64,000 nt of DNA from Alphaproteobacteria bacterium (GTDB lineage Bacteria > Pseudomonadota > Alphaproteobacteria > GCA-2731375): assembly GCA_965225945.1 (NCBI GenBank), contig CBDDBZ010000038.1:352001-416000 (forward strand). The letters run 5' to 3'. The position numbers were made by a program, and so were the translations under genes. Position 1 is the first letter of the stretch; the number at the start of each line of letters is the position of its first letter. Below, one piece after another: positions 1 to 64,000 of the stretch. The notes under the pieces were generated by a model. It had not been told where the DNA came from and searched no databases. It saw nothing but the letters and a program-made list of their open reading frames with translations.

Positions 1-2
1 AG

Positions 3-605
3 CCGACGTTCAGCTACCACGGACGCCGGCTGTTCCAGGGCGTCATCGCCGCCATCGGCATCATCGTCCTCTTGCTAGGGGTGCGCGACCTGGCGGTGGG
101 AGAGGGCGCCCGGCCACTCGACCCGGGCTTGCAACAGAGCCAGCCGATCGAGGATTTCAACCGCTTTCTCGACGAAGGGATCGGCCGCCGCAACATCGAT
201 TTCTTCATGCTGGCGATCGGTGCCTGGATCGCCTTCTTCGGGCTCGACGGCGTGCTCTGTCGCGGCCCGCAGCTCTCCTTCGGGCCGGACGGCTTGCGTT
301 ACTTCCGTTTCGGCCGCCAAGTCCTGCCCTGGAGCGCCTTCGCCCACGTCAACTTCATCCAACGCCGGCGCACCAGCCTGCTACGCTCCAGCTATATCGA
401 TCTGCAACTGCACGACCCGGCGCCTTATGCCGCCGGCCAGCCGTTCCTCTATCGGGCCTTTCGCCGCCTGATGCACCCCTTCGACGGCTCTGTCTTCACC
501 ATCTACGGCTACGACATCGAGGCCCCGCTGGTCAGCATCATCCAGCGGATGCAGGAGATCGCCGAGCCCGAGTCGGTGCGGGACGAGGAGGACGGAACGC
601 TCTGA
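3..605 (+). CDS. hypothetical membrane protein (5' end outside window)
   Basis: Frame open from position 3 (PTFSYHGRRLFQGVIAAIGIIVLL...); two hydrophobic segments, then a soluble domain; TGA at 603-605. Confidence 0.6.
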   Translation, partial: PTFSYHGRRLFQGVIAAIGIIVLLLGVRDLAVGEGARPLDPGLQQSQPIEDFNRFLDEGIGRRNIDFFMLAIGAWIAFFGLDGVLCRGPQLSFGPDGLRYFRFGRQVLPWSAFAHVNFIQRRRTSLLRSSYIDLQLHDPAPYAAGQPFLYRAFRRLMHPFDGSVFTIYGYDIEAPLVSIIQRMQEIAEPESVRDEEDGTL

Positions 606-716
606 ACATGATCCACTAGACCACCCACTCAGCCCCGCCCGGCGAGGGCGCGGGCTGAACGCCTTGATGCGGTCGGCACCCGGTGCGAGAGTCCGCCAAA
701 GTCGGAGGGGAAGCCC

Positions 717-1508
717 ATGCCGAGGATCGCCGCCAACGTCACCATGCTGTTCACCGAGCTCGCGGAGGAGGCGCGCTACGCGGCCGCGGCGGCCGCCGGC
801 TTTCGCGGTGTCGAGATGCTGTTTCCCTACGCGCACCCCAAGGAAACCGTCCGGGGCTGGCTGGACGCGAGCGCGATGGAGCAGGTGCTGATCAACATGC
901 CGTCGGGCGATTGGCAGGGCGGCGAACGCGGCCTTGCCTGCCTGCCGGACCGGCGCGGCGAATTCCAGGACGCGATCGGCCAAGCCATCGACTACGCGCG
1001 CCATCTGGACTGCCCCCGGGTCCATGTCGTCGCCGGCCTGGTGCCGGACGAGGCGACCTCGCGCCGGCCCTACGGGGAGGCCTACCGCGAGAACGTCGCG
1101 TACGCCGCCGACGCCTTGGCCGAGGCCGGGCTGGAGGCGACGATCGAGCCGATCAACGGCAAGCGCGACGCGCCCGGCTTCTTCCTGCAGACGACAATCG
1201 AGGGGCGCGAAATCATCGCGGAGTTGGACCGGCCCAACCTCAAGCTGCAGTTCGACGCCTATCACGTCCAGATCATGGAGGGCGACCTGGTCGAGACTTT
1301 CCGCGCCTGCCTGCCGGTGATCGGCCACATCCAGATCGGCAATCCCCCCGGCCGCCACGAGCCCGATTGCGGCGAGACCAACTACCCCTATTTTTTCGAG
1401 GCGGTGGACGCCAGCGGCTACGACGGCTGGGTCGCCTGCGAATACGTGCCCCGCGCCGGCACCCTCGAAGGCCTCGGCTGGGCGCGGCCCTACGGTATCG
1501 GCGGCTGA
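717..1508 (+). CDS. hyi: hydroxypyruvate isomerase / 2-oxo-tetronate isomerase family TIM-barrel protein
   Basis: MPRIAANVTMLFTE, GFRGVEMLFPY, IEPIN, FDAYHVQIMEGD, PGRHEPDCGETNY, GWVACEYVP motifs. Confidence 0.85.
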   Translation: MPRIAANVTMLFTELAEEARYAAAAAAGFRGVEMLFPYAHPKETVRGWLDASAMEQVLINMPSGDWQGGERGLACLPDRRGEFQDAIGQAIDYARHLDCPRVHVVAGLVPDEATSRRPYGEAYRENVAYAADALAEAGLEATIEPINGKRDAPGFFLQTTIEGREIIAELDRPNLKLQFDAYHVQIMEGDLVETFRACLPVIGHIQIGNPPGRHEPDCGETNYPYFFEAVDASGYDGWVACEYVPRAGTLEGLGWARPYGIGG

Positions 1509-1684
1509 CGGCCCCGGCGTCGCGACCTCCAACCCTGACTTGGCGCACGTCAAGCCCAGGTAATAGCGCACGCTGGAGGTGTCGTCGGATGTTCCCAGGG
1601 CCGAGTCAGATGGAAATCCCCGGACCAAATACCCGGAACGGCTTTAGGGTTGCGGGGGCACTGGAGGCGGGCCAAGCTGTCGGC

Positions 1685-1951
1685 ATGGCCGAGCAGCACC
1701 CCGATCACCACCCGGAAACCGGCCCGGACGCCCCGGGCGAAAAAAAGCTGACCGTATTCGGCGAGCCGCTGTGGGTCGACGCGCTGAAGACGCTGGGCGT
1801 GGCCTTGGCCATGTTGTTGGGGACGGTCGCGGTCGGCGCCGTGCTCGGGATAATGATCATGGCCCCCTGGGGGCGGGCCAGCCCCGAATGCTCGATTTTT
1901 TGCGTGCTCGAGCAGCGGCTCGAGGCGTTCTTCTCCGACCAGCCGTCCTGA
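1685..1951 (+). CDS. small single-pass membrane protein
   Basis: ATG at 1685 (MAEQHPDHH...), one long hydrophobic stretch, GC3-rich codons. Confidence 0.5.
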   Translation: MAEQHPDHHPETGPDAPGEKKLTVFGEPLWVDALKTLGVALAMLLGTVAVGAVLGIMIMAPWGRASPECSIFCVLEQRLEAFFSDQPS

Positions 1952-2051
1952 CCGGATCCGGGTCGATGCCCGGCGCCCCGCAAGGCCCTATCGCCCGGGC
2001 CATGTGGGGATAAATTGCCGCGCCGGGCCGCGGTCTTCACGGGGGATCGCT

Positions 2052-3428
<1,377 letters not shown>

Positions 3429-3509
3429 GGTGGTCCCTCCGCTCGGCGCCGGCAGGGGCGCGGATGTCCGAAAGACCGGAGCATGACGCAGCGCCCGCCC
3501 CCTCGCAAC

Positions 3510-3568
3510 CACCACCCCGGCACCACCCCGGCACCACCCCGGCACCACCCCGGCACCACCCCGGCACC
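3510..3568. repeat. 11-bp tandem repeat (CACCACCCCGG) x5 plus a partial copy
   Basis: Five perfect consecutive copies read directly at 3510-3564, plus CACC. Confidence 0.95.
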
Positions 3569-3624
3569 GACCGGGCTCGGGAGAGCCCGGTTATCCATCG
3601 TGCGTACCGAGCTTCTCCCGGGAC

Positions 3625-3633
3625 TTATCCACA
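3625..3633 (+). promoter_or_regulatory. DnaA box upstream of gcrA
   Basis: Perfect TTATCCACA; a partial match TTATCCATC at 3591-3599; gcrA is DnaA-activated in Caulobacter. Confidence 0.6.
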
Positions 3634-3790
3634 AGAATTTGTGGTTTGCTGCCCGATCTACCACATTATCTATTGCCCCGACGAAATCCCGGACCTAACA
3701 TGCCGGCGGCCGTGGGGAACCCGAATCGACGTCTTTTGGGCTCGATTCCAGGCCCGCCCGGCCGGGAGGCGGCAAATCGTCGAAAAGACG

Positions 3791-3838
3791 GGCGAGAAAC
3801 CCGGCGATAAACCCGGCGATAAATCAGGCGAGAAACCA
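3791..3838. repeat. 12-bp imperfect tandem repeat x4 in the gcrA leader
   Basis: GGCGAGAAACCC / GGCGATAAACCC / GGCGATAAATCA / GGCGAGAAACCA. Confidence 0.85.
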
Positions 3839-3862
3839 GAAACCAGGGGGTAGGGTCCCGAG

Positions 3863-4264
3863 ATGGAATGGACTGAAGAACGCGTTGAAATTTTGCAGGA
3901 ATTGTGGGCGGCGGGGTATTCCGCGAGGGCCATCGCCGATCGCCTGGGAGGCACCACGCGCAATGCGGTGATCGGCAAGGCCAACCGCATGGGCCTCTCG
4001 AAGCCGACCAAATCGTCGATGACGCGCCAGCGCCGACAAGAGGAAGACGTGGTCGTCGTGGAGGAAGTGTTCGACGCGCCCGAGGGGGGCGTGTCGATCC
4101 TCACGCTGACGCATTCCACCTGCCGCTGGCCGATCGGCCATCCGGGCGATGAAAATTTCTACTTCTGCGGCGCGCGGGCCAAGCAGGGCCAGCCCTATTG
4201 CGAGCGTCACGGGCGTATGGCCTACCAGGTGCCGACGCCGAAGGAGGCGCGCAGGCGCGCCTGA
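3863..4264 (+). CDS. gcrA: GcrA cell-cycle regulator
   Basis: MEWTEERVEIL..LW..G.SA..IA..LGGTTRNAVIGKANRMGL and C-terminal TCRWPIGHP...FYFCG...PYCERH. Confidence 0.92.
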   Translation: MEWTEERVEILQELWAAGYSARAIADRLGGTTRNAVIGKANRMGLSKPTKSSMTRQRRQEEDVVVVEEVFDAPEGGVSILTLTHSTCRWPIGHPGDENFYFCGARAKQGQPYCERHGRMAYQVPTPKEARRRA

Positions 4265-4562
4265 AGCCGTCGGCCATGCGTGAATTAGGGGACTGATGCG
4301 TACTTTGTGGCTGCTCCGGTCGGAGACTTAGGAGTGGTTGCTCGAGATGACGCTTTACCGTGGACGCTCCCGTGGCCACCAGCGGACCATGAACCGTAGT
4401 GGGTCGCACTCGGCCGGCCCGAGGGTCGACCTCGCGAAGAGCGGCAGCTGGCGTCACCTGTGGGAGCGCCAGCCGGCGGGATGAGCGAGCGACCCAGAAA
4501 TTCCGCACGGGCGGAAGATGCCCTAGAATAGCCGGGCCCACCCAGCTTCGAGGAGCGAGGCG

Positions 4563-5207
4563 ATGCCACTTGCCCCGGCTCACAAGGTTTGGCTCGCCCG
4601 TGTCTACGGCGCCGGCGACAACGCCGAGTTGGAGCGCGCCTACGACGAATGGGCGAGCGCCTATGACGGCGACATGGGCGCGCTGGGATATCTGAACCCC
4701 GCCGTGGTGGCGGGCATGGTGGGCCGCCATCTGAGGGCGGACGCGGGTGAAATTCTCGACGTCGGCGCCGGCACCGGCGTCATCGGCGAGGTGCTGGCGG
4801 CGGTGGGTTACGGCCCGCTGGTGGCGATCGATCTCTCCCGAGGCATGCTCGGCGTCGCGGCGCGAAAGGGCGCTTACGCCGAGTGTCTCCGCATGGTGCT
4901 GGGGGAGCGGTTGGATTTCGCCGACGACCGCTTTGCCGCCACCACCGCCGCCGGCGTCTTCACCCAGGGCCACGCGCCCGCCAATTCCTATGACGAGCTG
5001 GTGCGCGTGACCCGGCCGGGCGGGCGGATCTTCCTGGCGCTTTCCGAGCACGCGGAGGCCGATCTCGGCTTTGGCGCGAAGGCCGAGGCGCTGGTCGCGA
5101 GCGGCGCCTGGCGCAAGGTCGCCGAGAGCGCGCCCTTCATCGTCATGCCGGCCTTGGAGGTGGCCGACCAGATGGCGGTCCGGGTTTATGTCCATGAAGT
5201 TCGATGA
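4563..5207 (+). CDS. class I SAM-dependent methyltransferase
   Basis: YDEWASAYD, ILDVGAGTG, AIDLSRGML, RVTRPGG. Confidence 0.85.
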   Translation: MPLAPAHKVWLARVYGAGDNAELERAYDEWASAYDGDMGALGYLNPAVVAGMVGRHLRADAGEILDVGAGTGVIGEVLAAVGYGPLVAIDLSRGMLGVAARKGAYAECLRMVLGERLDFADDRFAATTAAGVFTQGHAPANSYDELVRVTRPGGRIFLALSEHAEADLGFGAKAEALVASGAWRKVAESAPFIVMPALEVADQMAVRVYVHEVR

Positions 5208-5221
5208 GGAGTGAAGGATCG

Positions 5222-6283
5222 ATGGCGGGATACAAAATCGCGGTGATCGCGGGCGACGGGATCGGCAAGGAGGTGATGCCGGAGGCGCTCCGCGCGATCG
5301 AGGCGGCGGGCGCCGTCCACGGCTTCGAATGCGCCTGGACCGAGTTCGACTGGAGCTGCCGGAGCTACCTGGAGACCGGCCGGATGATGCCGGAGGACGG
5401 CTTGGAGAGGCTGGCCGAATTCGATGCCATCTTCCTGGGCGCGGTCGGCTACCCGGGCGTGCCGGATCACGTCTCGCTCTGGGGCTTGCTGATCCCGATC
5501 CGCCGCGCCTTCGAGCAATACGTCAACCTCCGCCCCTTGAAGCTGCTGCCGGGCGTTACCTCGCCGCTCGCCGGGCGCGAGGCGGGCGAGATCGATTTCT
5601 ACGTCGTGCGCGAGAACAACGAGGGCGAATATTCCGAGATGGGCGGGCGGATCTACGCCGGCACGCCCCGGGAGATGGTGATACAGGAAAGCGTCTTCAC
5701 CCGCCACGGCGTCGATCGCATCCTGCGCTACGCCTTCGAATTGGCCCGCAAGCGGCGGCGCAAGGTGACCTCGGCGACCAAGTCCAACGGCATCATCCAC
5801 ACCATGCCCTTTTGGGACGAGCGTTTCGCCGCGATCGCGGCGGAATTTGACGACGTCGAGACCGACCAGTTCCACATCGACATCCTGAGCGCGCAATTCG
5901 TCCAGCACCCCGACTGGTTCGACGTCGTCGTCGCCTCCAACCTCTTTGGCGACATCCTCTCGGATCTGGGCGCGGCGGTGGTCGGCGGCATGGGTCTGGC
6001 GCCCGCCGCCAACATCAACCCCGATCCCGACCAGCCCTCGATGTTCGAGCCGGTACATGGTTCCGCCCCCGACATCGAGGGCCAGGGCATCGCCAATCCG
6101 ATCGCCCAGATCTGGACCGGGGCGATGATGCTGGAGCATCTGGGCGAGACGGCGGCGGCCCGGGCCATCGAGGCCGCGATCGCCGAGGTGCTGGAGCAAG
6201 GCGCGGTCCGGACCCGCGATCTGGGCGGCCAGGCGGGCACGGTGGAGATGGGCAAGGCGGTGCGCGAGGCGATTTCGACCTGA
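5222..6283 (+). CDS. ttuC: tartrate dehydrogenase / D-malate dehydrogenase (decarboxylating)
   Basis: IAVIAGDGIGKEV, VPDHVSLWGLL, VVRENNEGEYS, SATKSNGI, VASNLFGDILSDL, SMFEPVHGSAPDI. Confidence 0.85.
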   Translation: MAGYKIAVIAGDGIGKEVMPEALRAIEAAGAVHGFECAWTEFDWSCRSYLETGRMMPEDGLERLAEFDAIFLGAVGYPGVPDHVSLWGLLIPIRRAFEQYVNLRPLKLLPGVTSPLAGREAGEIDFYVVRENNEGEYSEMGGRIYAGTPREMVIQESVFTRHGVDRILRYAFELARKRRRKVTSATKSNGIIHTMPFWDERFAAIAAEFDDVETDQFHIDILSAQFVQHPDWFDVVVASNLFGDILSDLGAAVVGGMGLAPAANINPDPDQPSMFEPVHGSAPDIEGQGIANPIAQIWTGAMMLEHLGETAAARAIEAAIAEVLEQGAVRTRDLGGQAGTVEMGKAVREAIST

Positions 6284-6325
6284 TGCGTGCCGATGCGCCC
6301 CGCCGCCCCGGCGAGGAGAACGAGC

Positions 6326-7186
6326 ATGACGGAGGCACTCTACTACCGTCCCTCCGGGCGGATCGGTTTCCGGGGGCCCCTGCTGATGGCGCTCGGCAGC
6401 CTCGCCGGCGCGATTCTATTGGGCGCGATCTACGGCTACTGGATGTGGTACGTGATCGTCCTCCTGAAGTTCTTCGCTCCGCTGGCCTATGGTTCCGGCG
6501 TCGGCCTGATCGTCGGCCAGGCCGCGCATCTCGCCAAGGTCCGCAACGGCGCCTTCGTCGGCGCGTTCGGCGCGGCTGTCGGCGTCCTCTCGGTCTACAC
6601 CGGCTGGGTCTTCTGGCTCTTGGCGTGGAGCGAGCAGAGCTACTTTTCGCCGCTGAGCGATACCTGGTGGTTCTCCGCGATCGCCGAGGCGGCGGTGGAG
6701 GGCGTCGACCAAGACGATGAGACCTTCCAGGGCGGGACACTCTACATCTGGTGGACCGTCGAGGCCGTCGTGATCGTGGGCTCCAGTGTGCTCAACGCGC
6801 TGTGGCTCGTGGGTGCGAGCGATAACACTTTTTGCGAGGCGTGCGAGGAATGGGCCGAGGACGTCTATTGGTCGCCCGTTCTGGAGGCGATCGGGGCCGA
6901 GGAGGGCTTCCAAGCGGAGCTGGAGGCCGACCCCCTCAGACGCCTCGTGGCGATCCGGCGGGCCGCGCCCGGGGAGTACGGCACGTTCAGCCGCATACGT
7001 ATCCAGGCGTGCCCGAGTTGCCAATTTTTCTTCTGTCTGGATGTCCAGAAGATCAAGAGGTGGGAAAACCACGAGGGCCCGGATGGGAGCAGTCAGACGG
7101 TGCTGGTCGACAATTTGTTGATCGACAAGCGGACCCACGACAGGCTCGCCCGCCACTTCCCCAACGCCGGCAAACCGTCCTCCTAG
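6326..7186 (+). CDS. multi-pass membrane protein with two C-terminal CxxC motifs (paralog 1)
   Basis: ATG 6326 after AGGAG; about four hydrophobic helices; FCEACEEW and ACPSCQ. Confidence 0.75.
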   Translation: MTEALYYRPSGRIGFRGPLLMALGSLAGAILLGAIYGYWMWYVIVLLKFFAPLAYGSGVGLIVGQAAHLAKVRNGAFVGAFGAAVGVLSVYTGWVFWLLAWSEQSYFSPLSDTWWFSAIAEAAVEGVDQDDETFQGGTLYIWWTVEAVVIVGSSVLNALWLVGASDNTFCEACEEWAEDVYWSPVLEAIGAEEGFQAELEADPLRRLVAIRRAAPGEYGTFSRIRIQACPSCQFFFCLDVQKIKRWENHEGPDGSSQTVLVDNLLIDKRTHDRLARHFPNAGKPSS

Positions 7187-7401
7187 CGATCCGCTCACGC
7201 GGGGGAGCGGGTGGTGCGGCCTGGTCGGATAAGGTGGACATGGGCAAGGCGGTGACCGAGGCGATTTCGACCTGATGCGCGCCGATGCGCCCCGCCGCCC
7301 CGGCGAGGAGAACGAGGGATGACAGAGGCACTCTTACTACCGCCAGTCCGGGCGGATCACCGCGAGAGCCAAGAGCCGGCGGTTTCCGGGGGCCCGTGGT
7401 G

Positions 7402-8229
7402 ATGGCGCTCGGCGGCCTCGCCGGCACGATTGGGATCGGCGCGATCTACGGCTATTTTCTGGGATGGATGCATGGCTATGAGGAGTGGTGGGTCCAACTC
7501 TTCATGGAGCTCGTGCTGCCGGTGTTTTACGGTTTCGGCGTCGGCGCGATCGTCGGTCTGGCCGCGCGTCTCGGCAAGGTCCGCAACGGCGCCTTCGTCG
7601 GCTGGTTCGGCGCGGCGGTCGGTGTCGTCGCGGTCTACACCGGCTGGGTCTTCTGGCTCTTGGCGTGGAGCGAGCACAGCTACTTTTCGCCGCTGAGCGA
7701 GTACTGGTGGTTCTCCGCGATCGCGGAGGTGGCGGGGGAGGGAATCGTCTACGACGAAGATTGGACCGCCCAGGGCGCAATACTCTACGTTTGGTGGACC
7801 GTCGAGGCCGTCTTGATCGTGTTCTTCAGTTGGGTCATGGCGTGGGCGATGGTGGATGCGAGCGAGCACACCTTCTGCGAGGCGTGCGAGGAATGGGCCG
7901 AGGACATCTATTGGTCGCCCGATCTGGAGACGCTCGGGGGTGTGAAGCGCTTCCAGGCGGAGCTGGAGGCCGACCCCCTCGGACGCTTGCTGGCGATCCC
8001 GCCGGCCAAGCCCCGGGTGCCCGGCAGGTTCAGCCGCATCCGTATCCAGGCGTGCCCGAGCTGCGGGAATTTCTTCACCCTGGATGTCCAGAAGATTAAG
8101 AGGTGGCGCAACAAAGAGGGCGAGGAGGAGAGCAGTCAGACGGTGCTGGTCGACAATCTATTGATCGACAAGCCAACCTACGACGCGCTCGCCCGCCACT
8201 TCCCCAACGCCGGCAAACCGGACGACTGA
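7402..8229 (+). CDS. multi-pass membrane protein with two CxxC motifs (paralog 2; original start out of frame)
   Basis: Clear homolog of 6326-7186; the equivalent ATG at 7319 is out of frame; in-frame ATGs at 7285 and 7402. Confidence 0.7.
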   Translation: MALGGLAGTIGIGAIYGYFLGWMHGYEEWWVQLFMELVLPVFYGFGVGAIVGLAARLGKVRNGAFVGWFGAAVGVVAVYTGWVFWLLAWSEHSYFSPLSEYWWFSAIAEVAGEGIVYDEDWTAQGAILYVWWTVEAVLIVFFSWVMAWAMVDASEHTFCEACEEWAEDIYWSPDLETLGGVKRFQAELEADPLGRLLAIPPAKPRVPGRFSRIRIQACPSCGNFFTLDVQKIKRWRNKEGEEESSQTVLVDNLLIDKPTYDALARHFPNAGKPDD

Positions 8230-8327
8230 CGCCCCGCGCGCCATCGGCGTTCACCGAATCTTCAGCCCGAAGGGATCGAATGGGGGCCGGCCCGCGCCCG
8301 CGCGGGCGATGGCGCGCGAGGCTCGAG

Positions 8328-8810
8328 ATGCAGGCGAAGGGAATCGACGAATGGCGCCGCCGCGTCGAGGGCACCAACATCAACTCGCGGACGCTACTCG
8401 CCACCGACTACCTGAACCACTTCAACGAGATCGTCATGCTCCTGGAGATGTTGCCGGACATCCCCGAGTGCCTGGAAGACGCTCGTGCGTGGCGACCCAA
8501 GAGCTATGTCGAGCACTTCGCCGACAGCAGCGTCGCCGACCGGGAGCTCGCGATTCTGGTCTACCTGCACGCGCCCGAGTGCTACCGGCTGCCGTTCGAG
8601 CAGGCGGTCGTGGCGATGAACGAGATCGTCACCACCTGCCTGGGCGAGTGCGAGACGGCGCTTTCGGGAGACCAGGACGAACGCCTGCGCGACGTCGTCG
8701 CGGGCGGCTCGGCCGCTCTTCAGCACCTGATCGACAGGGCGAGCGCGATGATACACGGCCGCGAGGTCACGCTGGAACAGGCCGAGATCGACGCCCTGAT
8801 CGGCGCCTGA
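8328..8810 (+). CDS. conserved hypothetical protein
   Basis: GTNINSRTLLATDYLNHFNEIVMLLEM...WRPKSYVEHF; typical host codon usage. Confidence 0.7.
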   Translation: MQAKGIDEWRRRVEGTNINSRTLLATDYLNHFNEIVMLLEMLPDIPECLEDARAWRPKSYVEHFADSSVADRELAILVYLHAPECYRLPFEQAVVAMNEIVTTCLGECETALSGDQDERLRDVVAGGSAALQHLIDRASAMIHGREVTLEQAEIDALIGA

Positions 8811-8823
8811 GCCCAGGGCGGGG

Positions 8824-9171
8824 CTATTTCGCAGCCATCACCATGATTTCGACCAGATACCGCGGCGCGGCGAGCGCGCTGCAGAGGCCGGCGCGGACCG
8901 GCGGGTTGTCGGGGTCGATCCAGCGATCCCAGACCTCGTTCATGGCCTCGAAGTGACGCATGTCGGTGACCCAGAGCTGGGCCCACAGCAGCTTCGACTT
9001 GCTGCTGCCGCACTCCTCGAGGAGTGCGTCGATCTTGTTCAGGATCTGCTGGGTCTGGCCGGCGGCGTCGAGCGCGCCGTCGTCGGCGACCTGGCCGGCG
9101 AGGTAGACGACATCGCCGTGCTCCACGGCCTGGCTCATGCGCGGGCCGACGTGATGGCGGGTGATACTCAT
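8824..9171 (-). CDS. RidA/YjgF family protein (YoaB-like)
   Basis: GPRMSQAV, VYLAGQV, AMNEVWDRW...PPVRA, LVEIMVMAA. Confidence 0.88.
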   Translation of the reverse strand: MSITRHHVGPRMSQAVEHGDVVYLAGQVADDGALDAAGQTQQILNKIDALLEECGSSKSKLLWAQLWVTDMRHFEAMNEVWDRWIDPDNPPVRAGLCSALAAPRYLVEIMVMAAK

Positions 9172-9447
9172 GGACGCGTCCTCCTCCACTCGGGAATTGT
9201 GCTGACGAGGGATAGTGTAGAGCCCGGCCCCCCGGCCTCACAAGCCACCATCGCAGCACCGTGCCGAGAAGCGAAGACGAAACCCATGCGCAAGACGACC
9301 CCGGTCTTCATCGACCTGGGAAGCCCCTACACACTGAACGCGCTGGAGGAGAATAGCCGGCGCCGAGAATTGTCGAGGGCGCGGGCATGCTGCTAGTGTG
9401 GCGCGACACGGGAGCCGGAAAATACCAAACACGGGAAGGATTGGGCC

Positions 9448-10662
9448 ATGAAGGACGGAATGCGATTCGTCGACTGTGATATGCACATCATGGAGCCGGT
9501 GGATCTATTCGATCGGTATCTGGACCCGCAATTTCGCGACCGGGTGACGCTTTCGGTGGGGGCGGACGGCATGCGCAAACGCGGCCTGATCATCGTCGAC
9601 GGCCAACCGACGACCTACGACGTCGAAACCCAGCAGCACCGCAAGCCGCACCACGGCAGCAGGAAAACCGAGACCTCGCAGCCGCTGTCGGGCTCGCGGA
9701 TCGCCGAGAGCGGGCGGTTGGATTTCGCGATCGAGCGGGCCTACGACGCCGAAGCGCAAATCATGGGCATGGAGATGGAAGGGGTCGATATCGCGGTCCT
9801 GTTCCCGACCATGGGGCTCAGCCTGCTGGCCCGCGATGGCATGGACCCACGACTGTCCTTGGGCTTGAGCCAAGCCTACAACAACTGGGTCCATGAATTC
9901 TGCCAAGCCAGCCCCGACCAGTTGAAGTTCGCGGCGATGCTGCCGCCGCACGACGTGAACCTCGCCTGCGCCGAACTGGTCCGTTGCGTGAGCGAGCTCG
10001 GCGCCGTCGGCTCATTCGTGCGGCCAAATTGCGTCGACGGGCATTTCTGGCACTCCAACTACTGGAACCCGCTGTTCGCGCTGCACGAGGAACTCGACGT
10101 CACGATGGGATTTCACGAGGGCACGGGTGCCGCCTATTCGCACATGAACGTCCTCTATGGCGAAAACCGGTTCTACCGGCATGTCGCGAGCCACTGGATC
10201 GAGATGCAGCAAGCCTTGATCGCGTTGCTGATCGCCGGCGTCTTCGAGTTCTATCCGAAGCTCAGGGTCGGTTTTCTGGAAGCGCAGAATTCGTGGGCGC
10301 CCGGCATCTTGACCCGCATCGAGTGGGACTATCCGCAATACCGCGACTCGCACGCGCCCTATCTCTCACTCACGCCGAAGGAATACTTCCAGCGTAATTG
10401 CTGGGCGGCGGTGGAAGGCAGCGAGCCGGAGATCGAGGCGACGGCGAGCCTTATCGGCGCCGATCGGATGTGCATTTCGACCGACTACCCGCATTTCGAT
10501 TCGAACTTCCCGAACGTGTCCAATAACCTGCTCGGGAACGTTTCGAAAGAGACTGCGGCGAAGATTCTCATGGGTGGCGCCCATCTGTACAATTTCGGCG
10601 AAGACCATTTCGCCAAGGCGGCCCAAGCGGCGGAGAAGAACCGCCTCGTCGCCGCCGAATAG
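9448..10662 (+). CDS. amidohydrolase_2 family metal-dependent hydrolase
   Basis: VDCDMHIMEP, AYNNWV.EFC, GFHEG, GVFEFYPKLRVGFLE, STDYPHFDS. Confidence 0.85.
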   Translation: MKDGMRFVDCDMHIMEPVDLFDRYLDPQFRDRVTLSVGADGMRKRGLIIVDGQPTTYDVETQQHRKPHHGSRKTETSQPLSGSRIAESGRLDFAIERAYDAEAQIMGMEMEGVDIAVLFPTMGLSLLARDGMDPRLSLGLSQAYNNWVHEFCQASPDQLKFAAMLPPHDVNLACAELVRCVSELGAVGSFVRPNCVDGHFWHSNYWNPLFALHEELDVTMGFHEGTGAAYSHMNVLYGENRFYRHVASHWIEMQQALIALLIAGVFEFYPKLRVGFLEAQNSWAPGILTRIEWDYPQYRDSHAPYLSLTPKEYFQRNCWAAVEGSEPEIEATASLIGADRMCISTDYPHFDSNFPNVSNNLLGNVSKETAAKILMGGAHLYNFGEDHFAKAAQAAEKNRLVAAE

Positions 10663-10704
10663 GCCGATCTGTGTCTCGCGTGGAGGCCTCGCCGGCGCCG
10701 CATC

Positions 10705-10737
10705 TAGAGCAACATCCGTCCAGTTGGAATCGCTCTA
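10705..10737. repeat. short TAGAGC...GCTCTA bounded palindromic element
   Basis: TAGAGC-aacatccgtccagttggaatc-GCTCTA; its right end supplies the stop codon of the adjacent SDR gene. Confidence 0.5.
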
Positions 10738-11535
10738 AGGCTTCGAGAGGCTAGCCGGGCCGACGGTGATGCCGCCGTCCACGGCGAGGGCCACGCCGGT
10801 GATCATGCGGGCCTCGTCGGAGGCGAGGAAGAGGGCCGCGGCCGCGATATCCTCCGGCATCGCGATGCGGCCGAGCGGGATCTGCCGTCGCGCCGCCTCG
10901 CGCGCCGCCTGGAATTCCTCGTCCGTCCACTCTCGCGGCATGAACTAGCGCAGCATCGGGCTGTCGGTGGTCACCGGGCAGATCGCGTTGACCCGGATGG
11001 CGTAGCCCGCGAGTTCCAGCGCCAGGCTTCGCATCAGGCCGACGACGCCGTGCTTGGCCGCCGTATAGGCGCTGACGTTGGGCCGCGCGCTGATCCTCTG
11101 AATCGAGGAGGTGAAGAGGATCGCCGCGCCACCCTCGCGCGCCTTGGCCCCTTCGCGCAGCGCCGATAGCGCCGCCTGGGTCATGCGGAAGGGACCGTCC
11201 AGGTTGATGGCGATGACCCGCGCGTATTCCTGATCGTCGACCTGTGCGAAACGGCCGTGAAACGGCGCGCCGGCGTTGTTGTGGAGGATGTCGAGGCCGC
11301 CGAAGGCCTCGAGGGCCCGGGCCACCGCCGCCTCGTTCTCGGCCCGGACCGTGTGATCGGTGTGTTGATAGATGCAGGCCTTACCAAGCTCGTCGGCCAG
11401 CGCCTCGCCGGCCGCGTCGTCGATGTCGGCGATCAGCACCCGGGCACCCTCGGCGACGAAGGCCTGGGCCGTCGCCCGCCCGATCCCCGACGCACCCCCG
11501 GTCACGATCGCCACCCGTCCGTCCAACCGCGCCAT
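10735..11535 (-). pseudogene. short-chain dehydrogenase/reductase with one in-frame TAG
   Basis: [27 protein letters not shown]; TAG at 10945-10947 (PMLR*FMPRE), frame continues to IPLGRIA...[11 protein letters not shown]. Confidence 0.8.
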
Positions 11536-11674
11536 CTCGTTCTCCCTGCGTCGTGTGTCGGGGGCGAGAGTAGCAACACTTGAGCCTCGGGGGACAGCGT
11601 TTGACATGCGATTGACGGCCCCGGCCCGGCGCTCTATGTTCCGCGTCGCCCAGCGGGGCCGGGAGTGTTGTGGC

Positions 11675-11800
11675 ATGAAAGTCGTGAGTTCGCTGAAGAC
11701 GCTGAAAAAGCGCCACCGCGATTGCCGCGTGGTGCGCCGCCGCGGTCGCGTCTACGTCATCTGCAAGACCAACCGCCGATTCACGGCCCGCCAGGGCTGA
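11675..11800 (+). CDS. rpmJ: 50S ribosomal protein L36 (type B, YkgO-like)
   Basis: [41 protein letters not shown]. Confidence 0.93.
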
Positions 11801-11875
11801 GCCGGCGCGCTCCGGCGCGCATTTCCGCCGGGCCGCGTCTGCGGACGCCGCCTTTCGTCGTTTGGGGCCGGAAAA

Positions 11876-12853
11876 TTACCCCCCGAGTTCGTCCTCGATG
11901 TGGGCGGCGATGATCTCGTCCATGCTCTCGTCGGCCTTGAAGCCGAGGCGGGCGGCGCGGTCCGACCGGCTCGCCTGGGGCCAGCCGTCGACGATGGCCT
12001 GGATCGCCGGGTCGACTGCGAACCTCACTCGGCCGCGATGGCGATTGCCGGCGACTCGCGCCATCGCCTCCACCGCCTCGCCCATGGTAACCCGGATGCC
12101 GCTCAGCAGCAGGCGCCGGTTGTCGCCCAGTGCTTCCCCGCCGAGCTCGTGCATGTGGTGGAAGGCCTCGACCACGCGGCGGGGCGAGAGGATCGCCATC
12201 GCGCTCTCGGGCCTCACCGGGCAGGTGGTGTCGATGCCGGCCAAGGGCTCGCGGATGATCGAGGAGGCGAAGCCGGAGGCCGCCTTGTTCGGCTTGCCCG
12301 GGCGCACCACGATGGTCGGCAGCCGCATCGCCCGGCCGTCGATGAAGCCCTTGCGGGTGTAATCTTGGATCAGCAGCTCGCCCATCACCTTCTGCGCGCC
12401 GTAGGAGGTCTCGGGGTGAAGCGGCGTCGCATCCTCCACCAGCTTCGCCACCTCGCCGCCGTAGACCGCGATGGAGCTGGCGAAGAGCACGCGGGGCACG
12501 GTTCCCAGCGCCCGGCAGCGCTCCAGCACGGCGCGGGTGCCCTCCAGGTTGACCCGGTAGCCGAGGTCGAAATCCGCCTCCGCGCCGGCGCTGACCACGG
12601 CGGCGAGGTGGATGACGCTGCTGGTCTCGGGCCCGATCACCGCCTCGAGGCGGGCCGGGTCCCCCAGGTCGCCGGTGACCACGCGGACGCGGCCATCGTC
12701 GAATTCGCCCTCCGGCGGTGCCGTCTGGTCGAACAGCACCAGCTCTTCCAGCGCCGCCGGCCCGCCGCGCCCCGCCAGCCGCCCGGCCGCGAGCAAGCGG
12801 GCCGCGAGCTTGCGGCCGATGAAGCCGCCGCCGCCGGTGATGGTGATCTTCAT
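11876..12853 (-). CDS. denD: D-erythronate dehydrogenase-like NAD-dependent epimerase/dehydratase
   Basis: ITGGGGFIG, HLAAVVSAGAEADFDLGYRVN, SYGAQK, RPGKPNKAASGFASSIIREPL. Confidence 0.8.
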   Translation of the reverse strand: MKITITGGGGFIGRKLAARLLAAGRLAGRGGPAALEELVLFDQTAPPEGEFDDGRVRVVTGDLGDPARLEAVIGPETSSVIHLAAVVSAGAEADFDLGYRVNLEGTRAVLERCRALGTVPRVLFASSIAVYGGEVAKLVEDATPLHPETSYGAQKVMGELLIQDYTRKGFIDGRAMRLPTIVVRPGKPNKAASGFASSIIREPLAGIDTTCPVRPESAMAILSPRRVVEAFHHMHELGGEALGDNRRLLLSGIRVTMGEAVEAMARVAGNRHRGRVRFAVDPAIQAIVDGWPQASRSDRAARLGFKADESMDEIIAAHIEDELGG

Positions 12854-13064
12854 GCCTTCTCCTCCCTCGGGCCCGGGCTGGATGCTAGAGCCTGACGCGG
12901 CCCCGCGAAATCACAAGGTGTTGACGGGATCCTCCGTCCATGGCGCGGAGCGCTGTGGCGAACCAGGACGGCGCTCCGAGCGGCGACGATGGATTTCCAA
13001 ATCGACGCCGGCCGAACCGCTGCGCGGCTCCGCTCGCTCGCGACGACGGTTTTCGCGGCTCGCC

Positions 13065-13388
13065 CTATTGCGCGGTGGAGCGCGGCGTCGGGGTCAGGCG
13101 GGTGACGACCATCGCCTCGCGGTCCAGCAGCTCGGGGATCCGGGGGGCAACGTCGTTCTTCCAATAGTCGGACTGATAGACCGCCTCGTAGAGCGCCTCG
13201 CGCTGGGCCTCGCTCTCGAAGCGCCGGGTCTAGACGTAGACGCTGTCGTCCTCCTCGCCCTGGTAGGAGCCGGTGATCACCATGCCCTTGGAGACCTGGA
13301 AGGGGATGATCTCCTCCTCCATCACCTTCAACCACTCCGCCATCTTGCCGGGGCGGACCTTGTATTGCCGAAGCTCGTAGAATGCCAT
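13065..13388 (-). pseudogene. NIPSNAP family protein with one in-frame TAG (not in the ORF track)
   Basis: MAFYELRQYKVRPGKMAEW...DDSVYV*TRRFESEAQREALYEAVYQSDYW; TAG at 13230-13232 where Trp is expected. Confidence 0.8.
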
Positions 13389-13437
13389 GCGTCATCTCCC
13401 TCGTGACCCCGGCCCGGCGCCGGGTGCGGCGATAATT

Positions 13438-13704
13438 TAGAGCAAGATCCGACCATATGGGAACGTTTGATGGCGGCAAATCGGCCTCTGGGGCAGGAGC
13501 GGGGCGCCGCGCGATGCGGGGCATCGGGCAAGCGCCGCGACGCACCCCAGAGGCCGATTTGGGCCACCGAAGGCCGGGATAATTTTGGGCCGTGGCGGCG
13601 TTGCGTTCGCTCACCGATGCCCCACATCGCCGTCGCAATCGCAACGCCGCCACGGCCCAAAATTATCCCGGTCAAACGTTTCCATATGGTCGGATCATGC
13701 TCTA
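13438..13704. mobile_element. MITE-like fold-back element with 33-bp terminal inverted repeats and two internal hairpins
   Basis: TAGAGCAAGATCCGACCATATGGGAACGTTTGA (13438-13470) vs TCAAACGTTTCCATATGGTCGGATCATGCTCTA (13672-13704); inner stems 13478-13493/13545-13560 and 13574-13605/13640-13671. Confidence 0.75.
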
Positions 13705-13737
13705 GACGCCGGGCCGGACTGGCAAGCGGGCCGGCGG

Positions 13738-14244
13738 TTATTTCTTGCGGAATCGGTCGAGGGTGACGATCTTCTCGGACTCGGGCGTGGTCTCCGCCGG
13801 CTCGACGCTCGCGGGCGGCTCGCTCGTTTGTGGCTGTTCGGCGGCGGGCCCCATCGCCACCACCGGGCCACCGCCCTGGGCCTCGCCGGCGCGGTACTGG
13901 AATTGCAGGCCGAACTGCACGCTCGGGTCATGGAACGCCGTCAGCGCCCGCCACGGCACCTCCAGCCGTTCCGGCACCGAGGCGAAGGTGAGCGTGACCC
14001 CGAAGCCGGTGTCGTCCACCTCCAGCGCCCAGTACTGGTGCTGCAGCACGATTGTCATCTCGTCGGGATAGCGCCCGGCGAGGGCCTCGGAGATGGCGAC
14101 CTCGGGATCGGCGGTGCGGAAGGTGAGGTAGAAGTGGTGCTCGCCCGGCAAGCCGTCCCGGGCGGCGTGCTCCAGCGCCCGGCGGGCGACGGTGCGTAGT
14201 GCATCTTCGACCATCCGGTCGTAATGCATCCGGTCCTTGGACAT
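13738..14244 (-). CDS. sspB: ClpXP adaptor SspB (alphaproteobacterial type)
   Basis: YDRMVEDALR, GLPGEHHFYLTFRT, YPDEMTIVLQHQYW, FHDPSVQFGLQF, C-terminal KIVTLDRFRKK; adjacent to ssrA. Confidence 0.92.
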   Translation of the reverse strand: MSKDRMHYDRMVEDALRTVARRALEHAARDGLPGEHHFYLTFRTADPEVAISEALAGRYPDEMTIVLQHQYWALEVDDTGFGVTLTFASVPERLEVPWRALTAFHDPSVQFGLQFQYRAGEAQGGGPVVAMGPAAEQPQTSEPPASVEPAETTPESEKIVTLDRFRKK

Positions 14245-14289
14245 CGCCTCCCCGCGCGGCGGAACCCCCGCACGCCGAGGCGCGCGGGG

Positions 14290-14605
14290 GAAGTGGGGGG
14301 CTTCTGTTGCCCGGCGCCCCCCGAAGCCGCGCTTACCTAGCTTTTATTAGGCAGCGAGCGCCATTTCATTATCATTGGCACCTGTAGGTTTGGTCCGGTA
14401 ACGGCAGTACCATCCCGGGCACCGAGCAGGTCTTTACCACGCACGTCGATCCTATTTCGCCCCCATCAGAAACATCCCGCCGGCCGTTGCGTGAGCGCGA
14501 TTCGCGGCCGAGATGCTCTTGGTGGAGGCGCCGGGTACCGCCCCCGGGTCCGCAACGCTTATTTCACAAGCCCGTTTAGCGCCATAACCGGTCGAAACCG
14601 GTAGG
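14290..14605 (-). ncRNA. ssrA: permuted two-piece tmRNA; tag ANDNEMALAA
   Basis: Acceptor piece ends ...GGACCCGGGGGCGGTACCCGGCGCCTCCACCA (CCA at 14520); intervening segment 14465-14519; coding piece starts GGGGGCGAAATAGGATCGAC (14464); tag codons 14379-14347. Outer ends approximate. Confidence 0.93.
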
Positions 14606-14785
14606 CTGAATATAGGGGTTCGCGGGCTTTTTCGAAAGCCCCTTGCGAATCGCGGCGGGATGGCCGCGCCCTGGCGCCCACCCGGCCCTGGCGGGAGCGG
14701 CGGCGGGGCGATAGGATTCAGCCCCCAAGCCCTGCTCGGCGGAAGCGGGCATGGGGGCGGAAGCAACATCGGGGCGGAGGCGAGA

Positions 14786-15721
14786 ATGGGCCTGTCGGAC
14801 GGCCAGGAAGCGGAAATCGACGACCTCAGGGCCGCGACCCGGGCGACCCTGCGGCCGGTGGTCGAGAGCTTGGAGGAGATCCTCTACCAGGCGCTACCAG
14901 TGCTGGACCACGGCTTCGTCCGCGTCGTCGACTACATGGGCGACGATGCGGCGGTGGTGCAGGCGGCCCGGGTCTCCTACGGCCGCGGCACCCGCCAGGT
15001 GCGCGAGGATCGCGGCCTGATCCGCTATCTGCTGCGCCACCGCCACACCACGCCGTTCGAGATGTGCGAGATCAAGCTACACGTGAAGCTGCCGATCTTC
15101 GTCGCCCGCCAGTGGATCCGCCACCGCACCGCCAACGTGAACGAGTATTCCGCCCGCTATTCGGTGCTGGACGGTGAATTTTACCTGCCCGCGCCTGAGA
15201 ACTTGGCGGCGCAGTCGAGCGCCAACCGCCAGGGCCGGGGCGCGGTGCTGAGCGGGGACGAGGCGGCCCGGGTGCTGGAGATCTTGCGCGACGACGCCGC
15301 CCGGGCGCACGCCGATTATCGCGAGATGCTGAACGAGGACGACGAAGGAAACCCGATCGATCCAGCCCGCGACGGCCTGGCCCGCGAGCTGGCGCGGATC
15401 AACCTGCCGCTCGCCACCTATACCCAGTGGTACTGGAAGATCGACCTCCTCAACCTGATGCGTTTCCTGAGCCTCAGGGCCGACGCCCACGCGCAGTACG
15501 AAATCCGCGTCTATGCCGATCGGATGGTGGAGATCCTGCGGCGCTGGGTGCCGCTGACCCACGAGGCCTTCGAGGATTACGTCCTGGGCGCGGCCAGGCT
15601 CAGCCGAGGCGCGCTCGCCGCCGTCCGCCGCATGGTCGCGGGCGAGACGGTGACGCGGGAGAATAGCGGCCTGACGGGGCGGGAGTGGCGCGAGCTGGAG
15701 GCGATCCTCGGCCGCGAATGA
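14786..15721 (+). CDS. thyX: FAD-dependent thymidylate synthase
   Basis: [48 protein letters not shown]. Confidence 0.95.
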
Positions 15722-15935
15722 GCCCCCCGCTCGGCGAGTTTCGCCGAGGCGCTTCGCGTGGTCGTGGTCGGAAATCGCGCTATGATAGCCACCGTGTCCA
15801 GGGGGACGTATTCGTCGGCGTGGCCGATCTGGGCGGACCCGTATGTCCGTTCGAGCCTCCTTCGTAACCTTCTGTTCTTCCAAACATCACCTTCTCAGGA
15901 TCGTGTCCCGGGAAGTGGTGTAAGAGGCGGGCGGC

Positions 15936-16445
15936 ATGAACGAAGCCCCACACGTCCTCCCCGATCTGTTGCGAGCCGGCCTCGATGTGGTGATCTGCGG
16001 CTCGGCCGCGGGCCGCCGCTCGGCCGAGGTCGGGGCCTATTACGCCGGGCCCGGCAACAAGTTTTGGCGGATCCTGGCGGAAACCGGACTGACGCCGCGT
16101 CGCCTGGCGCCCGAGGAATTCGTGATCCTGCCCGACTTCGGCATCGGCCTCACCGATCTCGCCAAGCGATATAGCGGCCCCGATGCCGGGCTGCGCGCCG
16201 GCGACGACGACGTCGCCGCCCTGCGCGCCAAGATCGAGGCGACGCGCCCCCGCGTCCTCGCCTTCAACGGCAAGCGCGCTTCGGCGCGGGTCCTGGGCAG
16301 CGCCATCGTCCATGGCCGGAGCGAAACTCGGATCGGCGAGACGGTGCTCTTTGCGCTGCCCTCGACCGCCGGTCTCGCCAGCCGCTGGTGGGACCCGGCG
16401 CCTTGGCACGATCTCGCCCGAGTGGTCCGAGACCTTCGCGCCTGA
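15936..16445 (+). CDS. mug: G/U mismatch-specific DNA glycosylase (Mug family)
   Basis: LPDLLRAGLDVVICG, YAGPGNKFW, GIGLTDL, LAFNGK, LPSTAG. Confidence 0.85.
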   Translation: MNEAPHVLPDLLRAGLDVVICGSAAGRRSAEVGAYYAGPGNKFWRILAETGLTPRRLAPEEFVILPDFGIGLTDLAKRYSGPDAGLRAGDDDVAALRAKIEATRPRVLAFNGKRASARVLGSAIVHGRSETRIGETVLFALPSTAGLASRWWDPAPWHDLARVVRDLRA

Positions 16446-16478
16446 TCCCCAATCGTTCCCCGTGGAACAGTCCCCCCG

Positions 16479-16934
16479 CTACGGATCGAGCAAATCCCGC
16501 AGCCGGCCGGCTGCGCCGCGCGCGAAGCGCAGCGTCACCTCCTTCCGCCGGCTGGCATGGAGCGGCGCCAGCTCGGCCGAGGGGCGGGCCACCTCGGCGC
16601 CGAAGCGGTCGGCCAGGATCAGGCCGTGGTCGCCCGGCAGCACGTCCGGCGGGAAGCCCTTGGGCGTGGCGAAAAAGAAACTATCGCAATAGTCCAGGTA
16701 TTCCGGCCATTTGCGGTCGGCGCGGAAGTCGGCGATGGAGCGCTTGATCTCGACGATGACGATCCGGCCCTTGGCGTCGAGGCCGGCGATATCGGCGCGC
16801 CGGCCGCCGCGAAGGCGGAACTCGGTCAGGCTCCGGTAGCCCATCCCCGCCAGCAGGCGGGCGACGCCACGGGCCAGCAGCTCGGCGCTCTCGACCGCCT
16901 GGTTACCGTTCTCGCTTTTCGCCACGTCGTTCAT
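16479..16934 (-). CDS. mmcB: MmcB family DNA repair endonuclease
   Basis: [43 protein letters not shown]. Confidence 0.88.
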
Positions 16935-16987
16935 GCCGCATTCCAACTCCGAGGGAGCGGGGCGGCCGGGATCTAGGTCGTCTGGCG

Positions 16988-17308
16988 CTACTCGGTCGTC
17001 ACCTGCTCGTGGGCGACGCTCAGCAGTTCCTCCATCTCGCGCCGGACCCGATGCTCGGAGACGTCGAGGCCCTTGGCATCCAGATCGCCCTGCACCTTTC
17101 GAAAGACGTCCTCGTCTCCCGGCTCCTCGAAGTCGGCGCGCACCACTTGCTTGGCGTAGATCACGGCATCGTCGCCGTCGAGGCCCAACAGCTCCGCCGC
17201 CCAGAGGCCGAGCAGTTTGTTGCGCCGCGCCACGACCTTGAAGTGCAGCGCCTCGTCATGCGCGTATTTCGCCTCGAAGCCCTTTTCCCGATCCTTGAAT
17301 CCACTCAT
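16988..17308 (-). CDS. DUF1476 protein (ATP synthase zeta inhibitor family)
   Basis: [18 protein letters not shown]...[17 protein letters not shown]...[15 protein letters not shown]. Confidence 0.88.
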
Positions 17309-17536
17309 CTGACGTCCCTTCCTCCCTGGCTGTTCGATATAGATTTCGACCCCTCCGAAATAAACTTGCTTTGGCGCCGTTTCAACCTCATATGCGCGGT
17401 GGATCAATCCCGTGCGTCGGCGATATCGCCGTCGGGTCGACGTTGTGTTGGCTATACGCTTCGGGTATGGTCCGCCCATCATGAGGACGGGGTCCGGTCG
17501 ATGGGCCGCCCGTCCTTCTCCTTTGGGGGATATCCC

Positions 17537-18301
17537 GTGCCCAGGCGCAGAAAAGTTTATGAGGGCAAGGCCAAGGTTCTGTTCGAGGGACCGGAGCCAG
17601 GCACCCTTGTGCAGTATTTCAAGGATGACGCCACCGCCTTCAACAACCAGAAGCACGGCATCATCACCGGCAAGGGCGTGCTGAACAACCGGATCTCCGA
17701 ATACATCATGACCCGGCTGGGCGAGGTCGGCGTGCCGACCCATTTCGTGCGCCGGCTGAACATGCGCGAGCAGTTGATCCGCGAGGTGGAGATCATCCCC
17801 GTCGAGGTCATCGTGCGCAACGTCGCCGCCGGCTCGTTGAGCAAGCGGCTGGGTCTCGCCGAGGGCACGCCGTTGCCGCGCAGCATCGTCGAGTATTGCT
17901 ACAAGTCGGACGAGCTGGGCGATCCCCTGGTGACGGAAGAACACATCACCTGCTTCGGCTGGGCCTCGGCGCCGGAGCTCGACGAGATGATGTCGCTCAG
18001 CCTCCGGGTAAACGATTTCCTTTACGGCTTGTTCGTCGGCGTCGGTATTCGCCTGGTCGACTTCAAGGTGGAGTTCGGCCGGCTTTACAATGACGAGGAC
18101 GTCAGGATCGTGCTGGCCGACGAGATCAGCCCCGATTCCTGCCGGCTGTGGGATCTCGAGAGCAACGAGAAGCTCGACAAGGACCGGTTCCGCCGCGATA
18201 TGGGCGGTGTCGCCGAGGCCTATCAGGAGGTCGCGCGCCGGCTCGGCATACTGCCCGAGAGTGGGCCCCGGGACCTCAAGGGTCCGGTGGCGATGCAGTA
18301 G
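17537..18301 (+). CDS. purC: SAICAR synthetase
   Basis: [40 protein letters not shown]; GTG start. Confidence 0.95.
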
Positions 18302-18311
18302 GCGGGTGGGC

Positions 18312-18554
18312 GTGCGCGCGCGCGTTCACATCTATCCCAAGCCGGGCGTGCTGGATCCCCAAGGCAAGGCCGTGGCCAACGCGCTTTCCGGCCTGGGCTT
18401 CGAGGGCATCGGCGAGGTCCGCCAAGGCAAGTTGATCGAGCTGGAAGTGGAAGCTCCCGACACCGAGAGCGCCAGGGCCCTAGTCGAGGAGATGTGCGAG
18501 CGGCTCTTGGCCAATAGCGTGATCGAAAATTTTCGCGTCGAGATCGAGGGGTGA
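18312..18554 (+). CDS. purS: FGAM synthase subunit PurS
   Basis: [31 protein letters not shown]. Confidence 0.93.
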
Positions 18555-18612
18555 GGGCGAGCGGAGTCATCATCGCCCCGCCGCGCGCGCCTCACCTCCG
18601 GGGACCGCTGCC

Positions 18613-19296
<684 letters not shown>

Positions 19297-19303
19297 GGCG
19301 GCG

Positions 19304-21517
<2,214 letters not shown>

Positions 21518-21548
21518 GGGCAGGGCCGAGGCTTCGGAGGACGCGATC

Positions 21549-21785
21549 ATGGCGATGGATGCCGGCGAAATCGAACGCCTGATCCTCGACGCGATGCCCG
21601 ACGCGCGTGTCACCATCGAGGATCTGCGCGGCGACGGCGATCACTATGCGGCGCTCGTGGTCTCGGCTGCCTTCGAGGGCAAGAGCCGGGTACAGCAGCA
21701 CCAGATGGTCTACCAGGCCCTGCAGGGCCGAATGGGCGGTGAACTGCACGCCTTGGCGTTGCAGACCTCGACGCCGGAGAATTGA
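21549..21785 (+). CDS. bolA: BolA/IbaG family protein
   Basis: GDGDHY, FEGKSRVQQHQMVY, LHALAL. Confidence 0.9.
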   Translation: MAMDAGEIERLILDAMPDARVTIEDLRGDGDHYAALVVSAAFEGKSRVQQHQMVYQALQGRMGGELHALALQTSTPEN

Positions 21786-21837
21786 GGAGGGCCGACGCAA
21801 CCGTCGGCATGGGAATTTAAATCGAGGAGACGACAGG

Positions 21838-22176
21838 ATGAACGACGCGACGGTGCACGAACGTATCCGCCAGGACATCACCGAAAACGAGGTGGTGCTC
21901 TACATGAAGGGCACGCCGGTCTTCCCGCAGTGCGGCTTTTCCGCTACCGTGGTCGGCGTGCTGAGCCATCTCGGGATCAAGTTCAAGGGCATCGATGTCC
22001 TACAGGATCCGAGCCTTCGCCAGGGAATCAAGGAATTCTCCAACTGGCCGACGGTGCCGCAGCTCTTCGTCAAGGGCGAGTTCGTCGGCGGCTGTGACAT
22101 CGTCCGCGAGATGTTCGAGACGGGTGAGCTGCAAGCGGTGTTCGCCGAGAAGTCCGTCGCCACGGCGGAGACGTGA
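21838..22176 (+). CDS. grxD: monothiol glutaredoxin Grx4
   Basis: [25 protein letters not shown]. Confidence 0.93.
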
Positions 22177-22538
22177 GGGTGGCGGCGCCACGCGACGTCG
22201 CCCGGATCGAGGACTATCACGCCCACGTCTACTTCGATGCGGCGAGCCGTGAGGCGGCCTGGGGGCTGCGCGAGGAGATCGCGGCCCGATTCGACATCGA
22301 GATGGGCCGCTTCCACGAAAAGAACGTCGGCCCGCATCCGAGGTGGAGCTATCAGGTGAAGTTCCGCCCGGACCGGTTCGACGAGATTGTGCCCTGGCTG
22401 ATGTTGAACCGGGGCGATCTGACGATCTTCCTGCATCCCAACACCGCCGACAACCTGGCTGATCATCGCGACAATCCGATCTGGATGGGCGAGAGTCTCG
22501 CAGAAGAGCTCGACCTCTCGATCTTCGACAAGGATTGA
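22173..22538 (+). CDS. DOPA 4,5-dioxygenase family protein
   Basis: [22 protein letters not shown]...DH...WMG. Confidence 0.85.
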
Positions 22539-22725
22539 TACCAACCGAGGTAAGTCCCGGCCGGCCCTCTCCGCCGCCCAACCACATGGGATAATTCCGG
22601 CGGCCGCTCGCCCGCGTGTTTCGTTGGAGAGCGACCAAACTACCCGGATGAACCGTACGGAATTGCGAACCTCTTGACATCCCGACCGTTTCGTCGAACC
22701 TCGCGGACGCGCGTGAGGAGAGGGC

Positions 22726-23148
22726 GTGATGAACCATTGGTTGATGAAAACCGAGCCTGGGGCCTGGTCCTGGGAGGATCAGGTGGCCGCAGGCAAGGGC
22801 GGCGCCGAGTGGGATGGGGTCAGGAACCACCAGGCCAGCAACAACATGAAGGCGATGCGCAAGGGCGATCGCTGCTTCTTCTACCACTCGGTGAACGAGA
22901 AGCGGATCGTTGGCATCACCCGCGTGGTCAAGGAATATTACCCCGATCCGAGCGACGCCAGCGGCCGCTTCGGCATGGTCGACGTGGCCAGCCTGAAGGC
23001 CTTCGAGACGCCGGTGACGCTGGCCGAGATCAAGGCCGAGCCCCGGCTCGCCGAGCTGGCGCTGATCAAGCAATCTCGTCTCTCGGTGGTGCCGATTCCG
23101 GAGGACTCCTGGCGGCTCATCTGCGGGATGGGCGGCGTCAGCCCGTGA
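22726..23148 (+). CDS. EVE domain protein
   Basis: [32 protein letters not shown]. Confidence 0.9.
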
Positions 23149-23582
23149 GCCCCCGGGCCCGACGTCCGCTGCGTCTGGTGGCGCCCCCGGCGCCGGGCGA
23201 CCGGCTTTGTCGCCTCGACGATCTCGATCCCCAGAACGGCACCCTCGGCCTCGAATGGTTTGAGGGGGACGGTCCGCGTCGCCTGGTGCTGGCGCGCCGG
23301 GGCGAGGCGGTCCACGCCTACGTGAACGAATGTCCCCATGCACTGGCGCGACTCGATACGCCGCCCGGCAACTTCCTGAGCGCGGACGGCCGGACCTTCC
23401 GCTGCAACTTCCACGGCGCCCGCTTCACCATTCGGGACGGACGCTGTTTCGCCGGTCCCTGTGTCGGCCAGTCGTTGCGCGCGGTGCCGATCCGGGTGGC
23501 GGCGGGAGAAGTGCGCCTGGCCGAGCCGGCGCGCCCGGCCCTTCGCGGCCGCCATCCCCGGAGGCGCCGCGCCACCGGGTGA
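23145..23582 (+). CDS. Rieske (2Fe-2S) ferredoxin
   Basis: NECPH...CNFHGARF...G.CFAGPC; start uncertain. Confidence 0.8.
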
Positions 23583-23620
23583 GGCCGCCGGAACCGCAGC
23601 CCTCGAGCATCGCCTCGCGC

Positions 23621-23684
23621 CTGGAGCAATATCCGAACGGATTGAACCGGTGCGGTTCAATCCGTTTGGAAAAAATTGCTCTAG
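23621..23684. repeat. 64-bp palindrome with CTGGAGCA...TGCTCTAG ends
   Basis: ctggagcaatatccgaacggattgaaccg / cggttcaatccgtttggaaaaaattgctctag; lies between convergent genes. Confidence 0.8.
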
Positions 23685-23762
23685 GGGCCGGCCGAAACGA
23701 GGTCTTGCCACGCGCGACGATTGCCGGGAGAGCCGGGCGGTCGAGACTTACGTCGATGGGTA

Positions 23763-24083
23763 TCAGTCGTTTCGTCTGGCGAAGAGCCGGCGACCGCTCC
23801 GCCGGCGGAACAGCAACAACAGGAGCGAGGCCAGGACCGCCGGCCCCAGCCAGCCAGGCCACTGCAACACCGTCACCAGCACCGGGTCCCAGAGCGCCGG
23901 GTGGACATTGCGTTGAATGCCGGCCTGCGCGAGATTGAGGCTGTCCACGTCGATCCGGAACCAGAGCTCGCCGAGCGCCACCGGGGTCCAGACGCCGGCT
24001 TCCAACGAGCGCACGATCTCCGCGCCCAGCGCCATGAAGGCGAGGGCGAAGAGGATGCGCCCGAGAACGCGGCCGACGATCAT
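23763..24083 (-). CDS. small membrane protein
   Basis: Hydrophobic termini; LGELWFRIDVDSLNLAQAGIQRNVHPALWDP. Confidence 0.7.
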   Translation of the reverse strand: MIVGRVLGRILFALAFMALGAEIVRSLEAGVWTPVALGELWFRIDVDSLNLAQAGIQRNVHPALWDPVLVTVLQWPGWLGPAVLASLLLLLFRRRSGRRLFARRND

Positions 24084-24662
24084 GCTCCCCCCTCGGGCGG
24101 CATCGCCCCGTTCTCGGCTGGAATTGTCGAAGCATTCATCGCTGTTTTCGCAGGCTATGCGGCCTCCATGCCGGCTTCAAGGGTGGCGTGTTTGCGACGT
24201 TGCAGCGTATGGCATTCCGGCGCCAGCCGGTGGCGGCCCACCGGCCGGGACGGGGCGCCGTCCGTCTCCTTCCGCCTTGTCGACTTCCGGCCTTTCATCT
24301 TTCGGCCACTCGGCGCAGAATAGAATAAGATTATAATGCGCGGGCGCTCGTGTGGCGTCGGGAGAGCCATATGCCCAAAATCGTCTGTCCCCGCTGCGGC
24401 GCCTCGGTCTTCGCGGTCTCGCAAAGATACACGGTGGAACTTCGGGGCAGCAGCGGCATCGCGGCCTGCCCGGTTCTGGCGCCGCTCGGCGAAGACGCCG
24501 AAATCGACGACGTTCTGGAATGCCCGGACATGGAACGCGCGGTCGATGCGACGATCAGCAAGCTCACCGACACGCCGGCCGTCGTAATCTGGCCGCGCGA
24601 CGATGGCGAGCATCGCAATTTCATGCGCTGGGAGCCGTTGAACGGCATCTTGACCTCCGGAC

Positions 24663-25885
24663 CACAGTACACGACTCGTTCATGCTGGCTTTGGCCTGGG
24701 CACCTGGACTGGTGGTTTTCCGGGGACGAGGAAACGAATCAGCTCAATGGCTTGACGCCTGTCGATAGGATTGACGAGCTGTCGCCTTATCCACTCGAAA
24801 CCGTATCGGAAGATGGATTTTGCCATCCTTTTGTGGGTTTTGAGGCGGATCGGCTCGGCCTCGTGGAGCCAATCGCCGACTTTGTGCGCCCAGCAGAAGG
24901 TGATGGAAAGGACGGCGGTGAGCTTGGAGATGCGCTCCGGGTCGGTCATGTGGGTGTCGTCGAGGTTGAAGCCACGGGTTTTCAAGGCGGCGAAGAGGGT
25001 CTTGATTTGCCAGCGCTGGGCGTAGATGGCCAAGGCCTCCTCGGGCGCGTCGTTGGTCACGACGATCAACAGTTCGCCGGTCTTGAGATGGAGCGCGGCG
25101 ACGAAGACGGGCCTGGCCTTGGGTTTTCTGGCCTCCGAGAGGCGCCTGGCGTTGGAGAGGATGCGGCTTTCCCCGGGTTTGAGGTCGCGAAACAGCTCCC
25201 TCGCCTTGACCATGCGACCACGCGTGTTGGCGATCTTGATGTTGGATCGGATGCGGATGTGAAAGGGGATGGCCTTTTCCTGCAACCATGCCAGCCAGGC
25301 GTCGCCGATGAATTCCCGGTCGGCCAGGAGGCTGGCGATCTTGTCGACCCCGAAGAGCCGGAGGACGTGTTCGAGGATCGCGATCCGCTCCTTGGTATTG
25401 GAATTGCCCGCCTTGTCGAGCACCCGCCAGCACACGGGAATGGCGATGGCGCGGTTGACGATGCCGATCATCAAGATGTTGACGTCGCGGCGACCCAGCC
25501 GCCAGTTGGTCCGGTCCATGGTCAGCCGCCACGGCCCCGCCTGGAGCCCCATCATCGCGACCAGGAACTCGGCGAGGCGATCGTAATCGAAATCGACTTG
25601 CTCGAAAAACCGTTGCAGGCGCCGATAGTTGGAGCTGGATCGCGCGCGCCCCGGAAAGTGGCAGGCCAAGTGAGAGAGGTTCACCGTCCGGGCGACGAAC
25701 ACGCCGAAGACCAAGACGCAAAGGCTCTCCAGACGGCTCTTGCGAAAGGCGAAGCCGCATCGTAGCGTCTCACGCAGGGCGTTGATGGGGTTGTCTCGCA
25801 TGATTTCCCTCTTGACTCGTCGTGGAGTGAATCGGGAATCCTACAACCTTTTCAACGTCCTACGTAAATGCCGTCGTGTACCATG
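24663..25885 (-). mobile_element. IS4-family (IS10/ISAba1-like) insertion sequence
   Basis: Ends CACAGTACACGAC / GTCGTGTACCATG; 9-bp TSD CCTCCGGAC at 24654-24662 and 25886-25894. Confidence 0.9.
24680..25801 (-). CDS. IS4-family DDE transposase
   Basis: MDRTNW, LLADREFIG, Y.QRWQIKTLFAALKTRGFNL (Y-R-x-K signature with K in place of the usual E). Confidence 0.88.
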   Translation of the reverse strand: MRDNPINALRETLRCGFAFRKSRLESLCVLVFGVFVARTVNLSHLACHFPGRARSSSNYRRLQRFFEQVDFDYDRLAEFLVAMMGLQAGPWRLTMDRTNWRLGRRDVNILMIGIVNRAIAIPVCWRVLDKAGNSNTKERIAILEHVLRLFGVDKIASLLADREFIGDAWLAWLQEKAIPFHIRIRSNIKIANTRGRMVKARELFRDLKPGESRILSNARRLSEARKPKARPVFVAALHLKTGELLIVVTNDAPEEALAIYAQRWQIKTLFAALKTRGFNLDDTHMTDPERISKLTAVLSITFCWAHKVGDWLHEAEPIRLKTHKRMAKSIFRYGFEWIRRQLVNPIDRRQAIELIRFLVPGKPPVQVPRPKPA

Positions 25886-26309
25886 CCTCCGGACATAAAA
25901 GCTATCGTTGCGTGGTGCTGGACATCTCGCCGGGCGGCGCGGCGATCTGGACCCCCTCCTCCGAAGAGGTGCCGGAGGGCGCCGAGGTCCGCTTCGAACC
26001 CACGGGTCACGACACGCTCGAGGCCGAGGTCGTGCGCATGCGTGGCGGCGTCCTCGGCCTGATGTTCCTGATCGACAACGACGCCCGACGCCAGCTCGCG
26101 AAATGGCTGGTCGACTTGCGCCAAGCGCTCGACGAAGGCGCCTGAGGGCGGGCGGCCGAGTCGATCGATCGGGTGGGAGGAGAGGAAGGTCGCCCTTCCT
26201 GTCCCCCCACGCCACCCCGCGTACGGTTCCCTATACGGCGGTCGACGCCCGTGATGGCGTCCTCGGACCGGATGCTTGGCGGGAGACGTGTACGGGACGG
26301 AGACTTCGT

Positions 26310-26996
26310 CTACTTCTCGGCCTTCTTCGCGCCGATCTTCGCCAGCGCCTTCCTCAAATTGTCAGCGCCGGCGTTGGCGTGCTTGCCGTTGACGAGGATG
26401 TCCAGCGGGCCGGCATCCTTGCCGTAATAGGCCTCGTTGTATTCCTCGTTGACGTCGATCACCGCGCCCTCGACGTTGAGCCCGCCATAAAGGCCCTTGG
26501 TCCGCGAATAGGCCAGGATATCGGCGGTCTGCACCTTGGCGCCCTGGCCCACCGGGCCGGCCGCGACGGAGACGTCGGCGCCGAGCTTCATCGAGGAGCT
26601 CAGGAGCGAATCCAGCCCCTTCCTCGTCATCACCAGGAGGATGATCTCCGAGACCTCGCCGCCGATCTGCAGCCCGAAGGTGACCGAGCCCATGGCGTAA
26701 AAGGCAGGCGCGCTCCACGTCTCGCCCTTCGCCCCTCGGGCCGACAACACGCCGGAGCCGCCCGAGGCGCCGAAGATGAAGCCGGCCTTGACCATGGTCG
26801 GCACGATCAGCATGCCCTGGGCGTCGCGGGCGTATTCGCGGAAGGATTCGAGATTGGGATCGGCGGCGAAATTGGTTGCCGTCTTCGTGGCCCCGTCGAC
26901 CAGCTCCTGCTGCTCGGATGCCGACACGCTCGACCCGCCGAAGGCGAGTGAGGCGACCAGGATGGCCGCGGCGACGAATGTTACCGCGCCTGTCAT
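26310..26996 (-). CDS. lipid-binding SYLF (Ysc84) domain exported protein
   Basis: Signal peptide; KAGFIFGASGGSGVL, WSAPAF, FGLQIG, YSRTKGLYGG, NEAYYG. Confidence 0.88.
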   Translation of the reverse strand: MTGAVTFVAAAILVASLAFGGSSVSASEQQELVDGATKTATNFAADPNLESFREYARDAQGMLIVPTMVKAGFIFGASGGSGVLSARGAKGETWSAPAFYAMGSVTFGLQIGGEVSEIILLVMTRKGLDSLLSSSMKLGADVSVAAGPVGQGAKVQTADILAYSRTKGLYGGLNVEGAVIDVNEEYNEAYYGKDAGPLDILVNGKHANAGADNLRKALAKIGAKKAEK

Positions 26997-27258
26997 CTCG
27001 AGTTGCCCACGCCCTTCGCCCTTAAGCCATCGCCGAGCGTGCCAGGGCGAGGTCTCCAGACGCCGCCGCGACAGCGAGAGGAGTCTAAGCGCAACATCCC
27101 CCTCCGGCAACGAATCGTTCGGATCGAACGAGTGTTGCCGACCCGCCACAGCCTTATATGCTACCCTACGCTATCGCCAAGGGGCGAGCATCGCTCGGCG
27201 GATCACCTCCAGCGGATTGGCGCTGGCGAGGTGACGACAAGGGCGTGATTGAACCCAG

Positions 27259-27843
27259 ATGTCCGACAATTTCGATGCCCAGCGATCAGACGGCGGAAGT
27301 GGCCGTGGTCAGCGACGCTGGCTCGTCGATATCGAGACGGTGGCCGTCGTCGGCATCCGCTCCGTCGACTGTGCCATTCACGATCTCTCGCCGTCCGGCG
27401 CGCAGATCGAAATTTTGGGCGACGTGCCGGTCCGGATCGGTGACCAAGTGCGGATCGAGATGTTCGAATTCGGTTGGCTCGACACGGTGGCGCGCACCGT
27501 CGAGGGACCGCGTATCGGCGTCCAATTCATGCTCGACGAACAGGACATGGTCGAGCTCGCCCGCTTCATGGTCTCGCTGCGGATCTTCCGGCGCCCACCA
27601 CGACAGGACGTCGCCCGGCAGGCCGAACTGCGGGTCGAGGGCGATGCCCTCACCTGCACGGTCGATAACATCTCGCCGACCGGCGCCAGCGTGACTCTTC
27701 CGGGCGTCCCGGAGTTCGCCGAAGGCGAGAACGTCACCTTGGCCCTGCCGGAACACGAGCCGATCGCCGCCATCGTGCAACGGATCGACGGTTCGATCTG
27801 TGGCCTGATGTTCCTGGTGCGATTCGACGACGACGCGAGCTGA
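27259..27843 (+). CDS. tandem PilZ-domain protein
   Basis: Two repeats with CAIHDLSPSGA and RRPPR...TVDNISPTGA. Confidence 0.8.
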   Translation: MSDNFDAQRSDGGSGRGQRRWLVDIETVAVVGIRSVDCAIHDLSPSGAQIEILGDVPVRIGDQVRIEMFEFGWLDTVARTVEGPRIGVQFMLDEQDMVELARFMVSLRIFRRPPRQDVARQAELRVEGDALTCTVDNISPTGASVTLPGVPEFAEGENVTLALPEHEPIAAIVQRIDGSICGLMFLVRFDDDAS

Positions 27844-27859
27844 TCGACGCCGGGCGGGC

Positions 27860-28030
27860 GAAGTCGATCGCGGCGCGCCCGCCCCTGCAAGGGACGACGA
27901 TCACCGCCCCGGCCGACGCTCGGCCGCGAAGCCGGGCGCCGGCATAGGCCCAAGGGTCCTCGAAGCGACGATCCGGAACGCCCCTGTCGGCGATCGGCAG
28001 CCAATGCCACTCGAGGCCCAACGCCGCCAC
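27860..28030 (-). pseudogene. fragment of a CDKN3-like/dual-specificity phosphatase
   Basis: GLEWHWLPIADRGVPDRRFEDPWAYAGARLR...VIVVPCRGG resembles the HCxGGxGR region but is broken and lacks N- and C-termini. Confidence 0.55.
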
Positions 28031-28106
28031 CGACCGGCCGCGAACGAACGATTCCGACGGGGCCCGCGCTTCGCGGCCCGCCCCTACGGTTTCCAGGAGC
28101 GACGAT

Positions 28107-29261
28107 TCACCCGGCCAGTCCCAACAGCCGCTTGATCCGCGCCCATAGCACCGAGGCCAGCAAGCTCCCGGCGCCGATCTCCTCGACGGGGCCCGTCTCC
28201 GTCCTGCCCGACAACCGATCCTCTAGGTTTCGGGCGAATTGCTCGGTCAGCCGCCCGGCCAGGTCCAGGACCAAGCCCGAGCGCGTGAACTGCGCCACGA
28301 TACCCGTAAGCGTGAAGCCGAGCACCACTTCCACCCGCGTCGCCGCGCCCGCGTCGATATCATCGAGAGCGTAGCGCACCACGCCCCTCACTCGGGAGCC
28401 GGAGCGGTCGTCGCCGCCCTCGCCGGCTATGGAGCCGGTGTAGTCGCCGTCGTCGCGCCGGTGATCCCCCTCGCCCGAAAACGCCGCGCGGATCGGGCCG
28501 AGGTGGACGGCGATGCGGCCCTGGAGGCGACCGTCCGGCGAGACCTGCTCGAGCCGGGCGCCCGGCATGCATCCGGCGACCGCCTCTACATCAGCCATGA
28601 ACGCCCAGACTCGGTCGCGCGGAAATGGCAGCGTGAACTCTTGGCGGATGCGGGTCGCGCCGTCCTCCGGCGGCGCCGGGTCGAGCGTGGGCACGGCGAC
28701 CGCGACAGGCGGCGGCGGGCCGGATACCGCGATCCGAGGCCCATCGCTATCCGCCCACGACGCGGCGCCGGGTATCCCGCCTTGCCCGTCGGCCCGGGAC
28801 GCCAGCACGCGGCGGATCGCCAGGACGATGCCGAGATAGCCGGTGCAGCGGCAGAGGTTGCCCGAAAGCTCCTCGCGCACCCGCCGCTCGTCGGCGTCGG
28901 GCAGGCGGGAGACGATGTCGTGCGCGCTCGCCAGCATGCCGGGCGTGCAGTAGCCGCACTGCAGGGCATGTTCGGCGGTGAAGGCGGCGCGCAATTCCCG
29001 CATCAGCGGGTCGTCGTCGAAGTCCTCGACCGTGCGGACCTCGCGCCCCTCGCAGGCCACGGTGAAGGTCAGGCAGGAACGCACCGGGGCGCCGTCCAGC
29101 ATCACCGTGCAGGCCCCGCAAATGCCGTGCTCGCAACCCAGGTGGGTACCGGTCAGCAACATTTCCTCACGCAGGAAATCCGCCAGATGCGTGCGCGGCT
29201 CGACCGCCGCCGACACCGGCCGGCCATTGACGTTTAGGGCGATGGCTCTTGTCGGCTCCAT
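28107..29261 (-). CDS. CoxS-like (2Fe-2S) subunit fused to a CoxG/SRPBCC domain
   Basis: [30 protein letters not shown], then VAGCMPGA...AQFTRSGL. Confidence 0.88.
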
Positions 29262-29279
29262 CCCAGCTCCGATGCGTCG

Positions 29280-30131
29280 CTAGCCGGCCAGTTGAACGGC
29301 GCGGCGCAGGGCCACCAGATGAATGCGCCGCTCGTAAGCGTCGTGGACCAGGTGCGAGCCGTCGACGATCGCCGCGGCCGCCGTCTCGTCATAGGAATCG
29401 ATCAGCGGGCCGTCCGTGGTCCGGCCGGCGAACAACCGCTCGCCCGCGTCGGCGATGACGATGAGCGGCGCCTCCACCGCCCCGATCACGGCCCGGGCGA
29501 GGTTCCGCTCCGGATCGATCAGCACGGCGCCGATGGCCAGCGCATAGTCGCCGCTCTTGCGGACGATCTTGTAGAAGCCCCAGCGCGCCGCCGCGCTCGG
29601 CCCCGCCACCTCGACGCGGGTGATGATCTCGTCCTCGGCCAGGACGGTCTGGAAGGCGCCGGTCATCAGTCCGTCCACGGCGATGCGGCGCGACCCCGTC
29701 GGCCCCATGGCCTCGACCTCGGCGCCGAGCGCGGCGAGCGCGGAGATCCAGTCGGCCGCCGGGTCGGCGTGGGCGAGGCTGCCGCCGATGGTGCCGCGGT
29801 TGCGCACCGCGCGATAGGCGATACCACGCGCCACCGCAGGGAGCACGCCGCCCGTCGGGTCCGGCACCGCGCCGTCCTCGATCTGCGAATGGGTGATGGC
29901 GGCGCCCAACGAGACACCGTGCTTGCCGCCGCCCGATTCGGTCAAGTCCTCCGCCCGGGAGATGTCGATCAGCAGCTCGGGCGCGGCCAGGCGCAGGTTG
30001 AGCATCGGCCCCAACGACTGGCCGCCCGCCAGCAGCTTGGCGAAGCGCCCCGCGCGACGCGCCTCGGCCAGCAGATCGACCGCATCGCGGGCCGATTTCG
30101 GCTGGACATAGTCGAACCCCGTCGCCTTCAT
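29280..30131 (-). CDS. CoxM-like FAD-binding subunit
   Basis: LAGGQSLGPMLNLRLA, RNRGTIGGSLAHADPAAD. Confidence 0.9.
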   Translation of the reverse strand: MKATGFDYVQPKSARDAVDLLAEARRAGRFAKLLAGGQSLGPMLNLRLAAPELLIDISRAEDLTESGGGKHGVSLGAAITHSQIEDGAVPDPTGGVLPAVARGIAYRAVRNRGTIGGSLAHADPAADWISALAALGAEVEAMGPTGSRRIAVDGLMTGAFQTVLAEDEIITRVEVAGPSAAARWGFYKIVRKSGDYALAIGAVLIDPERNLARAVIGAVEAPLIVIADAGERLFAGRTTDGPLIDSYDETAAAAIVDGSHLVHDAYERRIHLVALRRAVQLAG

Positions 30132-30141
30132 CGCCCGCCTC

Positions 30142-32484
30142 TCACGCGCCCGCCCGCATCAGGGCCTCGACCAGGCGCCGGGGCGTGATCGGAACCTCGG
30201 CGATTTCGACGCCCAGGTCCCGGAGCGCGTCGTTGACGGCATTGGCGATCACCGCCGGTGGTGGAATGGCGCCGCCCTCGCCGATCCCCTTCTGGCCGAA
30301 CGTCGTATAGGGTGACGGCGTCTCCATGTGCTCGATGCGCGGGGCCGGAATCTCGGCGGCGCTCGGCAAAAGATAGTCGGCCAGCGTCGAGGCCAAGGGC
30401 TGGCCCTCGGCGCCGTACGGCATTTCCTCGTAGAGCGCGGTGCCGATGCCCTGCGCCAGGCCGCCGACGATCTGGCCCTCGACGATCATCGGATTGAGCA
30501 GGACGCCGCCGTCCTCCGTGATCACATAGTCGAGAATGTCGATCGCGCCGATGTCGGTATCGACCGCAACCACCGCCGCGTGCGCCGCATAGCTGAAGGT
30601 GCCGCTGTCGCGGACGGGCTTGTAACCGGCGGTGACCTCCAAGCCGCCCGGATCGACGTCCGGCGGCAGATCCTGCGGCTGGCGGTACCAGGTGAAGGCG
30701 ACCTTGTCGAGACTGACCGAGCCGGCCGGCCCCACCACCGCGCCGCCCCGGACCCGGACGTCGGCCAGGTTCGCTTGCAGCAGATGCGCGCCGATCACTT
30801 TGGCGCGCTCGGCCAGCGCCATGCAGGCGGCATGCACCGCGCCGCCGGCCATGACCGCGCAGCGCGAACCCCAGGTCCCGGTCGAATAGGGCGTCACGCC
30901 GGTGTCGCCATGCACGACGTCGACCCGCGCCGGCGCGATGCCCAGCACCTCGTTGGCGACTTGGGCCAGCGTGGTCTCCAGGCCCTGGCCATGGCTATGC
31001 ACGCCGACCCTCAGTTCCAGCGTGCCGTCCGGCGCGAAGCGCGCCTGGCATTGCTCGTGACCGGGCACCATGGGAATGCCCCAGCCGGCATAGACCGAGG
31101 TGCCGTGCGCGGCCTGTTCGCAATAGATCGCGCAGCCGAGTCCGATGCGACGGCCATCCGGCTCGCCCGTCGCCTGACGTTCGCGGACCCGGGCGACGTC
31201 GATCGCCGCCATCGCGCGGCGCAGGCACTCCGGATAGTCGCCGGAATCGAAATGCTTGTTGGTGATGTTGTCGAACGGCATCCGCGCCGCTTCGACCAGG
31301 TTCTCCATCCGCACTTCCCAGGGCTCGCGACCCACTTCGCGGGCAATGGCGTCCAGCGTCAGCTCCATAGCGAAGCAAACGCCGCTCCGCGCGACGCCGC
31401 GATACGGCAGGATGGGTGCCTTATTGGTGGCGACCGCGAAGGTGCGGCAGCGATAGGCCGCGAAATCATAGGGTCCCGGCAGAATCGAGCCGACCTGGGC
31501 GGCCTCCAGGCAGGCCGAGAACGGATAGGCCGAATAGGCCCCGGAATCGACATGGGCCTCGGCATCGAGGCCCAAGAGTTTGCCCCGCGCGTCGGCGTGG
31601 GCGGTGATCCGGTAGTGGTGTTCGCGGCAGTCGGCGTTGGCGGTCAACTGCTCGCGCCGGTCCTCGATCCAGCGGACCGGCCGGCCCCCCCGCATGGCGA
31701 GCCAGGCGACGCAGATCTCCTCCGCCAGCAGGATGCCCTTGTAGCCGAAGCCGCCGCCGACGTCGGGGGCGATGACGCGCAGCCGGCCCTCGTCGATCCC
31801 CAGACATTCGGCGAGCCCTGAGCGCACGATATGCGGCATCTGGCTGGCGGTGTGGACGATCAACTGGCCCAATCGGCCGTCCCACTGGGCGACGACGCCC
31901 CGGCCCTCGATCGGCGCCATGCACTGGCGGGCGGTGCGGTATTCACGCGTGACCGTCACCGCCGCCCGTTTCGCCGCCGGCGCGATATCGCCGTCGACCA
32001 GGGATTCGAGGAAGACGTTGTCGCCCCAGTGCTCGTGCAGCAGGGGCGCCTCGCCATCCCGCGCCCGCAACATGTCGTGAACTGCGCCCAGGCTCTCGTA
32101 GTCGAAGCCGAGCGAGGCCGCGATGTCTTCCGCCGCCGCCCGAGTGTCGGCGACGCACATGGCCACCAGCTCGCCGACCAGGCGAACCTTCTCGCGCGCC
32201 AGCACCGGCTGTTCGGAGACCTTGAAGCCGGGCAGCGCCGAGACCGCTCTGATCGGCTTCACCTCGGCGAGGTCGGCAGCGGTGAAGACGTTTTCTGAAT
32301 GTTCGGGCGGCACGCGGACGCCCAGTATTCGGGCATGCGCCACGGATGAGCGAAGGAAGGCGACCTCGCGTAGCCCTGGCGGTTTGATGTCGGCGACGAA
32401 CTGGCCCCGGCCGCGCAAGTGCCGGTCGTCCTCCTTGCGGGGCAGTCGCGCGCCGACGCCCTGGCCGTCCCCGCCGCCGGCCAT
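30142..32484 (-). CDS. xanthine dehydrogenase family molybdopterin-binding large subunit
   Basis: RKEDDR.LRGRG, PDVGGGFGYK, PYRGVAR, HGQGLETTLAQ, GTWGSR, KGIGEGG. Confidence 0.9.
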   Translation of the reverse strand: MAGGGDGQGVGARLPRKEDDRHLRGRGQFVADIKPPGLREVAFLRSSVAHARILGVRVPPEHSENVFTAADLAEVKPIRAVSALPGFKVSEQPVLAREKVRLVGELVAMCVADTRAAAEDIAASLGFDYESLGAVHDMLRARDGEAPLLHEHWGDNVFLESLVDGDIAPAAKRAAVTVTREYRTARQCMAPIEGRGVVAQWDGRLGQLIVHTASQMPHIVRSGLAECLGIDEGRLRVIAPDVGGGFGYKGILLAEEICVAWLAMRGGRPVRWIEDRREQLTANADCREHHYRITAHADARGKLLGLDAEAHVDSGAYSAYPFSACLEAAQVGSILPGPYDFAAYRCRTFAVATNKAPILPYRGVARSGVCFAMELTLDAIAREVGREPWEVRMENLVEAARMPFDNITNKHFDSGDYPECLRRAMAAIDVARVRERQATGEPDGRRIGLGCAIYCEQAAHGTSVYAGWGIPMVPGHEQCQARFAPDGTLELRVGVHSHGQGLETTLAQVANEVLGIAPARVDVVHGDTGVTPYSTGTWGSRCAVMAGGAVHAACMALAERAKVIGAHLLQANLADVRVRGGAVVGPAGSVSLDKVAFTWYRQPQDLPPDVDPGGLEVTAGYKPVRDSGTFSYAAHAAVVAVDTDIGAIDILDYVITEDGGVLLNPMIVEGQIVGGLAQGIGTALYEEMPYGAEGQPLASTLADYLLPSAAEIPAPRIEHMETPSPYTTFGQKGIGEGGAIPPPAVIANAVNDALRDLGVEIAEVPITPRRLVEALMRAGA

Positions 32485-32486
32485 TC

Positions 32487-33755
32487 TCAGGCCGCCATCG
32501 GCAGCGGCAGGATCGGCGCGTCGGCATCGAAGCGTTCGCCGGCGCGCAGGCAGAAGGCGGGCGTCAGCATCCGCTCGGCGGTCACGCATCCGCCGGCGTT
32601 GTCCTTCAGGATCCAGCGGCCGCGGTCGTCGTTCAGCACCGAGACGTCGGCGAGGGCGCCCGGGGCGAGCGTGCCGATTTCGCCCTCCAGCGCGAGCAGT
32701 TCGGCACAATTCGTGCTCACCATCGCCACGATATCGGGCAACCCCACGCCGAGGGCCAGCAGCTCGGTCATGGCGAAGGTCAGGTTGAACTTCTCGGCAC
32801 CGGCGATTATGTGCTCTTCGTCCGAATGCGCCTCGGGCGCGCCGGGGGGCGGCGGCACCTCGGTGTTGTAGCCGTGCAAGTTGGCGCCCAGCGTGTCGGG
32901 CAGAATGTCCGCGTCCAGCACCCGTTTGGCGATCTCGAGGCTGAAGTGCGAGCCGTGTCCGACGTCGGTCTTGACACCCTTGGCCAGCGCCACGGCCAGC
33001 GCTGGATGGAGCTTGCCGTCCAGGTCGGTGAAACCGCCCGGATGGCGCGTGAAGGGATGCGCCAGCACGTCGCCCGGATCCAGCAGCTCGACGACGGCGG
33101 GCAGAATGGCGTCGACGTCCCAGACCTCGCTCGGCCTCTCCGGCGTCGGCCAAAGCTGGCCGAAATGGAGGTAGAGCGGGAGCTCGAGGTCGTGGCTGAT
33201 CCGCTTCGACAGGCGGATCACCTCGATCCCCCAGCGCTGGAAGCCGCCGATCTCGGCATGTGCCTTGATGCCCTTCACCAGGTCGCGATTGGCCTCCGCC
33301 ACCCGCACGGTCTGCTCGACGTCGACGCCGCTGGGTCCGTAGAGATCGGGGTAGTAATGGCCTTCCAGGCCGCCGACCACATAGGCCGAGATGAAGGCGA
33401 GGACGCGGCTTCGGGCCGGCTCGGCGATAAAATGGCGAAAGCCGGGAAAGGTCATGCAGCTCGGTCCGCCCTGATCGACCACGGTCGTAACGCCGGAATG
33501 CACGCCCACCATGTCGGCCTCGAGGCCGAAGCGGCCGCTGACATGGCGGTAGACGTGGGCATGGCTGTCGATCATTCCCGGAATGACCAGCTTGCCCCGA
33601 ACGTCGACGACCTCGCCCGCGCCATCGCTCGCGATGGTCTCGGCCACCCGGGCGATACGCCCGTCGGCGACGGCGACGTCCATCACGCGATCGAGGCCGC
33701 TGGCCGGGTCGATCACATGCCCGCCCTCGAGCAAGAGTTGAATTTCCGCCGTCAT
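32487..33755 (-). CDS. amidohydrolase/deacetylase (dihydroorotase-like) metallohydrolase
   Basis: GGHVIDP, PGMIDSHAHV, GVTTVVDQG, DVGHGSHFS, GALADVSV. Confidence 0.85.
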   Translation of the reverse strand: MTAEIQLLLEGGHVIDPASGLDRVMDVAVADGRIARVAETIASDGAGEVVDVRGKLVIPGMIDSHAHVYRHVSGRFGLEADMVGVHSGVTTVVDQGGPSCMTFPGFRHFIAEPARSRVLAFISAYVVGGLEGHYYPDLYGPSGVDVEQTVRVAEANRDLVKGIKAHAEIGGFQRWGIEVIRLSKRISHDLELPLYLHFGQLWPTPERPSEVWDVDAILPAVVELLDPGDVLAHPFTRHPGGFTDLDGKLHPALAVALAKGVKTDVGHGSHFSLEIAKRVLDADILPDTLGANLHGYNTEVPPPPGAPEAHSDEEHIIAGAEKFNLTFAMTELLALGVGLPDIVAMVSTNCAELLALEGEIGTLAPGALADVSVLNDDRGRWILKDNAGGCVTAERMLTPAFCLRAGERFDADAPILPLPMAA

Positions 33756-33898
33756 CTCATTTCTCCCGCGTCCGAAGTGTCGATGCGATCGGCCGTCGTG
33801 CCCATGGCTGACGCCGGCCGAGATCCTTGCATGATGTCGCCAAAGCGGCCGCGCCAGAAGAGATTTTTCGCACGCTCCGGTTCCCTTCGCCGCGAGGC

Positions 33899-35239
33899 TC
33901 AGGCCGCCAGCACCGCCTCGAAGGCTCGAGCGATCGCGAACAACGCCTCGTCCCCGCCGTGCTTTCCCGTCAGCATCAAGCCGACCGGTGCCGCGCCCGG
34001 CGCGTGGACGGGGAGCGAGATCGAACAGAGATCGAGGAAATTGGCGAGGCTGGGATTGCGCAGCATCGCCAGATTGATCCGGGCGTAGTCCGCGTCGTCC
34101 TCGAGTTCGGCCAGCCTCGGCGCGATCATCGGCACCGTCGGACAGGCCAGCACGTCGAGGGCCGCCGTCGCCTCGGCGATGGCCTCGCTCATCTCTCGGC
34201 GCGCGATCAGCAGGTCGATATAGTCCGCCGCCAATTGTTCCTCGCCCCTGGCGATGCGGCTGGCGACGCGGGGGTCGTAAGCCGCGGCCTCGCGCGCCAG
34301 ATGATCGCGGTGGACATGATAGGCCTCCGCCGCCGCCAGGCCGCCCTTGGCGTTGATTGCGGGCAGTCGGTCGAGCTCGGGCAAGGCGACGTCCTCGATC
34401 CGGGCGCCCGCCGCGCTCAGCCTCGCCAGCGCGCGAGCAAAATCCCGGGCGACGGCCGCGTCCCAATCTTCCGTCACGTAGTTGGCAATGACCCCGACCC
34501 GCACGCCGCCGGCCGCCCTCTCGGCCACGACGTCGGCGCCGGACCCTGAAATGATGCCGTCGACGGCGGCGACGCAGCCGACCGAAGGCGCGAGCGAGCC
34601 GATCGAATCGAGACTGAAGGAGAGCGGCGTGACGCCCTCCAGCGGCACCCGCTTCGCCGTGGGCTTGTAGCCGGTCAGCCCGCAGAGCGCGGTGGGAATG
34701 CGGCACGACCCGCCGGTGTCGGTGCCCATGCCGGCGGCGGCCATGCCGTCGGTCACCGAGATCGCGGCGCCCGAGGACGAGCCGCCCGGGATTCGGGCCC
34801 CCTCCCGGTCATGGGGGTTCAGCGGCGTGCCGTGGTGGGGGTTCAAGCCGACGCCGGAATAGGCGAACTCCGTCATGTTGGTGCGACCGACGAAGACGAA
34901 GCCGGCGGCGCGCAGGCGGGCGACGACCGGGCAATCGCGTTCCGCCGGCGGATTGTCGCGAAAGATCCGCGAGCCCGCCCCGGTGACCTCGCCTTCCATG
35001 TCGAAGAGATCCTTGATCGAGATCGGAATGCCGTGCCAGCGCGAGCGGGCGCGGCCCTCGGCCCGGGCGGAATCGGCTTGGTCCGCCGCCGCCCGCGCCG
35101 CGTCGGCCCGAAGGGCCACGAACACCCGTTTCCCCTCGCCGCGCGGATCCTCGGCTGCCGCCAAGCAGCGCTCCACCAGCTCGCGGCTCGTGACCCGGCC
35201 GGCGCCCAGGTCGTCGGATAGTTCTCGCAGCGTCTGCAT
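33899..35239 (-). CDS. amidase signature family enzyme
   Basis: PISIKDLFD, GRTNMTEFA, PGGSSSGAA, GTDTGGSCRIP. Confidence 0.9.
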   Translation of the reverse strand: MQTLRELSDDLGAGRVTSRELVERCLAAAEDPRGEGKRVFVALRADAARAAADQADSARAEGRARSRWHGIPISIKDLFDMEGEVTGAGSRIFRDNPPAERDCPVVARLRAAGFVFVGRTNMTEFAYSGVGLNPHHGTPLNPHDREGARIPGGSSSGAAISVTDGMAAAGMGTDTGGSCRIPTALCGLTGYKPTAKRVPLEGVTPLSFSLDSIGSLAPSVGCVAAVDGIISGSGADVVAERAAGGVRVGVIANYVTEDWDAAVARDFARALARLSAAGARIEDVALPELDRLPAINAKGGLAAAEAYHVHRDHLAREAAAYDPRVASRIARGEEQLAADYIDLLIARREMSEAIAEATAALDVLACPTVPMIAPRLAELEDDADYARINLAMLRNPSLANFLDLCSISLPVHAPGAAPVGLMLTGKHGGDEALFAIARAFEAVLAA

Positions 35240-35385
35240 ACTCTCGCCCGTCGTCGCTCGTCCAGGCGCGAGTATACCGGGCCCGATGGCCCACCGCGCG
35301 CGCGATTGCGCGCCGGGCGGCGAAGCTGCCATGATGGCCAGGACGGGTGGTGGCGGCCCGGAGGCAGGGGAGGAGAAGTCTCGGC

Positions 35386-36063
35386 ATGGAACTTTCGGAC
35401 CAGACGGCGCGCGAATTCTACCAAGACATCAAGGCCAATCCGAACCGGGCCCGCTTCGGTTTCGGGCGCAAGGCCGCGATCGTCAATGTCGACCTGCAGA
35501 AGGCCTATACCTGCGTCGAGGAATTCAAGACCGCTTACGAAACCGATTCCCATCAGCTCGACTACGTCAACCAGATCTCCAACGCGGCGCGCGAGAAGCA
35601 CCTGCCGGTGGTCTGGACGCGGGTCGGCTACGGTGAGAACGCCGAGGACTGCGGCGTTTGGGGCACCCGCACCGACACCCCCGATTCGCTTCAGAACATC
35701 AAAATCGGCGCCCGCCGGCACGAATTCGACGACCGCCTTGAGATCGAGGAGGCGCACGATCTGGTCTACACCAAGCGCATGCCGTCGGCCTTCTTCGAGA
35801 CATCCCTGGCCTCGTTCCTGGTCTTCCATCGCGTCGACACGGTGATCGTCACCGGCGGCTCGACGTCTGGATGCGTGCGGGCGACCGTGGTCGACAGCCT
35901 GGCGCACGGCTACCGCACGATCGTTCCCGAGGAGTGCGTCGCCGACAAGCACGAGATCCCGCACTTCGCCAACCTGGCGGACATGATGCTGAAATATGCC
36001 GATGTCGTGCCGGTCGCCGACGTGATCGACTACCTGGCCGACTACCGGCCCTCCAACGCGTGA
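35386..36063 (+). CDS. isochorismatase family cysteine hydrolase (N-carbamoylsarcosine/maleamate amidohydrolase-like)
   Basis: VDLQKAY, KRMPSAFFET, GGSTSGCVRATVVD, KYADV. Confidence 0.85.
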   Translation: MELSDQTAREFYQDIKANPNRARFGFGRKAAIVNVDLQKAYTCVEEFKTAYETDSHQLDYVNQISNAAREKHLPVVWTRVGYGENAEDCGVWGTRTDTPDSLQNIKIGARRHEFDDRLEIEEAHDLVYTKRMPSAFFETSLASFLVFHRVDTVIVTGGSTSGCVRATVVDSLAHGYRTIVPEECVADKHEIPHFANLADMMLKYADVVPVADVIDYLADYRPSNA

Positions 36064-36071
36064 GGCGGCCC

Positions 36072-36983
36072 GTGCGGCGGGATCCCGGGCTCTACGACTA
36101 CACGGCGGAGAACGATCGGCCGATCGTGCGCTGGCCGAACGGCGCGCGCGTCGCCTTCTGGGTGGCGCCCAACCTGGAATTCTACGAGTTCGAGCCTCCC
36201 GACAGCCCGCTCCGCAAGCCGTGGCCCCGCCCGGTGCCCGACGTCTTGGCCTATTCGCATCGCGATTACGGCAACCGCGTCGGCCACTGGCGCATGATGG
36301 AGGTCATGGACCGTTGCGGCGTGCGTGGCAGCGTCTCGCTGAACGTCGCCGTGTGCGAGCATCACCCCGAGATCGTCGAGGCCATGGTGAAACGCGATTG
36401 GGAGTTGATGAGCCACGGCATCTACAACACCCGCTACACCTACGCCATGAGCGAGGCCCAGGAGCGGGAGATGATCGAGGACGTCATCCGGACCATCGCC
36501 GAGCATTCCGGCCAACGGGTGGCCGGCTGGCTGTCGCCGGCCCTGACCAACACCGAGCGCACCATGGAGCTGTTGGCGGAATACGGCATCAAGTACACCT
36601 GCGACCTGTTCCATGACGACCAGCCGCAGCCGGTGCGGACGACGCGCGGCCGGCTGATCAGCGTGCCCTATTCGCTGGAGATGAACGACACGGTGGTGTT
36701 GCTCTTCAACGCCGGTTCGCCCCGCTACTACGCCGAGATTCTGAAACGCCAGTTCGACCAGCTCTACGAGGAAGGGGCGGAGAACGGCAAGGTGATGTGC
36801 ATCCCGCTCCACCCCTTCCTGATCGGACAGCCGCATCGCATCGGTCCCTTCGCCGAGGCGCTGGAATACATCACCGGGCACGACGAGGTCTGGATCACCA
36901 CCGGGCGGGAAATCGCCGAGTGGTATGACGCGCATTACTACGACGCGGCCCTCGCCTTCGCGCGCGCCCGTGGGGGGGCGTGA
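36072..36983 (+). CDS. polysaccharide deacetylase family (PuuE allantoinase-like) protein 1
   Basis: WPNGARVAFWV, RDYGNRVG, ELMSHG, GWLSP, DDQP, LHPFLIGQPHR. Confidence 0.85.
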   Translation: MRRDPGLYDYTAENDRPIVRWPNGARVAFWVAPNLEFYEFEPPDSPLRKPWPRPVPDVLAYSHRDYGNRVGHWRMMEVMDRCGVRGSVSLNVAVCEHHPEIVEAMVKRDWELMSHGIYNTRYTYAMSEAQEREMIEDVIRTIAEHSGQRVAGWLSPALTNTERTMELLAEYGIKYTCDLFHDDQPQPVRTTRGRLISVPYSLEMNDTVVLLFNAGSPRYYAEILKRQFDQLYEEGAENGKVMCIPLHPFLIGQPHRIGPFAEALEYITGHDEVWITTGREIAEWYDAHYYDAALAFARARGGA

Positions 36984-37927
36984 CGATCATGGATCTGCCC
37001 GCGGACTATCTGCGCTATCCCCGCCGGATGCGCGGCATGGACCATGACCGCTACGACTGGTCGATCCTGCCGCGCCGCGACCCGGTCGTCTGGCCGGGCG
37101 GCGCCCGGCTGGCGCTTTGGGTGGTGGTGGCGCTGGAATGGTTCCCGCTCGATATGACGGGAAAACCGTTTCTGCTGCCGGGCGGTTTCACCCGGCCCTA
37201 TCCCGACTATTGGAACTACACGACCCGCGACTATGGCAACCGGATCGGCATTTTCAGGGTGATGCGGGTGCTCGACGACCTCGCCATCCCAGCCTCGGCG
37301 GCAATGAACTCGGCCTTGGCGGAGCGCCATCCGAGCCTGGTCGAGGAGATCGTCCGGCGGAAATGGGAGATCATCGCCCACGGCGTCGACATGAGCCGGC
37401 CGCTCCATGGCGCCATGGATGGAGCCGAGGAAGCGGCGCTGGTGGAAGAATCGGTGACGGTGTTGCGCCGCCTCTCCGGCCAGCCAGTCAACGGCTGGCT
37501 GTCGCCGGGCCGCTCGGAATCGCTGGACACGCCCGACATCGTCGCACGCCACGCCATCAGGTACCTTTGCGATTGGGCCAACGACGACATGCCCTACGCC
37601 ATGCGGACGGCGGCGGGCCGGCTCCACGCCATGCCGCACGGCCACGAGCTGGACGATCACCTGATTCTGGTCCGCGACCACCACGGAGAGGACTCGTTCT
37701 GCCGCCAGATCGTCGATCAATTCGATGCTCTCTACCGGGAGGCGGAGTCCGACGGCGGGCGCATCCTGGCGATCAGCCTGCATCCCTGGGTGATCGGCCA
37801 GGCGTTCCGCATCGCCTCGCTGCGCGCGGCGCTGGAGCACGTCATGGCGCACGACGGCGTGTGGGCGGCGACGGGGACGGAAATACTGGACGCCTTCGAG
37901 GCGCGGGGCGCGACCCGGGAGACGTAG
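36980..37927 (+). CDS. polysaccharide deacetylase family (PuuE allantoinase-like) protein 2
   Basis: WPGGARLALWV, RDYGNRIG, EIIAHG, GWLSP, DDMPY, LHPWVIGQ. Confidence 0.85.
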   Translation: MTIMDLPADYLRYPRRMRGMDHDRYDWSILPRRDPVVWPGGARLALWVVVALEWFPLDMTGKPFLLPGGFTRPYPDYWNYTTRDYGNRIGIFRVMRVLDDLAIPASAAMNSALAERHPSLVEEIVRRKWEIIAHGVDMSRPLHGAMDGAEEAALVEESVTVLRRLSGQPVNGWLSPGRSESLDTPDIVARHAIRYLCDWANDDMPYAMRTAAGRLHAMPHGHELDDHLILVRDHHGEDSFCRQIVDQFDALYREAESDGGRILAISLHPWVIGQAFRIASLRAALEHVMAHDGVWAATGTEILDAFEARGATRET

Positions 37928-37976
37928 AAGCGAGGCGCGGGCACGGAGACTGGGTTCCGGCCGGTCGCGGAGACCA

Positions 37977-38230
37977 TCATCTAGGACGCCGAGGTCGCCA
38001 TGCAGGCGGCGCTTCAGGGCCGAGGCGTGGCGCGCGGCGTGGCACCCACCACCGGCTGGGCGATGAAGGCGATGACGCTCGCCTCGCCCAACGCCTCGAT
38101 CTTGGTCTCCAGCTCGTCGGCGACGCGCAGGCCGTGGGCCACCTCGCTCTCGCCGGCCTGCTTGAAGCGGTAGGGAAAGCGGGCTGAGATGTGGTGCGCC
38201 GCAATCAACAGCGGCTCGTCGGTGCAATTC
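37977..38230 (-). pseudogene. internal fragment of a class III aminotransferase
   Basis: EPLLIAAHHIS..FPYRFKQAGESEVAHGLRVADELETKIEALGEASVIAFIAQPVVGAT; no N-terminus, decays after GAT. Confidence 0.65.
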
Positions 38231-38307
38231 ATTTTTTTGGAAAGCTCTTCGCCTCGCGCTAGCTGCGAGTTTAGAATGCCTCGTGGTCCACCTAGTAGGA
38301 GGCGCGA

Positions 38308-39468
38308 TTGGGCATCCGCGATGTCCATCTGGCCATCGTCATGTTGGCGATCGTCGGATCGGCGGCTGTCTTGGCCTCGCCGTGCTGGGCAGAACAAGAC
38401 GCCGACCCGGTTCGTCGAGTTCAGGAACGTCTGATCGGAGCTGGATATAGGCCGGGTCCGACGGGTGACGTTATGCAGCCTCGGACAGGTAAAGACCTAT
38501 GTGCCCTCCAAAGTAAGGAGGGTATGCCGCCGCACGGCAATGTCGACGTTTGGACAAAGCGGTACCTCGTCGTCGCGGCGCGATCCGCGTCAAGGGCCTG
38601 GCCTACCCCAGGTTCGGGTGAAGTGTCACTGGCATTGCGACGGATACAGCAGCAGTTGGCACTGTTGGGCCATGATCCGGGACCGGCCAACGGCATGTTG
38701 GGCCTCAAGACGCGTAGTGCGATCCGACGCTTCCAAGAGAGTCAAGGCTTGCCGCCGACAGGTGAGCCGGACGATTTGACGAGGGCCGCCCTGGCTTCCA
38801 AAGCGGGCAAGGCATCGTCGCGTAGGGTAGGTGCCGCGTCGGGAGAAGTGTCGATTTGGACATACCAGGCGCAGAAGAAGCTGAAGTCGCTTGGCTACGA
38901 TCCGGGAGCGATCAACGGTGTCATGTCTCGGAAGACACGAGCAGCGCTGATCAGGTTCCAAGAAGTTTCAGGCCTCAAGTCGTCCGGTGACATCGATTCG
39001 GCGACGAGAGCGGCGCTGGACGGGGCGGAACCGATCGCGCTGCCGCTTTCCACTGGCGGAGCCGAAGGACAGGTCGCAAGGATGCCGACCGACGATGCCG
39101 CCCCCGTCGACGTCGCGGCGACGCCGCCCGGGTCTGCCGTGCCGTCGATCACGCCGGATGCGACAACGGCGTCGTCGGTGGCGGTTTCGCCAGCACCGAC
39201 GACATCGGGGCGGGCGGTTCAATCGTCAGGCGAACGCGCCGCGCCTGGTTCCGAGTCGAGTGGTGACGAGGGCGGCGGTGGTGGCGCGGCGATCTGGTTG
39301 TTGTTGGGCGTTGGTGCGCTCCTGCTGTGGTTTTATCGCCGGCGTCGAAAGCGGCGTCGCGCCACGGCCCCGCGAGTAACGAGGTCTAAACCCGAATCCC
39401 TTGCCCGAACCTCCGAGCCCACGGCGACCAACGCGAAATCCACAACCTGCGCGCCGGCGCCAGAGTAA
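38308..39468 (+). CDS. signal peptide + three peptidoglycan-binding repeats + TM helix (N-terminal half of a split SngA-like protein)
   Basis: AGGAGG RBS then TTG; IQQQLALLGHDPGPANGMLGLKTRSAIRRFQESQGLPPTG and AQKKLKSLGYDPGAINGVMSRKTRAALIRFQ repeats plus one degenerate copy; AAIWLLLGVGALLLWFY followed by RRRRKRRR. Confidence 0.8.
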   Translation: MGIRDVHLAIVMLAIVGSAAVLASPCWAEQDADPVRRVQERLIGAGYRPGPTGDVMQPRTGKDLCALQSKEGMPPHGNVDVWTKRYLVVAARSASRAWPTPGSGEVSLALRRIQQQLALLGHDPGPANGMLGLKTRSAIRRFQESQGLPPTGEPDDLTRAALASKAGKASSRRVGAASGEVSIWTYQAQKKLKSLGYDPGAINGVMSRKTRAALIRFQEVSGLKSSGDIDSATRAALDGAEPIALPLSTGGAEGQVARMPTDDAAPVDVAATPPGSAVPSITPDATTASSVAVSPAPTTSGRAVQSSGERAAPGSESSGDEGGGGGAAIWLLLGVGALLLWFYRRRRKRRRATAPRVTRSKPESLARTSEPTATNAKSTTCAPAPE

Positions 39469-39550
39469 CGAGGTCTAAACCCGAATCCCTTGCCCGAACC
39501 TCCGAGCCCACGGCGACCAACGCGAAATCCACAACCTGCGCGCCGGCGCC
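39374..39550. repeat. 88-bp perfect tandem duplication, period 89
   Basis: 39374-39461 identical to 39463-39550. Confidence 0.95.
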
Positions 39551-39590
39551 TCGGGGGGATCTCTGGGTTCCTGCGGGAAAATCCGCCAAA

Positions 39591-41555
39591 GTGGCCGGAC
39601 TCCAGATCGGTGGCATGGTCTACGTCGGTCGCGGCTTGGATACGGACCGCCTGGCTCGGGTCGAAAACTGCTTGATCGACCCTTCGCTCCCCGTCGCCAA
39701 GGGGCAGGCAGATAGTGGCGGTGAGTACATGCCGTACTGGCCCAGCTATTCGGACATCTCCCCGTCTTCGAGACTTGCATATCTCCAGTGGCTCGCCTCG
39801 GGGCGTTCGTCTCCAGACGTCTCTATCGGCTATGTCTTTCTCTACTTCTATGGGTTGGAACGTCGCCTACTGCTAGACCGGCCGAGCGAGGACGAATGCC
39901 GCGCGTTGATAGCCGAAGTTGAAAGGCTGCGCGGGATCTATGGGAGCAGTCGATCATTCAAACGCTATTCCGAGGCGTTGTTGGGCGCTGCGGAGGTGCT
40001 CAGACCCGAGGGCGCGATCACCAGGCCGAATTCCGAAGCGCTATTGAACCGCACGGACTGGGAACCGCCGTTATCGTTACTTCTCGATCTGGGCAAAACG
40101 ATCCTCTCGGGTCGACCCTTGGACGGTCAACAGCTCTTTTGCTGGTGGCTCGCCGACCCCGACACGCGCTTCCGTACACCGGCCCGCCGTGCCTTCCAGG
40201 GATTCGAAATGCTTTTTCAATCGCGGTTCGCGCGGGAACATCCGAATGGGCTGTCTATTAAAACGCCAAAGTCGCGATTGAAGCACGTCTATCGATCGGC
40301 CAGCGGTTCGTTCGAGAGGAATTTCGCGGATGAACTGAACTGGTGCTCCGACGTATCTCGGCTAAAGAAGCCGCTGAAAACGGCGGCCGAGATCGCCGAA
40401 ACCTGCATGAACGACCTCGACTCATATAGCCGTTATCTCGGCCGCAAACCGGAGGGCCGCGACACCATAGAGGCGCACGCATTGTTGCCCGCCGAACTTG
40501 CCGCCATGCTGCCGAACACGGAATTGCAGGCGCTCCGGGCCTGGGTCGATCGATGTATAGCGGATGCCGACGGTCTGGTCCGCGTCGAGCAGGTGCTGGA
40601 GCGATTGGAAGGGGAACAACCGCTAAAGGTCGGCAAAAGGTCGTTGGTCGGCGCGGCGGATGTGCTCGCGCGTGTCGGAATTGGCTTGGCGCCCGATCCG
40701 CGGTTCGCGATTCGGGCGCCTAAGCTCGGCGAACCGGTCGTTCTCTTCGAGCTGCCCGAGGAAACGACGACGTTGGAGGACGTCGGTCCGGGTTACGCGA
40801 GCGCGGTGCTCTCACTCGCCCTCGGTACGTATATCGCGCATGCGGACGGCATCGTCTCGGAAATCGAGCGGGAGCGTCTCGCGGCACAGATCGACCGTAT
40901 GGAGATTCTGTCGAAGGGCGAGCGGGCGAGGCTGCACGCGAATCTGCAATGGATGATAGCGGTACCGCCGACCTTGGCGCCGGTACGCAAGCGACTGTCC
41001 AGACTGCCCGAAGAGCAGAAGCACGAACTCGGTCGCATCGCCATCGCCATCGCCGGCGCCGACGGGGTGGTCGATCCGGCCGAGGTCGATGCGTTGCTCA
41101 AGCTGTACCGCGTCATGGGACTGCCGCAAGACGAGATCTTTGGCGACCTGCACGCGATGGCTTCGGCCCCCGCCGAAGAGCCGGTGACGGTTCTGAAATC
41201 CTCGGGACATTCGTCTGGCTATGCGATTCCCGAACCGAAGGGGACGGGGGGCCCGGGACCAACGGGAACGGTGCAGCTCGACCTGGCTCTCGTCCAGAAG
41301 ACCATGGAAGATACGAACCTGGTCTCGGCCGTGCTGTCCGAGGTTTTCGTAGCCGACATACTGGAAGAGGAATCGGAACAGGAGGCCGACGACGGCGACG
41401 CGGAAGCGACGAAACTCGATGGTCTCGACGCTTCTCACAGGGCACTCCTCGAAGAGCTGCTGACCCGGACGTCGTGGAACGCGATCGACTTCGCCAAGCT
41501 GGCCGGACATTTCGGATTGATGAGCGGACGGTGGAACGCTCGACTTCGACGCTGA
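39591..41555 (+). CDS. TerB_N-TerB-TerB_C protein (Shango SngA-like)
   Basis: GGMVYVG, YWPSYSDISP..R.AYL.WLASGR, IGYVFLYFYGLERR, AHADGIVSEIERE, AGADGVVDPAEV; the C-terminal WAFETFDEPLLE lies just past a TGA. Confidence 0.85.
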   Translation: MAGLQIGGMVYVGRGLDTDRLARVENCLIDPSLPVAKGQADSGGEYMPYWPSYSDISPSSRLAYLQWLASGRSSPDVSIGYVFLYFYGLERRLLLDRPSEDECRALIAEVERLRGIYGSSRSFKRYSEALLGAAEVLRPEGAITRPNSEALLNRTDWEPPLSLLLDLGKTILSGRPLDGQQLFCWWLADPDTRFRTPARRAFQGFEMLFQSRFAREHPNGLSIKTPKSRLKHVYRSASGSFERNFADELNWCSDVSRLKKPLKTAAEIAETCMNDLDSYSRYLGRKPEGRDTIEAHALLPAELAAMLPNTELQALRAWVDRCIADADGLVRVEQVLERLEGEQPLKVGKRSLVGAADVLARVGIGLAPDPRFAIRAPKLGEPVVLFELPEETTTLEDVGPGYASAVLSLALGTYIAHADGIVSEIERERLAAQIDRMEILSKGERARLHANLQWMIAVPPTLAPVRKRLSRLPEEQKHELGRIAIAIAGADGVVDPAEVDALLKLYRVMGLPQDEIFGDLHAMASAPAEEPVTVLKSSGHSSGYAIPEPKGTGGPGPTGTVQLDLALVQKTMEDTNLVSAVLSEVFVADILEEESEQEADDGDAEATKLDGLDASHRALLEELLTRTSWNAIDFAKLAGHFGLMSGRWNARLRR

Positions 41556-41673
41556 ACGACGGTGCGCTGGGCCTTCGAGACCTTTGACGAGCCGCTGTTG
41601 GAGGAAGACGACGAGTTGACGGTCAGCACCGCGATCGTCGAGTTCCTGACATACCCGACGAGGAGGGAACCAG

Positions 41674-42999
41674 ATGACGCGACCCAACATCAGACCGCGT
41701 GAACGTGACGTCATCCTACAAGCACTCCGGGCCGGTGTCGTTCCGAAGCTCGGCCTCAGACACATCCAAGTCGGGCGAGCACGCGAAGTCCATGAGATGG
41801 TCCGAGACATGGAGCGCATCGACGATGCGGGCGCCACGATCCGTTTCGTCATCGGTGAATATGGCTCGGGCAAGACGTTCTTCCTGAATCTTGTGCGGCT
41901 AATCGCGCTGGAAAAGGGGATGGTCGTCATGTCGGCCGATTTGGCGCCGGACAGACGGCTGCATGCGAGCGGTGGTCAGGCTCGGTCGCTCTTCGCGGAA
42001 ATGACCCGCAATCTCGCGACGCGTTCGAAGCCCGATGGCGGCGCGCTACCCAGTGTCGTCGAGCGCTTCGTCACCCAGGCCATTCGAGAAGCCGGTGACG
42101 ACGACGTGCAAGAGGTCATCCGCGCGAAGCTGGCGCACCTGGAGGAACTGGTCGGCGGCTACGAATTCGCCTCCGTGATCGCCAGATACTGGCAGGGACA
42201 CGAGGAAGGCAACGAGCAACTGAAATTGGATGCCTTGCGCTGGCTTCGGGCCGAGTTTGCCACGCGTACCGATGCCCGCAACGCGCTCGGCGTGCGCACC
42301 ATCATCGACGACCGGAGCGTCTACGATCACTTGAAGCTGTTCTCGGCCTTCGTCCGCCAAGCCGGCTATCGCGGTCTCGTCATCGTGATCGATGAGCTCG
42401 TCAACCTCTATAAGCTCTCGAACAGTCAAGCGCGGAACGCCAACTATGAACAGATCTTGCGAATCCTCAACGACGTCTTGCAGGGCACCGCTTCCCACCT
42501 CGGTTTTCTGCTCGGGGGCACGCCGGAATTCCTGATGGACACGCGGCGCGGTCTCTACAGCTATCAAGCGCTGCAATCGAGGTTGGCGGAAAACACCTTT
42601 GCTCGCGACGGATTGGTCGACCTCTCCGGCCCCATTGTCCGATTACAGAACCTTTCGCCGGAGGATCTTTACGTTCTCCTCACCAATGTCAGGAACGTTT
42701 TTGCGGGAGGAGAGGACGCCGAAACCAGCGTACCGGACGATGCGTTGAAGGCTTTTATGACACATTGCTCCGAGCACATCGGTGATGCTTATTTTCGAAC
42801 GCCGAGGAATACGGTCACGGCATTCGTAAACTTGCTGTCGGTTATCGAGCAGAACCCAGGCACTGACTGGCAACAACTAATCGGCGATGTCGACATCGGC
42901 CATGACATGGGTGATGATTTGAGCGATATCGTCGATCATGAAGGCGAACGGGAACCGACGTCGAGCGATGACGAGCTCACCTCCTTCAAACTCCGCTGA
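41674..42999 (+). CDS. DUF2791 P-loop ATPase (Shango SngB-like)
   Basis: ILQALRAGVVPKLGL.HIQVGR, Walker A GEYGSGKT, Walker B VIVIDE, GLYSYQALQSRL. Confidence 0.88.
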   Translation: MTRPNIRPRERDVILQALRAGVVPKLGLRHIQVGRAREVHEMVRDMERIDDAGATIRFVIGEYGSGKTFFLNLVRLIALEKGMVVMSADLAPDRRLHASGGQARSLFAEMTRNLATRSKPDGGALPSVVERFVTQAIREAGDDDVQEVIRAKLAHLEELVGGYEFASVIARYWQGHEEGNEQLKLDALRWLRAEFATRTDARNALGVRTIIDDRSVYDHLKLFSAFVRQAGYRGLVIVIDELVNLYKLSNSQARNANYEQILRILNDVLQGTASHLGFLLGGTPEFLMDTRRGLYSYQALQSRLAENTFARDGLVDLSGPIVRLQNLSPEDLYVLLTNVRNVFAGGEDAETSVPDDALKAFMTHCSEHIGDAYFRTPRNTVTAFVNLLSVIEQNPGTDWQQLIGDVDIGHDMGDDLSDIVDHEGEREPTSSDDELTSFKLR

Positions 43000-45268
43000 C
43001 CTCGATCGCGATAACGTGGCACGGACCTCTTCCAGTTTCGAGCTGTTGGCGCCACCGATCCAACAATGGATATGGCGACAGCGGTGGCGTGACCTCAGAG
43101 ATATCCAAGAGCGCTCGATACCCGTCCTCTTGCGGGAGGACACGGACGTCATAATTTCGGCCGCCACCGCTGGTGGAAAGACCGAAGCCGCCTTTTTGCC
43201 GTTGCTGTCCAGAGTCGTGACTTCGGAACGCTCCCGTCAAGGCTTCGACCTCCTCTACGTGAGCCCGTTGAAAGCGCTCATCAACGACCAATTCCGCCGC
43301 CTCGACGAGCTTTGCGAGATCATCGAGGTGCCGGTGCACCGATGGCATGGCGACGTCTCGGCGAGCGCGAAGGCAAAGGCACGGAAAAATCCGGCCGGGG
43401 TGCTGTTGATCACGCCGGAATCGCTGGAGGCGATTTTCGTGCGTCGCGGCTTGGAGGTGCCTGGCCTCTTCGGCGGGCTCGACGCCGTCGTCATCGATGA
43501 ATTGCATGCCATGCTGGGCACCGAACGTGGCGTTCACCTCAGATCGTTGCTTTGCCGTATCGAGACCACCACCGGGCGTCGGGTGCGACGCATCGGTCTC
43601 TCCGCGACTCTCGGTGACATGGCGTTGGCGGCGGCTTTTCTGCGGCCGGAGGCGCCGGACGACGCCGAAATTCTAAAAAGCGCGTCCGGGGAGCAGGAAC
43701 TAAAGCTGCAGCTCAGAGGTTACGTCGTCCGCAGGCACCCGAAGGGCACGAACGGGGTCCAGCGGCGCGATGCCGGAGAGACCGAAGACGGGGAAGCCGA
43801 CGAGGCGACGGAGCGTGCCATCGCCAAGCATCTGTTCGAACACCTACGGGGATCGCAGAACCTGATCTTCGCCGGATCGCGTGGGAACGTGGAACTCTAT
43901 GCCGATCGGTTGAGGCGGATGTCCGAGGCGGCGCGTTTACCCAACGAGTTCCACGCCCACCATGCCAACTTGGCCCGAGATCATCGTGAGTTCGTGGAGG
44001 CCCGGCTCAAGAGTGCCGAGGAACCGACGACCGCCGTCTGCACTTCCACGTTGGAACTCGGCATAGACATCGGCGAAGTGGCGGGTGTCGCCCAGATTGG
44101 CCCGCCTTACTCCGTCGCGAGCATGCGCCAACGACTCGGACGTTCCGGCCGTCGCGCCGACATTCCCGCGACCATGCGGGCTTACGTCCAGGAAGATGAG
44201 ATCGACGCGAGGAGCGATTCGCTCGACGCCCTGCGCCTACGGATGGTGCAGACCGTGGCCATGATCGACCTCCTGATCGACGGCTGGTGCGAGCCCCCGG
44301 TTAGGCAGGCGCTGCACCTTTCGACCTTCGTGCATCAGGTCCTATCGGTCATCGCGGAACGGAACGGTGCCACGCCGAGAACACTCTTCGATCTCCTATG
44401 TACCCGTGGCGCCTTTCAGGCGATCGATCAACCGCTCTTTCTCGATGTTCTTCGCTGCATCGGCAATGCGGACGTCGCGTTGATCGAGCAGTCGCCGGAT
44501 GGCACGCTTTTGCTGGGCGCCGTCGGCGAGCGCTTGGTCGAGCACTACGGCTTCTATGCCGTGTTCTTGTCACCCCAGGAATATAGGGTCGTGGTGGAAG
44601 GACGGCCTCTCGGAACGCTGCCGATTACCTTTGTGGTGATCGCCGACATGACCATTATATTTTCCGGTCGACGTTGGCGCGTACTCGATGTGGACGACAA
44701 AGCGAAAGTCATCGACGTGACGCCCGATCCAACCGGCCACGCGCCCAGGTTCGGAGGCGACGCGGGGGACGTGCACGATTGCGTCGCGAAAAAGATGTTC
44801 GCGGTTTACCAAGGTGAAGTCGTCCCACCCTATCTGGACGCGACGGCCCGCGAGTTACTGTCGGAAGGCCGCGCGACCTTCCAGCGCATGGGTCTCGATG
44901 ATGCTTCCATGGTTTCGTTGGATCAGCAACGGAGTTTGCTCTTCCCCTGGCACGGTACCGTGGCGATCGAGACCCTGACCTTGGCGTTGGTCGCGGCCGG
45001 ACTGAAGGCCGCGCCACGCAAACATATCGCGATCGAGGTGGAGGCCGGCCCTCAGGACGTTTCGAAAGTCTTGTTCGAACTATCGAACGGGCCCGTGCCG
45101 TTTTCGATCGAACTCGCCGCGCATGTGCGCAATCTGGAGCGGGAAAAATACCACGTGTACTTGAATCGGCGTCTGTTGCAATTGGACGTGGCTTCGGGTC
45201 GAATACGGCCTGAAATCGTCCCGAATTTGGCGGTACGGCTCCAGTCCGGTCTCCCGTCGGCAGAATGA
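42968..45268 (+). CDS. Lhr-like DEAD/DEAH helicase (Shango SngC-like)
   Basis: ATAGGKTEAAFLP, SPLKALINDQ, DELH, LSAT, TSTLELGIDIG, QRLGRSGRR. Confidence 0.9.
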   Translation: MTSSPPSNSADLDRDNVARTSSSFELLAPPIQQWIWRQRWRDLRDIQERSIPVLLREDTDVIISAATAGGKTEAAFLPLLSRVVTSERSRQGFDLLYVSPLKALINDQFRRLDELCEIIEVPVHRWHGDVSASAKAKARKNPAGVLLITPESLEAIFVRRGLEVPGLFGGLDAVVIDELHAMLGTERGVHLRSLLCRIETTTGRRVRRIGLSATLGDMALAAAFLRPEAPDDAEILKSASGEQELKLQLRGYVVRRHPKGTNGVQRRDAGETEDGEADEATERAIAKHLFEHLRGSQNLIFAGSRGNVELYADRLRRMSEAARLPNEFHAHHANLARDHREFVEARLKSAEEPTTAVCTSTLELGIDIGEVAGVAQIGPPYSVASMRQRLGRSGRRADIPATMRAYVQEDEIDARSDSLDALRLRMVQTVAMIDLLIDGWCEPPVRQALHLSTFVHQVLSVIAERNGATPRTLFDLLCTRGAFQAIDQPLFLDVLRCIGNADVALIEQSPDGTLLLGAVGERLVEHYGFYAVFLSPQEYRVVVEGRPLGTLPITFVVIADMTIIFSGRRWRVLDVDDKAKVIDVTPDPTGHAPRFGGDAGDVHDCVAKKMFAVYQGEVVPPYLDATARELLSEGRATFQRMGLDDASMVSLDQQRSLLFPWHGTVAIETLTLALVAAGLKAAPRKHIAIEVEAGPQDVSKVLFELSNGPVPFSIELAAHVRNLEREKYHVYLNRRLLQLDVASGRIRPEIVPNLAVRLQSGLPSAE

Positions 45269-45489
45269 ATTTACCGGCCAGCTTCCTTTGCCGTCAGACT
45301 TATGCGTTATGAGGTGCGGAGAATTCGGCTTATCGCCCGGACTTTGGCAAGTGATGTGCGTCGAGCTTCGTAATTTCCGGCTGGTGTCTCGATCCCCCCG
45401 ACTGAACCACCCGCTCGCCCCTCTCGACCCCCGGGCGAAATCGTCCGATCATGGCCCCCTAGGACCCGCCGAGGAGGACACGCCGCACC

Positions 45490-47184
45490 ATGATCCGTGA
45501 TCCGTGGCTCGAGTCTTACGCGCCCGGCGTCGACTGGCATGCTCCGCTGACGCCGACGACCCTGCCAGCGATGTTCCAGGAGGCCACCCGGCGCTTCGCC
45601 GACCGGCCGGCGATGGACTTCCTCGGCCGGCGCTGGCGCTACGGCGATCTCGCCGCCATGGTCGAGCGCGCGACGAGAGGCTTCCAGGAGATCGGCGTCG
45701 GCCCCGGCGTCAAGGTCGGCCTCTTCCTCCCCAACTGCCCGCAGTTCATCACCGCCTATTACGCCGCCCTCTCGGCCGGCGCCACCGTGGTCAACTACAG
45801 CCCCCTCTACGCCAAGGCCGAACTCCGCCACCAGATCGAGGACAGCGAGACCGAGGTCATGGTGACCCTAGATCTCGCCCCGCTCTATCCCAAGATGGCC
45901 GAACTGCTGGACGACACACCGCTGGAAAAGCTCGTGGTCGGCTCGCTCCCCGAGGTCCTGCCGTTCCCGAAGAACAAGCTCTTCCCGCTGCTCAAGCGGA
46001 AGGAGATCGCCCCTGTCGCCTGGGACCGGCGTTGCATGCCCTTCAGCCAGTTGATGCGGAACGAGGGGCGCCCAGGCGCGGTCGAGATCGCTTCGGGAGA
46101 CCTCGCCGTGCTGCAATACACTGGCGGCACGACCGGTGTCTCCAAGGGGGCGATGCTGAGCCACGCCAACCTGACCCAGAACGTCCAGCAGACCGCGCTC
46201 TGGCTGCCCGACCGCAAGCTCGGCGAGGAGCGGATGATGGGCGTGCTGCCGTTCTTCCACGTCTTCGCCATGACCGTGGTGATGAACCTCTCGATCCACA
46301 TCGGCGCCGAGATCGTCATGCATCCCCGCTTCGTGCTGGCCGACGTGCTGCGCGACATTCCGAGGAAGAAGCCGACCCTGATGCCGGGCGTGCCGACCAT
46401 GTTCCGGGCGATCGCCGATCACCCGGATGCCGCCCGGCTCGACCTCTCCTCGATTCGGGCCTGCATGTCGGGAGGCGCGCCGCTGCCGGTCGAGACCAAG
46501 AAGCGCTTCGAGGCGCTGACCGGCGCCGTGGTCTTCGAGGGCTATGGGCTGAGCGAGACGGCGCCGGTCTGTTCCTGCAATCCGGTCGGGGGGGAGAACC
46601 GGCCGGGCTCGATCGGCCAGCCGGTGCCGGGGACGCGGATCACCATCACCGACCGGGATGATCCCAGCCACGAGCTGCCGCTGGGCGAGGCGGGCGAGAT
46701 CCGGATCGAGGGACCGCAGGTCATGCTCGGCTACTGGAAGCGGCCGGAGGCGACGGCCGAGGCGCTGCTGGACGGCCGGCTCAGGACCGGCGACGTCGGC
46801 TATATCGACGCGCAGGGCTACGTCCACGTCATCGACCGGATCAAGGATCTGATCCTGGTCGGCGGCTTCAACGTCTATCCCCGCCACGTCGAGGAGGCGA
46901 TCCATCGCCACCCCGAGGTCGCCGAGGTGACGGTGATCGGCGTGCCGGACGACTATGCCGGCGAGCGGGTGAAGGCGTTCGTGAAGCTCCGCGAGGCGGC
47001 GAGGGTGGACGCGGCGGGCCTGATCGCCTTCCTCCAGGACCAACTCGGCCGGCACGAAATCCCGCGCGAGATCGAGTTCCGCGACGAGTTGCCGAAGACC
47101 ATGATCGGCAAGCTCTCGAAAAAGGAGCTGGTGGCGGAGGAACTCGCGAAGCGGGCGAGTGATGCCGATAGCAAAAAATCTTGA
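45490..47184 (+). CDS. fadD: long-chain fatty acid-CoA ligase
   Basis: QYTGGTTGVSKG, EGYGLSET, RTGD, DRIKD, PKTMIGKL. Confidence 0.9.
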   Translation: MIRDPWLESYAPGVDWHAPLTPTTLPAMFQEATRRFADRPAMDFLGRRWRYGDLAAMVERATRGFQEIGVGPGVKVGLFLPNCPQFITAYYAALSAGATVVNYSPLYAKAELRHQIEDSETEVMVTLDLAPLYPKMAELLDDTPLEKLVVGSLPEVLPFPKNKLFPLLKRKEIAPVAWDRRCMPFSQLMRNEGRPGAVEIASGDLAVLQYTGGTTGVSKGAMLSHANLTQNVQQTALWLPDRKLGEERMMGVLPFFHVFAMTVVMNLSIHIGAEIVMHPRFVLADVLRDIPRKKPTLMPGVPTMFRAIADHPDAARLDLSSIRACMSGGAPLPVETKKRFEALTGAVVFEGYGLSETAPVCSCNPVGGENRPGSIGQPVPGTRITITDRDDPSHELPLGEAGEIRIEGPQVMLGYWKRPEATAEALLDGRLRTGDVGYIDAQGYVHVIDRIKDLILVGGFNVYPRHVEEAIHRHPEVAEVTVIGVPDDYAGERVKAFVKLREAARVDAAGLIAFLQDQLGRHEIPREIEFRDELPKTMIGKLSKKELVAEELAKRASDADSKKS

Positions 47185-47297
47185 CCGCCCCGTTGCCCCG
47201 GCTCAACCACCCCCAGGGTACCATTCGCGAGCGGTTTGGCCGGGGGAGAAGGCCGGCGGAGCGGAGCGGGGCGGCCGCGGACAGCGCCTCCAGCGTA

Positions 47298-48095
47298 TCA
47301 AGACGAACGGCGGCGCTCGAAGAAGGGGGCGATCATTCGTCGCGGTTCGTCCGTCGCGAAGGCCGCCACCAGCGATTCGATCCCGGCCTGGATCGCCTCG
47401 TCGAGCGGGCGCCTTTCCCACTCCGCGATCAGCGCCTTCTGCAGCCGCACCGCGCGCGGCCCGGCGGCCAGCAGGTCGTCGATCCAGCGCGCCGTGCGGG
47501 CGTCCAGTTGGCCGGCCGTGGCCACTTCCTCGACCAGCCCCATCGCCAGCGCCTCGGCGGCAGAGTAGTTCCGCGCCAGGAGGACGATCTCCCGCGCCTT
47601 GCCCCAGCCGACCAGGCGCGGCAACAGCGCCGCCTCGACCACCGAGGGCAGGCCGACACGGGTCTCCGGCATTGAGAAAATCGCGTGGTCGGCCGCGATC
47701 CGCCCATCGCAGGACGCCGCGATTTCCAACCCGGCGCCCAGGCAATAGCCGTTCACCCGCGCCAGCACCGGCACCGGCAGATCGCGGATCGCCCGGCAGA
47801 CCAAGTGCACCCGGGTAATGAAGGCACGCGCCGTCTCCTGGTTCAGCGCCGCCAACTCGTCGAGGTCGGCACCGCCCATGAACGACCGCTCGCCCGCCCC
47901 CGTCAGCACCGCCATGCGAAGATCGTCGTCACGGCCAAGCTCGCGGAAGGCCTCGGCCAGGCGCTCCATGATCGCCGTTGTGAGCGCGTTCAGCTTGCGG
48001 CGACGATCGACCGTGACCCAAGCCACGCGACCCTCCGGACGTGCCTCCACCGTGACCTCGACCTTGGCCGTCTCCGTCTCCGTCTTCGTCCCCAT
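47298..48095 (-). CDS. enoyl-CoA hydratase/isomerase family protein
   Basis: FMGGADL, PVLARVNGYCLGAGLE, FSMPETRVG. Confidence 0.88.
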   Translation of the reverse strand: MGTKTETETAKVEVTVEARPEGRVAWVTVDRRRKLNALTTAIMERLAEAFRELGRDDDLRMAVLTGAGERSFMGGADLDELAALNQETARAFITRVHLVCRAIRDLPVPVLARVNGYCLGAGLEIAASCDGRIAADHAIFSMPETRVGLPSVVEAALLPRLVGWGKAREIVLLARNYSAAEALAMGLVEEVATAGQLDARTARWIDDLLAAGPRAVRLQKALIAEWERRPLDEAIQAGIESLVAAFATDEPRRMIAPFFERRRSS

Positions 48096-48343
48096 GGCCG
48101 CCTCCCGCGCCGCCCGTCGATGCGCCGTCGTTCTGCCGCGCCGGGCGGCCTATTGCAAGTCGCCGATCCGACGCCTGCGTGAAATCCCCGGTTTATCTGG
48201 ACCCGGAGGCCGCCGCCATCACGAAGTCCCCGAAAAATAAGGCCTGGACGTCAGTTTGTAGTATACATTCGAACAGACCCACACTATATCTAGTGATCTC
48301 AATAGAGCCGATTCGATTCGGGGAGCGAAAAGGGGCTGAACAC

Positions 48344-48628
48344 ATGAGCAGAGCCGTATTCATCGAAAACGTCGCCAAGAAGGGCAAATTGAGCAAGGCC
48401 GAAGCGAAACGCGTGGTCGACCTGGTGCTGGGCGAGGTCGAGGCCGGGCTGAAGAAATCGAAAAAGGAAGGCCGCTACACGATCGGCAACTTCGGCACCT
48501 TCACCGTCAACAAGCGGCCGGCCCGCAAGGGGCGCAATCCGCGGACCGGCGAGGCGATCAGGATCAAGGCGTCGAAGGTCTTGAAGTTCAAGCCCGCGGC
48601 CAAGCTGAAGAAGGCCGCCGGCACCTAA
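48344..48628 (+). CDS. hup: HU family DNA-binding protein
   Basis: NFGTFTVNKRPARKGRNPRTGEAIRIKASKVLKFKPA. Confidence 0.92.
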   Translation: MSRAVFIENVAKKGKLSKAEAKRVVDLVLGEVEAGLKKSKKEGRYTIGNFGTFTVNKRPARKGRNPRTGEAIRIKASKVLKFKPAAKLKKAAGT

Positions 48629-48659
48629 CCACGAACCGACACCTCCGACGATTTCGGCG

Positions 48660-48693
48660 GAACCCGCTTCCCTGGGGAAGCGGGTTCTTCGTT
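48660..48693 (+). terminator. rho-independent terminator after the HU gene; intron insertion site
   Basis: GAACCCGCTTCC / GGAAGCGGGTTC stem followed by TTCGTT. Confidence 0.8.
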
Positions 48694-48718
48694 GTGTGCC
48701 TGGCATGGCGCTGATCTA

Positions 48719-49855
48719 GTGTTCCGATCCTAACAAAAGTTTCCCAAAGGGCTTGCGTTCTGCGATTCTGGGGGAATGACGAAGACATTGGCATGCATCT
48801 GGCTGTCTCCCGCGGAGCGGGTGACGCTGGAAGGGTTGGTTTCTGGGCGGAACACGCCGCAGAAGCTGGTTTGGCGGGCACGGATAGTGTTGCTGTCGGC
48901 TGACGGGATCGGCACGATGACGATCGTCCGGTTGGTCGGCAAAAGTAAGGTGACGGTGTGGCGCTGGCAGGAGCGCTACCTTGCCAAAGGCATCGCCGGA
49001 CTGCGCCGCGATGCGACGCGACCGGGACGCAAGCCGCCGCTGAGCGCCGAGGTGATCGAGCGGGTTGTGCATAAGACCTTGCACGAGACGCCGGAGGCGG
49101 CGACGCATTGGAGCATCCGCAAGATGGCCCGTGCCGTCGGCCTCAGCTACACCAGCGTGCAGCGGATCTGGAAGGCGCACGGCCTCAAGCCGCACCTGGT
49201 GAAGACCTTCAAGCTGTCGAATGACGAGCACTTCGTCGAGAAGGTGCGCGATATCGTCGGTCTCTATCTCGATCCGCCGGACAAGGCGCTGGTTCTCTCG
49301 GTCGACGAGAAGAGCCAGATCCAGGCGCTCGACCGCACACAGCCCGGCTTGCCGATCAAGAAGGGCCGAGCCGGCACCATGACGCATGACTACAAGCGCC
49401 ACGGCACGACGACATTGTTCGCCGCGCTCGACGTCGCCACCGGCAAGGTCATCGGCCACTGCATGAAGCGGCACCGCCATCAGGAATGGCTGAAATTCCT
49501 GCGCCGTATCGACGCCGAGACGCCCAAGAAGCTCGACCTGCATCTGATCGCCGACAACTACGCCACCCACAAGCATCCCAAGGTCAAGGCGTGGTTGGCA
49601 AAACATCCTCGCTTCCATATGCACTTCACTCCGACATCCGCCTCCTGGCTCAGCCAGGTCGAACGCTTCTTCAGCCTGATCACCAGCGATCAAATCCGTT
49701 GCGGCGTGTTCAAGAGCGTCGCCGAACTCGAAACAGCCATTCAGAAATACCTCGAGCACCACAATGCCGATCCAAAACCCTTCGTATGGACCGCTTCCGC
49801 CACCGCCATACTCGAAAAAGTCGCTCGTGGGCGACAGGCGTTAGAGTCGGTACAC
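48719..49855 (+). mobile_element. IS630-family element, copy 1
   Basis: Ends GTGTTCCGATCCTAA / TTAGAGTCGGTACAC; TA duplicated at 48717-48718 and 49856-49857. Confidence 0.92.
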
Positions 49856-49858
49856 TAG
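48776..49858 (+). CDS. IS630 transposase
   Basis: VDEKSQIQAL, HDYKRHGTTTLFAAL, IADNYATHK, SWLSQVERFF. Confidence 0.93.
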   Translation: MTKTLACIWLSPAERVTLEGLVSGRNTPQKLVWRARIVLLSADGIGTMTIVRLVGKSKVTVWRWQERYLAKGIAGLRRDATRPGRKPPLSAEVIERVVHKTLHETPEAATHWSIRKMARAVGLSYTSVQRIWKAHGLKPHLVKTFKLSNDEHFVEKVRDIVGLYLDPPDKALVLSVDEKSQIQALDRTQPGLPIKKGRAGTMTHDYKRHGTTTLFAALDVATGKVIGHCMKRHRHQEWLKFLRRIDAETPKKLDLHLIADNYATHKHPKVKAWLAKHPRFHMHFTPTSASWLSQVERFFSLITSDQIRCGVFKSVAELETAIQKYLEHHNADPKPFVWTASATAILEKVARGRQALESVH

Positions 49859-49989
49859 GAGATGGAAGTTCTCTACGGGCCGTAACGACCGGAACCGATA
49901 GCTGAAGGCAACTGCGTCGCCGCGAGGCGGGGTGGGGAGGAAGCGGGAGGCAAAATCTGGAGCGGACGAACAGAAACCGGATATCAGGC

Positions 49990-51440
49990 GGCGATGTCCC
50001 GCCCAATGTTGAAAAGTGCGAGATAGGCATCGTCTGATCGAGAGGCTACGCGGCCACCTCGATGTCTTCAATGACGGACTTTGCTCCGGCCTTTCTCACC
50101 GCCTCCCGCAGGGCGGCGTCAAGGACGGGGAGCTGGCGGTAGGCCTTGAGGCGGCGGAAGGTCTTTTGCGCCTCCAAGAGGCCGGCGGCGGTCCAACGCA
50201 GCGCCATCTCGGCGTTGCGCCAGCGCTTGACGTTCCGCTGCACCGTCCGGACGGTGCCGATCGCGTTCTCGATGGCGTTGGTGCAAGCCAGCGAGTGTCG
50301 AAGTTGCGGCGGGAGGCCGAGCCGGATCACGGTCAGGATCTCGTCCAGGCCCTCCAGGATCGAGCCCGAGACGCCGGGTGCGTCATGCTCCAGACGGCGG
50401 GCGAGGTTGCGCAAGAGCCGTTCGGCCTTGGCCGCGTCGTCCTGCTGCCAGGCCTGCCGCAAGACCTTCCTGACGCCGGCATGGAGGCTCTCGTCCAGCC
50501 GGTCCGTGATGTTGCGCCCCTTGTGCACCTGGCAGCGCTGGAGGGCCGCCGCCCGCCCGAAGGTCCGCCGGATCGCCTTCGAGAGCGCCTTGGCGCCGTC
50601 GACGATGTAGAGCCGAGGCCGTTCGGGATCGAGACCGCGCTCGATCAGGTTGTCGAGCATGGCTTGCACCGTGGCCGCGTTCTCCGTCGCGCCCTCGGCC
50701 AGGCCCAGCACGTGCTTCGCGCCGCCGGTGTCGATGCCGATCGCCGCCACCATCAGGTGATCGCCGACATGGAGCCCGTCGATCTGGAGCACCACGAGAT
50801 CGAGATCGTCGAGCGGGCTCGCCAGCCAGGCCTTCAGCTTGCTTCGCGTCAACGCCACGAAACGGCGCGAGACCGCCGACTTCGAGGTTGCGTCACCCGA
50901 TGCCGCCGGCAGATCGCCGCCCGCATCGTCCGGCAGGCGCACCGCGCGGGCATACTTGCGGGTCGAGACGTTGATCACCATCAGATTCATCGCCCAGGCT
51001 TGCAAGAGTTCGGGTTCCGACAGCAGCTCCCAACTCGGCAGGCTCATCTCCCGACCCGCGAAGTCCCGCACCCGAGGGCGCTCGACCTTCACTTTGCCGC
51101 CGTGGTAGGCGATCTCGCTCCGGGTCGTGCCCCATCGATGGCCCTTGCGCTCGCCCGAGCGGGCGTGGCGCGAACCGCACAAGGCTTCCGCGTCCGCCGA
51201 CATCATCTCGTTCAAAGACTCGAGGCCCGCCAAAAGGCAGAAGCGATCGACGCTCATGCGCAGATCGTCGAAGGCCTCCGGCATCGATGGCAAGAGCCGA
51301 CAGGATGGTTCCGAGGAACGGTCGTTGCGTGTAGTCTTGGTCATGGCGTCGTTCTCCTTGATGGAATCAGCACCCAGAGCCTAGCGGCTCCAGGCGGACG
51401 ACGCCTACTTCAGCTTTTCAACAGAGCCCGGGACATCCCC
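49990..51440 (-). mobile_element. IS256-family element
   Basis: IRs GGCGATGTCCCGCCCAATGTTGAAAAG / CTTTTCAACAGAGCCCGGGACATCCCC; 8-bp TSD TATCAGGC at 49982-49989 and 51441-51448. Confidence 0.92.
50046..51344 (-). CDS. IS256 transposase
   Basis: VSTRKY, SKSAVSR, QIDG, IVDGAKAL, QRCQVHKGRN, TNAIE. Confidence 0.92.
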   Translation of the reverse strand: MTKTTRNDRSSEPSCRLLPSMPEAFDDLRMSVDRFCLLAGLESLNEMMSADAEALCGSRHARSGERKGHRWGTTRSEIAYHGGKVKVERPRVRDFAGREMSLPSWELLSEPELLQAWAMNLMVINVSTRKYARAVRLPDDAGGDLPAASGDATSKSAVSRRFVALTRSKLKAWLASPLDDLDLVVLQIDGLHVGDHLMVAAIGIDTGGAKHVLGLAEGATENAATVQAMLDNLIERGLDPERPRLYIVDGAKALSKAIRRTFGRAAALQRCQVHKGRNITDRLDESLHAGVRKVLRQAWQQDDAAKAERLLRNLARRLEHDAPGVSGSILEGLDEILTVIRLGLPPQLRHSLACTNAIENAIGTVRTVQRNVKRWRNAEMALRWTAAGLLEAQKTFRRLKAYRQLPVLDAALREAVRKAGAKSVIEDIEVAA

Positions 51441-51702
51441 TATCAGGCCGGTGCGATGGGGTAAGCCAGCAATGGATGGCGAGGCCCGATAGTCGTTCGG
51501 ACGTCGCATTGGTAAATCCGGCCGCGACCGGAGGAAAGATCAGCGTCTTACCCAGGGAGATCTCCAGCGCTCTCGGGCGATCCGAGTAGCGAACCGGCGA
51601 CGGGGAGCGATGGCGGTGGAGAAGTCAGCCGAGGCCATAGTAGGGGCCGAGAGGCGCCGAAGGGCCGAATCCGAGTAGCAAGGAGCAGTCTGGATCAACT
51701 CG

Positions 51703-53142
51703 ATGAGCGTGGAGCGGCGGCAAGGCGGTGTTTATCAACTGGACCTTTTTGACGAGGCCCTGATGAAGACGCTGCGCCCCGAGGCCTCCGGTGACGGCGG
51801 AACCGGAACTGGACCCTGCGAGGAGCCACAAGCGGTCACGGCGTTGGAACAGCAACGAGCCTTGACGCAAGACCTGATGGAACGGGTGGTGAGTTCAGCC
51901 AACCTGAGCCAAGCCTACAGGCGGGTGAAGGCGAATAAGGGGTCGGCGGGGGTGGATGGGATGACCATCCTAGACCTACGGCCCTGGCTCGCCGATCACA
52001 AGGATACGCTGGTGGCGCAGTTGGCCCGAGGCGGTTATCGGCCACAACCGGTGAAGGGGGTCTCGATTCCCAAGCCGGGGGGCGGGATGCGGCAATTGGG
52101 CATCCCGACGGTGCTGGACCGTCTGGTTCAGCAAGCCATCCTGCAAGTCCTTCAGCCAATTCTCGATCCGGCTTTCTCGGGTTCGAGTTTTGGCTTCCGT
52201 CCGGGACGGAGCGCCCACGATGCTCTGGCCCAAGCAGGCAAATACGTCGCCGAAGGCCACGGGATCGTGGTCGACCTGGATTTGGAGACGTTCTTCGACC
52301 GGGTCAAGCACGACATTCTGATGTCCCGACTGGCTGGGCGCATTGGCGACAAGCGCCTGCTGCGCATCATCCGGCGTTTCCTGCAAGCGGGGATGATGCA
52401 AGCCGGCGTCTGCATCCGGCGCCATGAGGGTACGCCGCAAGGCGGCCCGCTGTCGCCGCTGCTGGCCAATCTTCTACTGGACGACCTGGACCAGATGCTG
52501 GAGGCGCGGGGCCATCGCTTCTGCCGTTACGCCGACGATGTGAACATCTATGTTCGCAGCCAGGCGGCGGGCGAACGGGTGATGGCCTCGGTGGCCAAAT
52601 TCCTCCAAGGCAGGTTGCATCTTCAGATCAACCAGGAGAAAAGTGCCGTCGCTCCGGTCTGGGAACGCAGGTTCCTCGGCCACCGACTTTTGCCGGATGG
52701 ATCGCTCGGCATTGCGCCCCAAAGCCTGCGGCGGGCGAAGCAACGGGTTCGCGAAATCACCCGGCGCAACCGGGGCGTCAGCCTCGCGCGCATGGTCGGC
52801 GAGCTGAACAGCTTCCTCGCCGGTTGGGTGACGTATTTCCGCCATGCCCGTTGCGGGAGACAACTACGGCGTCTCGACGGATGGATCCGCCGAAAACTGC
52901 GCTGTGTCCGGCTCAAGCAATGCAAGCGCACCAAGGCGCAAGCGGATTTTCTGCGAAGCCTTGGGGTGCCCGAATGGCGGGCATGGATCTTGGCTCTCTC
53001 CGGCAAGGGCTGGTGGCGCAAGTCCCTCAGCCCCCAAGCCACCGAGGCCATGACCCTGGCTTGGTTCGACGGCCAGGGGCTCATCCCCCTAGCCGACAGG
53101 TTCCGAGCGTTGCAACTAACCGGAAACCGCCATGGTACGTAG
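51703..53142 (+). CDS. ltrA: group II intron reverse transcriptase/maturase (no endonuclease domain)
   Basis: NKGSAGVDG, RQLGIPTVLDR, FGFRPGRSAHDA, GTPQGGPLSPLLAN, RYADD, GWVTYF; start uncertain. Confidence 0.92.
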   Translation: MSVERRQGGVYQLDLFDEALMKTLRPEASGDGGTGTGPCEEPQAVTALEQQRALTQDLMERVVSSANLSQAYRRVKANKGSAGVDGMTILDLRPWLADHKDTLVAQLARGGYRPQPVKGVSIPKPGGGMRQLGIPTVLDRLVQQAILQVLQPILDPAFSGSSFGFRPGRSAHDALAQAGKYVAEGHGIVVDLDLETFFDRVKHDILMSRLAGRIGDKRLLRIIRRFLQAGMMQAGVCIRRHEGTPQGGPLSPLLANLLLDDLDQMLEARGHRFCRYADDVNIYVRSQAAGERVMASVAKFLQGRLHLQINQEKSAVAPVWERRFLGHRLLPDGSLGIAPQSLRRAKQRVREITRRNRGVSLARMVGELNSFLAGWVTYFRHARCGRQLRRLDGWIRRKLRCVRLKQCKRTKAQADFLRSLGVPEWRAWILALSGKGWWRKSLSPQATEAMTLAWFDGQGLIPLADRFRALQLTGNRHGT

Positions 53143-54221
53143 TGTACCGACTCTAACGCCTGTCGCCCACGAGCGACTTTTTCGAGTATGGCGGTGGCGG
53201 AAGCGGTCCATACGAAGGGTTTTGGATCGGCATTGTGGTGCTCGAGGTATTCCTGAATGGCTGTTTCGAGTTCGGCGACGCTCTTGAACACGCCGCAACG
53301 GATTTGATCGCTGGTGATCAGGCCGAAGAAGCGTTCGACCTGGCTGAGCCAGGAGGCGGATGTCGGAGTGAAGTGCATATGGAAGCGAGGATGTTTTGCC
53401 AACCACGCCTTGACCTTGGGATGCTTGTGGGTGGCGTAGTTGTCGGCGATCAGATGCAGGTCGAGCTTCTTGGGCGTCTCGGCGTCGATACGGCGCAGGA
53501 ATTTCAGCCATTCCTGATGGCGGTGCCGCTTCATGCAGTGGCCGATGACCTTGCCGGTGGCGACGTCGAGCGCGGCGAACAATGTCGTCGTGCCGTGGCG
53601 CTTGTAGTCATGCGTCATGGTGCCGGCTCGGCCCTTCTTGATCGGCAAGCCGGGCTGTGTGCGGTCGAGCGCCTGGATCTGGCTCTTCTCGTCGACCGAG
53701 AGAACCAGCGCCTTGTCCGGCGGATCGAGATAGAGACCGACGATATCGCGCACCTTCTCGACGAAGTGCTCGTCATTCGACAGCTTGAAGGTCTTCACCA
53801 GGTGCGGCTTGAGGCCGTGCGCCTTCCAGATCCGCTGCACGCTGGTGTAGCTGAGGCCGACGGCACGGGCCATCTTGCGGATGCTCCAATGCGTCGCCGC
53901 CTCCGGCGTCTCGTGCAAGGTCTTATGCACAACCCGCTCGATCACCTCGGCGCTCAGCGGCGGCTTGCGTCCCGGTCGCGTCGCATCGCGGCGCAGTCCG
54001 GCGATGCCTTTGGCAAGGTAGCGCTCCTGCCAGCGCCACACCGTCACCTTACTTTTGCCGACCAACCGGACGATCGTCATCGTGCCGATCCCGTCAGCCG
54101 ACAGCAACACGATCCGTGCCCGCCAAACCAGCTTCTGCGGCGTGTTCCGCCCAGAAACCAACCCTTCCAGCGTCGCCCGCTCCGCGGGAGACAGCCAGAT
54201 GCATGCCAATGTCTTCGTCAT
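52623..54221 (-). CDS. IS630 transposase copy 2, reading through the element end
   Basis: Same protein as copy 1 with a few substitutions; the target supplies TAC rather than TAG, so the ORF extends antisense into the RT gene. Confidence 0.75.
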   Translation of the reverse strand: MTKTLACIWLSPAERATLEGLVSGRNTPQKLVWRARIVLLSADGIGTMTIVRLVGKSKVTVWRWQERYLAKGIAGLRRDATRPGRKPPLSAEVIERVVHKTLHETPEAATHWSIRKMARAVGLSYTSVQRIWKAHGLKPHLVKTFKLSNDEHFVEKVRDIVGLYLDPPDKALVLSVDEKSQIQALDRTQPGLPIKKGRAGTMTHDYKRHGTTTLFAALDVATGKVIGHCMKRHRHQEWLKFLRRIDAETPKKLDLHLIADNYATHKHPKVKAWLAKHPRFHMHFTPTSASWLSQVERFFGLITSDQIRCGVFKSVAELETAIQEYLEHHNADPKPFVWTASATAILEKVARGRQALESVHYVPWRFPVSCNARNLSARGMSPWPSNQARVMASVAWGLRDLRHQPLPERAKIHARHSGTPRLRRKSACALVRLHCLSRTQRSFRRIHPSRRRSCLPQRAWRKYVTQPARKLFSSPTMRARLTPRLRRVISRTRCFARRRLWGAMPSDPSGKSRWPRNLRSQTGATALFSWLI

Positions 54222-54278
54222 TCCCCCAGAATCGCAGAACGCAAGCCCTTTGGGAAACTTTTGTTAGGATCGGAACAG
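53142..54278 (-). mobile_element. IS630-family element, copy 2 (inverted), in the intron domain V loop
   Basis: Near-identical to copy 1; TA duplicated at 53140-53141 and 54279-54280. Confidence 0.92.
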
Positions 54279-54408
54279 TAGAACGTATGCCCGGTGGTGT
54301 GGGAGGCGGGAACCGCGAGGAACCCGCCTACCCGATTTCGGCCGGACTCGTCCGGGGCCGCCGATTGCGGCACACTGTCGCCGATCGCCGTTTTCCGAGG
54401 AGAGTCCG

Positions 54409-54897
54409 ATGGACCGACTATTGCCCCTGGCGGAGCAAATCGCGACGCGTCTGAAGGCGCGGGAAGAGACGGTCGCGGTCGCCGAATCCTCGACCGGCGG
54501 CTTGGTCTCGGCGGCGCTGCTGGCGCTTCCCGGCGCGTCGGCCTATTTCCGCGGCGGCGGCGTGATCTATACCGCCCGGGCACGGTGGAGCCTGCTCGAC
54601 GTCACCGCCGAGGACATGGCGGTGGTCGAGCGCGCCTCGACCGAGCCCTATGCCCGGCTGCTGGCGGCCCGGGTCAAGCACAAGCTGGGTTCGACCTGGG
54701 CCCTGGGCGAGACCGGCGCCACGGGGCCGACCGGCAATCGCTACGGCGACGCGCCGGGCCACACCTGCCTCGCGGTCGACGGGCCGGCGAGCTTCTCTCG
54801 AACCCTGGAGACCGGATCGGACGACCGGGCCGAGAACATGCGCCGCTTTGCGCTAGCCTTGCTGGAAGGCTTTCTCGAATGCCTGGATCGCGCCTAG
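54409..54897 (+). CDS. CinA/PncC family protein
   Basis: VAVAESSTGGL, PGASAYFRGGGVIY, ETGATGPTG. Confidence 0.85.
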   Translation: MDRLLPLAEQIATRLKAREETVAVAESSTGGLVSAALLALPGASAYFRGGGVIYTARARWSLLDVTAEDMAVVERASTEPYARLLAARVKHKLGSTWALGETGATGPTGNRYGDAPGHTCLAVDGPASFSRTLETGSDDRAENMRRFALALLEGFLECLDRA

Positions 54898-55769
54898 GGG
54901 CGGTGGAGGTTCTACCCTCGGGCGATGCCTGCAGCGCCGAAATTCGCGGCGTCGACCTCACGCGGCCGTTGGACGAAGCCACGGCGGCGGCGATCTTGCG
55001 GGCCCTGGTCGCCCACGGCATGGTGGTGTTTCGCGATCAATCGGTCTCGCCGGCGCGACAGGTCGAGCTGACGGCGCTGCTGGGCGAGGTCGACCTCTAC
55101 AGCCTCTCGGAATATTGTCTTGGCGAGCAACCCGAGGTGTTGCTGGTCTCCAACATCCAGGAGGACGGGCGCAACATCGGTCTGGCGGATGCTGGCGCCA
55201 CCTGGCACACCGATTCCTCCTATTTGGCGATTCCGCCCTTCGCGACCCTGCTGCACGCGATCGAGGTGCCGGTCGCGGCCGACGGCCGGGTCCTGGGCGA
55301 TACCCTTTTCACCAGTGCCGCGGCCGCTTACGACGCACTCGACCTGGCGACCAAGGAACGGTTGGAGCATCTGTACGCCGTCCATTCCTCCACGGCCAAG
55401 CATGCCGCGCGGGCCCGCCTCGGCCGTTCCGACCGCAATCCGCCCAAGGCCGAGGAGGCGGCCCGCCTGGCCCCCGTCGCCCACCCGGTGGTGCGCCGCC
55501 ATCCCATATCGGGCCGGCCGGCACTCTACGTTACCGCCGGCGAATGCATCGCCATTCCGGGGATCGACGAGATGGAGGCCTCGGCGTTGATCGACCGGCT
55601 GACGCAACGGATCATCGACCCGATGTTCCACCATCGCCACCAGTGGGAAGCGGGCGATTTCGTCATTTGGGACAACTGCCAGCTACAGCATCTGGCGATC
55701 AAGGACTATGACCTGCCGCTCCGTCGCCTGATGCACCGCACCCAGGTCGAAGGCACGAAGCCGATCTGA
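54879..55769 (+). CDS. TauD/TfdA family Fe(II)/2-oxoglutarate dioxygenase
   Basis: AEIRGVDL, WHTDSSY, GDTLF, HPVVRRHP, WDNCQLQH, RLMHR. Confidence 0.88.
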   Translation: MPGSRLGAVEVLPSGDACSAEIRGVDLTRPLDEATAAAILRALVAHGMVVFRDQSVSPARQVELTALLGEVDLYSLSEYCLGEQPEVLLVSNIQEDGRNIGLADAGATWHTDSSYLAIPPFATLLHAIEVPVAADGRVLGDTLFTSAAAAYDALDLATKERLEHLYAVHSSTAKHAARARLGRSDRNPPKAEEAARLAPVAHPVVRRHPISGRPALYVTAGECIAIPGIDEMEASALIDRLTQRIIDPMFHHRHQWEAGDFVIWDNCQLQHLAIKDYDLPLRRLMHRTQVEGTKPI

Positions 55770-56012
55770 GGCGCGGGCGTGGCGACGAATAACCCGTTGA
55801 GCCGGGGGAGCTGCGCAGCCGGGACTTATGTCGATGGGTGGAAGCGGTCTGCGTCTGCTTCCTCTTCTCCGACCCCGGTCCGTCTCCCGGGGGGCCTCCA
55901 CCGGGACTTGTGAGGCACCGCTTATACTGCCAAATTGCCGGCGCGCGGCAGGAGCGCGAGTTCCCCGCCGACGCGATAAGCCACGGTACACGATCGGCAC
56001 GGAGACGGGGCG

Positions 56013-57029
56013 GTGGCGGAGGTCCGAAGCCAAGTCACGAGCGGCAATCAGCCGCTGCTCGAGGTCCGCAACCTCAAGGTCGAGTTTCCGACCCGGCGCG
56101 GCGCCCTGGTCGCCGTCGACGATATCTCCTTCCACATCCAGCCGGGCGAGGTCCTGGGCGTGGTCGGCGAATCCGGCGCCGGCAAGTCGCTGACGGGGGC
56201 CGCGATAATCGGCCTGCTGGAGCCGCCGGGGCGGATCGGCGGCGGCGAGATTCTACTGGAGGGCCAGCGCCTCGACACCCTGTCCTACCAGGAAATTCGG
56301 CGGATCCGGGGCCGGCGCATCGGCGCAATCTTCCAGGATCCGTTGACCAGCCTCAATCCGCTCTACACCATCGCCCGCCAGCTCGTGGAGACGATCCGGA
56401 CCCACCTTCCGCTTTCCGAGTAGGCGGCCCGCCGCCGCGCGATCGAGCTGTTGCAAGAGGTCGGCATCCCCAGTGCCGAGGAGCGGATCGACCACTACCC
56501 GCACCAGTTCTCGGGCGGCATGCGCCAGCGGGTGGTGATCGCGCTGGCGCTCTGCGCCGAGCCGCGCCTGGTGATCGCCGACGAACCGACGACGGCGCTC
56601 GACGTCTCGATCCAGGCGCAGATCATCTCTCTGCTGAAACGACTGTGCAAGGAGCACGGCACGGCGGTGATGCTGGTGACCCACGACATGGGCGTGATCG
56701 CCGAGACCGCCGACCGCGTCGCCGTGATGTACGCCGGCCGCATCGCCGAGGTCGGCCCGGTGCAAGAGGTGGTGCGGCGCGGTAAGCATCCCTACACCCA
56801 CGGCCTCATGGGCTCGATCCCCCACGTCGGCCAGGAAGTCGACGAGCTGACCCAGATCGACGGAGCGATGCCCCGGCTCGACGCGATACCGACCGGCTGC
56901 GCCTTCCATCCCCGCTGCGAACGCCGCTTCGATCGTTGCACCCGCGAGCGGCCCGACCTGATTCGGATCGAGGGGGCCGAGGTCGCCTGCCACCTCTACG
57001 ATTCGGCCGGACGGGAGGCTGCCGAATGA
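56013..57029 (+). pseudogene. dipeptide/oligopeptide ABC ATPase (DppD/OppD-like) with one in-frame TAG
   Basis: GESGAGKS, FQDPLTSLNP, TAG at 56421-56423 (LPLSE*AARRRA), then [29 protein letters not shown]. Confidence 0.85.
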
Positions 57030-58051
57030 GCGAGAGCGCCCGGACGATGGCCGAGGCCACGGCGCCACTGGTCGACGTCGAGGGGCTGGTGCGCCACTTC
57101 GACGTCTCGCCGCCGCTGCTGAATCGGGTGATCGAGGGCAAGGGGCGCTGTGTGGTGAAGGCGGTGGACGGCATCGATTTCCGCATCGGCCGGGGCGAAA
57201 CCTTCAGCCTCGTGGGCGAGTCGGGTTGCGGCAAGTCGACCGTGGCCCGGCTCGTCGTCGGGCTCTACCAGCCGACGTCGGGCGCCATCCGCTATGACGG
57301 GGTGGAGGTCGCCGGCCGGGCCCACGCCCGGGACCGCCGGCGCATGCAGCCCCGCATGCAGATGATCTTCCAGGACCCCTATGCCTCGCTCAATCCACGC
57401 TGGCGGGTCGCCCGCATCGTCGCCGAGCCGATCCACGCCCGCCGCCTCGTCTCCGGCAAACGCGAGGTCGCGGCGCGGGTCGGCGAACTGCTGCGCCAAG
57501 TGGGGCTCTCGCCGGCCGACGGCGAGAAGTAGCCGCACGAGTTCTCGGGCGGCCAGCGGCAGCGGATCTCGATCGCTCGCGCGCTCGCGGGCGCGCCCGA
57601 ATTCCTGGTCTGCGACGAGCCGACCTCGGCCCTCGACGTTTCGGTGCAGGCGCAGATCCTAAACCTGATGAAGAACTTGCAAGCCGAGCTGGGCCTCACC
57701 TACCTCTTCATCAGCCACGATTTGGCGGTGGTCTATCACGTCTCCACAGTGGTCGGCGTGATGTACCTCGGCCGGCTGGTGGAGTGGGCCGAGACCAAGA
57801 CGCTCTTCTCCGCCCCGCGCCACCCCTATACCCGGATGCTGCTCGACGCTATTCCCGACCTGGAGATGACCGGCCGGTGGCGGACCCCGGTGGCGGGCGA
57901 GGTGCCGAGCCCGATCAACCCGCCACCCGGCTGCCCCTTCCACCCCCGCTGTCCCCACGCCGAGGACCGCTGCCGATCCGAGCCCCCCCGCGCGCGGCCC
58001 GCCGGCGACAGCCAAGTCGCCTGCCACGCGGTGGAGGAAGGGCGGATCTGA
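57026..58051 (+). pseudogene. dipeptide/oligopeptide ABC ATPase (DppF/OppF-like) with one in-frame TAG
   Basis: GESGCGKS, FQDPYASLNP, TAG at 57530-57532 ([14 protein letters not shown], Tyr expected), [17 protein letters not shown]. Confidence 0.85.
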
Positions 58052-58246
58052 ACCAGCCGCCATGAATGGCGCCTTCCCGGCCGCTCCGAGCGGCTGTCCC
58101 AAAAAGGTGCGTTCCGGCCGGGAAACGTCGATCGTCGGACCTGGTCACGCCGGGGTTCAGGCGACGTCGCGGGCCACCTCGTCGGCGGAGGCGCGGCGGT
58201 CGTGGCGCGGCGAATGGCCGTAGGCCACGCGGTCCCGACCGTCTGT

Positions 58247-58441
58247 TTAGAACCGCTTCGACAACCCAGCGGCCTTAAGAATACCGTTGGCGGTATGGCG
58301 GGATTTTATCTTGCCGTCGACGGTGATGTTTCGGTTGGTGATAGGGCTCCGCTAGATGTCGTGGTCGCCTTTACCGTGGCGGACGAAGTAGCAGCCGTTC
58401 TCGCGTAGTAACTTGCGAACCTCCGGCGCTCAATCACTCAT
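58247..58441 (-). pseudogene. HicA-like toxin with two in-frame stops (not in the ORF track)
   Basis: MSD*APEVRKLLRENGCYFVRHGKGDHDI*RSPITNRNITVDGKIKSRHTANGILKAAGLSKRF; TGA at 58430-58432, TAG at 58352-58354. Confidence 0.85.
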
Positions 58442-58683
58442 CGGTCGCGTAGGCGGATCGTCGAAAATTGGTGCGACATCAGCACCATCGGAATCTCCGA
58501 CAGGGCGTCGTATTCGCTCTCCTGGCCCGCCAGGAGATCCGGGATCATGTTTTCGAGTTTGGCCTGAAGTTCGGGGAGGGTTTCCGCCTCGGTGACGAGG
58601 CCGGGAAGGTCGCTGCTCTCGGCCACCCAGACTTCGGCTTCGCCATCCCATTTGGCATGGACAATGATCGCGGCGTTGCGCAT
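58438..58683 (-). CDS. DUF1902 / HicB-like antitoxin
   Basis: VHAKWDGEAEVWVAESSDLPGLVTEAETLPEL...IPDLL; 4-nt overlap with the toxin start. Confidence 0.85.
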   Translation of the reverse strand: MRNAAIIVHAKWDGEAEVWVAESSDLPGLVTEAETLPELQAKLENMIPDLLAGQESEYDALSEIPMVLMSHQFSTIRLRDR

Positions 58684-58721
58684 GACGACAGTCCCCTTGG
58701 GCGCCCTGACCGGCTGTCCCA

Positions 58722-58751
58722 ATTAGGTGCGATCAGGTCGGGAAATGTCAA
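58722..58751 (-). promoter_or_regulatory. possible sigma70 promoter for the TA module
   Basis: TTGACA at 58751-58746 and an AT-rich CCTAAT about 18 nt downstream. Confidence 0.4.
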
Positions 58752-58776
58752 TCGTCGGACCTGGCCACGCCGGGGT

Positions 58777-59784
58777 TCAGGCGACGTCGCGGGCCACCTC
58801 GTCGGCGGAGGCGCGGCGGTCGTGGCGCGGCGAATGGCCGTAGGCCGCGCGGTAGAGCTGGCTGAAATAGGTCGGCGAAGAAAAGCCGCAGGCGAAGGCG
58901 ATTTCGGCGATGCGGAGGTTCGTCTGCTCCACCAAGCGCCGCGCCGTCTTCAGCCGGATGCTCATGTAATAGTGCCCGAGCGTGGTGCCGAGATGGCGGC
59001 GGAACAATCGTTCCAACTGGCGTTTGGAGAGGCCGACCGCCAACGCCAGTTCCGGCGGGCGAAGCGGCACTTCGACGTTGGAATCCATCAGCGCCACGCA
59101 TTTCACCAGCTTCGGATGGACCGAGCCGAGCCGGTTCGCCAAGGCCATCCGCTGCGGTTCGGTCGGCGCGCGCACCCGCTCCAAGACGAAGACATCGGAA
59201 ATCTCGGCCGCCAGATCCCAACCGTGCTCCTCGGCGATCAAGGCGAGCGTCATGTCGAGCCCCGCCGTCCCGCCGGCGGCCGAGAAGCGCTTGCCCTCCA
59301 ACTGATAGAGATCGGTGGTGGCCTCGATCTCGGGAAACGCCTCCAGAAAATCGGGCAGGATCTCCCAGTGCATGGTGCATTGGTGGCCCTGCATCAGGCC
59401 CGCCCGCGCCAGTACGAAGGCGCCGGTACAGAGCCCGCCGAGCTTCGCGCCGTGTCGCGCCAGGCGGCGGAGCCAGGCGAAGACCGCCGGCTCCCAGTAA
59501 GGCGCCGGTTCGAACGGACCGATCACCATCACGGTGTCGTAGGGACCGGCGTCCCGGATCGATCGGTCCGCGGCTTGCGCCATGCCGTTGCTGGCCTCGA
59601 CCGGATTGCCGTCGACGCTCACCACCTCCCAACCATAGAGCGGTCGCTCGCGCAGCCTGTTCGAAGCGCGCAAGGCCTCGATCGCCGAGACGAAGGCCAG
59701 CATGGAAAACGTCGGTGCCAGGAAAAAGCCTACCCGCCGCTCGGTCTCGCCGGCGAAGACTCCATGCCGCTCTGCCGCCGTCAT
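58777..59784 (-). CDS. GlxA-family AraC transcriptional regulator
   Basis: FSMLAFVSAIEALR, GLCTGAFVLARAGL, TMHWE, LSKRQLERLF, IAFACGFSSPTYFS. Confidence 0.9.
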   Translation of the reverse strand: MTAAERHGVFAGETERRVGFFLAPTFSMLAFVSAIEALRASNRLRERPLYGWEVVSVDGNPVEASNGMAQAADRSIRDAGPYDTVMVIGPFEPAPYWEPAVFAWLRRLARHGAKLGGLCTGAFVLARAGLMQGHQCTMHWEILPDFLEAFPEIEATTDLYQLEGKRFSAAGGTAGLDMTLALIAEEHGWDLAAEISDVFVLERVRAPTEPQRMALANRLGSVHPKLVKCVALMDSNVEVPLRPPELALAVGLSKRQLERLFRRHLGTTLGHYYMSIRLKTARRLVEQTNLRIAEIAFACGFSSPTYFSQLYRAAYGHSPRHDRRASADEVARDVA

Positions 59785-59927
59785 GTCGCCACCCACCTGT
59801 CGACAGTCTCCGGGACAACCGATTTCGGCAAGTCCGAATCGCGTGCTACAGGCGACGCTATCCCGCTTCAACGGCCCGCGCCAGTCAAATTTACGGCGTC
59901 GAATAGGGGCGCCGCCATGGCGCGGTC

Positions 59928-60614
59928 TCAGCGCCGTCGATACTGCGCGTTGCCGAACAGATTGGACCAACTCTCCTTGGTGAAGGTGCCCGCCTTGTCT
60001 TCCAGCCTGGCCATGTCGCGGGCCACGGCGGGGCGCGCGGAAACCTGGTCGAACCAGCGCCGGGCGTTGGGGAAGTCGTCCAGGTTCTGGCCCTGCCGGG
60101 CGTGCAGGCGGCACCAGGGGAAGATCGCCATGTCGGCGATGGAATACTCACCCGCGACGAACTCATGGTCGGCCAAGCGGCGGTCGAGCACGCCGTAGAG
60201 CCTTCCTGCCTCCTTGGTGTAGCGATTCATGGCGTATTCGATGCGATCGGGCGCATATTTGTTGAAGTGATGCGCCTGGCCCAGCATCGGCCCGAAGCCG
60301 CCCATCTGCCAGAACAGCCATTCGAGCGTCGTCAGGCGGGCCCGGGCCTCGCTCGGCAGGAAGCGTCCGGTCTTCTCCGCCAGGTAGAGCAGGATCATGC
60401 CGGATTCGAAGACGCTGATCGACTTGCCGTCGGGCCCGTCGGAATCGACGATCGCCGGGATCTTGTTGTTGGGGCTGATGGCGAGAAATTCCGGCGTGAA
60501 CTGGTCGCCCTTGCCGATGTCGAGGAAATGCTCGCGGTATTCGAGGCCGCATTCCTCCACCATGATGTGGATCTTCTGGCCGTTCGGCGTCGCCGCCGTG
60601 TAGAGGTCGATCAT
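59928..60614 (-). CDS. glutathione S-transferase (YfcG-like)
   Basis: TPNGQK, SPNNKIPAI, FESG, WQMGGFGPMLGQ, YSIAD. Confidence 0.9.
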   Translation of the reverse strand: MIDLYTAATPNGQKIHIMVEECGLEYREHFLDIGKGDQFTPEFLAISPNNKIPAIVDSDGPDGKSISVFESGMILLYLAEKTGRFLPSEARARLTTLEWLFWQMGGFGPMLGQAHHFNKYAPDRIEYAMNRYTKEAGRLYGVLDRRLADHEFVAGEYSIADMAIFPWCRLHARQGQNLDDFPNARRWFDQVSARPAVARDMARLEDKAGTFTKESWSNLFGNAQYRRR

Positions 60615-61774
60615 CCATCTCTTCCTTTCGTCTCTCGGCCGGCGAGAAAGGCCTTGAAGCGCCGCGCCACCTCCGGCGGCTTCACGGTGGGCCGGCCGAG
60701 CTTGGCGCGCGAGCCGGGTTGCACACGGACGTGCAGCAGGTGCGGCCCCGGCGTGGCCAAGGCCTCGGCGAGCGCCGCCTCGACGTCGCCCGCGTCGTCG
60801 ATCCGCGCCGCGCAGGCGTAGCCGCAGGCGATTGCCGCGGCGGCGAAGTCGACGCCCGGCGAGACGGTCGGCTGCCCGCCGGTCGAATCGTGGACGCCGT
60901 TGTCGAGCACCATGTGCACCAGGTTGGCCGGCGCCTCGGCGCCGATGGTGGCGAGCGTGCCGAGCTTCATCAGCATCGCGCCGTCACCGTCCAATACCAG
61001 CACCGGACCCTCGACGTTGCCGGCGACGCCGAGGCCCATGCCCGCCGCGCAGCCCATGGAGCCGACCTGATAGAGATGCTGCTCCCGGTCGGCGAGGGTG
61101 AAGAGTTCGCGTCCGCATTTTCCCGTCGTCGCGACGATTCCGACCTCGGGGCCGACGGTGGCCAGCACCCGCTCCAGCACCTCGATGCGTTTCGCCAAGG
61201 GGCGGCCGCCGCGCCGCAGGTCCCGCGCCCTGCCCGAGGGCGGCGGCGGGGCCGGCGTCGGGTCGAGGCCGCTATCTTCGACGCTGCCCTTGGCCATGAC
61301 GAAGGCGAAGGGCAGCTGGTCCGCCGCCATCCACGCGTACGCCTCGTCGAGTGCGGCCTCGATCTCGTCCGCGCTTGAGGGGAAGCTCCGGCGGCCGACC
61401 CGAATGGTGTCCAGCAGCGCGCCGGTGACCTCGCCCATAAGCTCGTGCTGCGGCTCGTCGCCGAGCCCCGGCTCGCCTCGCCAGGTGACGATCATCAGGG
61501 TCGGAATCCGGAACGGGTGGTTCAGGGAGGTCAGCGGATTGATTGCGTTGCCTAGCCCAGAGTTCTGGCACATGACCGTGGTCTCGCGGCCGGCCAGCCA
61601 GGCCCCAGCGGCGATCGCCACCGCCTCGCCCTCGCTTGCCGCGCCGACATAGCGGGTGGCGCCGTCGCCGATCACCCGGTTGATCATCGGCGTCAGGAAG
61701 GAGCAGGGGACGCCGGTGTAGAAATCGAGTCCGCGCCGGCCCGCGGCCGCCAGATATTCACCCGCCCGTATCAT
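60611..61774 (-). CDS. aepY: phosphonopyruvate decarboxylase (ThDP enzyme)
   Basis: FYTGVPCSFL, SEGEAVAIAAG, QNSGLGNAINPLTSL, WRGEPG..DEPQH, GSMG, DGDGA, HDSTGGQ. Confidence 0.85.
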   Translation of the reverse strand: MIRAGEYLAAAGRRGLDFYTGVPCSFLTPMINRVIGDGATRYVGAASEGEAVAIAAGAWLAGRETTVMCQNSGLGNAINPLTSLNHPFRIPTLMIVTWRGEPGLGDEPQHELMGEVTGALLDTIRVGRRSFPSSADEIEAALDEAYAWMAADQLPFAFVMAKGSVEDSGLDPTPAPPPPSGRARDLRRGGRPLAKRIEVLERVLATVGPEVGIVATTGKCGRELFTLADREQHLYQVGSMGCAAGMGLGVAGNVEGPVLVLDGDGAMLMKLGTLATIGAEAPANLVHMVLDNGVHDSTGGQPTVSPGVDFAAAAIACGYACAARIDDAGDVEAALAEALATPGPHLLHVRVQPGSRAKLGRPTVKPPEVARRFKAFLAGRETKGRDG

Positions 61775-61901
61775 CCATCCCCACTCCCCGATCGCGCCCA
61801 GCGCCGCGCGCTTCCGCTTTATGCTAGCTTGGCGCCGGCTCGACAAGCCGTGGCCTTTCTGTTCAGTCGTCGTTCAGGTGAACCGATATAGAACTGCGCG
61901 C

Positions 61902-62252
61902 ATGAGACGAATGACGCTTCCGATCTGGCTGCTGCTCGCCCTGGTGCTCGCCGGCACGCAGCTCGCCTCCCTCGCCCAGGCTCAGCGTGGCTATTGGAAC
62001 CCGGGGGGTGGCAGCGGCACGCGGGGCGGCGACGAGGCCAGGGAGGCCGGCCGTTGCGGGGGCGCCATCGGCCTGGAGGCGGTGCTGCGCCGGGTGCGCC
62101 AGCGCTATCCCGGCCGCTTGCTCGACGCCGCTATGTCTTGCGGCCGGCGCGGCCCGATCTACATCCTGAAGATGCGTGGTTCCGACAATCGCATTCGAGT
62201 GATCCGGGCCGATGCCACCAACGGCCGCATCCTCTCCCAGAGCCGGCGCTGA
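61902..62252 (+). CDS. exported PepSY-domain protein
   Basis: Signal peptide; LEAVLRRVRQRYPGRLLDA...YILK...DATNGRIL; upstream of a two-component pair. Confidence 0.75.
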   Translation: MRRMTLPIWLLLALVLAGTQLASLAQAQRGYWNPGGGSGTRGGDEAREAGRCGGAIGLEAVLRRVRQRYPGRLLDAAMSCGRRGPIYILKMRGSDNRIRVIRADATNGRILSQSRR

Positions 62253-62271
62253 GGCGCGGGGGAGCCGGGGC

Positions 62272-62943
62272 ATGCGCCTGCTGGTCGTCGAGGATGATCC
62301 CGATCTCGCCCGTCAGCTTTCCGAGGCCCTGGGCGAGGCCGGCTACGTCGTCGACACGGCGCACGACGGCGAGGAAGGCCACTTCCTCGGCGACACCGAG
62401 CCCTATGACGCCGTCATCCTCGACCTCGGTCTGCCGACGCTCGACGGCTTGAGCGTGCTGGAACGCTGGCGCGAGGCCGGGCGCGACATGCCGGTCCTGG
62501 TGCTGACGGCGCGCGACCGGTGGCGGGAAAAGGTGGCCGGAATCGATGCCGGCGCCGACGACTACGTCGCCAAGCCGTTTCACATGGAGGAGGTGCTGGC
62601 GCGCATCCGCGCGCTGGTGCGCCGCGCCGCCGGCCTCGCCAGCAACGAGCTCGTCTGCGGGCCGCTCCAGATCGACACCCGGGGCGCCAAGGCCAGCATC
62701 GACGGCCGCTCGCTCTCGCTCACCGCGCTGGAATACCGCCTGCTCGCCTATCTCGCCCATCATCAGGGGCGCGTGGTCTCGCGGACGGAATTGATCGAAC
62801 ATCTCTACGACCAGAACTTCGATCGCGATTCGAACACCATCGAGGTCTTCGTCGGCCGGCTGCGCAAGAAGCTCGGGGTCGATCTGATCCATACCGCGCG
62901 CGGCCTCGGCTATAGGCTGTCCGAGCCGGAGGATGCGGACTAG
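62272..62943 (+). CDS. OmpR/PhoP-family response regulator
   Basis: LLVVEDD, ILDLGLP, GADDYVAKPF, DSNTIEVFVGRLRKK. Confidence 0.92.
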   Translation: MRLLVVEDDPDLARQLSEALGEAGYVVDTAHDGEEGHFLGDTEPYDAVILDLGLPTLDGLSVLERWREAGRDMPVLVLTARDRWREKVAGIDAGADDYVAKPFHMEEVLARIRALVRRAAGLASNELVCGPLQIDTRGAKASIDGRSLSLTALEYRLLAYLAHHQGRVVSRTELIEHLYDQNFDRDSNTIEVFVGRLRKKLGVDLIHTARGLGYRLSEPEDAD

Positions 62944-64000
62944 CTCCCTCGCCTTCCGCCTGATCGCCGGCGCGGCGGTGTGGAGCATCGCCGCGCTCGT
63001 GATCGGCGGCGTCACCCTCTCCATGGTCTTCCGCGATCATGTCGAGCGGAGCCTCGACGGCCGCCTCGCCGTGCTGATCGACGGCCTGGCGGCCGGGGTC
63101 GAGATCGGCCCGGAAGGCCGCCCGGTCCTGCTCCGAGGGTTGGCCGAGACGCTGTTCGAGACGCCCTATTCCGGCTGGTATTGGCAAATCGGCGGGGCCG
63201 GGCCGAATAGGCTCAGGTCTCGCTCGCTCTGGGATCAGAGCTTGAACCCGGGGCCGGCGGTGAAACGCGAGGAGGGCTTGAGCCTTCATCTCGCGCGGGG
63301 CCCGGAGGACCAGTCGCTCCGGGTCGCCCGGCGCGAGATTCTGCTGCCGGAGGCCAGCGCGCCCCTCACCTTCGACGTCGCCGCCGACCTCGCCGACAAC
63401 CGGCGCGAGATCGAACGCTTCGATTCCGTGGTGCTCTGGGCCTTGGGCGTGATGGGCGTCGGCTTGGTGGTGGCGATGGTGATCCAGGTGCGCTTCGGAC
63501 TGAGGCCGCTCAGGCGCATCCGTCGTGCCCTGGTGCGCATCCGCGCCGGCCGCGAAAGCCGCCTCGACGACCACTTCCCGCGCGAGATCGCGCCCCTGGC
63601 GCGCGAGATCAACACGCTGCTCGACCACAACGCCGAGGTGGTGACGCGGGCTCGAACCCATGTCGGCAACCTCGCGCACGCCTTGAAGACTCCCTTGAGC
63701 GTGCTCGGCAACGAGGCAAGCGGCGAGGCCGGCCCGCTCGCCGAACAGGTGGGGCGGCAGACGGCGTTGATGCGCCGCCAGGTCGACCACCATCTGATGC
63801 GCGCCCGCGCCGCCGCCACCGCCGAAGTGCTGGGCGCCCGGACCGCCCTCGCGCCCGTGGCCGGCGACCTGGTCCGCGCGATCGAGCGCCTGCATCGTGC
63901 TTCCGAGATCCGGATCACGCTCGATTGCGCTTCCGATCTGGCCTTTCGCGGCGAGGCGCAGGATCTCGAGGAGATGATCGGCAATCTCCTGGAGAACGCC
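62933..64000 (+). CDS. sensor histidine kinase (3' end outside window)
   Basis: MRTSSLAFRL + TM, SGWYWQI, second TM, HAMP, H-box GNLAHALKTPL, N-box GNLLENA. Confidence 0.9.
   Translation, partial: MRTSSLAFRLIAGAAVWSIAALVIGGVTLSMVFRDHVERSLDGRLAVLIDGLAAGVEIGPEGRPVLLRGLAETLFETPYSGWYWQIGGAGPNRLRSRSLWDQSLNPGPAVKREEGLSLHLARGPEDQSLRVARREILLPEASAPLTFDVAADLADNRREIERFDSVVLWALGVMGVGLVVAMVIQVRFGLRPLRRIRRALVRIRAGRESRLDDHFPREIAPLAREINTLLDHNAEVVTRARTHVGNLAHALKTPLSVLGNEASGEAGPLAEQVGRQTALMRRQVDHHLMRARAAATAEVLGARTALAPVAGDLVRAIERLHRASEIRITLDCASDLAFRGEAQDLEEMIGNLLENA

Follow-up and report, generated by a model that had tools for sequence, protein, structure and literature searches.

The TerB-family subunit of a putative anti-phage operon appears, in the window studied here (the whole analysed stretch of 64,000 nucleotides), to be preceded by an exported peptidoglycan (PG)-binding module, and the gene that would encode both parts is interrupted by two lesions. 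The locus raises the questions whether the two parts belong to one gene, and what a wall-binding domain might contribute to such a system. The explanation that we regard as probable, taken as a whole, is that the locus is a three-gene Shango (SngABC) operon directed against phages, that its SngA protein spans the membrane and binds PG, and that the lesions are errors of the assembly.

The Shango operon

Positions 38308 to 45268 of the window comprise sngA, sngB and sngC of a Shango system (Table 1), according to PADLOC profiles with E values of 7.8e-71, 1e-177 and 8.6e-269, respectively. For all three genes, the Shango profiles outscore every other PADLOC family, in agreement with a sequence-only reading of the locus, which had taken the TerB protein, DUF2791 ATPase and helicase for SngABC. 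The start of sngB overlaps the stop of intact sngA by 29 nt. SngB has a Walker A motif (GEYGSGKT, aa 61-68) and a Walker B motif (VIVIDE, ending at aa 241), and its identity is 66-75% across 33 homologs. SngC carries the motifs DELH (aa 187), SAT (aa 222) and QRLGRSGR (aa 398); its true start is uncertain, with 712 or 729 aa in the gene calls of other assemblies. Secondary PADLOC matches connect SngB with BrxD (1.9e-47) and SngC with BrxHI (1.6e-117), which suggests that the ATPase-helicase pair is a module shared with type 2 BREX. In contrast to BREX type 2, however, the Sng profiles score much higher here, and the 15 neighbouring ORFs that were scanned have metabolic or transposase domains, or no Pfam match.

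Table 1. Features of the sngABC locus, in window coordinates
Feature	Position	Strand	Basis and remarks
Shine-Dalgarno-like AGGAGG	38297..38302	+	Read from sequence; 5 nt before the TTG start of sngA
sngA, intact form 1096 aa	38308..41702	+	Split here by two lesions into 38308-39468 and 39591-41555
Signal-peptide-like N-terminus, aa 1-28	38308..38391	+	Hydrophobic core aa 8-24, then CWA-E (translation)
PG_binding_1 repeat 1, aa 36-88	38413..38571	+	Own HMM 1.2e-8; weakest; counted by Pfam only at E 0.01
PG_binding_1 repeat 2, aa 111-165	38638..38802	+	Own HMM 8.4e-21; Pfam best stretch aa 110-162
PG_binding_1 repeat 3, aa 187-240	38866..39027	+	Own HMM 3.1e-25; common to all fused homologs
Pro/Ala/Ser/Thr/Gly-rich linker, aa 241-326	39028..39285	+	Translation; pLDDT <50 for aa 244-327
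Predicted TM helix, about aa 327-343, then RRRRKRRR, aa 344-351	39286..39360	+	Hydropathy and AF2 helix 326-352
Lesion 1	39374..39550	+	Identical 88-nt copies 39374-39461 and 39463-39550, one extra A at 39462
TerB_N, aa 392-596 of intact protein	39570..40184	+	Pfam 6.5e-50 on P0124; 2e-48 on P0002 (ORF 39591-41555)
TerB, aa 806-913	40812..41135	+	Pfam 1.6e-9 on P0124; 6e-10 on ORF 39591-41555
TerB_C, aa 958-1077	41268..41642	+	Pfam 2e-24 on intact P0124, profile 16-145 of 148
Lesion 2	41527..41567	+	15 extra bases as five insertions (1+3+4+1+6 nt) vs other assemblies
sngB, BrxD-like P-loop ATPase, 441 aa	41674..42999	+	PADLOC SngB 1e-177; Pfam BrxC_BrxD (PF10923) 9.5e-154
sngC, SF2 helicase, 776-aa open frame	42938..45268	+	PADLOC SngC 8.6e-269; DEAD and Helicase_C (Pfam)

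Architecture of SngA

The upstream part of sngA is an ORF of 386 aa (38308-39468) with a TTG start. The signal peptide, three PG-binding repeats, linker, transmembrane (TM) helix and basic tail that had been read from its translation were all found again with Pfam, an HMM of our own, hydropathy and AF2, the signal and TM segments being predictions. Hydropathy over 17 residues peaks at 2.46 in the N-terminus (aa 8) and at 2.16 in the TM segment (aa 326), the latter with 8 Lys or Arg among the following 12 residues. The repeats do score as PG-binding: Pfam matches PG_binding_1 to the ORF with an E value of 8.9e-37 and 125.5 bits against a cut-off of 23, and counts three stretches at E 0.01 and two at 0.001. 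Repeat 2 is similar to the PG-binding domain of SltB3 (5ao8; phmmer 2.5e-5). The pLDDT is low for repeats 1 and 2, and 88-97 for repeat 3, which VIA-align superimposes on solved PG-binding domains with Z scores of 9.4-10.1 (rmsd 1.3-1.7 over 59-63 residues), among them SleB (6tci; Z 10.1, rmsd 1.7, 63 residues) and SltB3 (5anz; Z 10.0, rmsd 1.5, 59 residues). The structural matches of the PG module are all hydrolases, transpeptidases and endolysins. Each of 19 other fused proteins has a single PG_binding_1 repeat, versus three in the SngA discussed here (own HMM), and this tripling hints at selection on wall binding itself.

All four SngA domain families are found by Pfam on P0124, an intact SngA on record. 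The TerB domain can be superimposed on the tellurite-resistance protein 2ou3 (VIA-align Z 9.4, rmsd 4.8, 133 residues). In ORF 39591-41555 of the present assembly, TerB_C is shortened (4e-11, profile positions 16-111 of 148 only). With one TGA read through, sngA matches the PADLOC SngA profile over positions 30-521 of 528.

Recurrence of the fusion

Judged from the sequences of homologs, a single natural gene encodes both the PG-binding/TM module and the TerB module, and their fusion is recurrent, not rare. That both parts form one gene had been proposed for this locus, and is borne out by P0124 and by 19 of the 120 homologs listed, in which Pfam finds PF01471 together with TerB_N, TerB and TerB_C; a rescan including P0124 found the four-domain fusion in 20 of 20. 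Fused SngA is present in 15 of 80 species loci, all 15 from Alphaproteobacteria. The opposite arrangement, PG-binding and TerB genes that are always separate, does not apply, as none of the 80 loci has a separate PG-binding ORF (own HMM). The intact fusions also lie beside the ATPase and helicase genes: all 15 fused loci have sngB immediately downstream, and 14 of them have sngC as well, the remaining one lying at a contig end. Five of five fused loci checked with Pfam have all four domains. Cultured strains with the intact fusion include Cohaesibacter celericrescens H1304, Azospirillum sp. 412522 and Hyphomonas beringensis 25B14_1.

The start motif of TerB_N is recognizable in 18 of the 20 fused proteins, and in each of these 18 a hydrophobic segment separates the PG domain from TerB_N, with 3-8 Lys or Arg within the 12 residues after it. 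An N-terminal hydrophobic segment is found in 17 of the 20; the other three start inside the PG domain. Other relatives of SngA have plain TM segments, a TM2 domain or bPH_3 at their N-termini, and the membrane modules at this end, PG binding among them, are probably interchangeable within this SngA clade. Moreover, 9 of 96 listed motif-bearing proteins have fewer than 60 residues before TerB_N and no hydrophobic segment, and in the PADLOC SngA profile the match is preceded by only about 29 positions, which suggests that the PG/membrane module is dispensable for Shango as such. The belief that the architecture had not been described stands in so far as the literature searched yielded no description of a PG-binding/TerB fusion in SngA; it falls short in that the fusion is not rare, and already Pfam-labelled in public protein collections. 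It appears to be an undiscussed variant of Shango.

Comparison with known systems

According to the accessible parts of the literature, the Shango system of P. aeruginosa PA14 protects against several phage families, E. coli Shango confers about 10-fold protection (a result of another study, relayed in the PA14 paper), and Shango has been proposed to act in membrane surveillance. Like these canonical systems, the operon has three co-oriented genes, which encode a protein with TerB_N, TerB and TerB_C, an ATPase like BrxD (PF10923) and a DEAD/DEAH helicase. Unlike canonical SngA, which is represented in this comparison by the PADLOC profile and by the description 'TerB-like' in the accessible text, the protein has about 385 extra N-terminal residues, which comprise the signal-like segment, the three repeats, the linker and the TM helix described above.

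Zorya is reported to link cytoplasmic effectors that target DNA with a membrane complex that binds PG, and to respond to envelope perturbation during phage invasion. The likeness to ZorAB with ZorC/ZorD would lie in a periplasmic PG-binding domain on an inner-membrane component, combined with cytoplasmic effectors that act on DNA. However, there is no sequence kinship, and neither SngA piece has a Zor match at E 0.01 (PADLOC). Zorya forms an ion-driven 5:2 motor that has a long coiled-coil tail, whereas SngA is predicted to be a single bitopic polypeptide with PG_binding_1. A membrane-attached TerB defence protein is also found in Bunzi, in the form of BnzA with its transmembrane helices, for which 'membrane surveillance' has been proposed. 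Bunzi is nevertheless a different system with other partners, and the accessible part of its description mentions neither a PG-binding ectodomain nor a BrxD-like ATPase/helicase pair.

The repeats share fold and sequence family with the PG_binding_1 domains of SleB, SltB3, CtpB, L,D-transpeptidases and phage endolysins. In wall enzymes, the domain targets a periplasmic or extracellular enzyme, whereas SngA is predicted to join it across the membrane to an enzyme-free cytoplasmic scaffold. In type II secretion, ExeA/GspA spans the inner membrane once and combines a cytoplasmic P-loop ATPase with a periplasmic PF01471 domain. Its orientation is opposite to that of SngA, with the N-terminus inside and the C-terminus outside, and it functions in secretin assembly, not in defence.

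A possible role for the ectodomain

In its host, which is sponge-associated and probably alphaproteobacterial, SngA would be a single-pass inner-membrane protein of 1096 aa. The N-terminal hydrophobic segment, either cleavable or anchoring, would export the three repeats to the periplasm, and a flexible linker would connect them to one TM helix, flanked on its cytoplasmic side by strongly basic residues, leaving the region of TerB_N, middle part, TerB and TerB_C in the cytoplasm. The ectodomain might tie SngA to the sacculus, so that the TerB scaffold keeps SngB and SngC, the ATPase and the helicase, at the site of phage DNA entry in the envelope. We lean towards such a tethering role. A contact between SngB and SngA finds weak support in co-folding, which for SngB and SngA 620-1096 gave a score of 0.47 versus 0.00 for the best of three controls (own alignments). 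This mark was attained by 58 of 80 solved complexes and by 2 of 110 mismatched pairs; among those that attained it, only 7 of the 80 solved complexes, but both mismatched pairs, had scores of 0.60 or less. At least 66% of the contacts agree between runs, and the partner pLDDT is at least 68. A step further, disturbance of the PG or membrane by a phage could be signalled through the TM helix, and could release SngB and SngC or switch them on against the incoming DNA, but we find this sensing role rather doubtful.

It is tentatively possible that the PG module only places or immobilizes SngA, at the lateral wall, at the septum or by stabilizing an oligomer, and that the trigger is read in the cytoplasm by TerB_N/TerB or by SngB/SngC. 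PG_binding_1 is mostly known as a targeting module of wall enzymes and not as a sensor, in line with the structural matches listed above. The exchange of the module for TM segments, TM2 or bPH_3 in relatives suggests that any membrane attachment suffices, and the nine proteins with short N-termini point in the same direction. No observation speaks directly against this reading, but the PG-binding membrane component of Zorya is reported to be able to take part in sensing, and the tripled repeat sets the present SngA apart from the 19 fused proteins with a single one.

The two lesions in sngA

Lesion 1 (TRF period 89, 2.0 copies, 100% matches) adds 89 nt net, which shifts the frame and leads to a TAA at 39466-39468. 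Removal of these 89 nt in silico restores a single open frame of 1052 aa, ending with the TGA at 41553-41555. The sequence-only reading had arrived at the same frame and length, and the frame was reproduced, but lesion 2 had been missed. The latter garbles about 9 codons and creates the premature TGA, past which the same frame regains recognizable TerB_C sequence until the TGA at 41700-41702; the natural SngA is therefore expected to have 1096 aa, not 1052 aa. This is the length of P0124, which is letter-identical to the window read without the lesions, strain-specific residues included, and which stems from contigs of up to 8113 bp.

In four out of four sequencing runs, each belonging to a different study, the contigs continue from 39373 directly to 39463 and pass through a single copy of the unit without a break. 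The 15 bases of lesion 2 are absent from the contigs of all three runs that cover the site (X5, X7 and X9), and in run X1 a loose contig end reads the intact version there. Over 38000-45400, the X5 contig has no other difference from the window. The genome as a whole contains 65 two-copy arrays with a period of at least 40 (TRF), of which 28 are 100% identical and 37 imperfect. Their periods modulo 3 are distributed 8/11/9 for the perfect and 19/12/6 for the imperfect arrays: the perfect ones ignore the reading frame, and the imperfect ones favour multiples of three. Another perfect duplication (50 bp) splits a gene whose counterpart P0147, 99.4-99.6% identical, is intact at 1032 aa. The absence of the lesions from four runs, the intact P0124 and the 28 frame-blind perfect duplications make an assembly artefact the likeliest explanation, and we consider both lesions, with considerable confidence, to be errors of this one assembly rather than mutations. 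The broken state in which sngA had been read is thus probably not real.

It is improbable that lesion 1, and perhaps lesion 2, is real, and that this Shango copy is decaying, with sngA either a recent pseudogene or divided into two parts, one for an exported lipoprotein-like product that binds PG and one for a TerB product in the cytoplasm. Both lesions are present in the deposited assembly, where the NCBI/ENA gene calls on the 562,657-bp contig are pieces of 386 aa and 646 aa. In two other long assemblies, the calls (P0003 and P0126, 690 aa) start from the same internal ATG as the call in this assembly, so that their sngA may be interrupted upstream as well. Logan contigs are built from 31-letter words, and minority variants are dropped by contigs. 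As all 31-letter words of the single-copy form also occur in the duplicated form, a contig could collapse a true tandem duplication, and the joint of 39373 and 39463 is weaker evidence than it appears; only lesion 2 has words of its own. Loss is common among mobile defence operons, and transposases lie 3.5-9 kb downstream. Yet lesion 2, despite its own words, is missing in X7, X9, X1 and the X5 contig, the last of which is otherwise identical, and mutation would be an unusual source of five separate small insertions in a stretch of 41 nt. The intact P0124, the unbroken passage in all four runs and the genome-wide spike of perfect duplications also favour assembly errors.

Genomic setting and origin

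The operon was most likely acquired horizontally, to judge from its G+C content (0.58-0.65, versus 0.66-0.71 in the flanks) and from the presence of SngA in none of 40 relatives. In addition, 676 plasmid records contain relatives, and a mobile defence cassette would account for both the low G+C and the patchy distribution. The term 'defence island', which had been applied to the locus, is not appropriate: metabolic genes surround one lone operon of lower G+C, rather than a group of defence systems, and the Pfam scan identified no other defence genes among the 15 neighbouring ORFs.

This isolation would suit a reading that we judge very unlikely, in which the operon is not mainly anti-phage here, but serves, as a member of the wider Ter family, in the response to envelope stress or in the control of DNA uptake. 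TerB was first linked to tellurite and stress resistance, in the accessible account, and an anti-phage test of any PG-fused SngA was not found in the literature searched. However, the protection reported for PA14 Shango speaks for defence. So do the Shango profiles, which are by far the best for all three genes, and the features of a mobile cassette.

Finally, in bacteria a perfect tandem repeat as long as this one is unstable, and the 88-nt duplication might be imagined as a reversible on/off switch of a costly defence gene, operated by slippage or recombination in a mixed population that would equally give a duplicated form in the long assembly and a single-copy form in short-word contigs, but this is extremely improbable, since the copy-to-copy junction is in no contig of the four runs, the borders lack microhomology and one filler base separates the copies, the sequences of fused homologs seen here have no repeat at the corresponding site, and 27 similar perfect duplications at unrelated sites of the genome argue for a technical cause.

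Shango operon with an extended SngA

The window carries sngA, sngB and sngC as adjacent and co-oriented genes, with sngA split into two pieces. By every feature that can be tested computationally, the operon is a member of the Shango family, and protection against phages is predicted for it. PADLOC profiles for SngA, SngB and SngC match at E-values of 7.8e-71, 1e-177 and 8.6e-269, in agreement with the SngABC identity proposed in the sequence-only reading. The SngA profile is matched over positions 30-521 of 528 when a TGA codon is read through, and it has no match in any of 14 control genomes. TerB_N, TerB and TerB_C are all detected by Pfam on the downstream SngA piece of the window (P0002) and on an intact counterpart of 1096 residues (P0124), which is used for numbering here. 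SngB is a BrxD-like P-loop ATPase: its residues 1-439 align to positions 1-438 of the 439 in the profile, both Walker A and Walker B motifs are kept, and the next-best family is BrxD (1.9e-47). SngC, an SF2 helicase of the DEAD/DEAH type, contains the DELH, SAT and QRLGRSGR motifs (motifs II, III and VI), and its next-best family is BrxHI (1.6e-117). The stop codon of intact sngA overlaps the start of sngB, and the 776-aa open frame of sngC overlaps sngB by 62 nt. The start of sngC, between 42938 and 43130, is uncertain, because the calls in close assemblies are 712 or 729 aa long and the match to the SngC profile does not start until residue 31. SngB is highly conserved, with 66-75% identity across homologs. 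In a sequence search of the PDB, SngB found no match, and SngA was matched by the PG repeat alone. In the parts of the literature available to us, phage protection by Shango has been demonstrated only for the Pseudomonas aeruginosa PA14 and Escherichia coli systems.

Features of the operon and its surroundings (window coordinates)
Feature	Positions	Strand	Remarks
tmRNA	14256-14614	-	tag peptide ANDNEMALAA
Polysaccharide deacetylase	35871-36983	+	PF01522
Polysaccharide deacetylase	36980-37927	+	PF01522
sngA, intact reading	38308-41702	+	1096 aa
ORF 1 (sngA, upstream piece)	38308-39468	+	386 aa; TTG start, AGGAGG 5 nt before
Lesion 1	39374-39550		88-nt duplication
ORF 2 (sngA, downstream piece)	39591-41555	+	Pfam: TerB_N 2e-48, TerB 6e-10, shortened TerB_C 4e-11 (profile positions 16-111 of 148)
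Lesion 2	41527-41567		15 extra bases
ORF 3 (sngB)	41674-42999	+	Pfam: PF10923 BrxC_BrxD 9.5e-154
ORF 4 (sngC)	42938-45268	+	Pfam: DEAD and Helicase_C
Transposase	48776-49858	+	IS630-like (DDE_3 and HTH)
Transposase	50046-51344	-	Mutator family
Transposase	52623-54221	-	IS630-like (DDE_3 and HTH), same domain layout

The canonical Shango system is described, in the passages available, as a 'TerB-like protein, ATPase, helicase'. The SngA protein of the window differs in having an additional 385-residue module predicted to be exported and to anchor the protein in the membrane. ORF 1 encodes, in this order, a signal-like hydrophobic segment with CWA|E at its end, then three PG_binding_1 repeats, a linker rich in Pro, Ala, Ser, Thr and Gly, a hydrophobic helix, and the basic stretch RRRRKRRR. 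Translation, Pfam and HMM searches thus bear out the order that had been read from the DNA. PG_binding_1 (PF01471) is matched by Pfam at E 8.9e-37, with 125.5 bits against a gathering cut-off of 23 (121.7 bits on P0124); three stretches pass at E 0.01, and two at 0.001. An HMM built from the domain of the homologs places the repeats at residues 36-88 (1.2e-8), 111-165 (8.4e-21) and 187-240 (3.1e-25). Hydropathy has maxima of 2.46 at residue 8 and 2.16 at residue 326, and the 12 residues after the putative transmembrane helix include eight Lys or Arg residues, and no Asp or Glu. With a predicted export signal, a single transmembrane helix and a positively charged flank on the inside, SngA is a putative bitopic (type I-like) inner-membrane protein. 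A search for a standalone relative of the 386-aa N-terminal piece among proteins of similar length found none that was close, and the best match was a generic PG-binding protein with 32% identity.

Structure models

The AlphaFold2 model of P0124 has a mean pLDDT of 69.5. The third PG repeat is predicted with confidence (pLDDT 88-97), repeats 1 and 2 have low pLDDT, and a helix is present at residues 326-352. The region 390-920, predicted to be cytoplasmic, is well predicted, and TerB_C (1002-1080) is confident. In VIA-align comparisons, repeat 3 aligns structurally with PG-binding domains from SleB, SltB3, CtpB, L,D-transpeptidases and phage endolysins, with Z scores of 9.4-10.1. Among these are 6tci (Z 10.1, rmsd 1.7 over 63 residues) and 5anz (Z 10.0, rmsd 1.5 over 59 residues). 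Foldseek aligns repeat 3 with an rmsd of 0.6-1.1 over 54 columns at a probability of 1.0, but with E-values of 0.4-4 for the 1096-aa query, and the full P0124 model has no Foldseek match at E 0.001 or better. TerB resembles 2ou3 (VIA-align Z 9.4). The wide VIA-align comparison covered mainly residues 180-242, 798-857 and 1002-1082, and barely sampled TerB_N and the middle domain. The matches of TerB_C to winged-helix-like structures have Z scores of 6-7, which the tool rates as common, and were discarded.

A contact between SngB and the C-terminal part of SngA is weakly supported by modelling. Co-folding of SngB with SngA 620-1096 gave a score of 0.47, compared to 0.00 for the best of three controls, with custom alignments. 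At least 66% of contacts are shared between the runs, and the pLDDT of the partner is at least 68. Of the solved complexes, 58 of 80 attain the 0.47 mark, as do 2 of 110 mismatches; only 7 of those 80, and both mismatches that passed, have scores of 0.60 or under.

Interruption of sngA in the window

The window has two breaks in the sngA frame, which is uninterrupted in P0124 and in the contigs of four sequencing runs. The lesions that split the gene are probably an artefact of assembly. Lesion 1 is reported by TRF as a repeat of period 89, with 2.0 copies and 100% matches; at a finer level, it consists of two identical 88-nt copies with one extra A in between. As claimed from the sequence, deletion of 89 nt joins the two frames to 1052 aa, with an end at the TGA codon 41553-41555. 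Past this codon, the same frame keeps a recognisable TerB_C until the TGA at 41700-41702, with garbled sequence immediately ahead of this TerB_C part. Here, five small insertions (1+3+4+1+6, 15 bases in total) corrupt about nine codons and create the premature TGA. The duplication and the frame repair of the sequence-only reading are thus correct, but the second lesion was overlooked, and P0124 puts the true length at 1096 and not 1052 aa.

The two pieces of the window (386 and 646 aa, from a contig of 562,657 bp) fall into the same 90% protein cluster as P0124, which stems from independently assembled contigs of public runs, at most 8113 bp long. P0124 has neither lesion, and it is identical residue for residue to the window's reading, including the three residues that separate the strain from P0003, the SngA of a close strain. 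The stretch is present in ten public runs from four studies; the four runs with an uncoded organism label are labelled sponge metagenome. Contigs of one run per study (X1, X5, X7 and X9) were compared with window positions 38000-45400. In all four runs, a contig joins 39373 to 39463. The 15 extra letters are absent in all three runs that cover 41527-41562 (X5, X7 and X9), and a loose contig end in X1 also reads the intact form. The 8113-bp contig of X5 has no further difference from the window.

A real and recent pseudogene is an improbable alternative. In its favour, the run contigs are built from 31-letter words, and every word of the single-copy form occurs in the duplicated form as well. 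A true tandem repeat could therefore have been collapsed in the contigs. Lesion 2 is outside this objection, because it has words of its own. Two further long assemblies, from close strains, yield SngA calls of 690 aa (P0003 and P0126) that begin at the internal ATG also used by the call in the window's assembly, and have an intact C-terminus; the cluster contains no N-terminal fragment from either. The shared start implies that sngA may be interrupted upstream in these assemblies too. The contigs of X7 and X9, the runs with the P0003 and P0126 alleles, are continuous across the site. A reversible switch by gain and loss of the duplication is very improbable.

In the genome from which the window is taken (39 contigs), TRF detects 65 tandem arrays with two copies and a period of at least 40. 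In 28 of them, the copies are 100% identical and the periods are blind to the reading frame (8/11/9 modulo 3), whereas the 37 imperfect arrays favour multiples of three (19/12/6). An excess of perfect duplications without regard to frame would be expected from a technical cause. For 8 of 32 out-of-frame cases, removal of one copy extends the open frame across the site by at least 100 aa. One further perfect duplication, of 50 bp on another contig (positions 4779-4878 of locus L083, equivalent to C39:367779-367878), interrupts a conserved gene about 1030 aa in length, the counterpart of which (P0147) is 99.4-99.6% identical, intact, and 1032 aa long. The perfect duplications in this genome look like a systematic assembly artefact, which is thus the preferred explanation for the split of sngA as well. 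Dozens of similar duplications would lead to falsely split genes in the annotation.

Distribution of the fusion

The fusion of a PG-binding domain to SngA is genuine in other genomes, and it is not rare. Of the 120 relatives closest to the TerB part, 19 combine PF01471 with TerB_N, TerB and TerB_C, at lengths of 878-1017 aa, and a Pfam rescan found all four domains in each of the 20 proteins (P0124 and the 19 relatives). The SngA of the window has three PG repeats, compared to one in each of the other 19. An N-terminal hydrophobic segment is present in 17 of the 20, and the remaining three start inside the PG domain. The motif at the start of TerB_N is found in 18 of the 20, and all 18 have a hydrophobic segment between the PG domain and TerB_N, followed by 3-8 Lys or Arg residues within 12 residues. 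Other N-terminal modules among the 120 relatives are TM2 (6 proteins), bPH_3 (4 proteins), and, in many others, one to three hydrophobic segments. Among 96 SngA relatives with the motif, 9 have fewer than 60 residues ahead of TerB_N and no hydrophobic segment.

In a scan with one genome per species, 487 relatives were found, of which the best 80 were analysed. Of these 80 loci, 67 are from Alphaproteobacteria, and the remainder are scattered. Our own HMM of the PG domain has its hit within the open frame of TerB_N at 15 of the best 80 loci, and in a separate ORF at none of them. The fusion in a single gene, as read from the window, is therefore confirmed, and the two genes are not always separate. 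All 15 fused loci are alphaproteobacterial, from four named orders and one record without an order name. Pfam confirmed the four domains in all five that were checked, including those of the cultured carriers Cohaesibacter celericrescens H1304, Azospirillum sp. 412522 and Hyphomonas beringensis 25B14_1. At the fused loci, sngB is the next gene downstream in 15 of 15, and sngC comes after it in 14, the exception being at a contig end; over the best 80 loci, this order is kept for sngB in 77 and for sngC in 73. Some loci are variant or decayed: L059 has sngB upstream of sngA, in L055 and L016 sngB is reduced to a fragment and sngC is missing, although the contig extends further, and in L044 sngB is represented only by its C-terminal part. 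Relatives of the TerB part occur in 676 plasmid records, and the PG part is covered in none of these.

A FastTree phylogeny from 677 core columns places P0124 in a starred group of 9 rows with three other PG-bearing rows, nested in a starred group of 19 rows, 11 of which bear the PG domain. The PG label changes 12 times on the tree, compared to 18.8 times when shuffled, and some of the changes are due to truncated gene calls. A sizeable and conserved SngA subfamily is predicted to span the inner membrane and to expose a wall-binding ectodomain, with other membrane modules in sister clades. The literature searched contains no description of a PG-binding SngA, and TerB together with peptidoglycan-binding yielded only terbium. 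As judged from sequence, the fused SngA appears to be an undescribed variant of Shango, itself a validated defence system.

Possible role of the ectodomain

Anantharaman, Iyer and Aravind reportedly defined TerB-N and TerB-C in 2012, and their abstract reportedly mentions sensory complexes at the membrane that are linked to TerB and have OmpA domains. For TerB systems including Shango, 'membrane surveillance' has been suggested on the basis of the TerB domain, in literature passages that give neither trigger nor mechanism. The fusion makes this suggestion concrete, and provides a testable link between Shango and the cell envelope. The computed basis for a mechanism consists of the order of the domains, the predicted signals for export and stop-transfer, the conservation of the layout, the tight operon, the conservation of SngB, and the weak co-fold signal. 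The PG ectodomain is predicted to bind the sacculus in the periplasm, and the TerB scaffold would keep SngB and SngC at the inner membrane face. Such tethering is reasonably likely. An envelope disturbance at the site of phage entry might then be relayed via the transmembrane helix and activate SngB and SngC, although we regard this step as tentative and rather doubtful.

The main rival is a purely anchoring role for the PG module. This is a realistic possibility, and it agrees with the N-terminal membrane modules being freely exchanged within the SngA clade. Alternatively, the ectodomain may be the trigger of this Shango subtype, a one-polypeptide counterpart of ZorAB, with the N-terminal modules setting the envelope cue. 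A tail lysin or the injection machinery would cut or displace peptidoglycan locally, the wall-bound repeats would lose or alter their grip, and the transmembrane helix would pass the change to TerB_N-TerB-TerB_C, so that SngB and SngC would be released onto the DNA entering at that spot. We consider a trigger role somewhat unlikely. If it is true, PG_binding_1, TM2, bPH_3 and plain transmembrane segments would define the cue read by each Shango subtype, and there would be an initial clue to the way in which Shango senses infection. In the passages available on Zorya, the likeness is one of logic, a PG-binding membrane part combined with cytoplasmic DNA effectors. At a PADLOC threshold of E 0.01, no family matches the upstream SngA piece (P0001), and P0002 matches SngA alone, so that neither has a ZorA or ZorB hit. 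The resemblance to Zorya is thus functional only.

Genomic context and origin

The operon has a G+C content of 0.58-0.65, compared to 0.66-0.71 in the flanks. The two overlapping polysaccharide-deacetylase genes directly upstream of sngA were not detected close to Shango at any of the best 80 loci, and their adjacency is probably a coincidence. An acyl-CoA-synthetase-like gene lies downstream, and the IS630-like and Mutator-family transposase genes follow 3.5-9 kb from the operon, the former flanking the latter. The TerB part of SngA has no match in 40 related genomes, which leaves no orthologous locus for comparison. The low G+C content, the flanking metabolic and transposase genes, and the absence from these relatives suggest that this is a single operon that was probably imported. 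It is not the defence island that the sequence-only reading had made of it, since no other defence gene was identified among the 15 neighbouring ORFs scanned with Pfam; the Shango identity and the PG-TerB fusion in that interpretation stand, unlike the island, the protein length and the silence on lesion 2. Direct or inverted repeats flanking the operon as a mark of insertion were not found, and a promoter and terminator scan gave no more sites than in shuffled sequence. Elsewhere in the window, ARAGORN predicts a tmRNA gene and marks it with an asterisk, which we take to denote the permuted form. A permuted-type tmRNA fits an alphaproteobacterial host.
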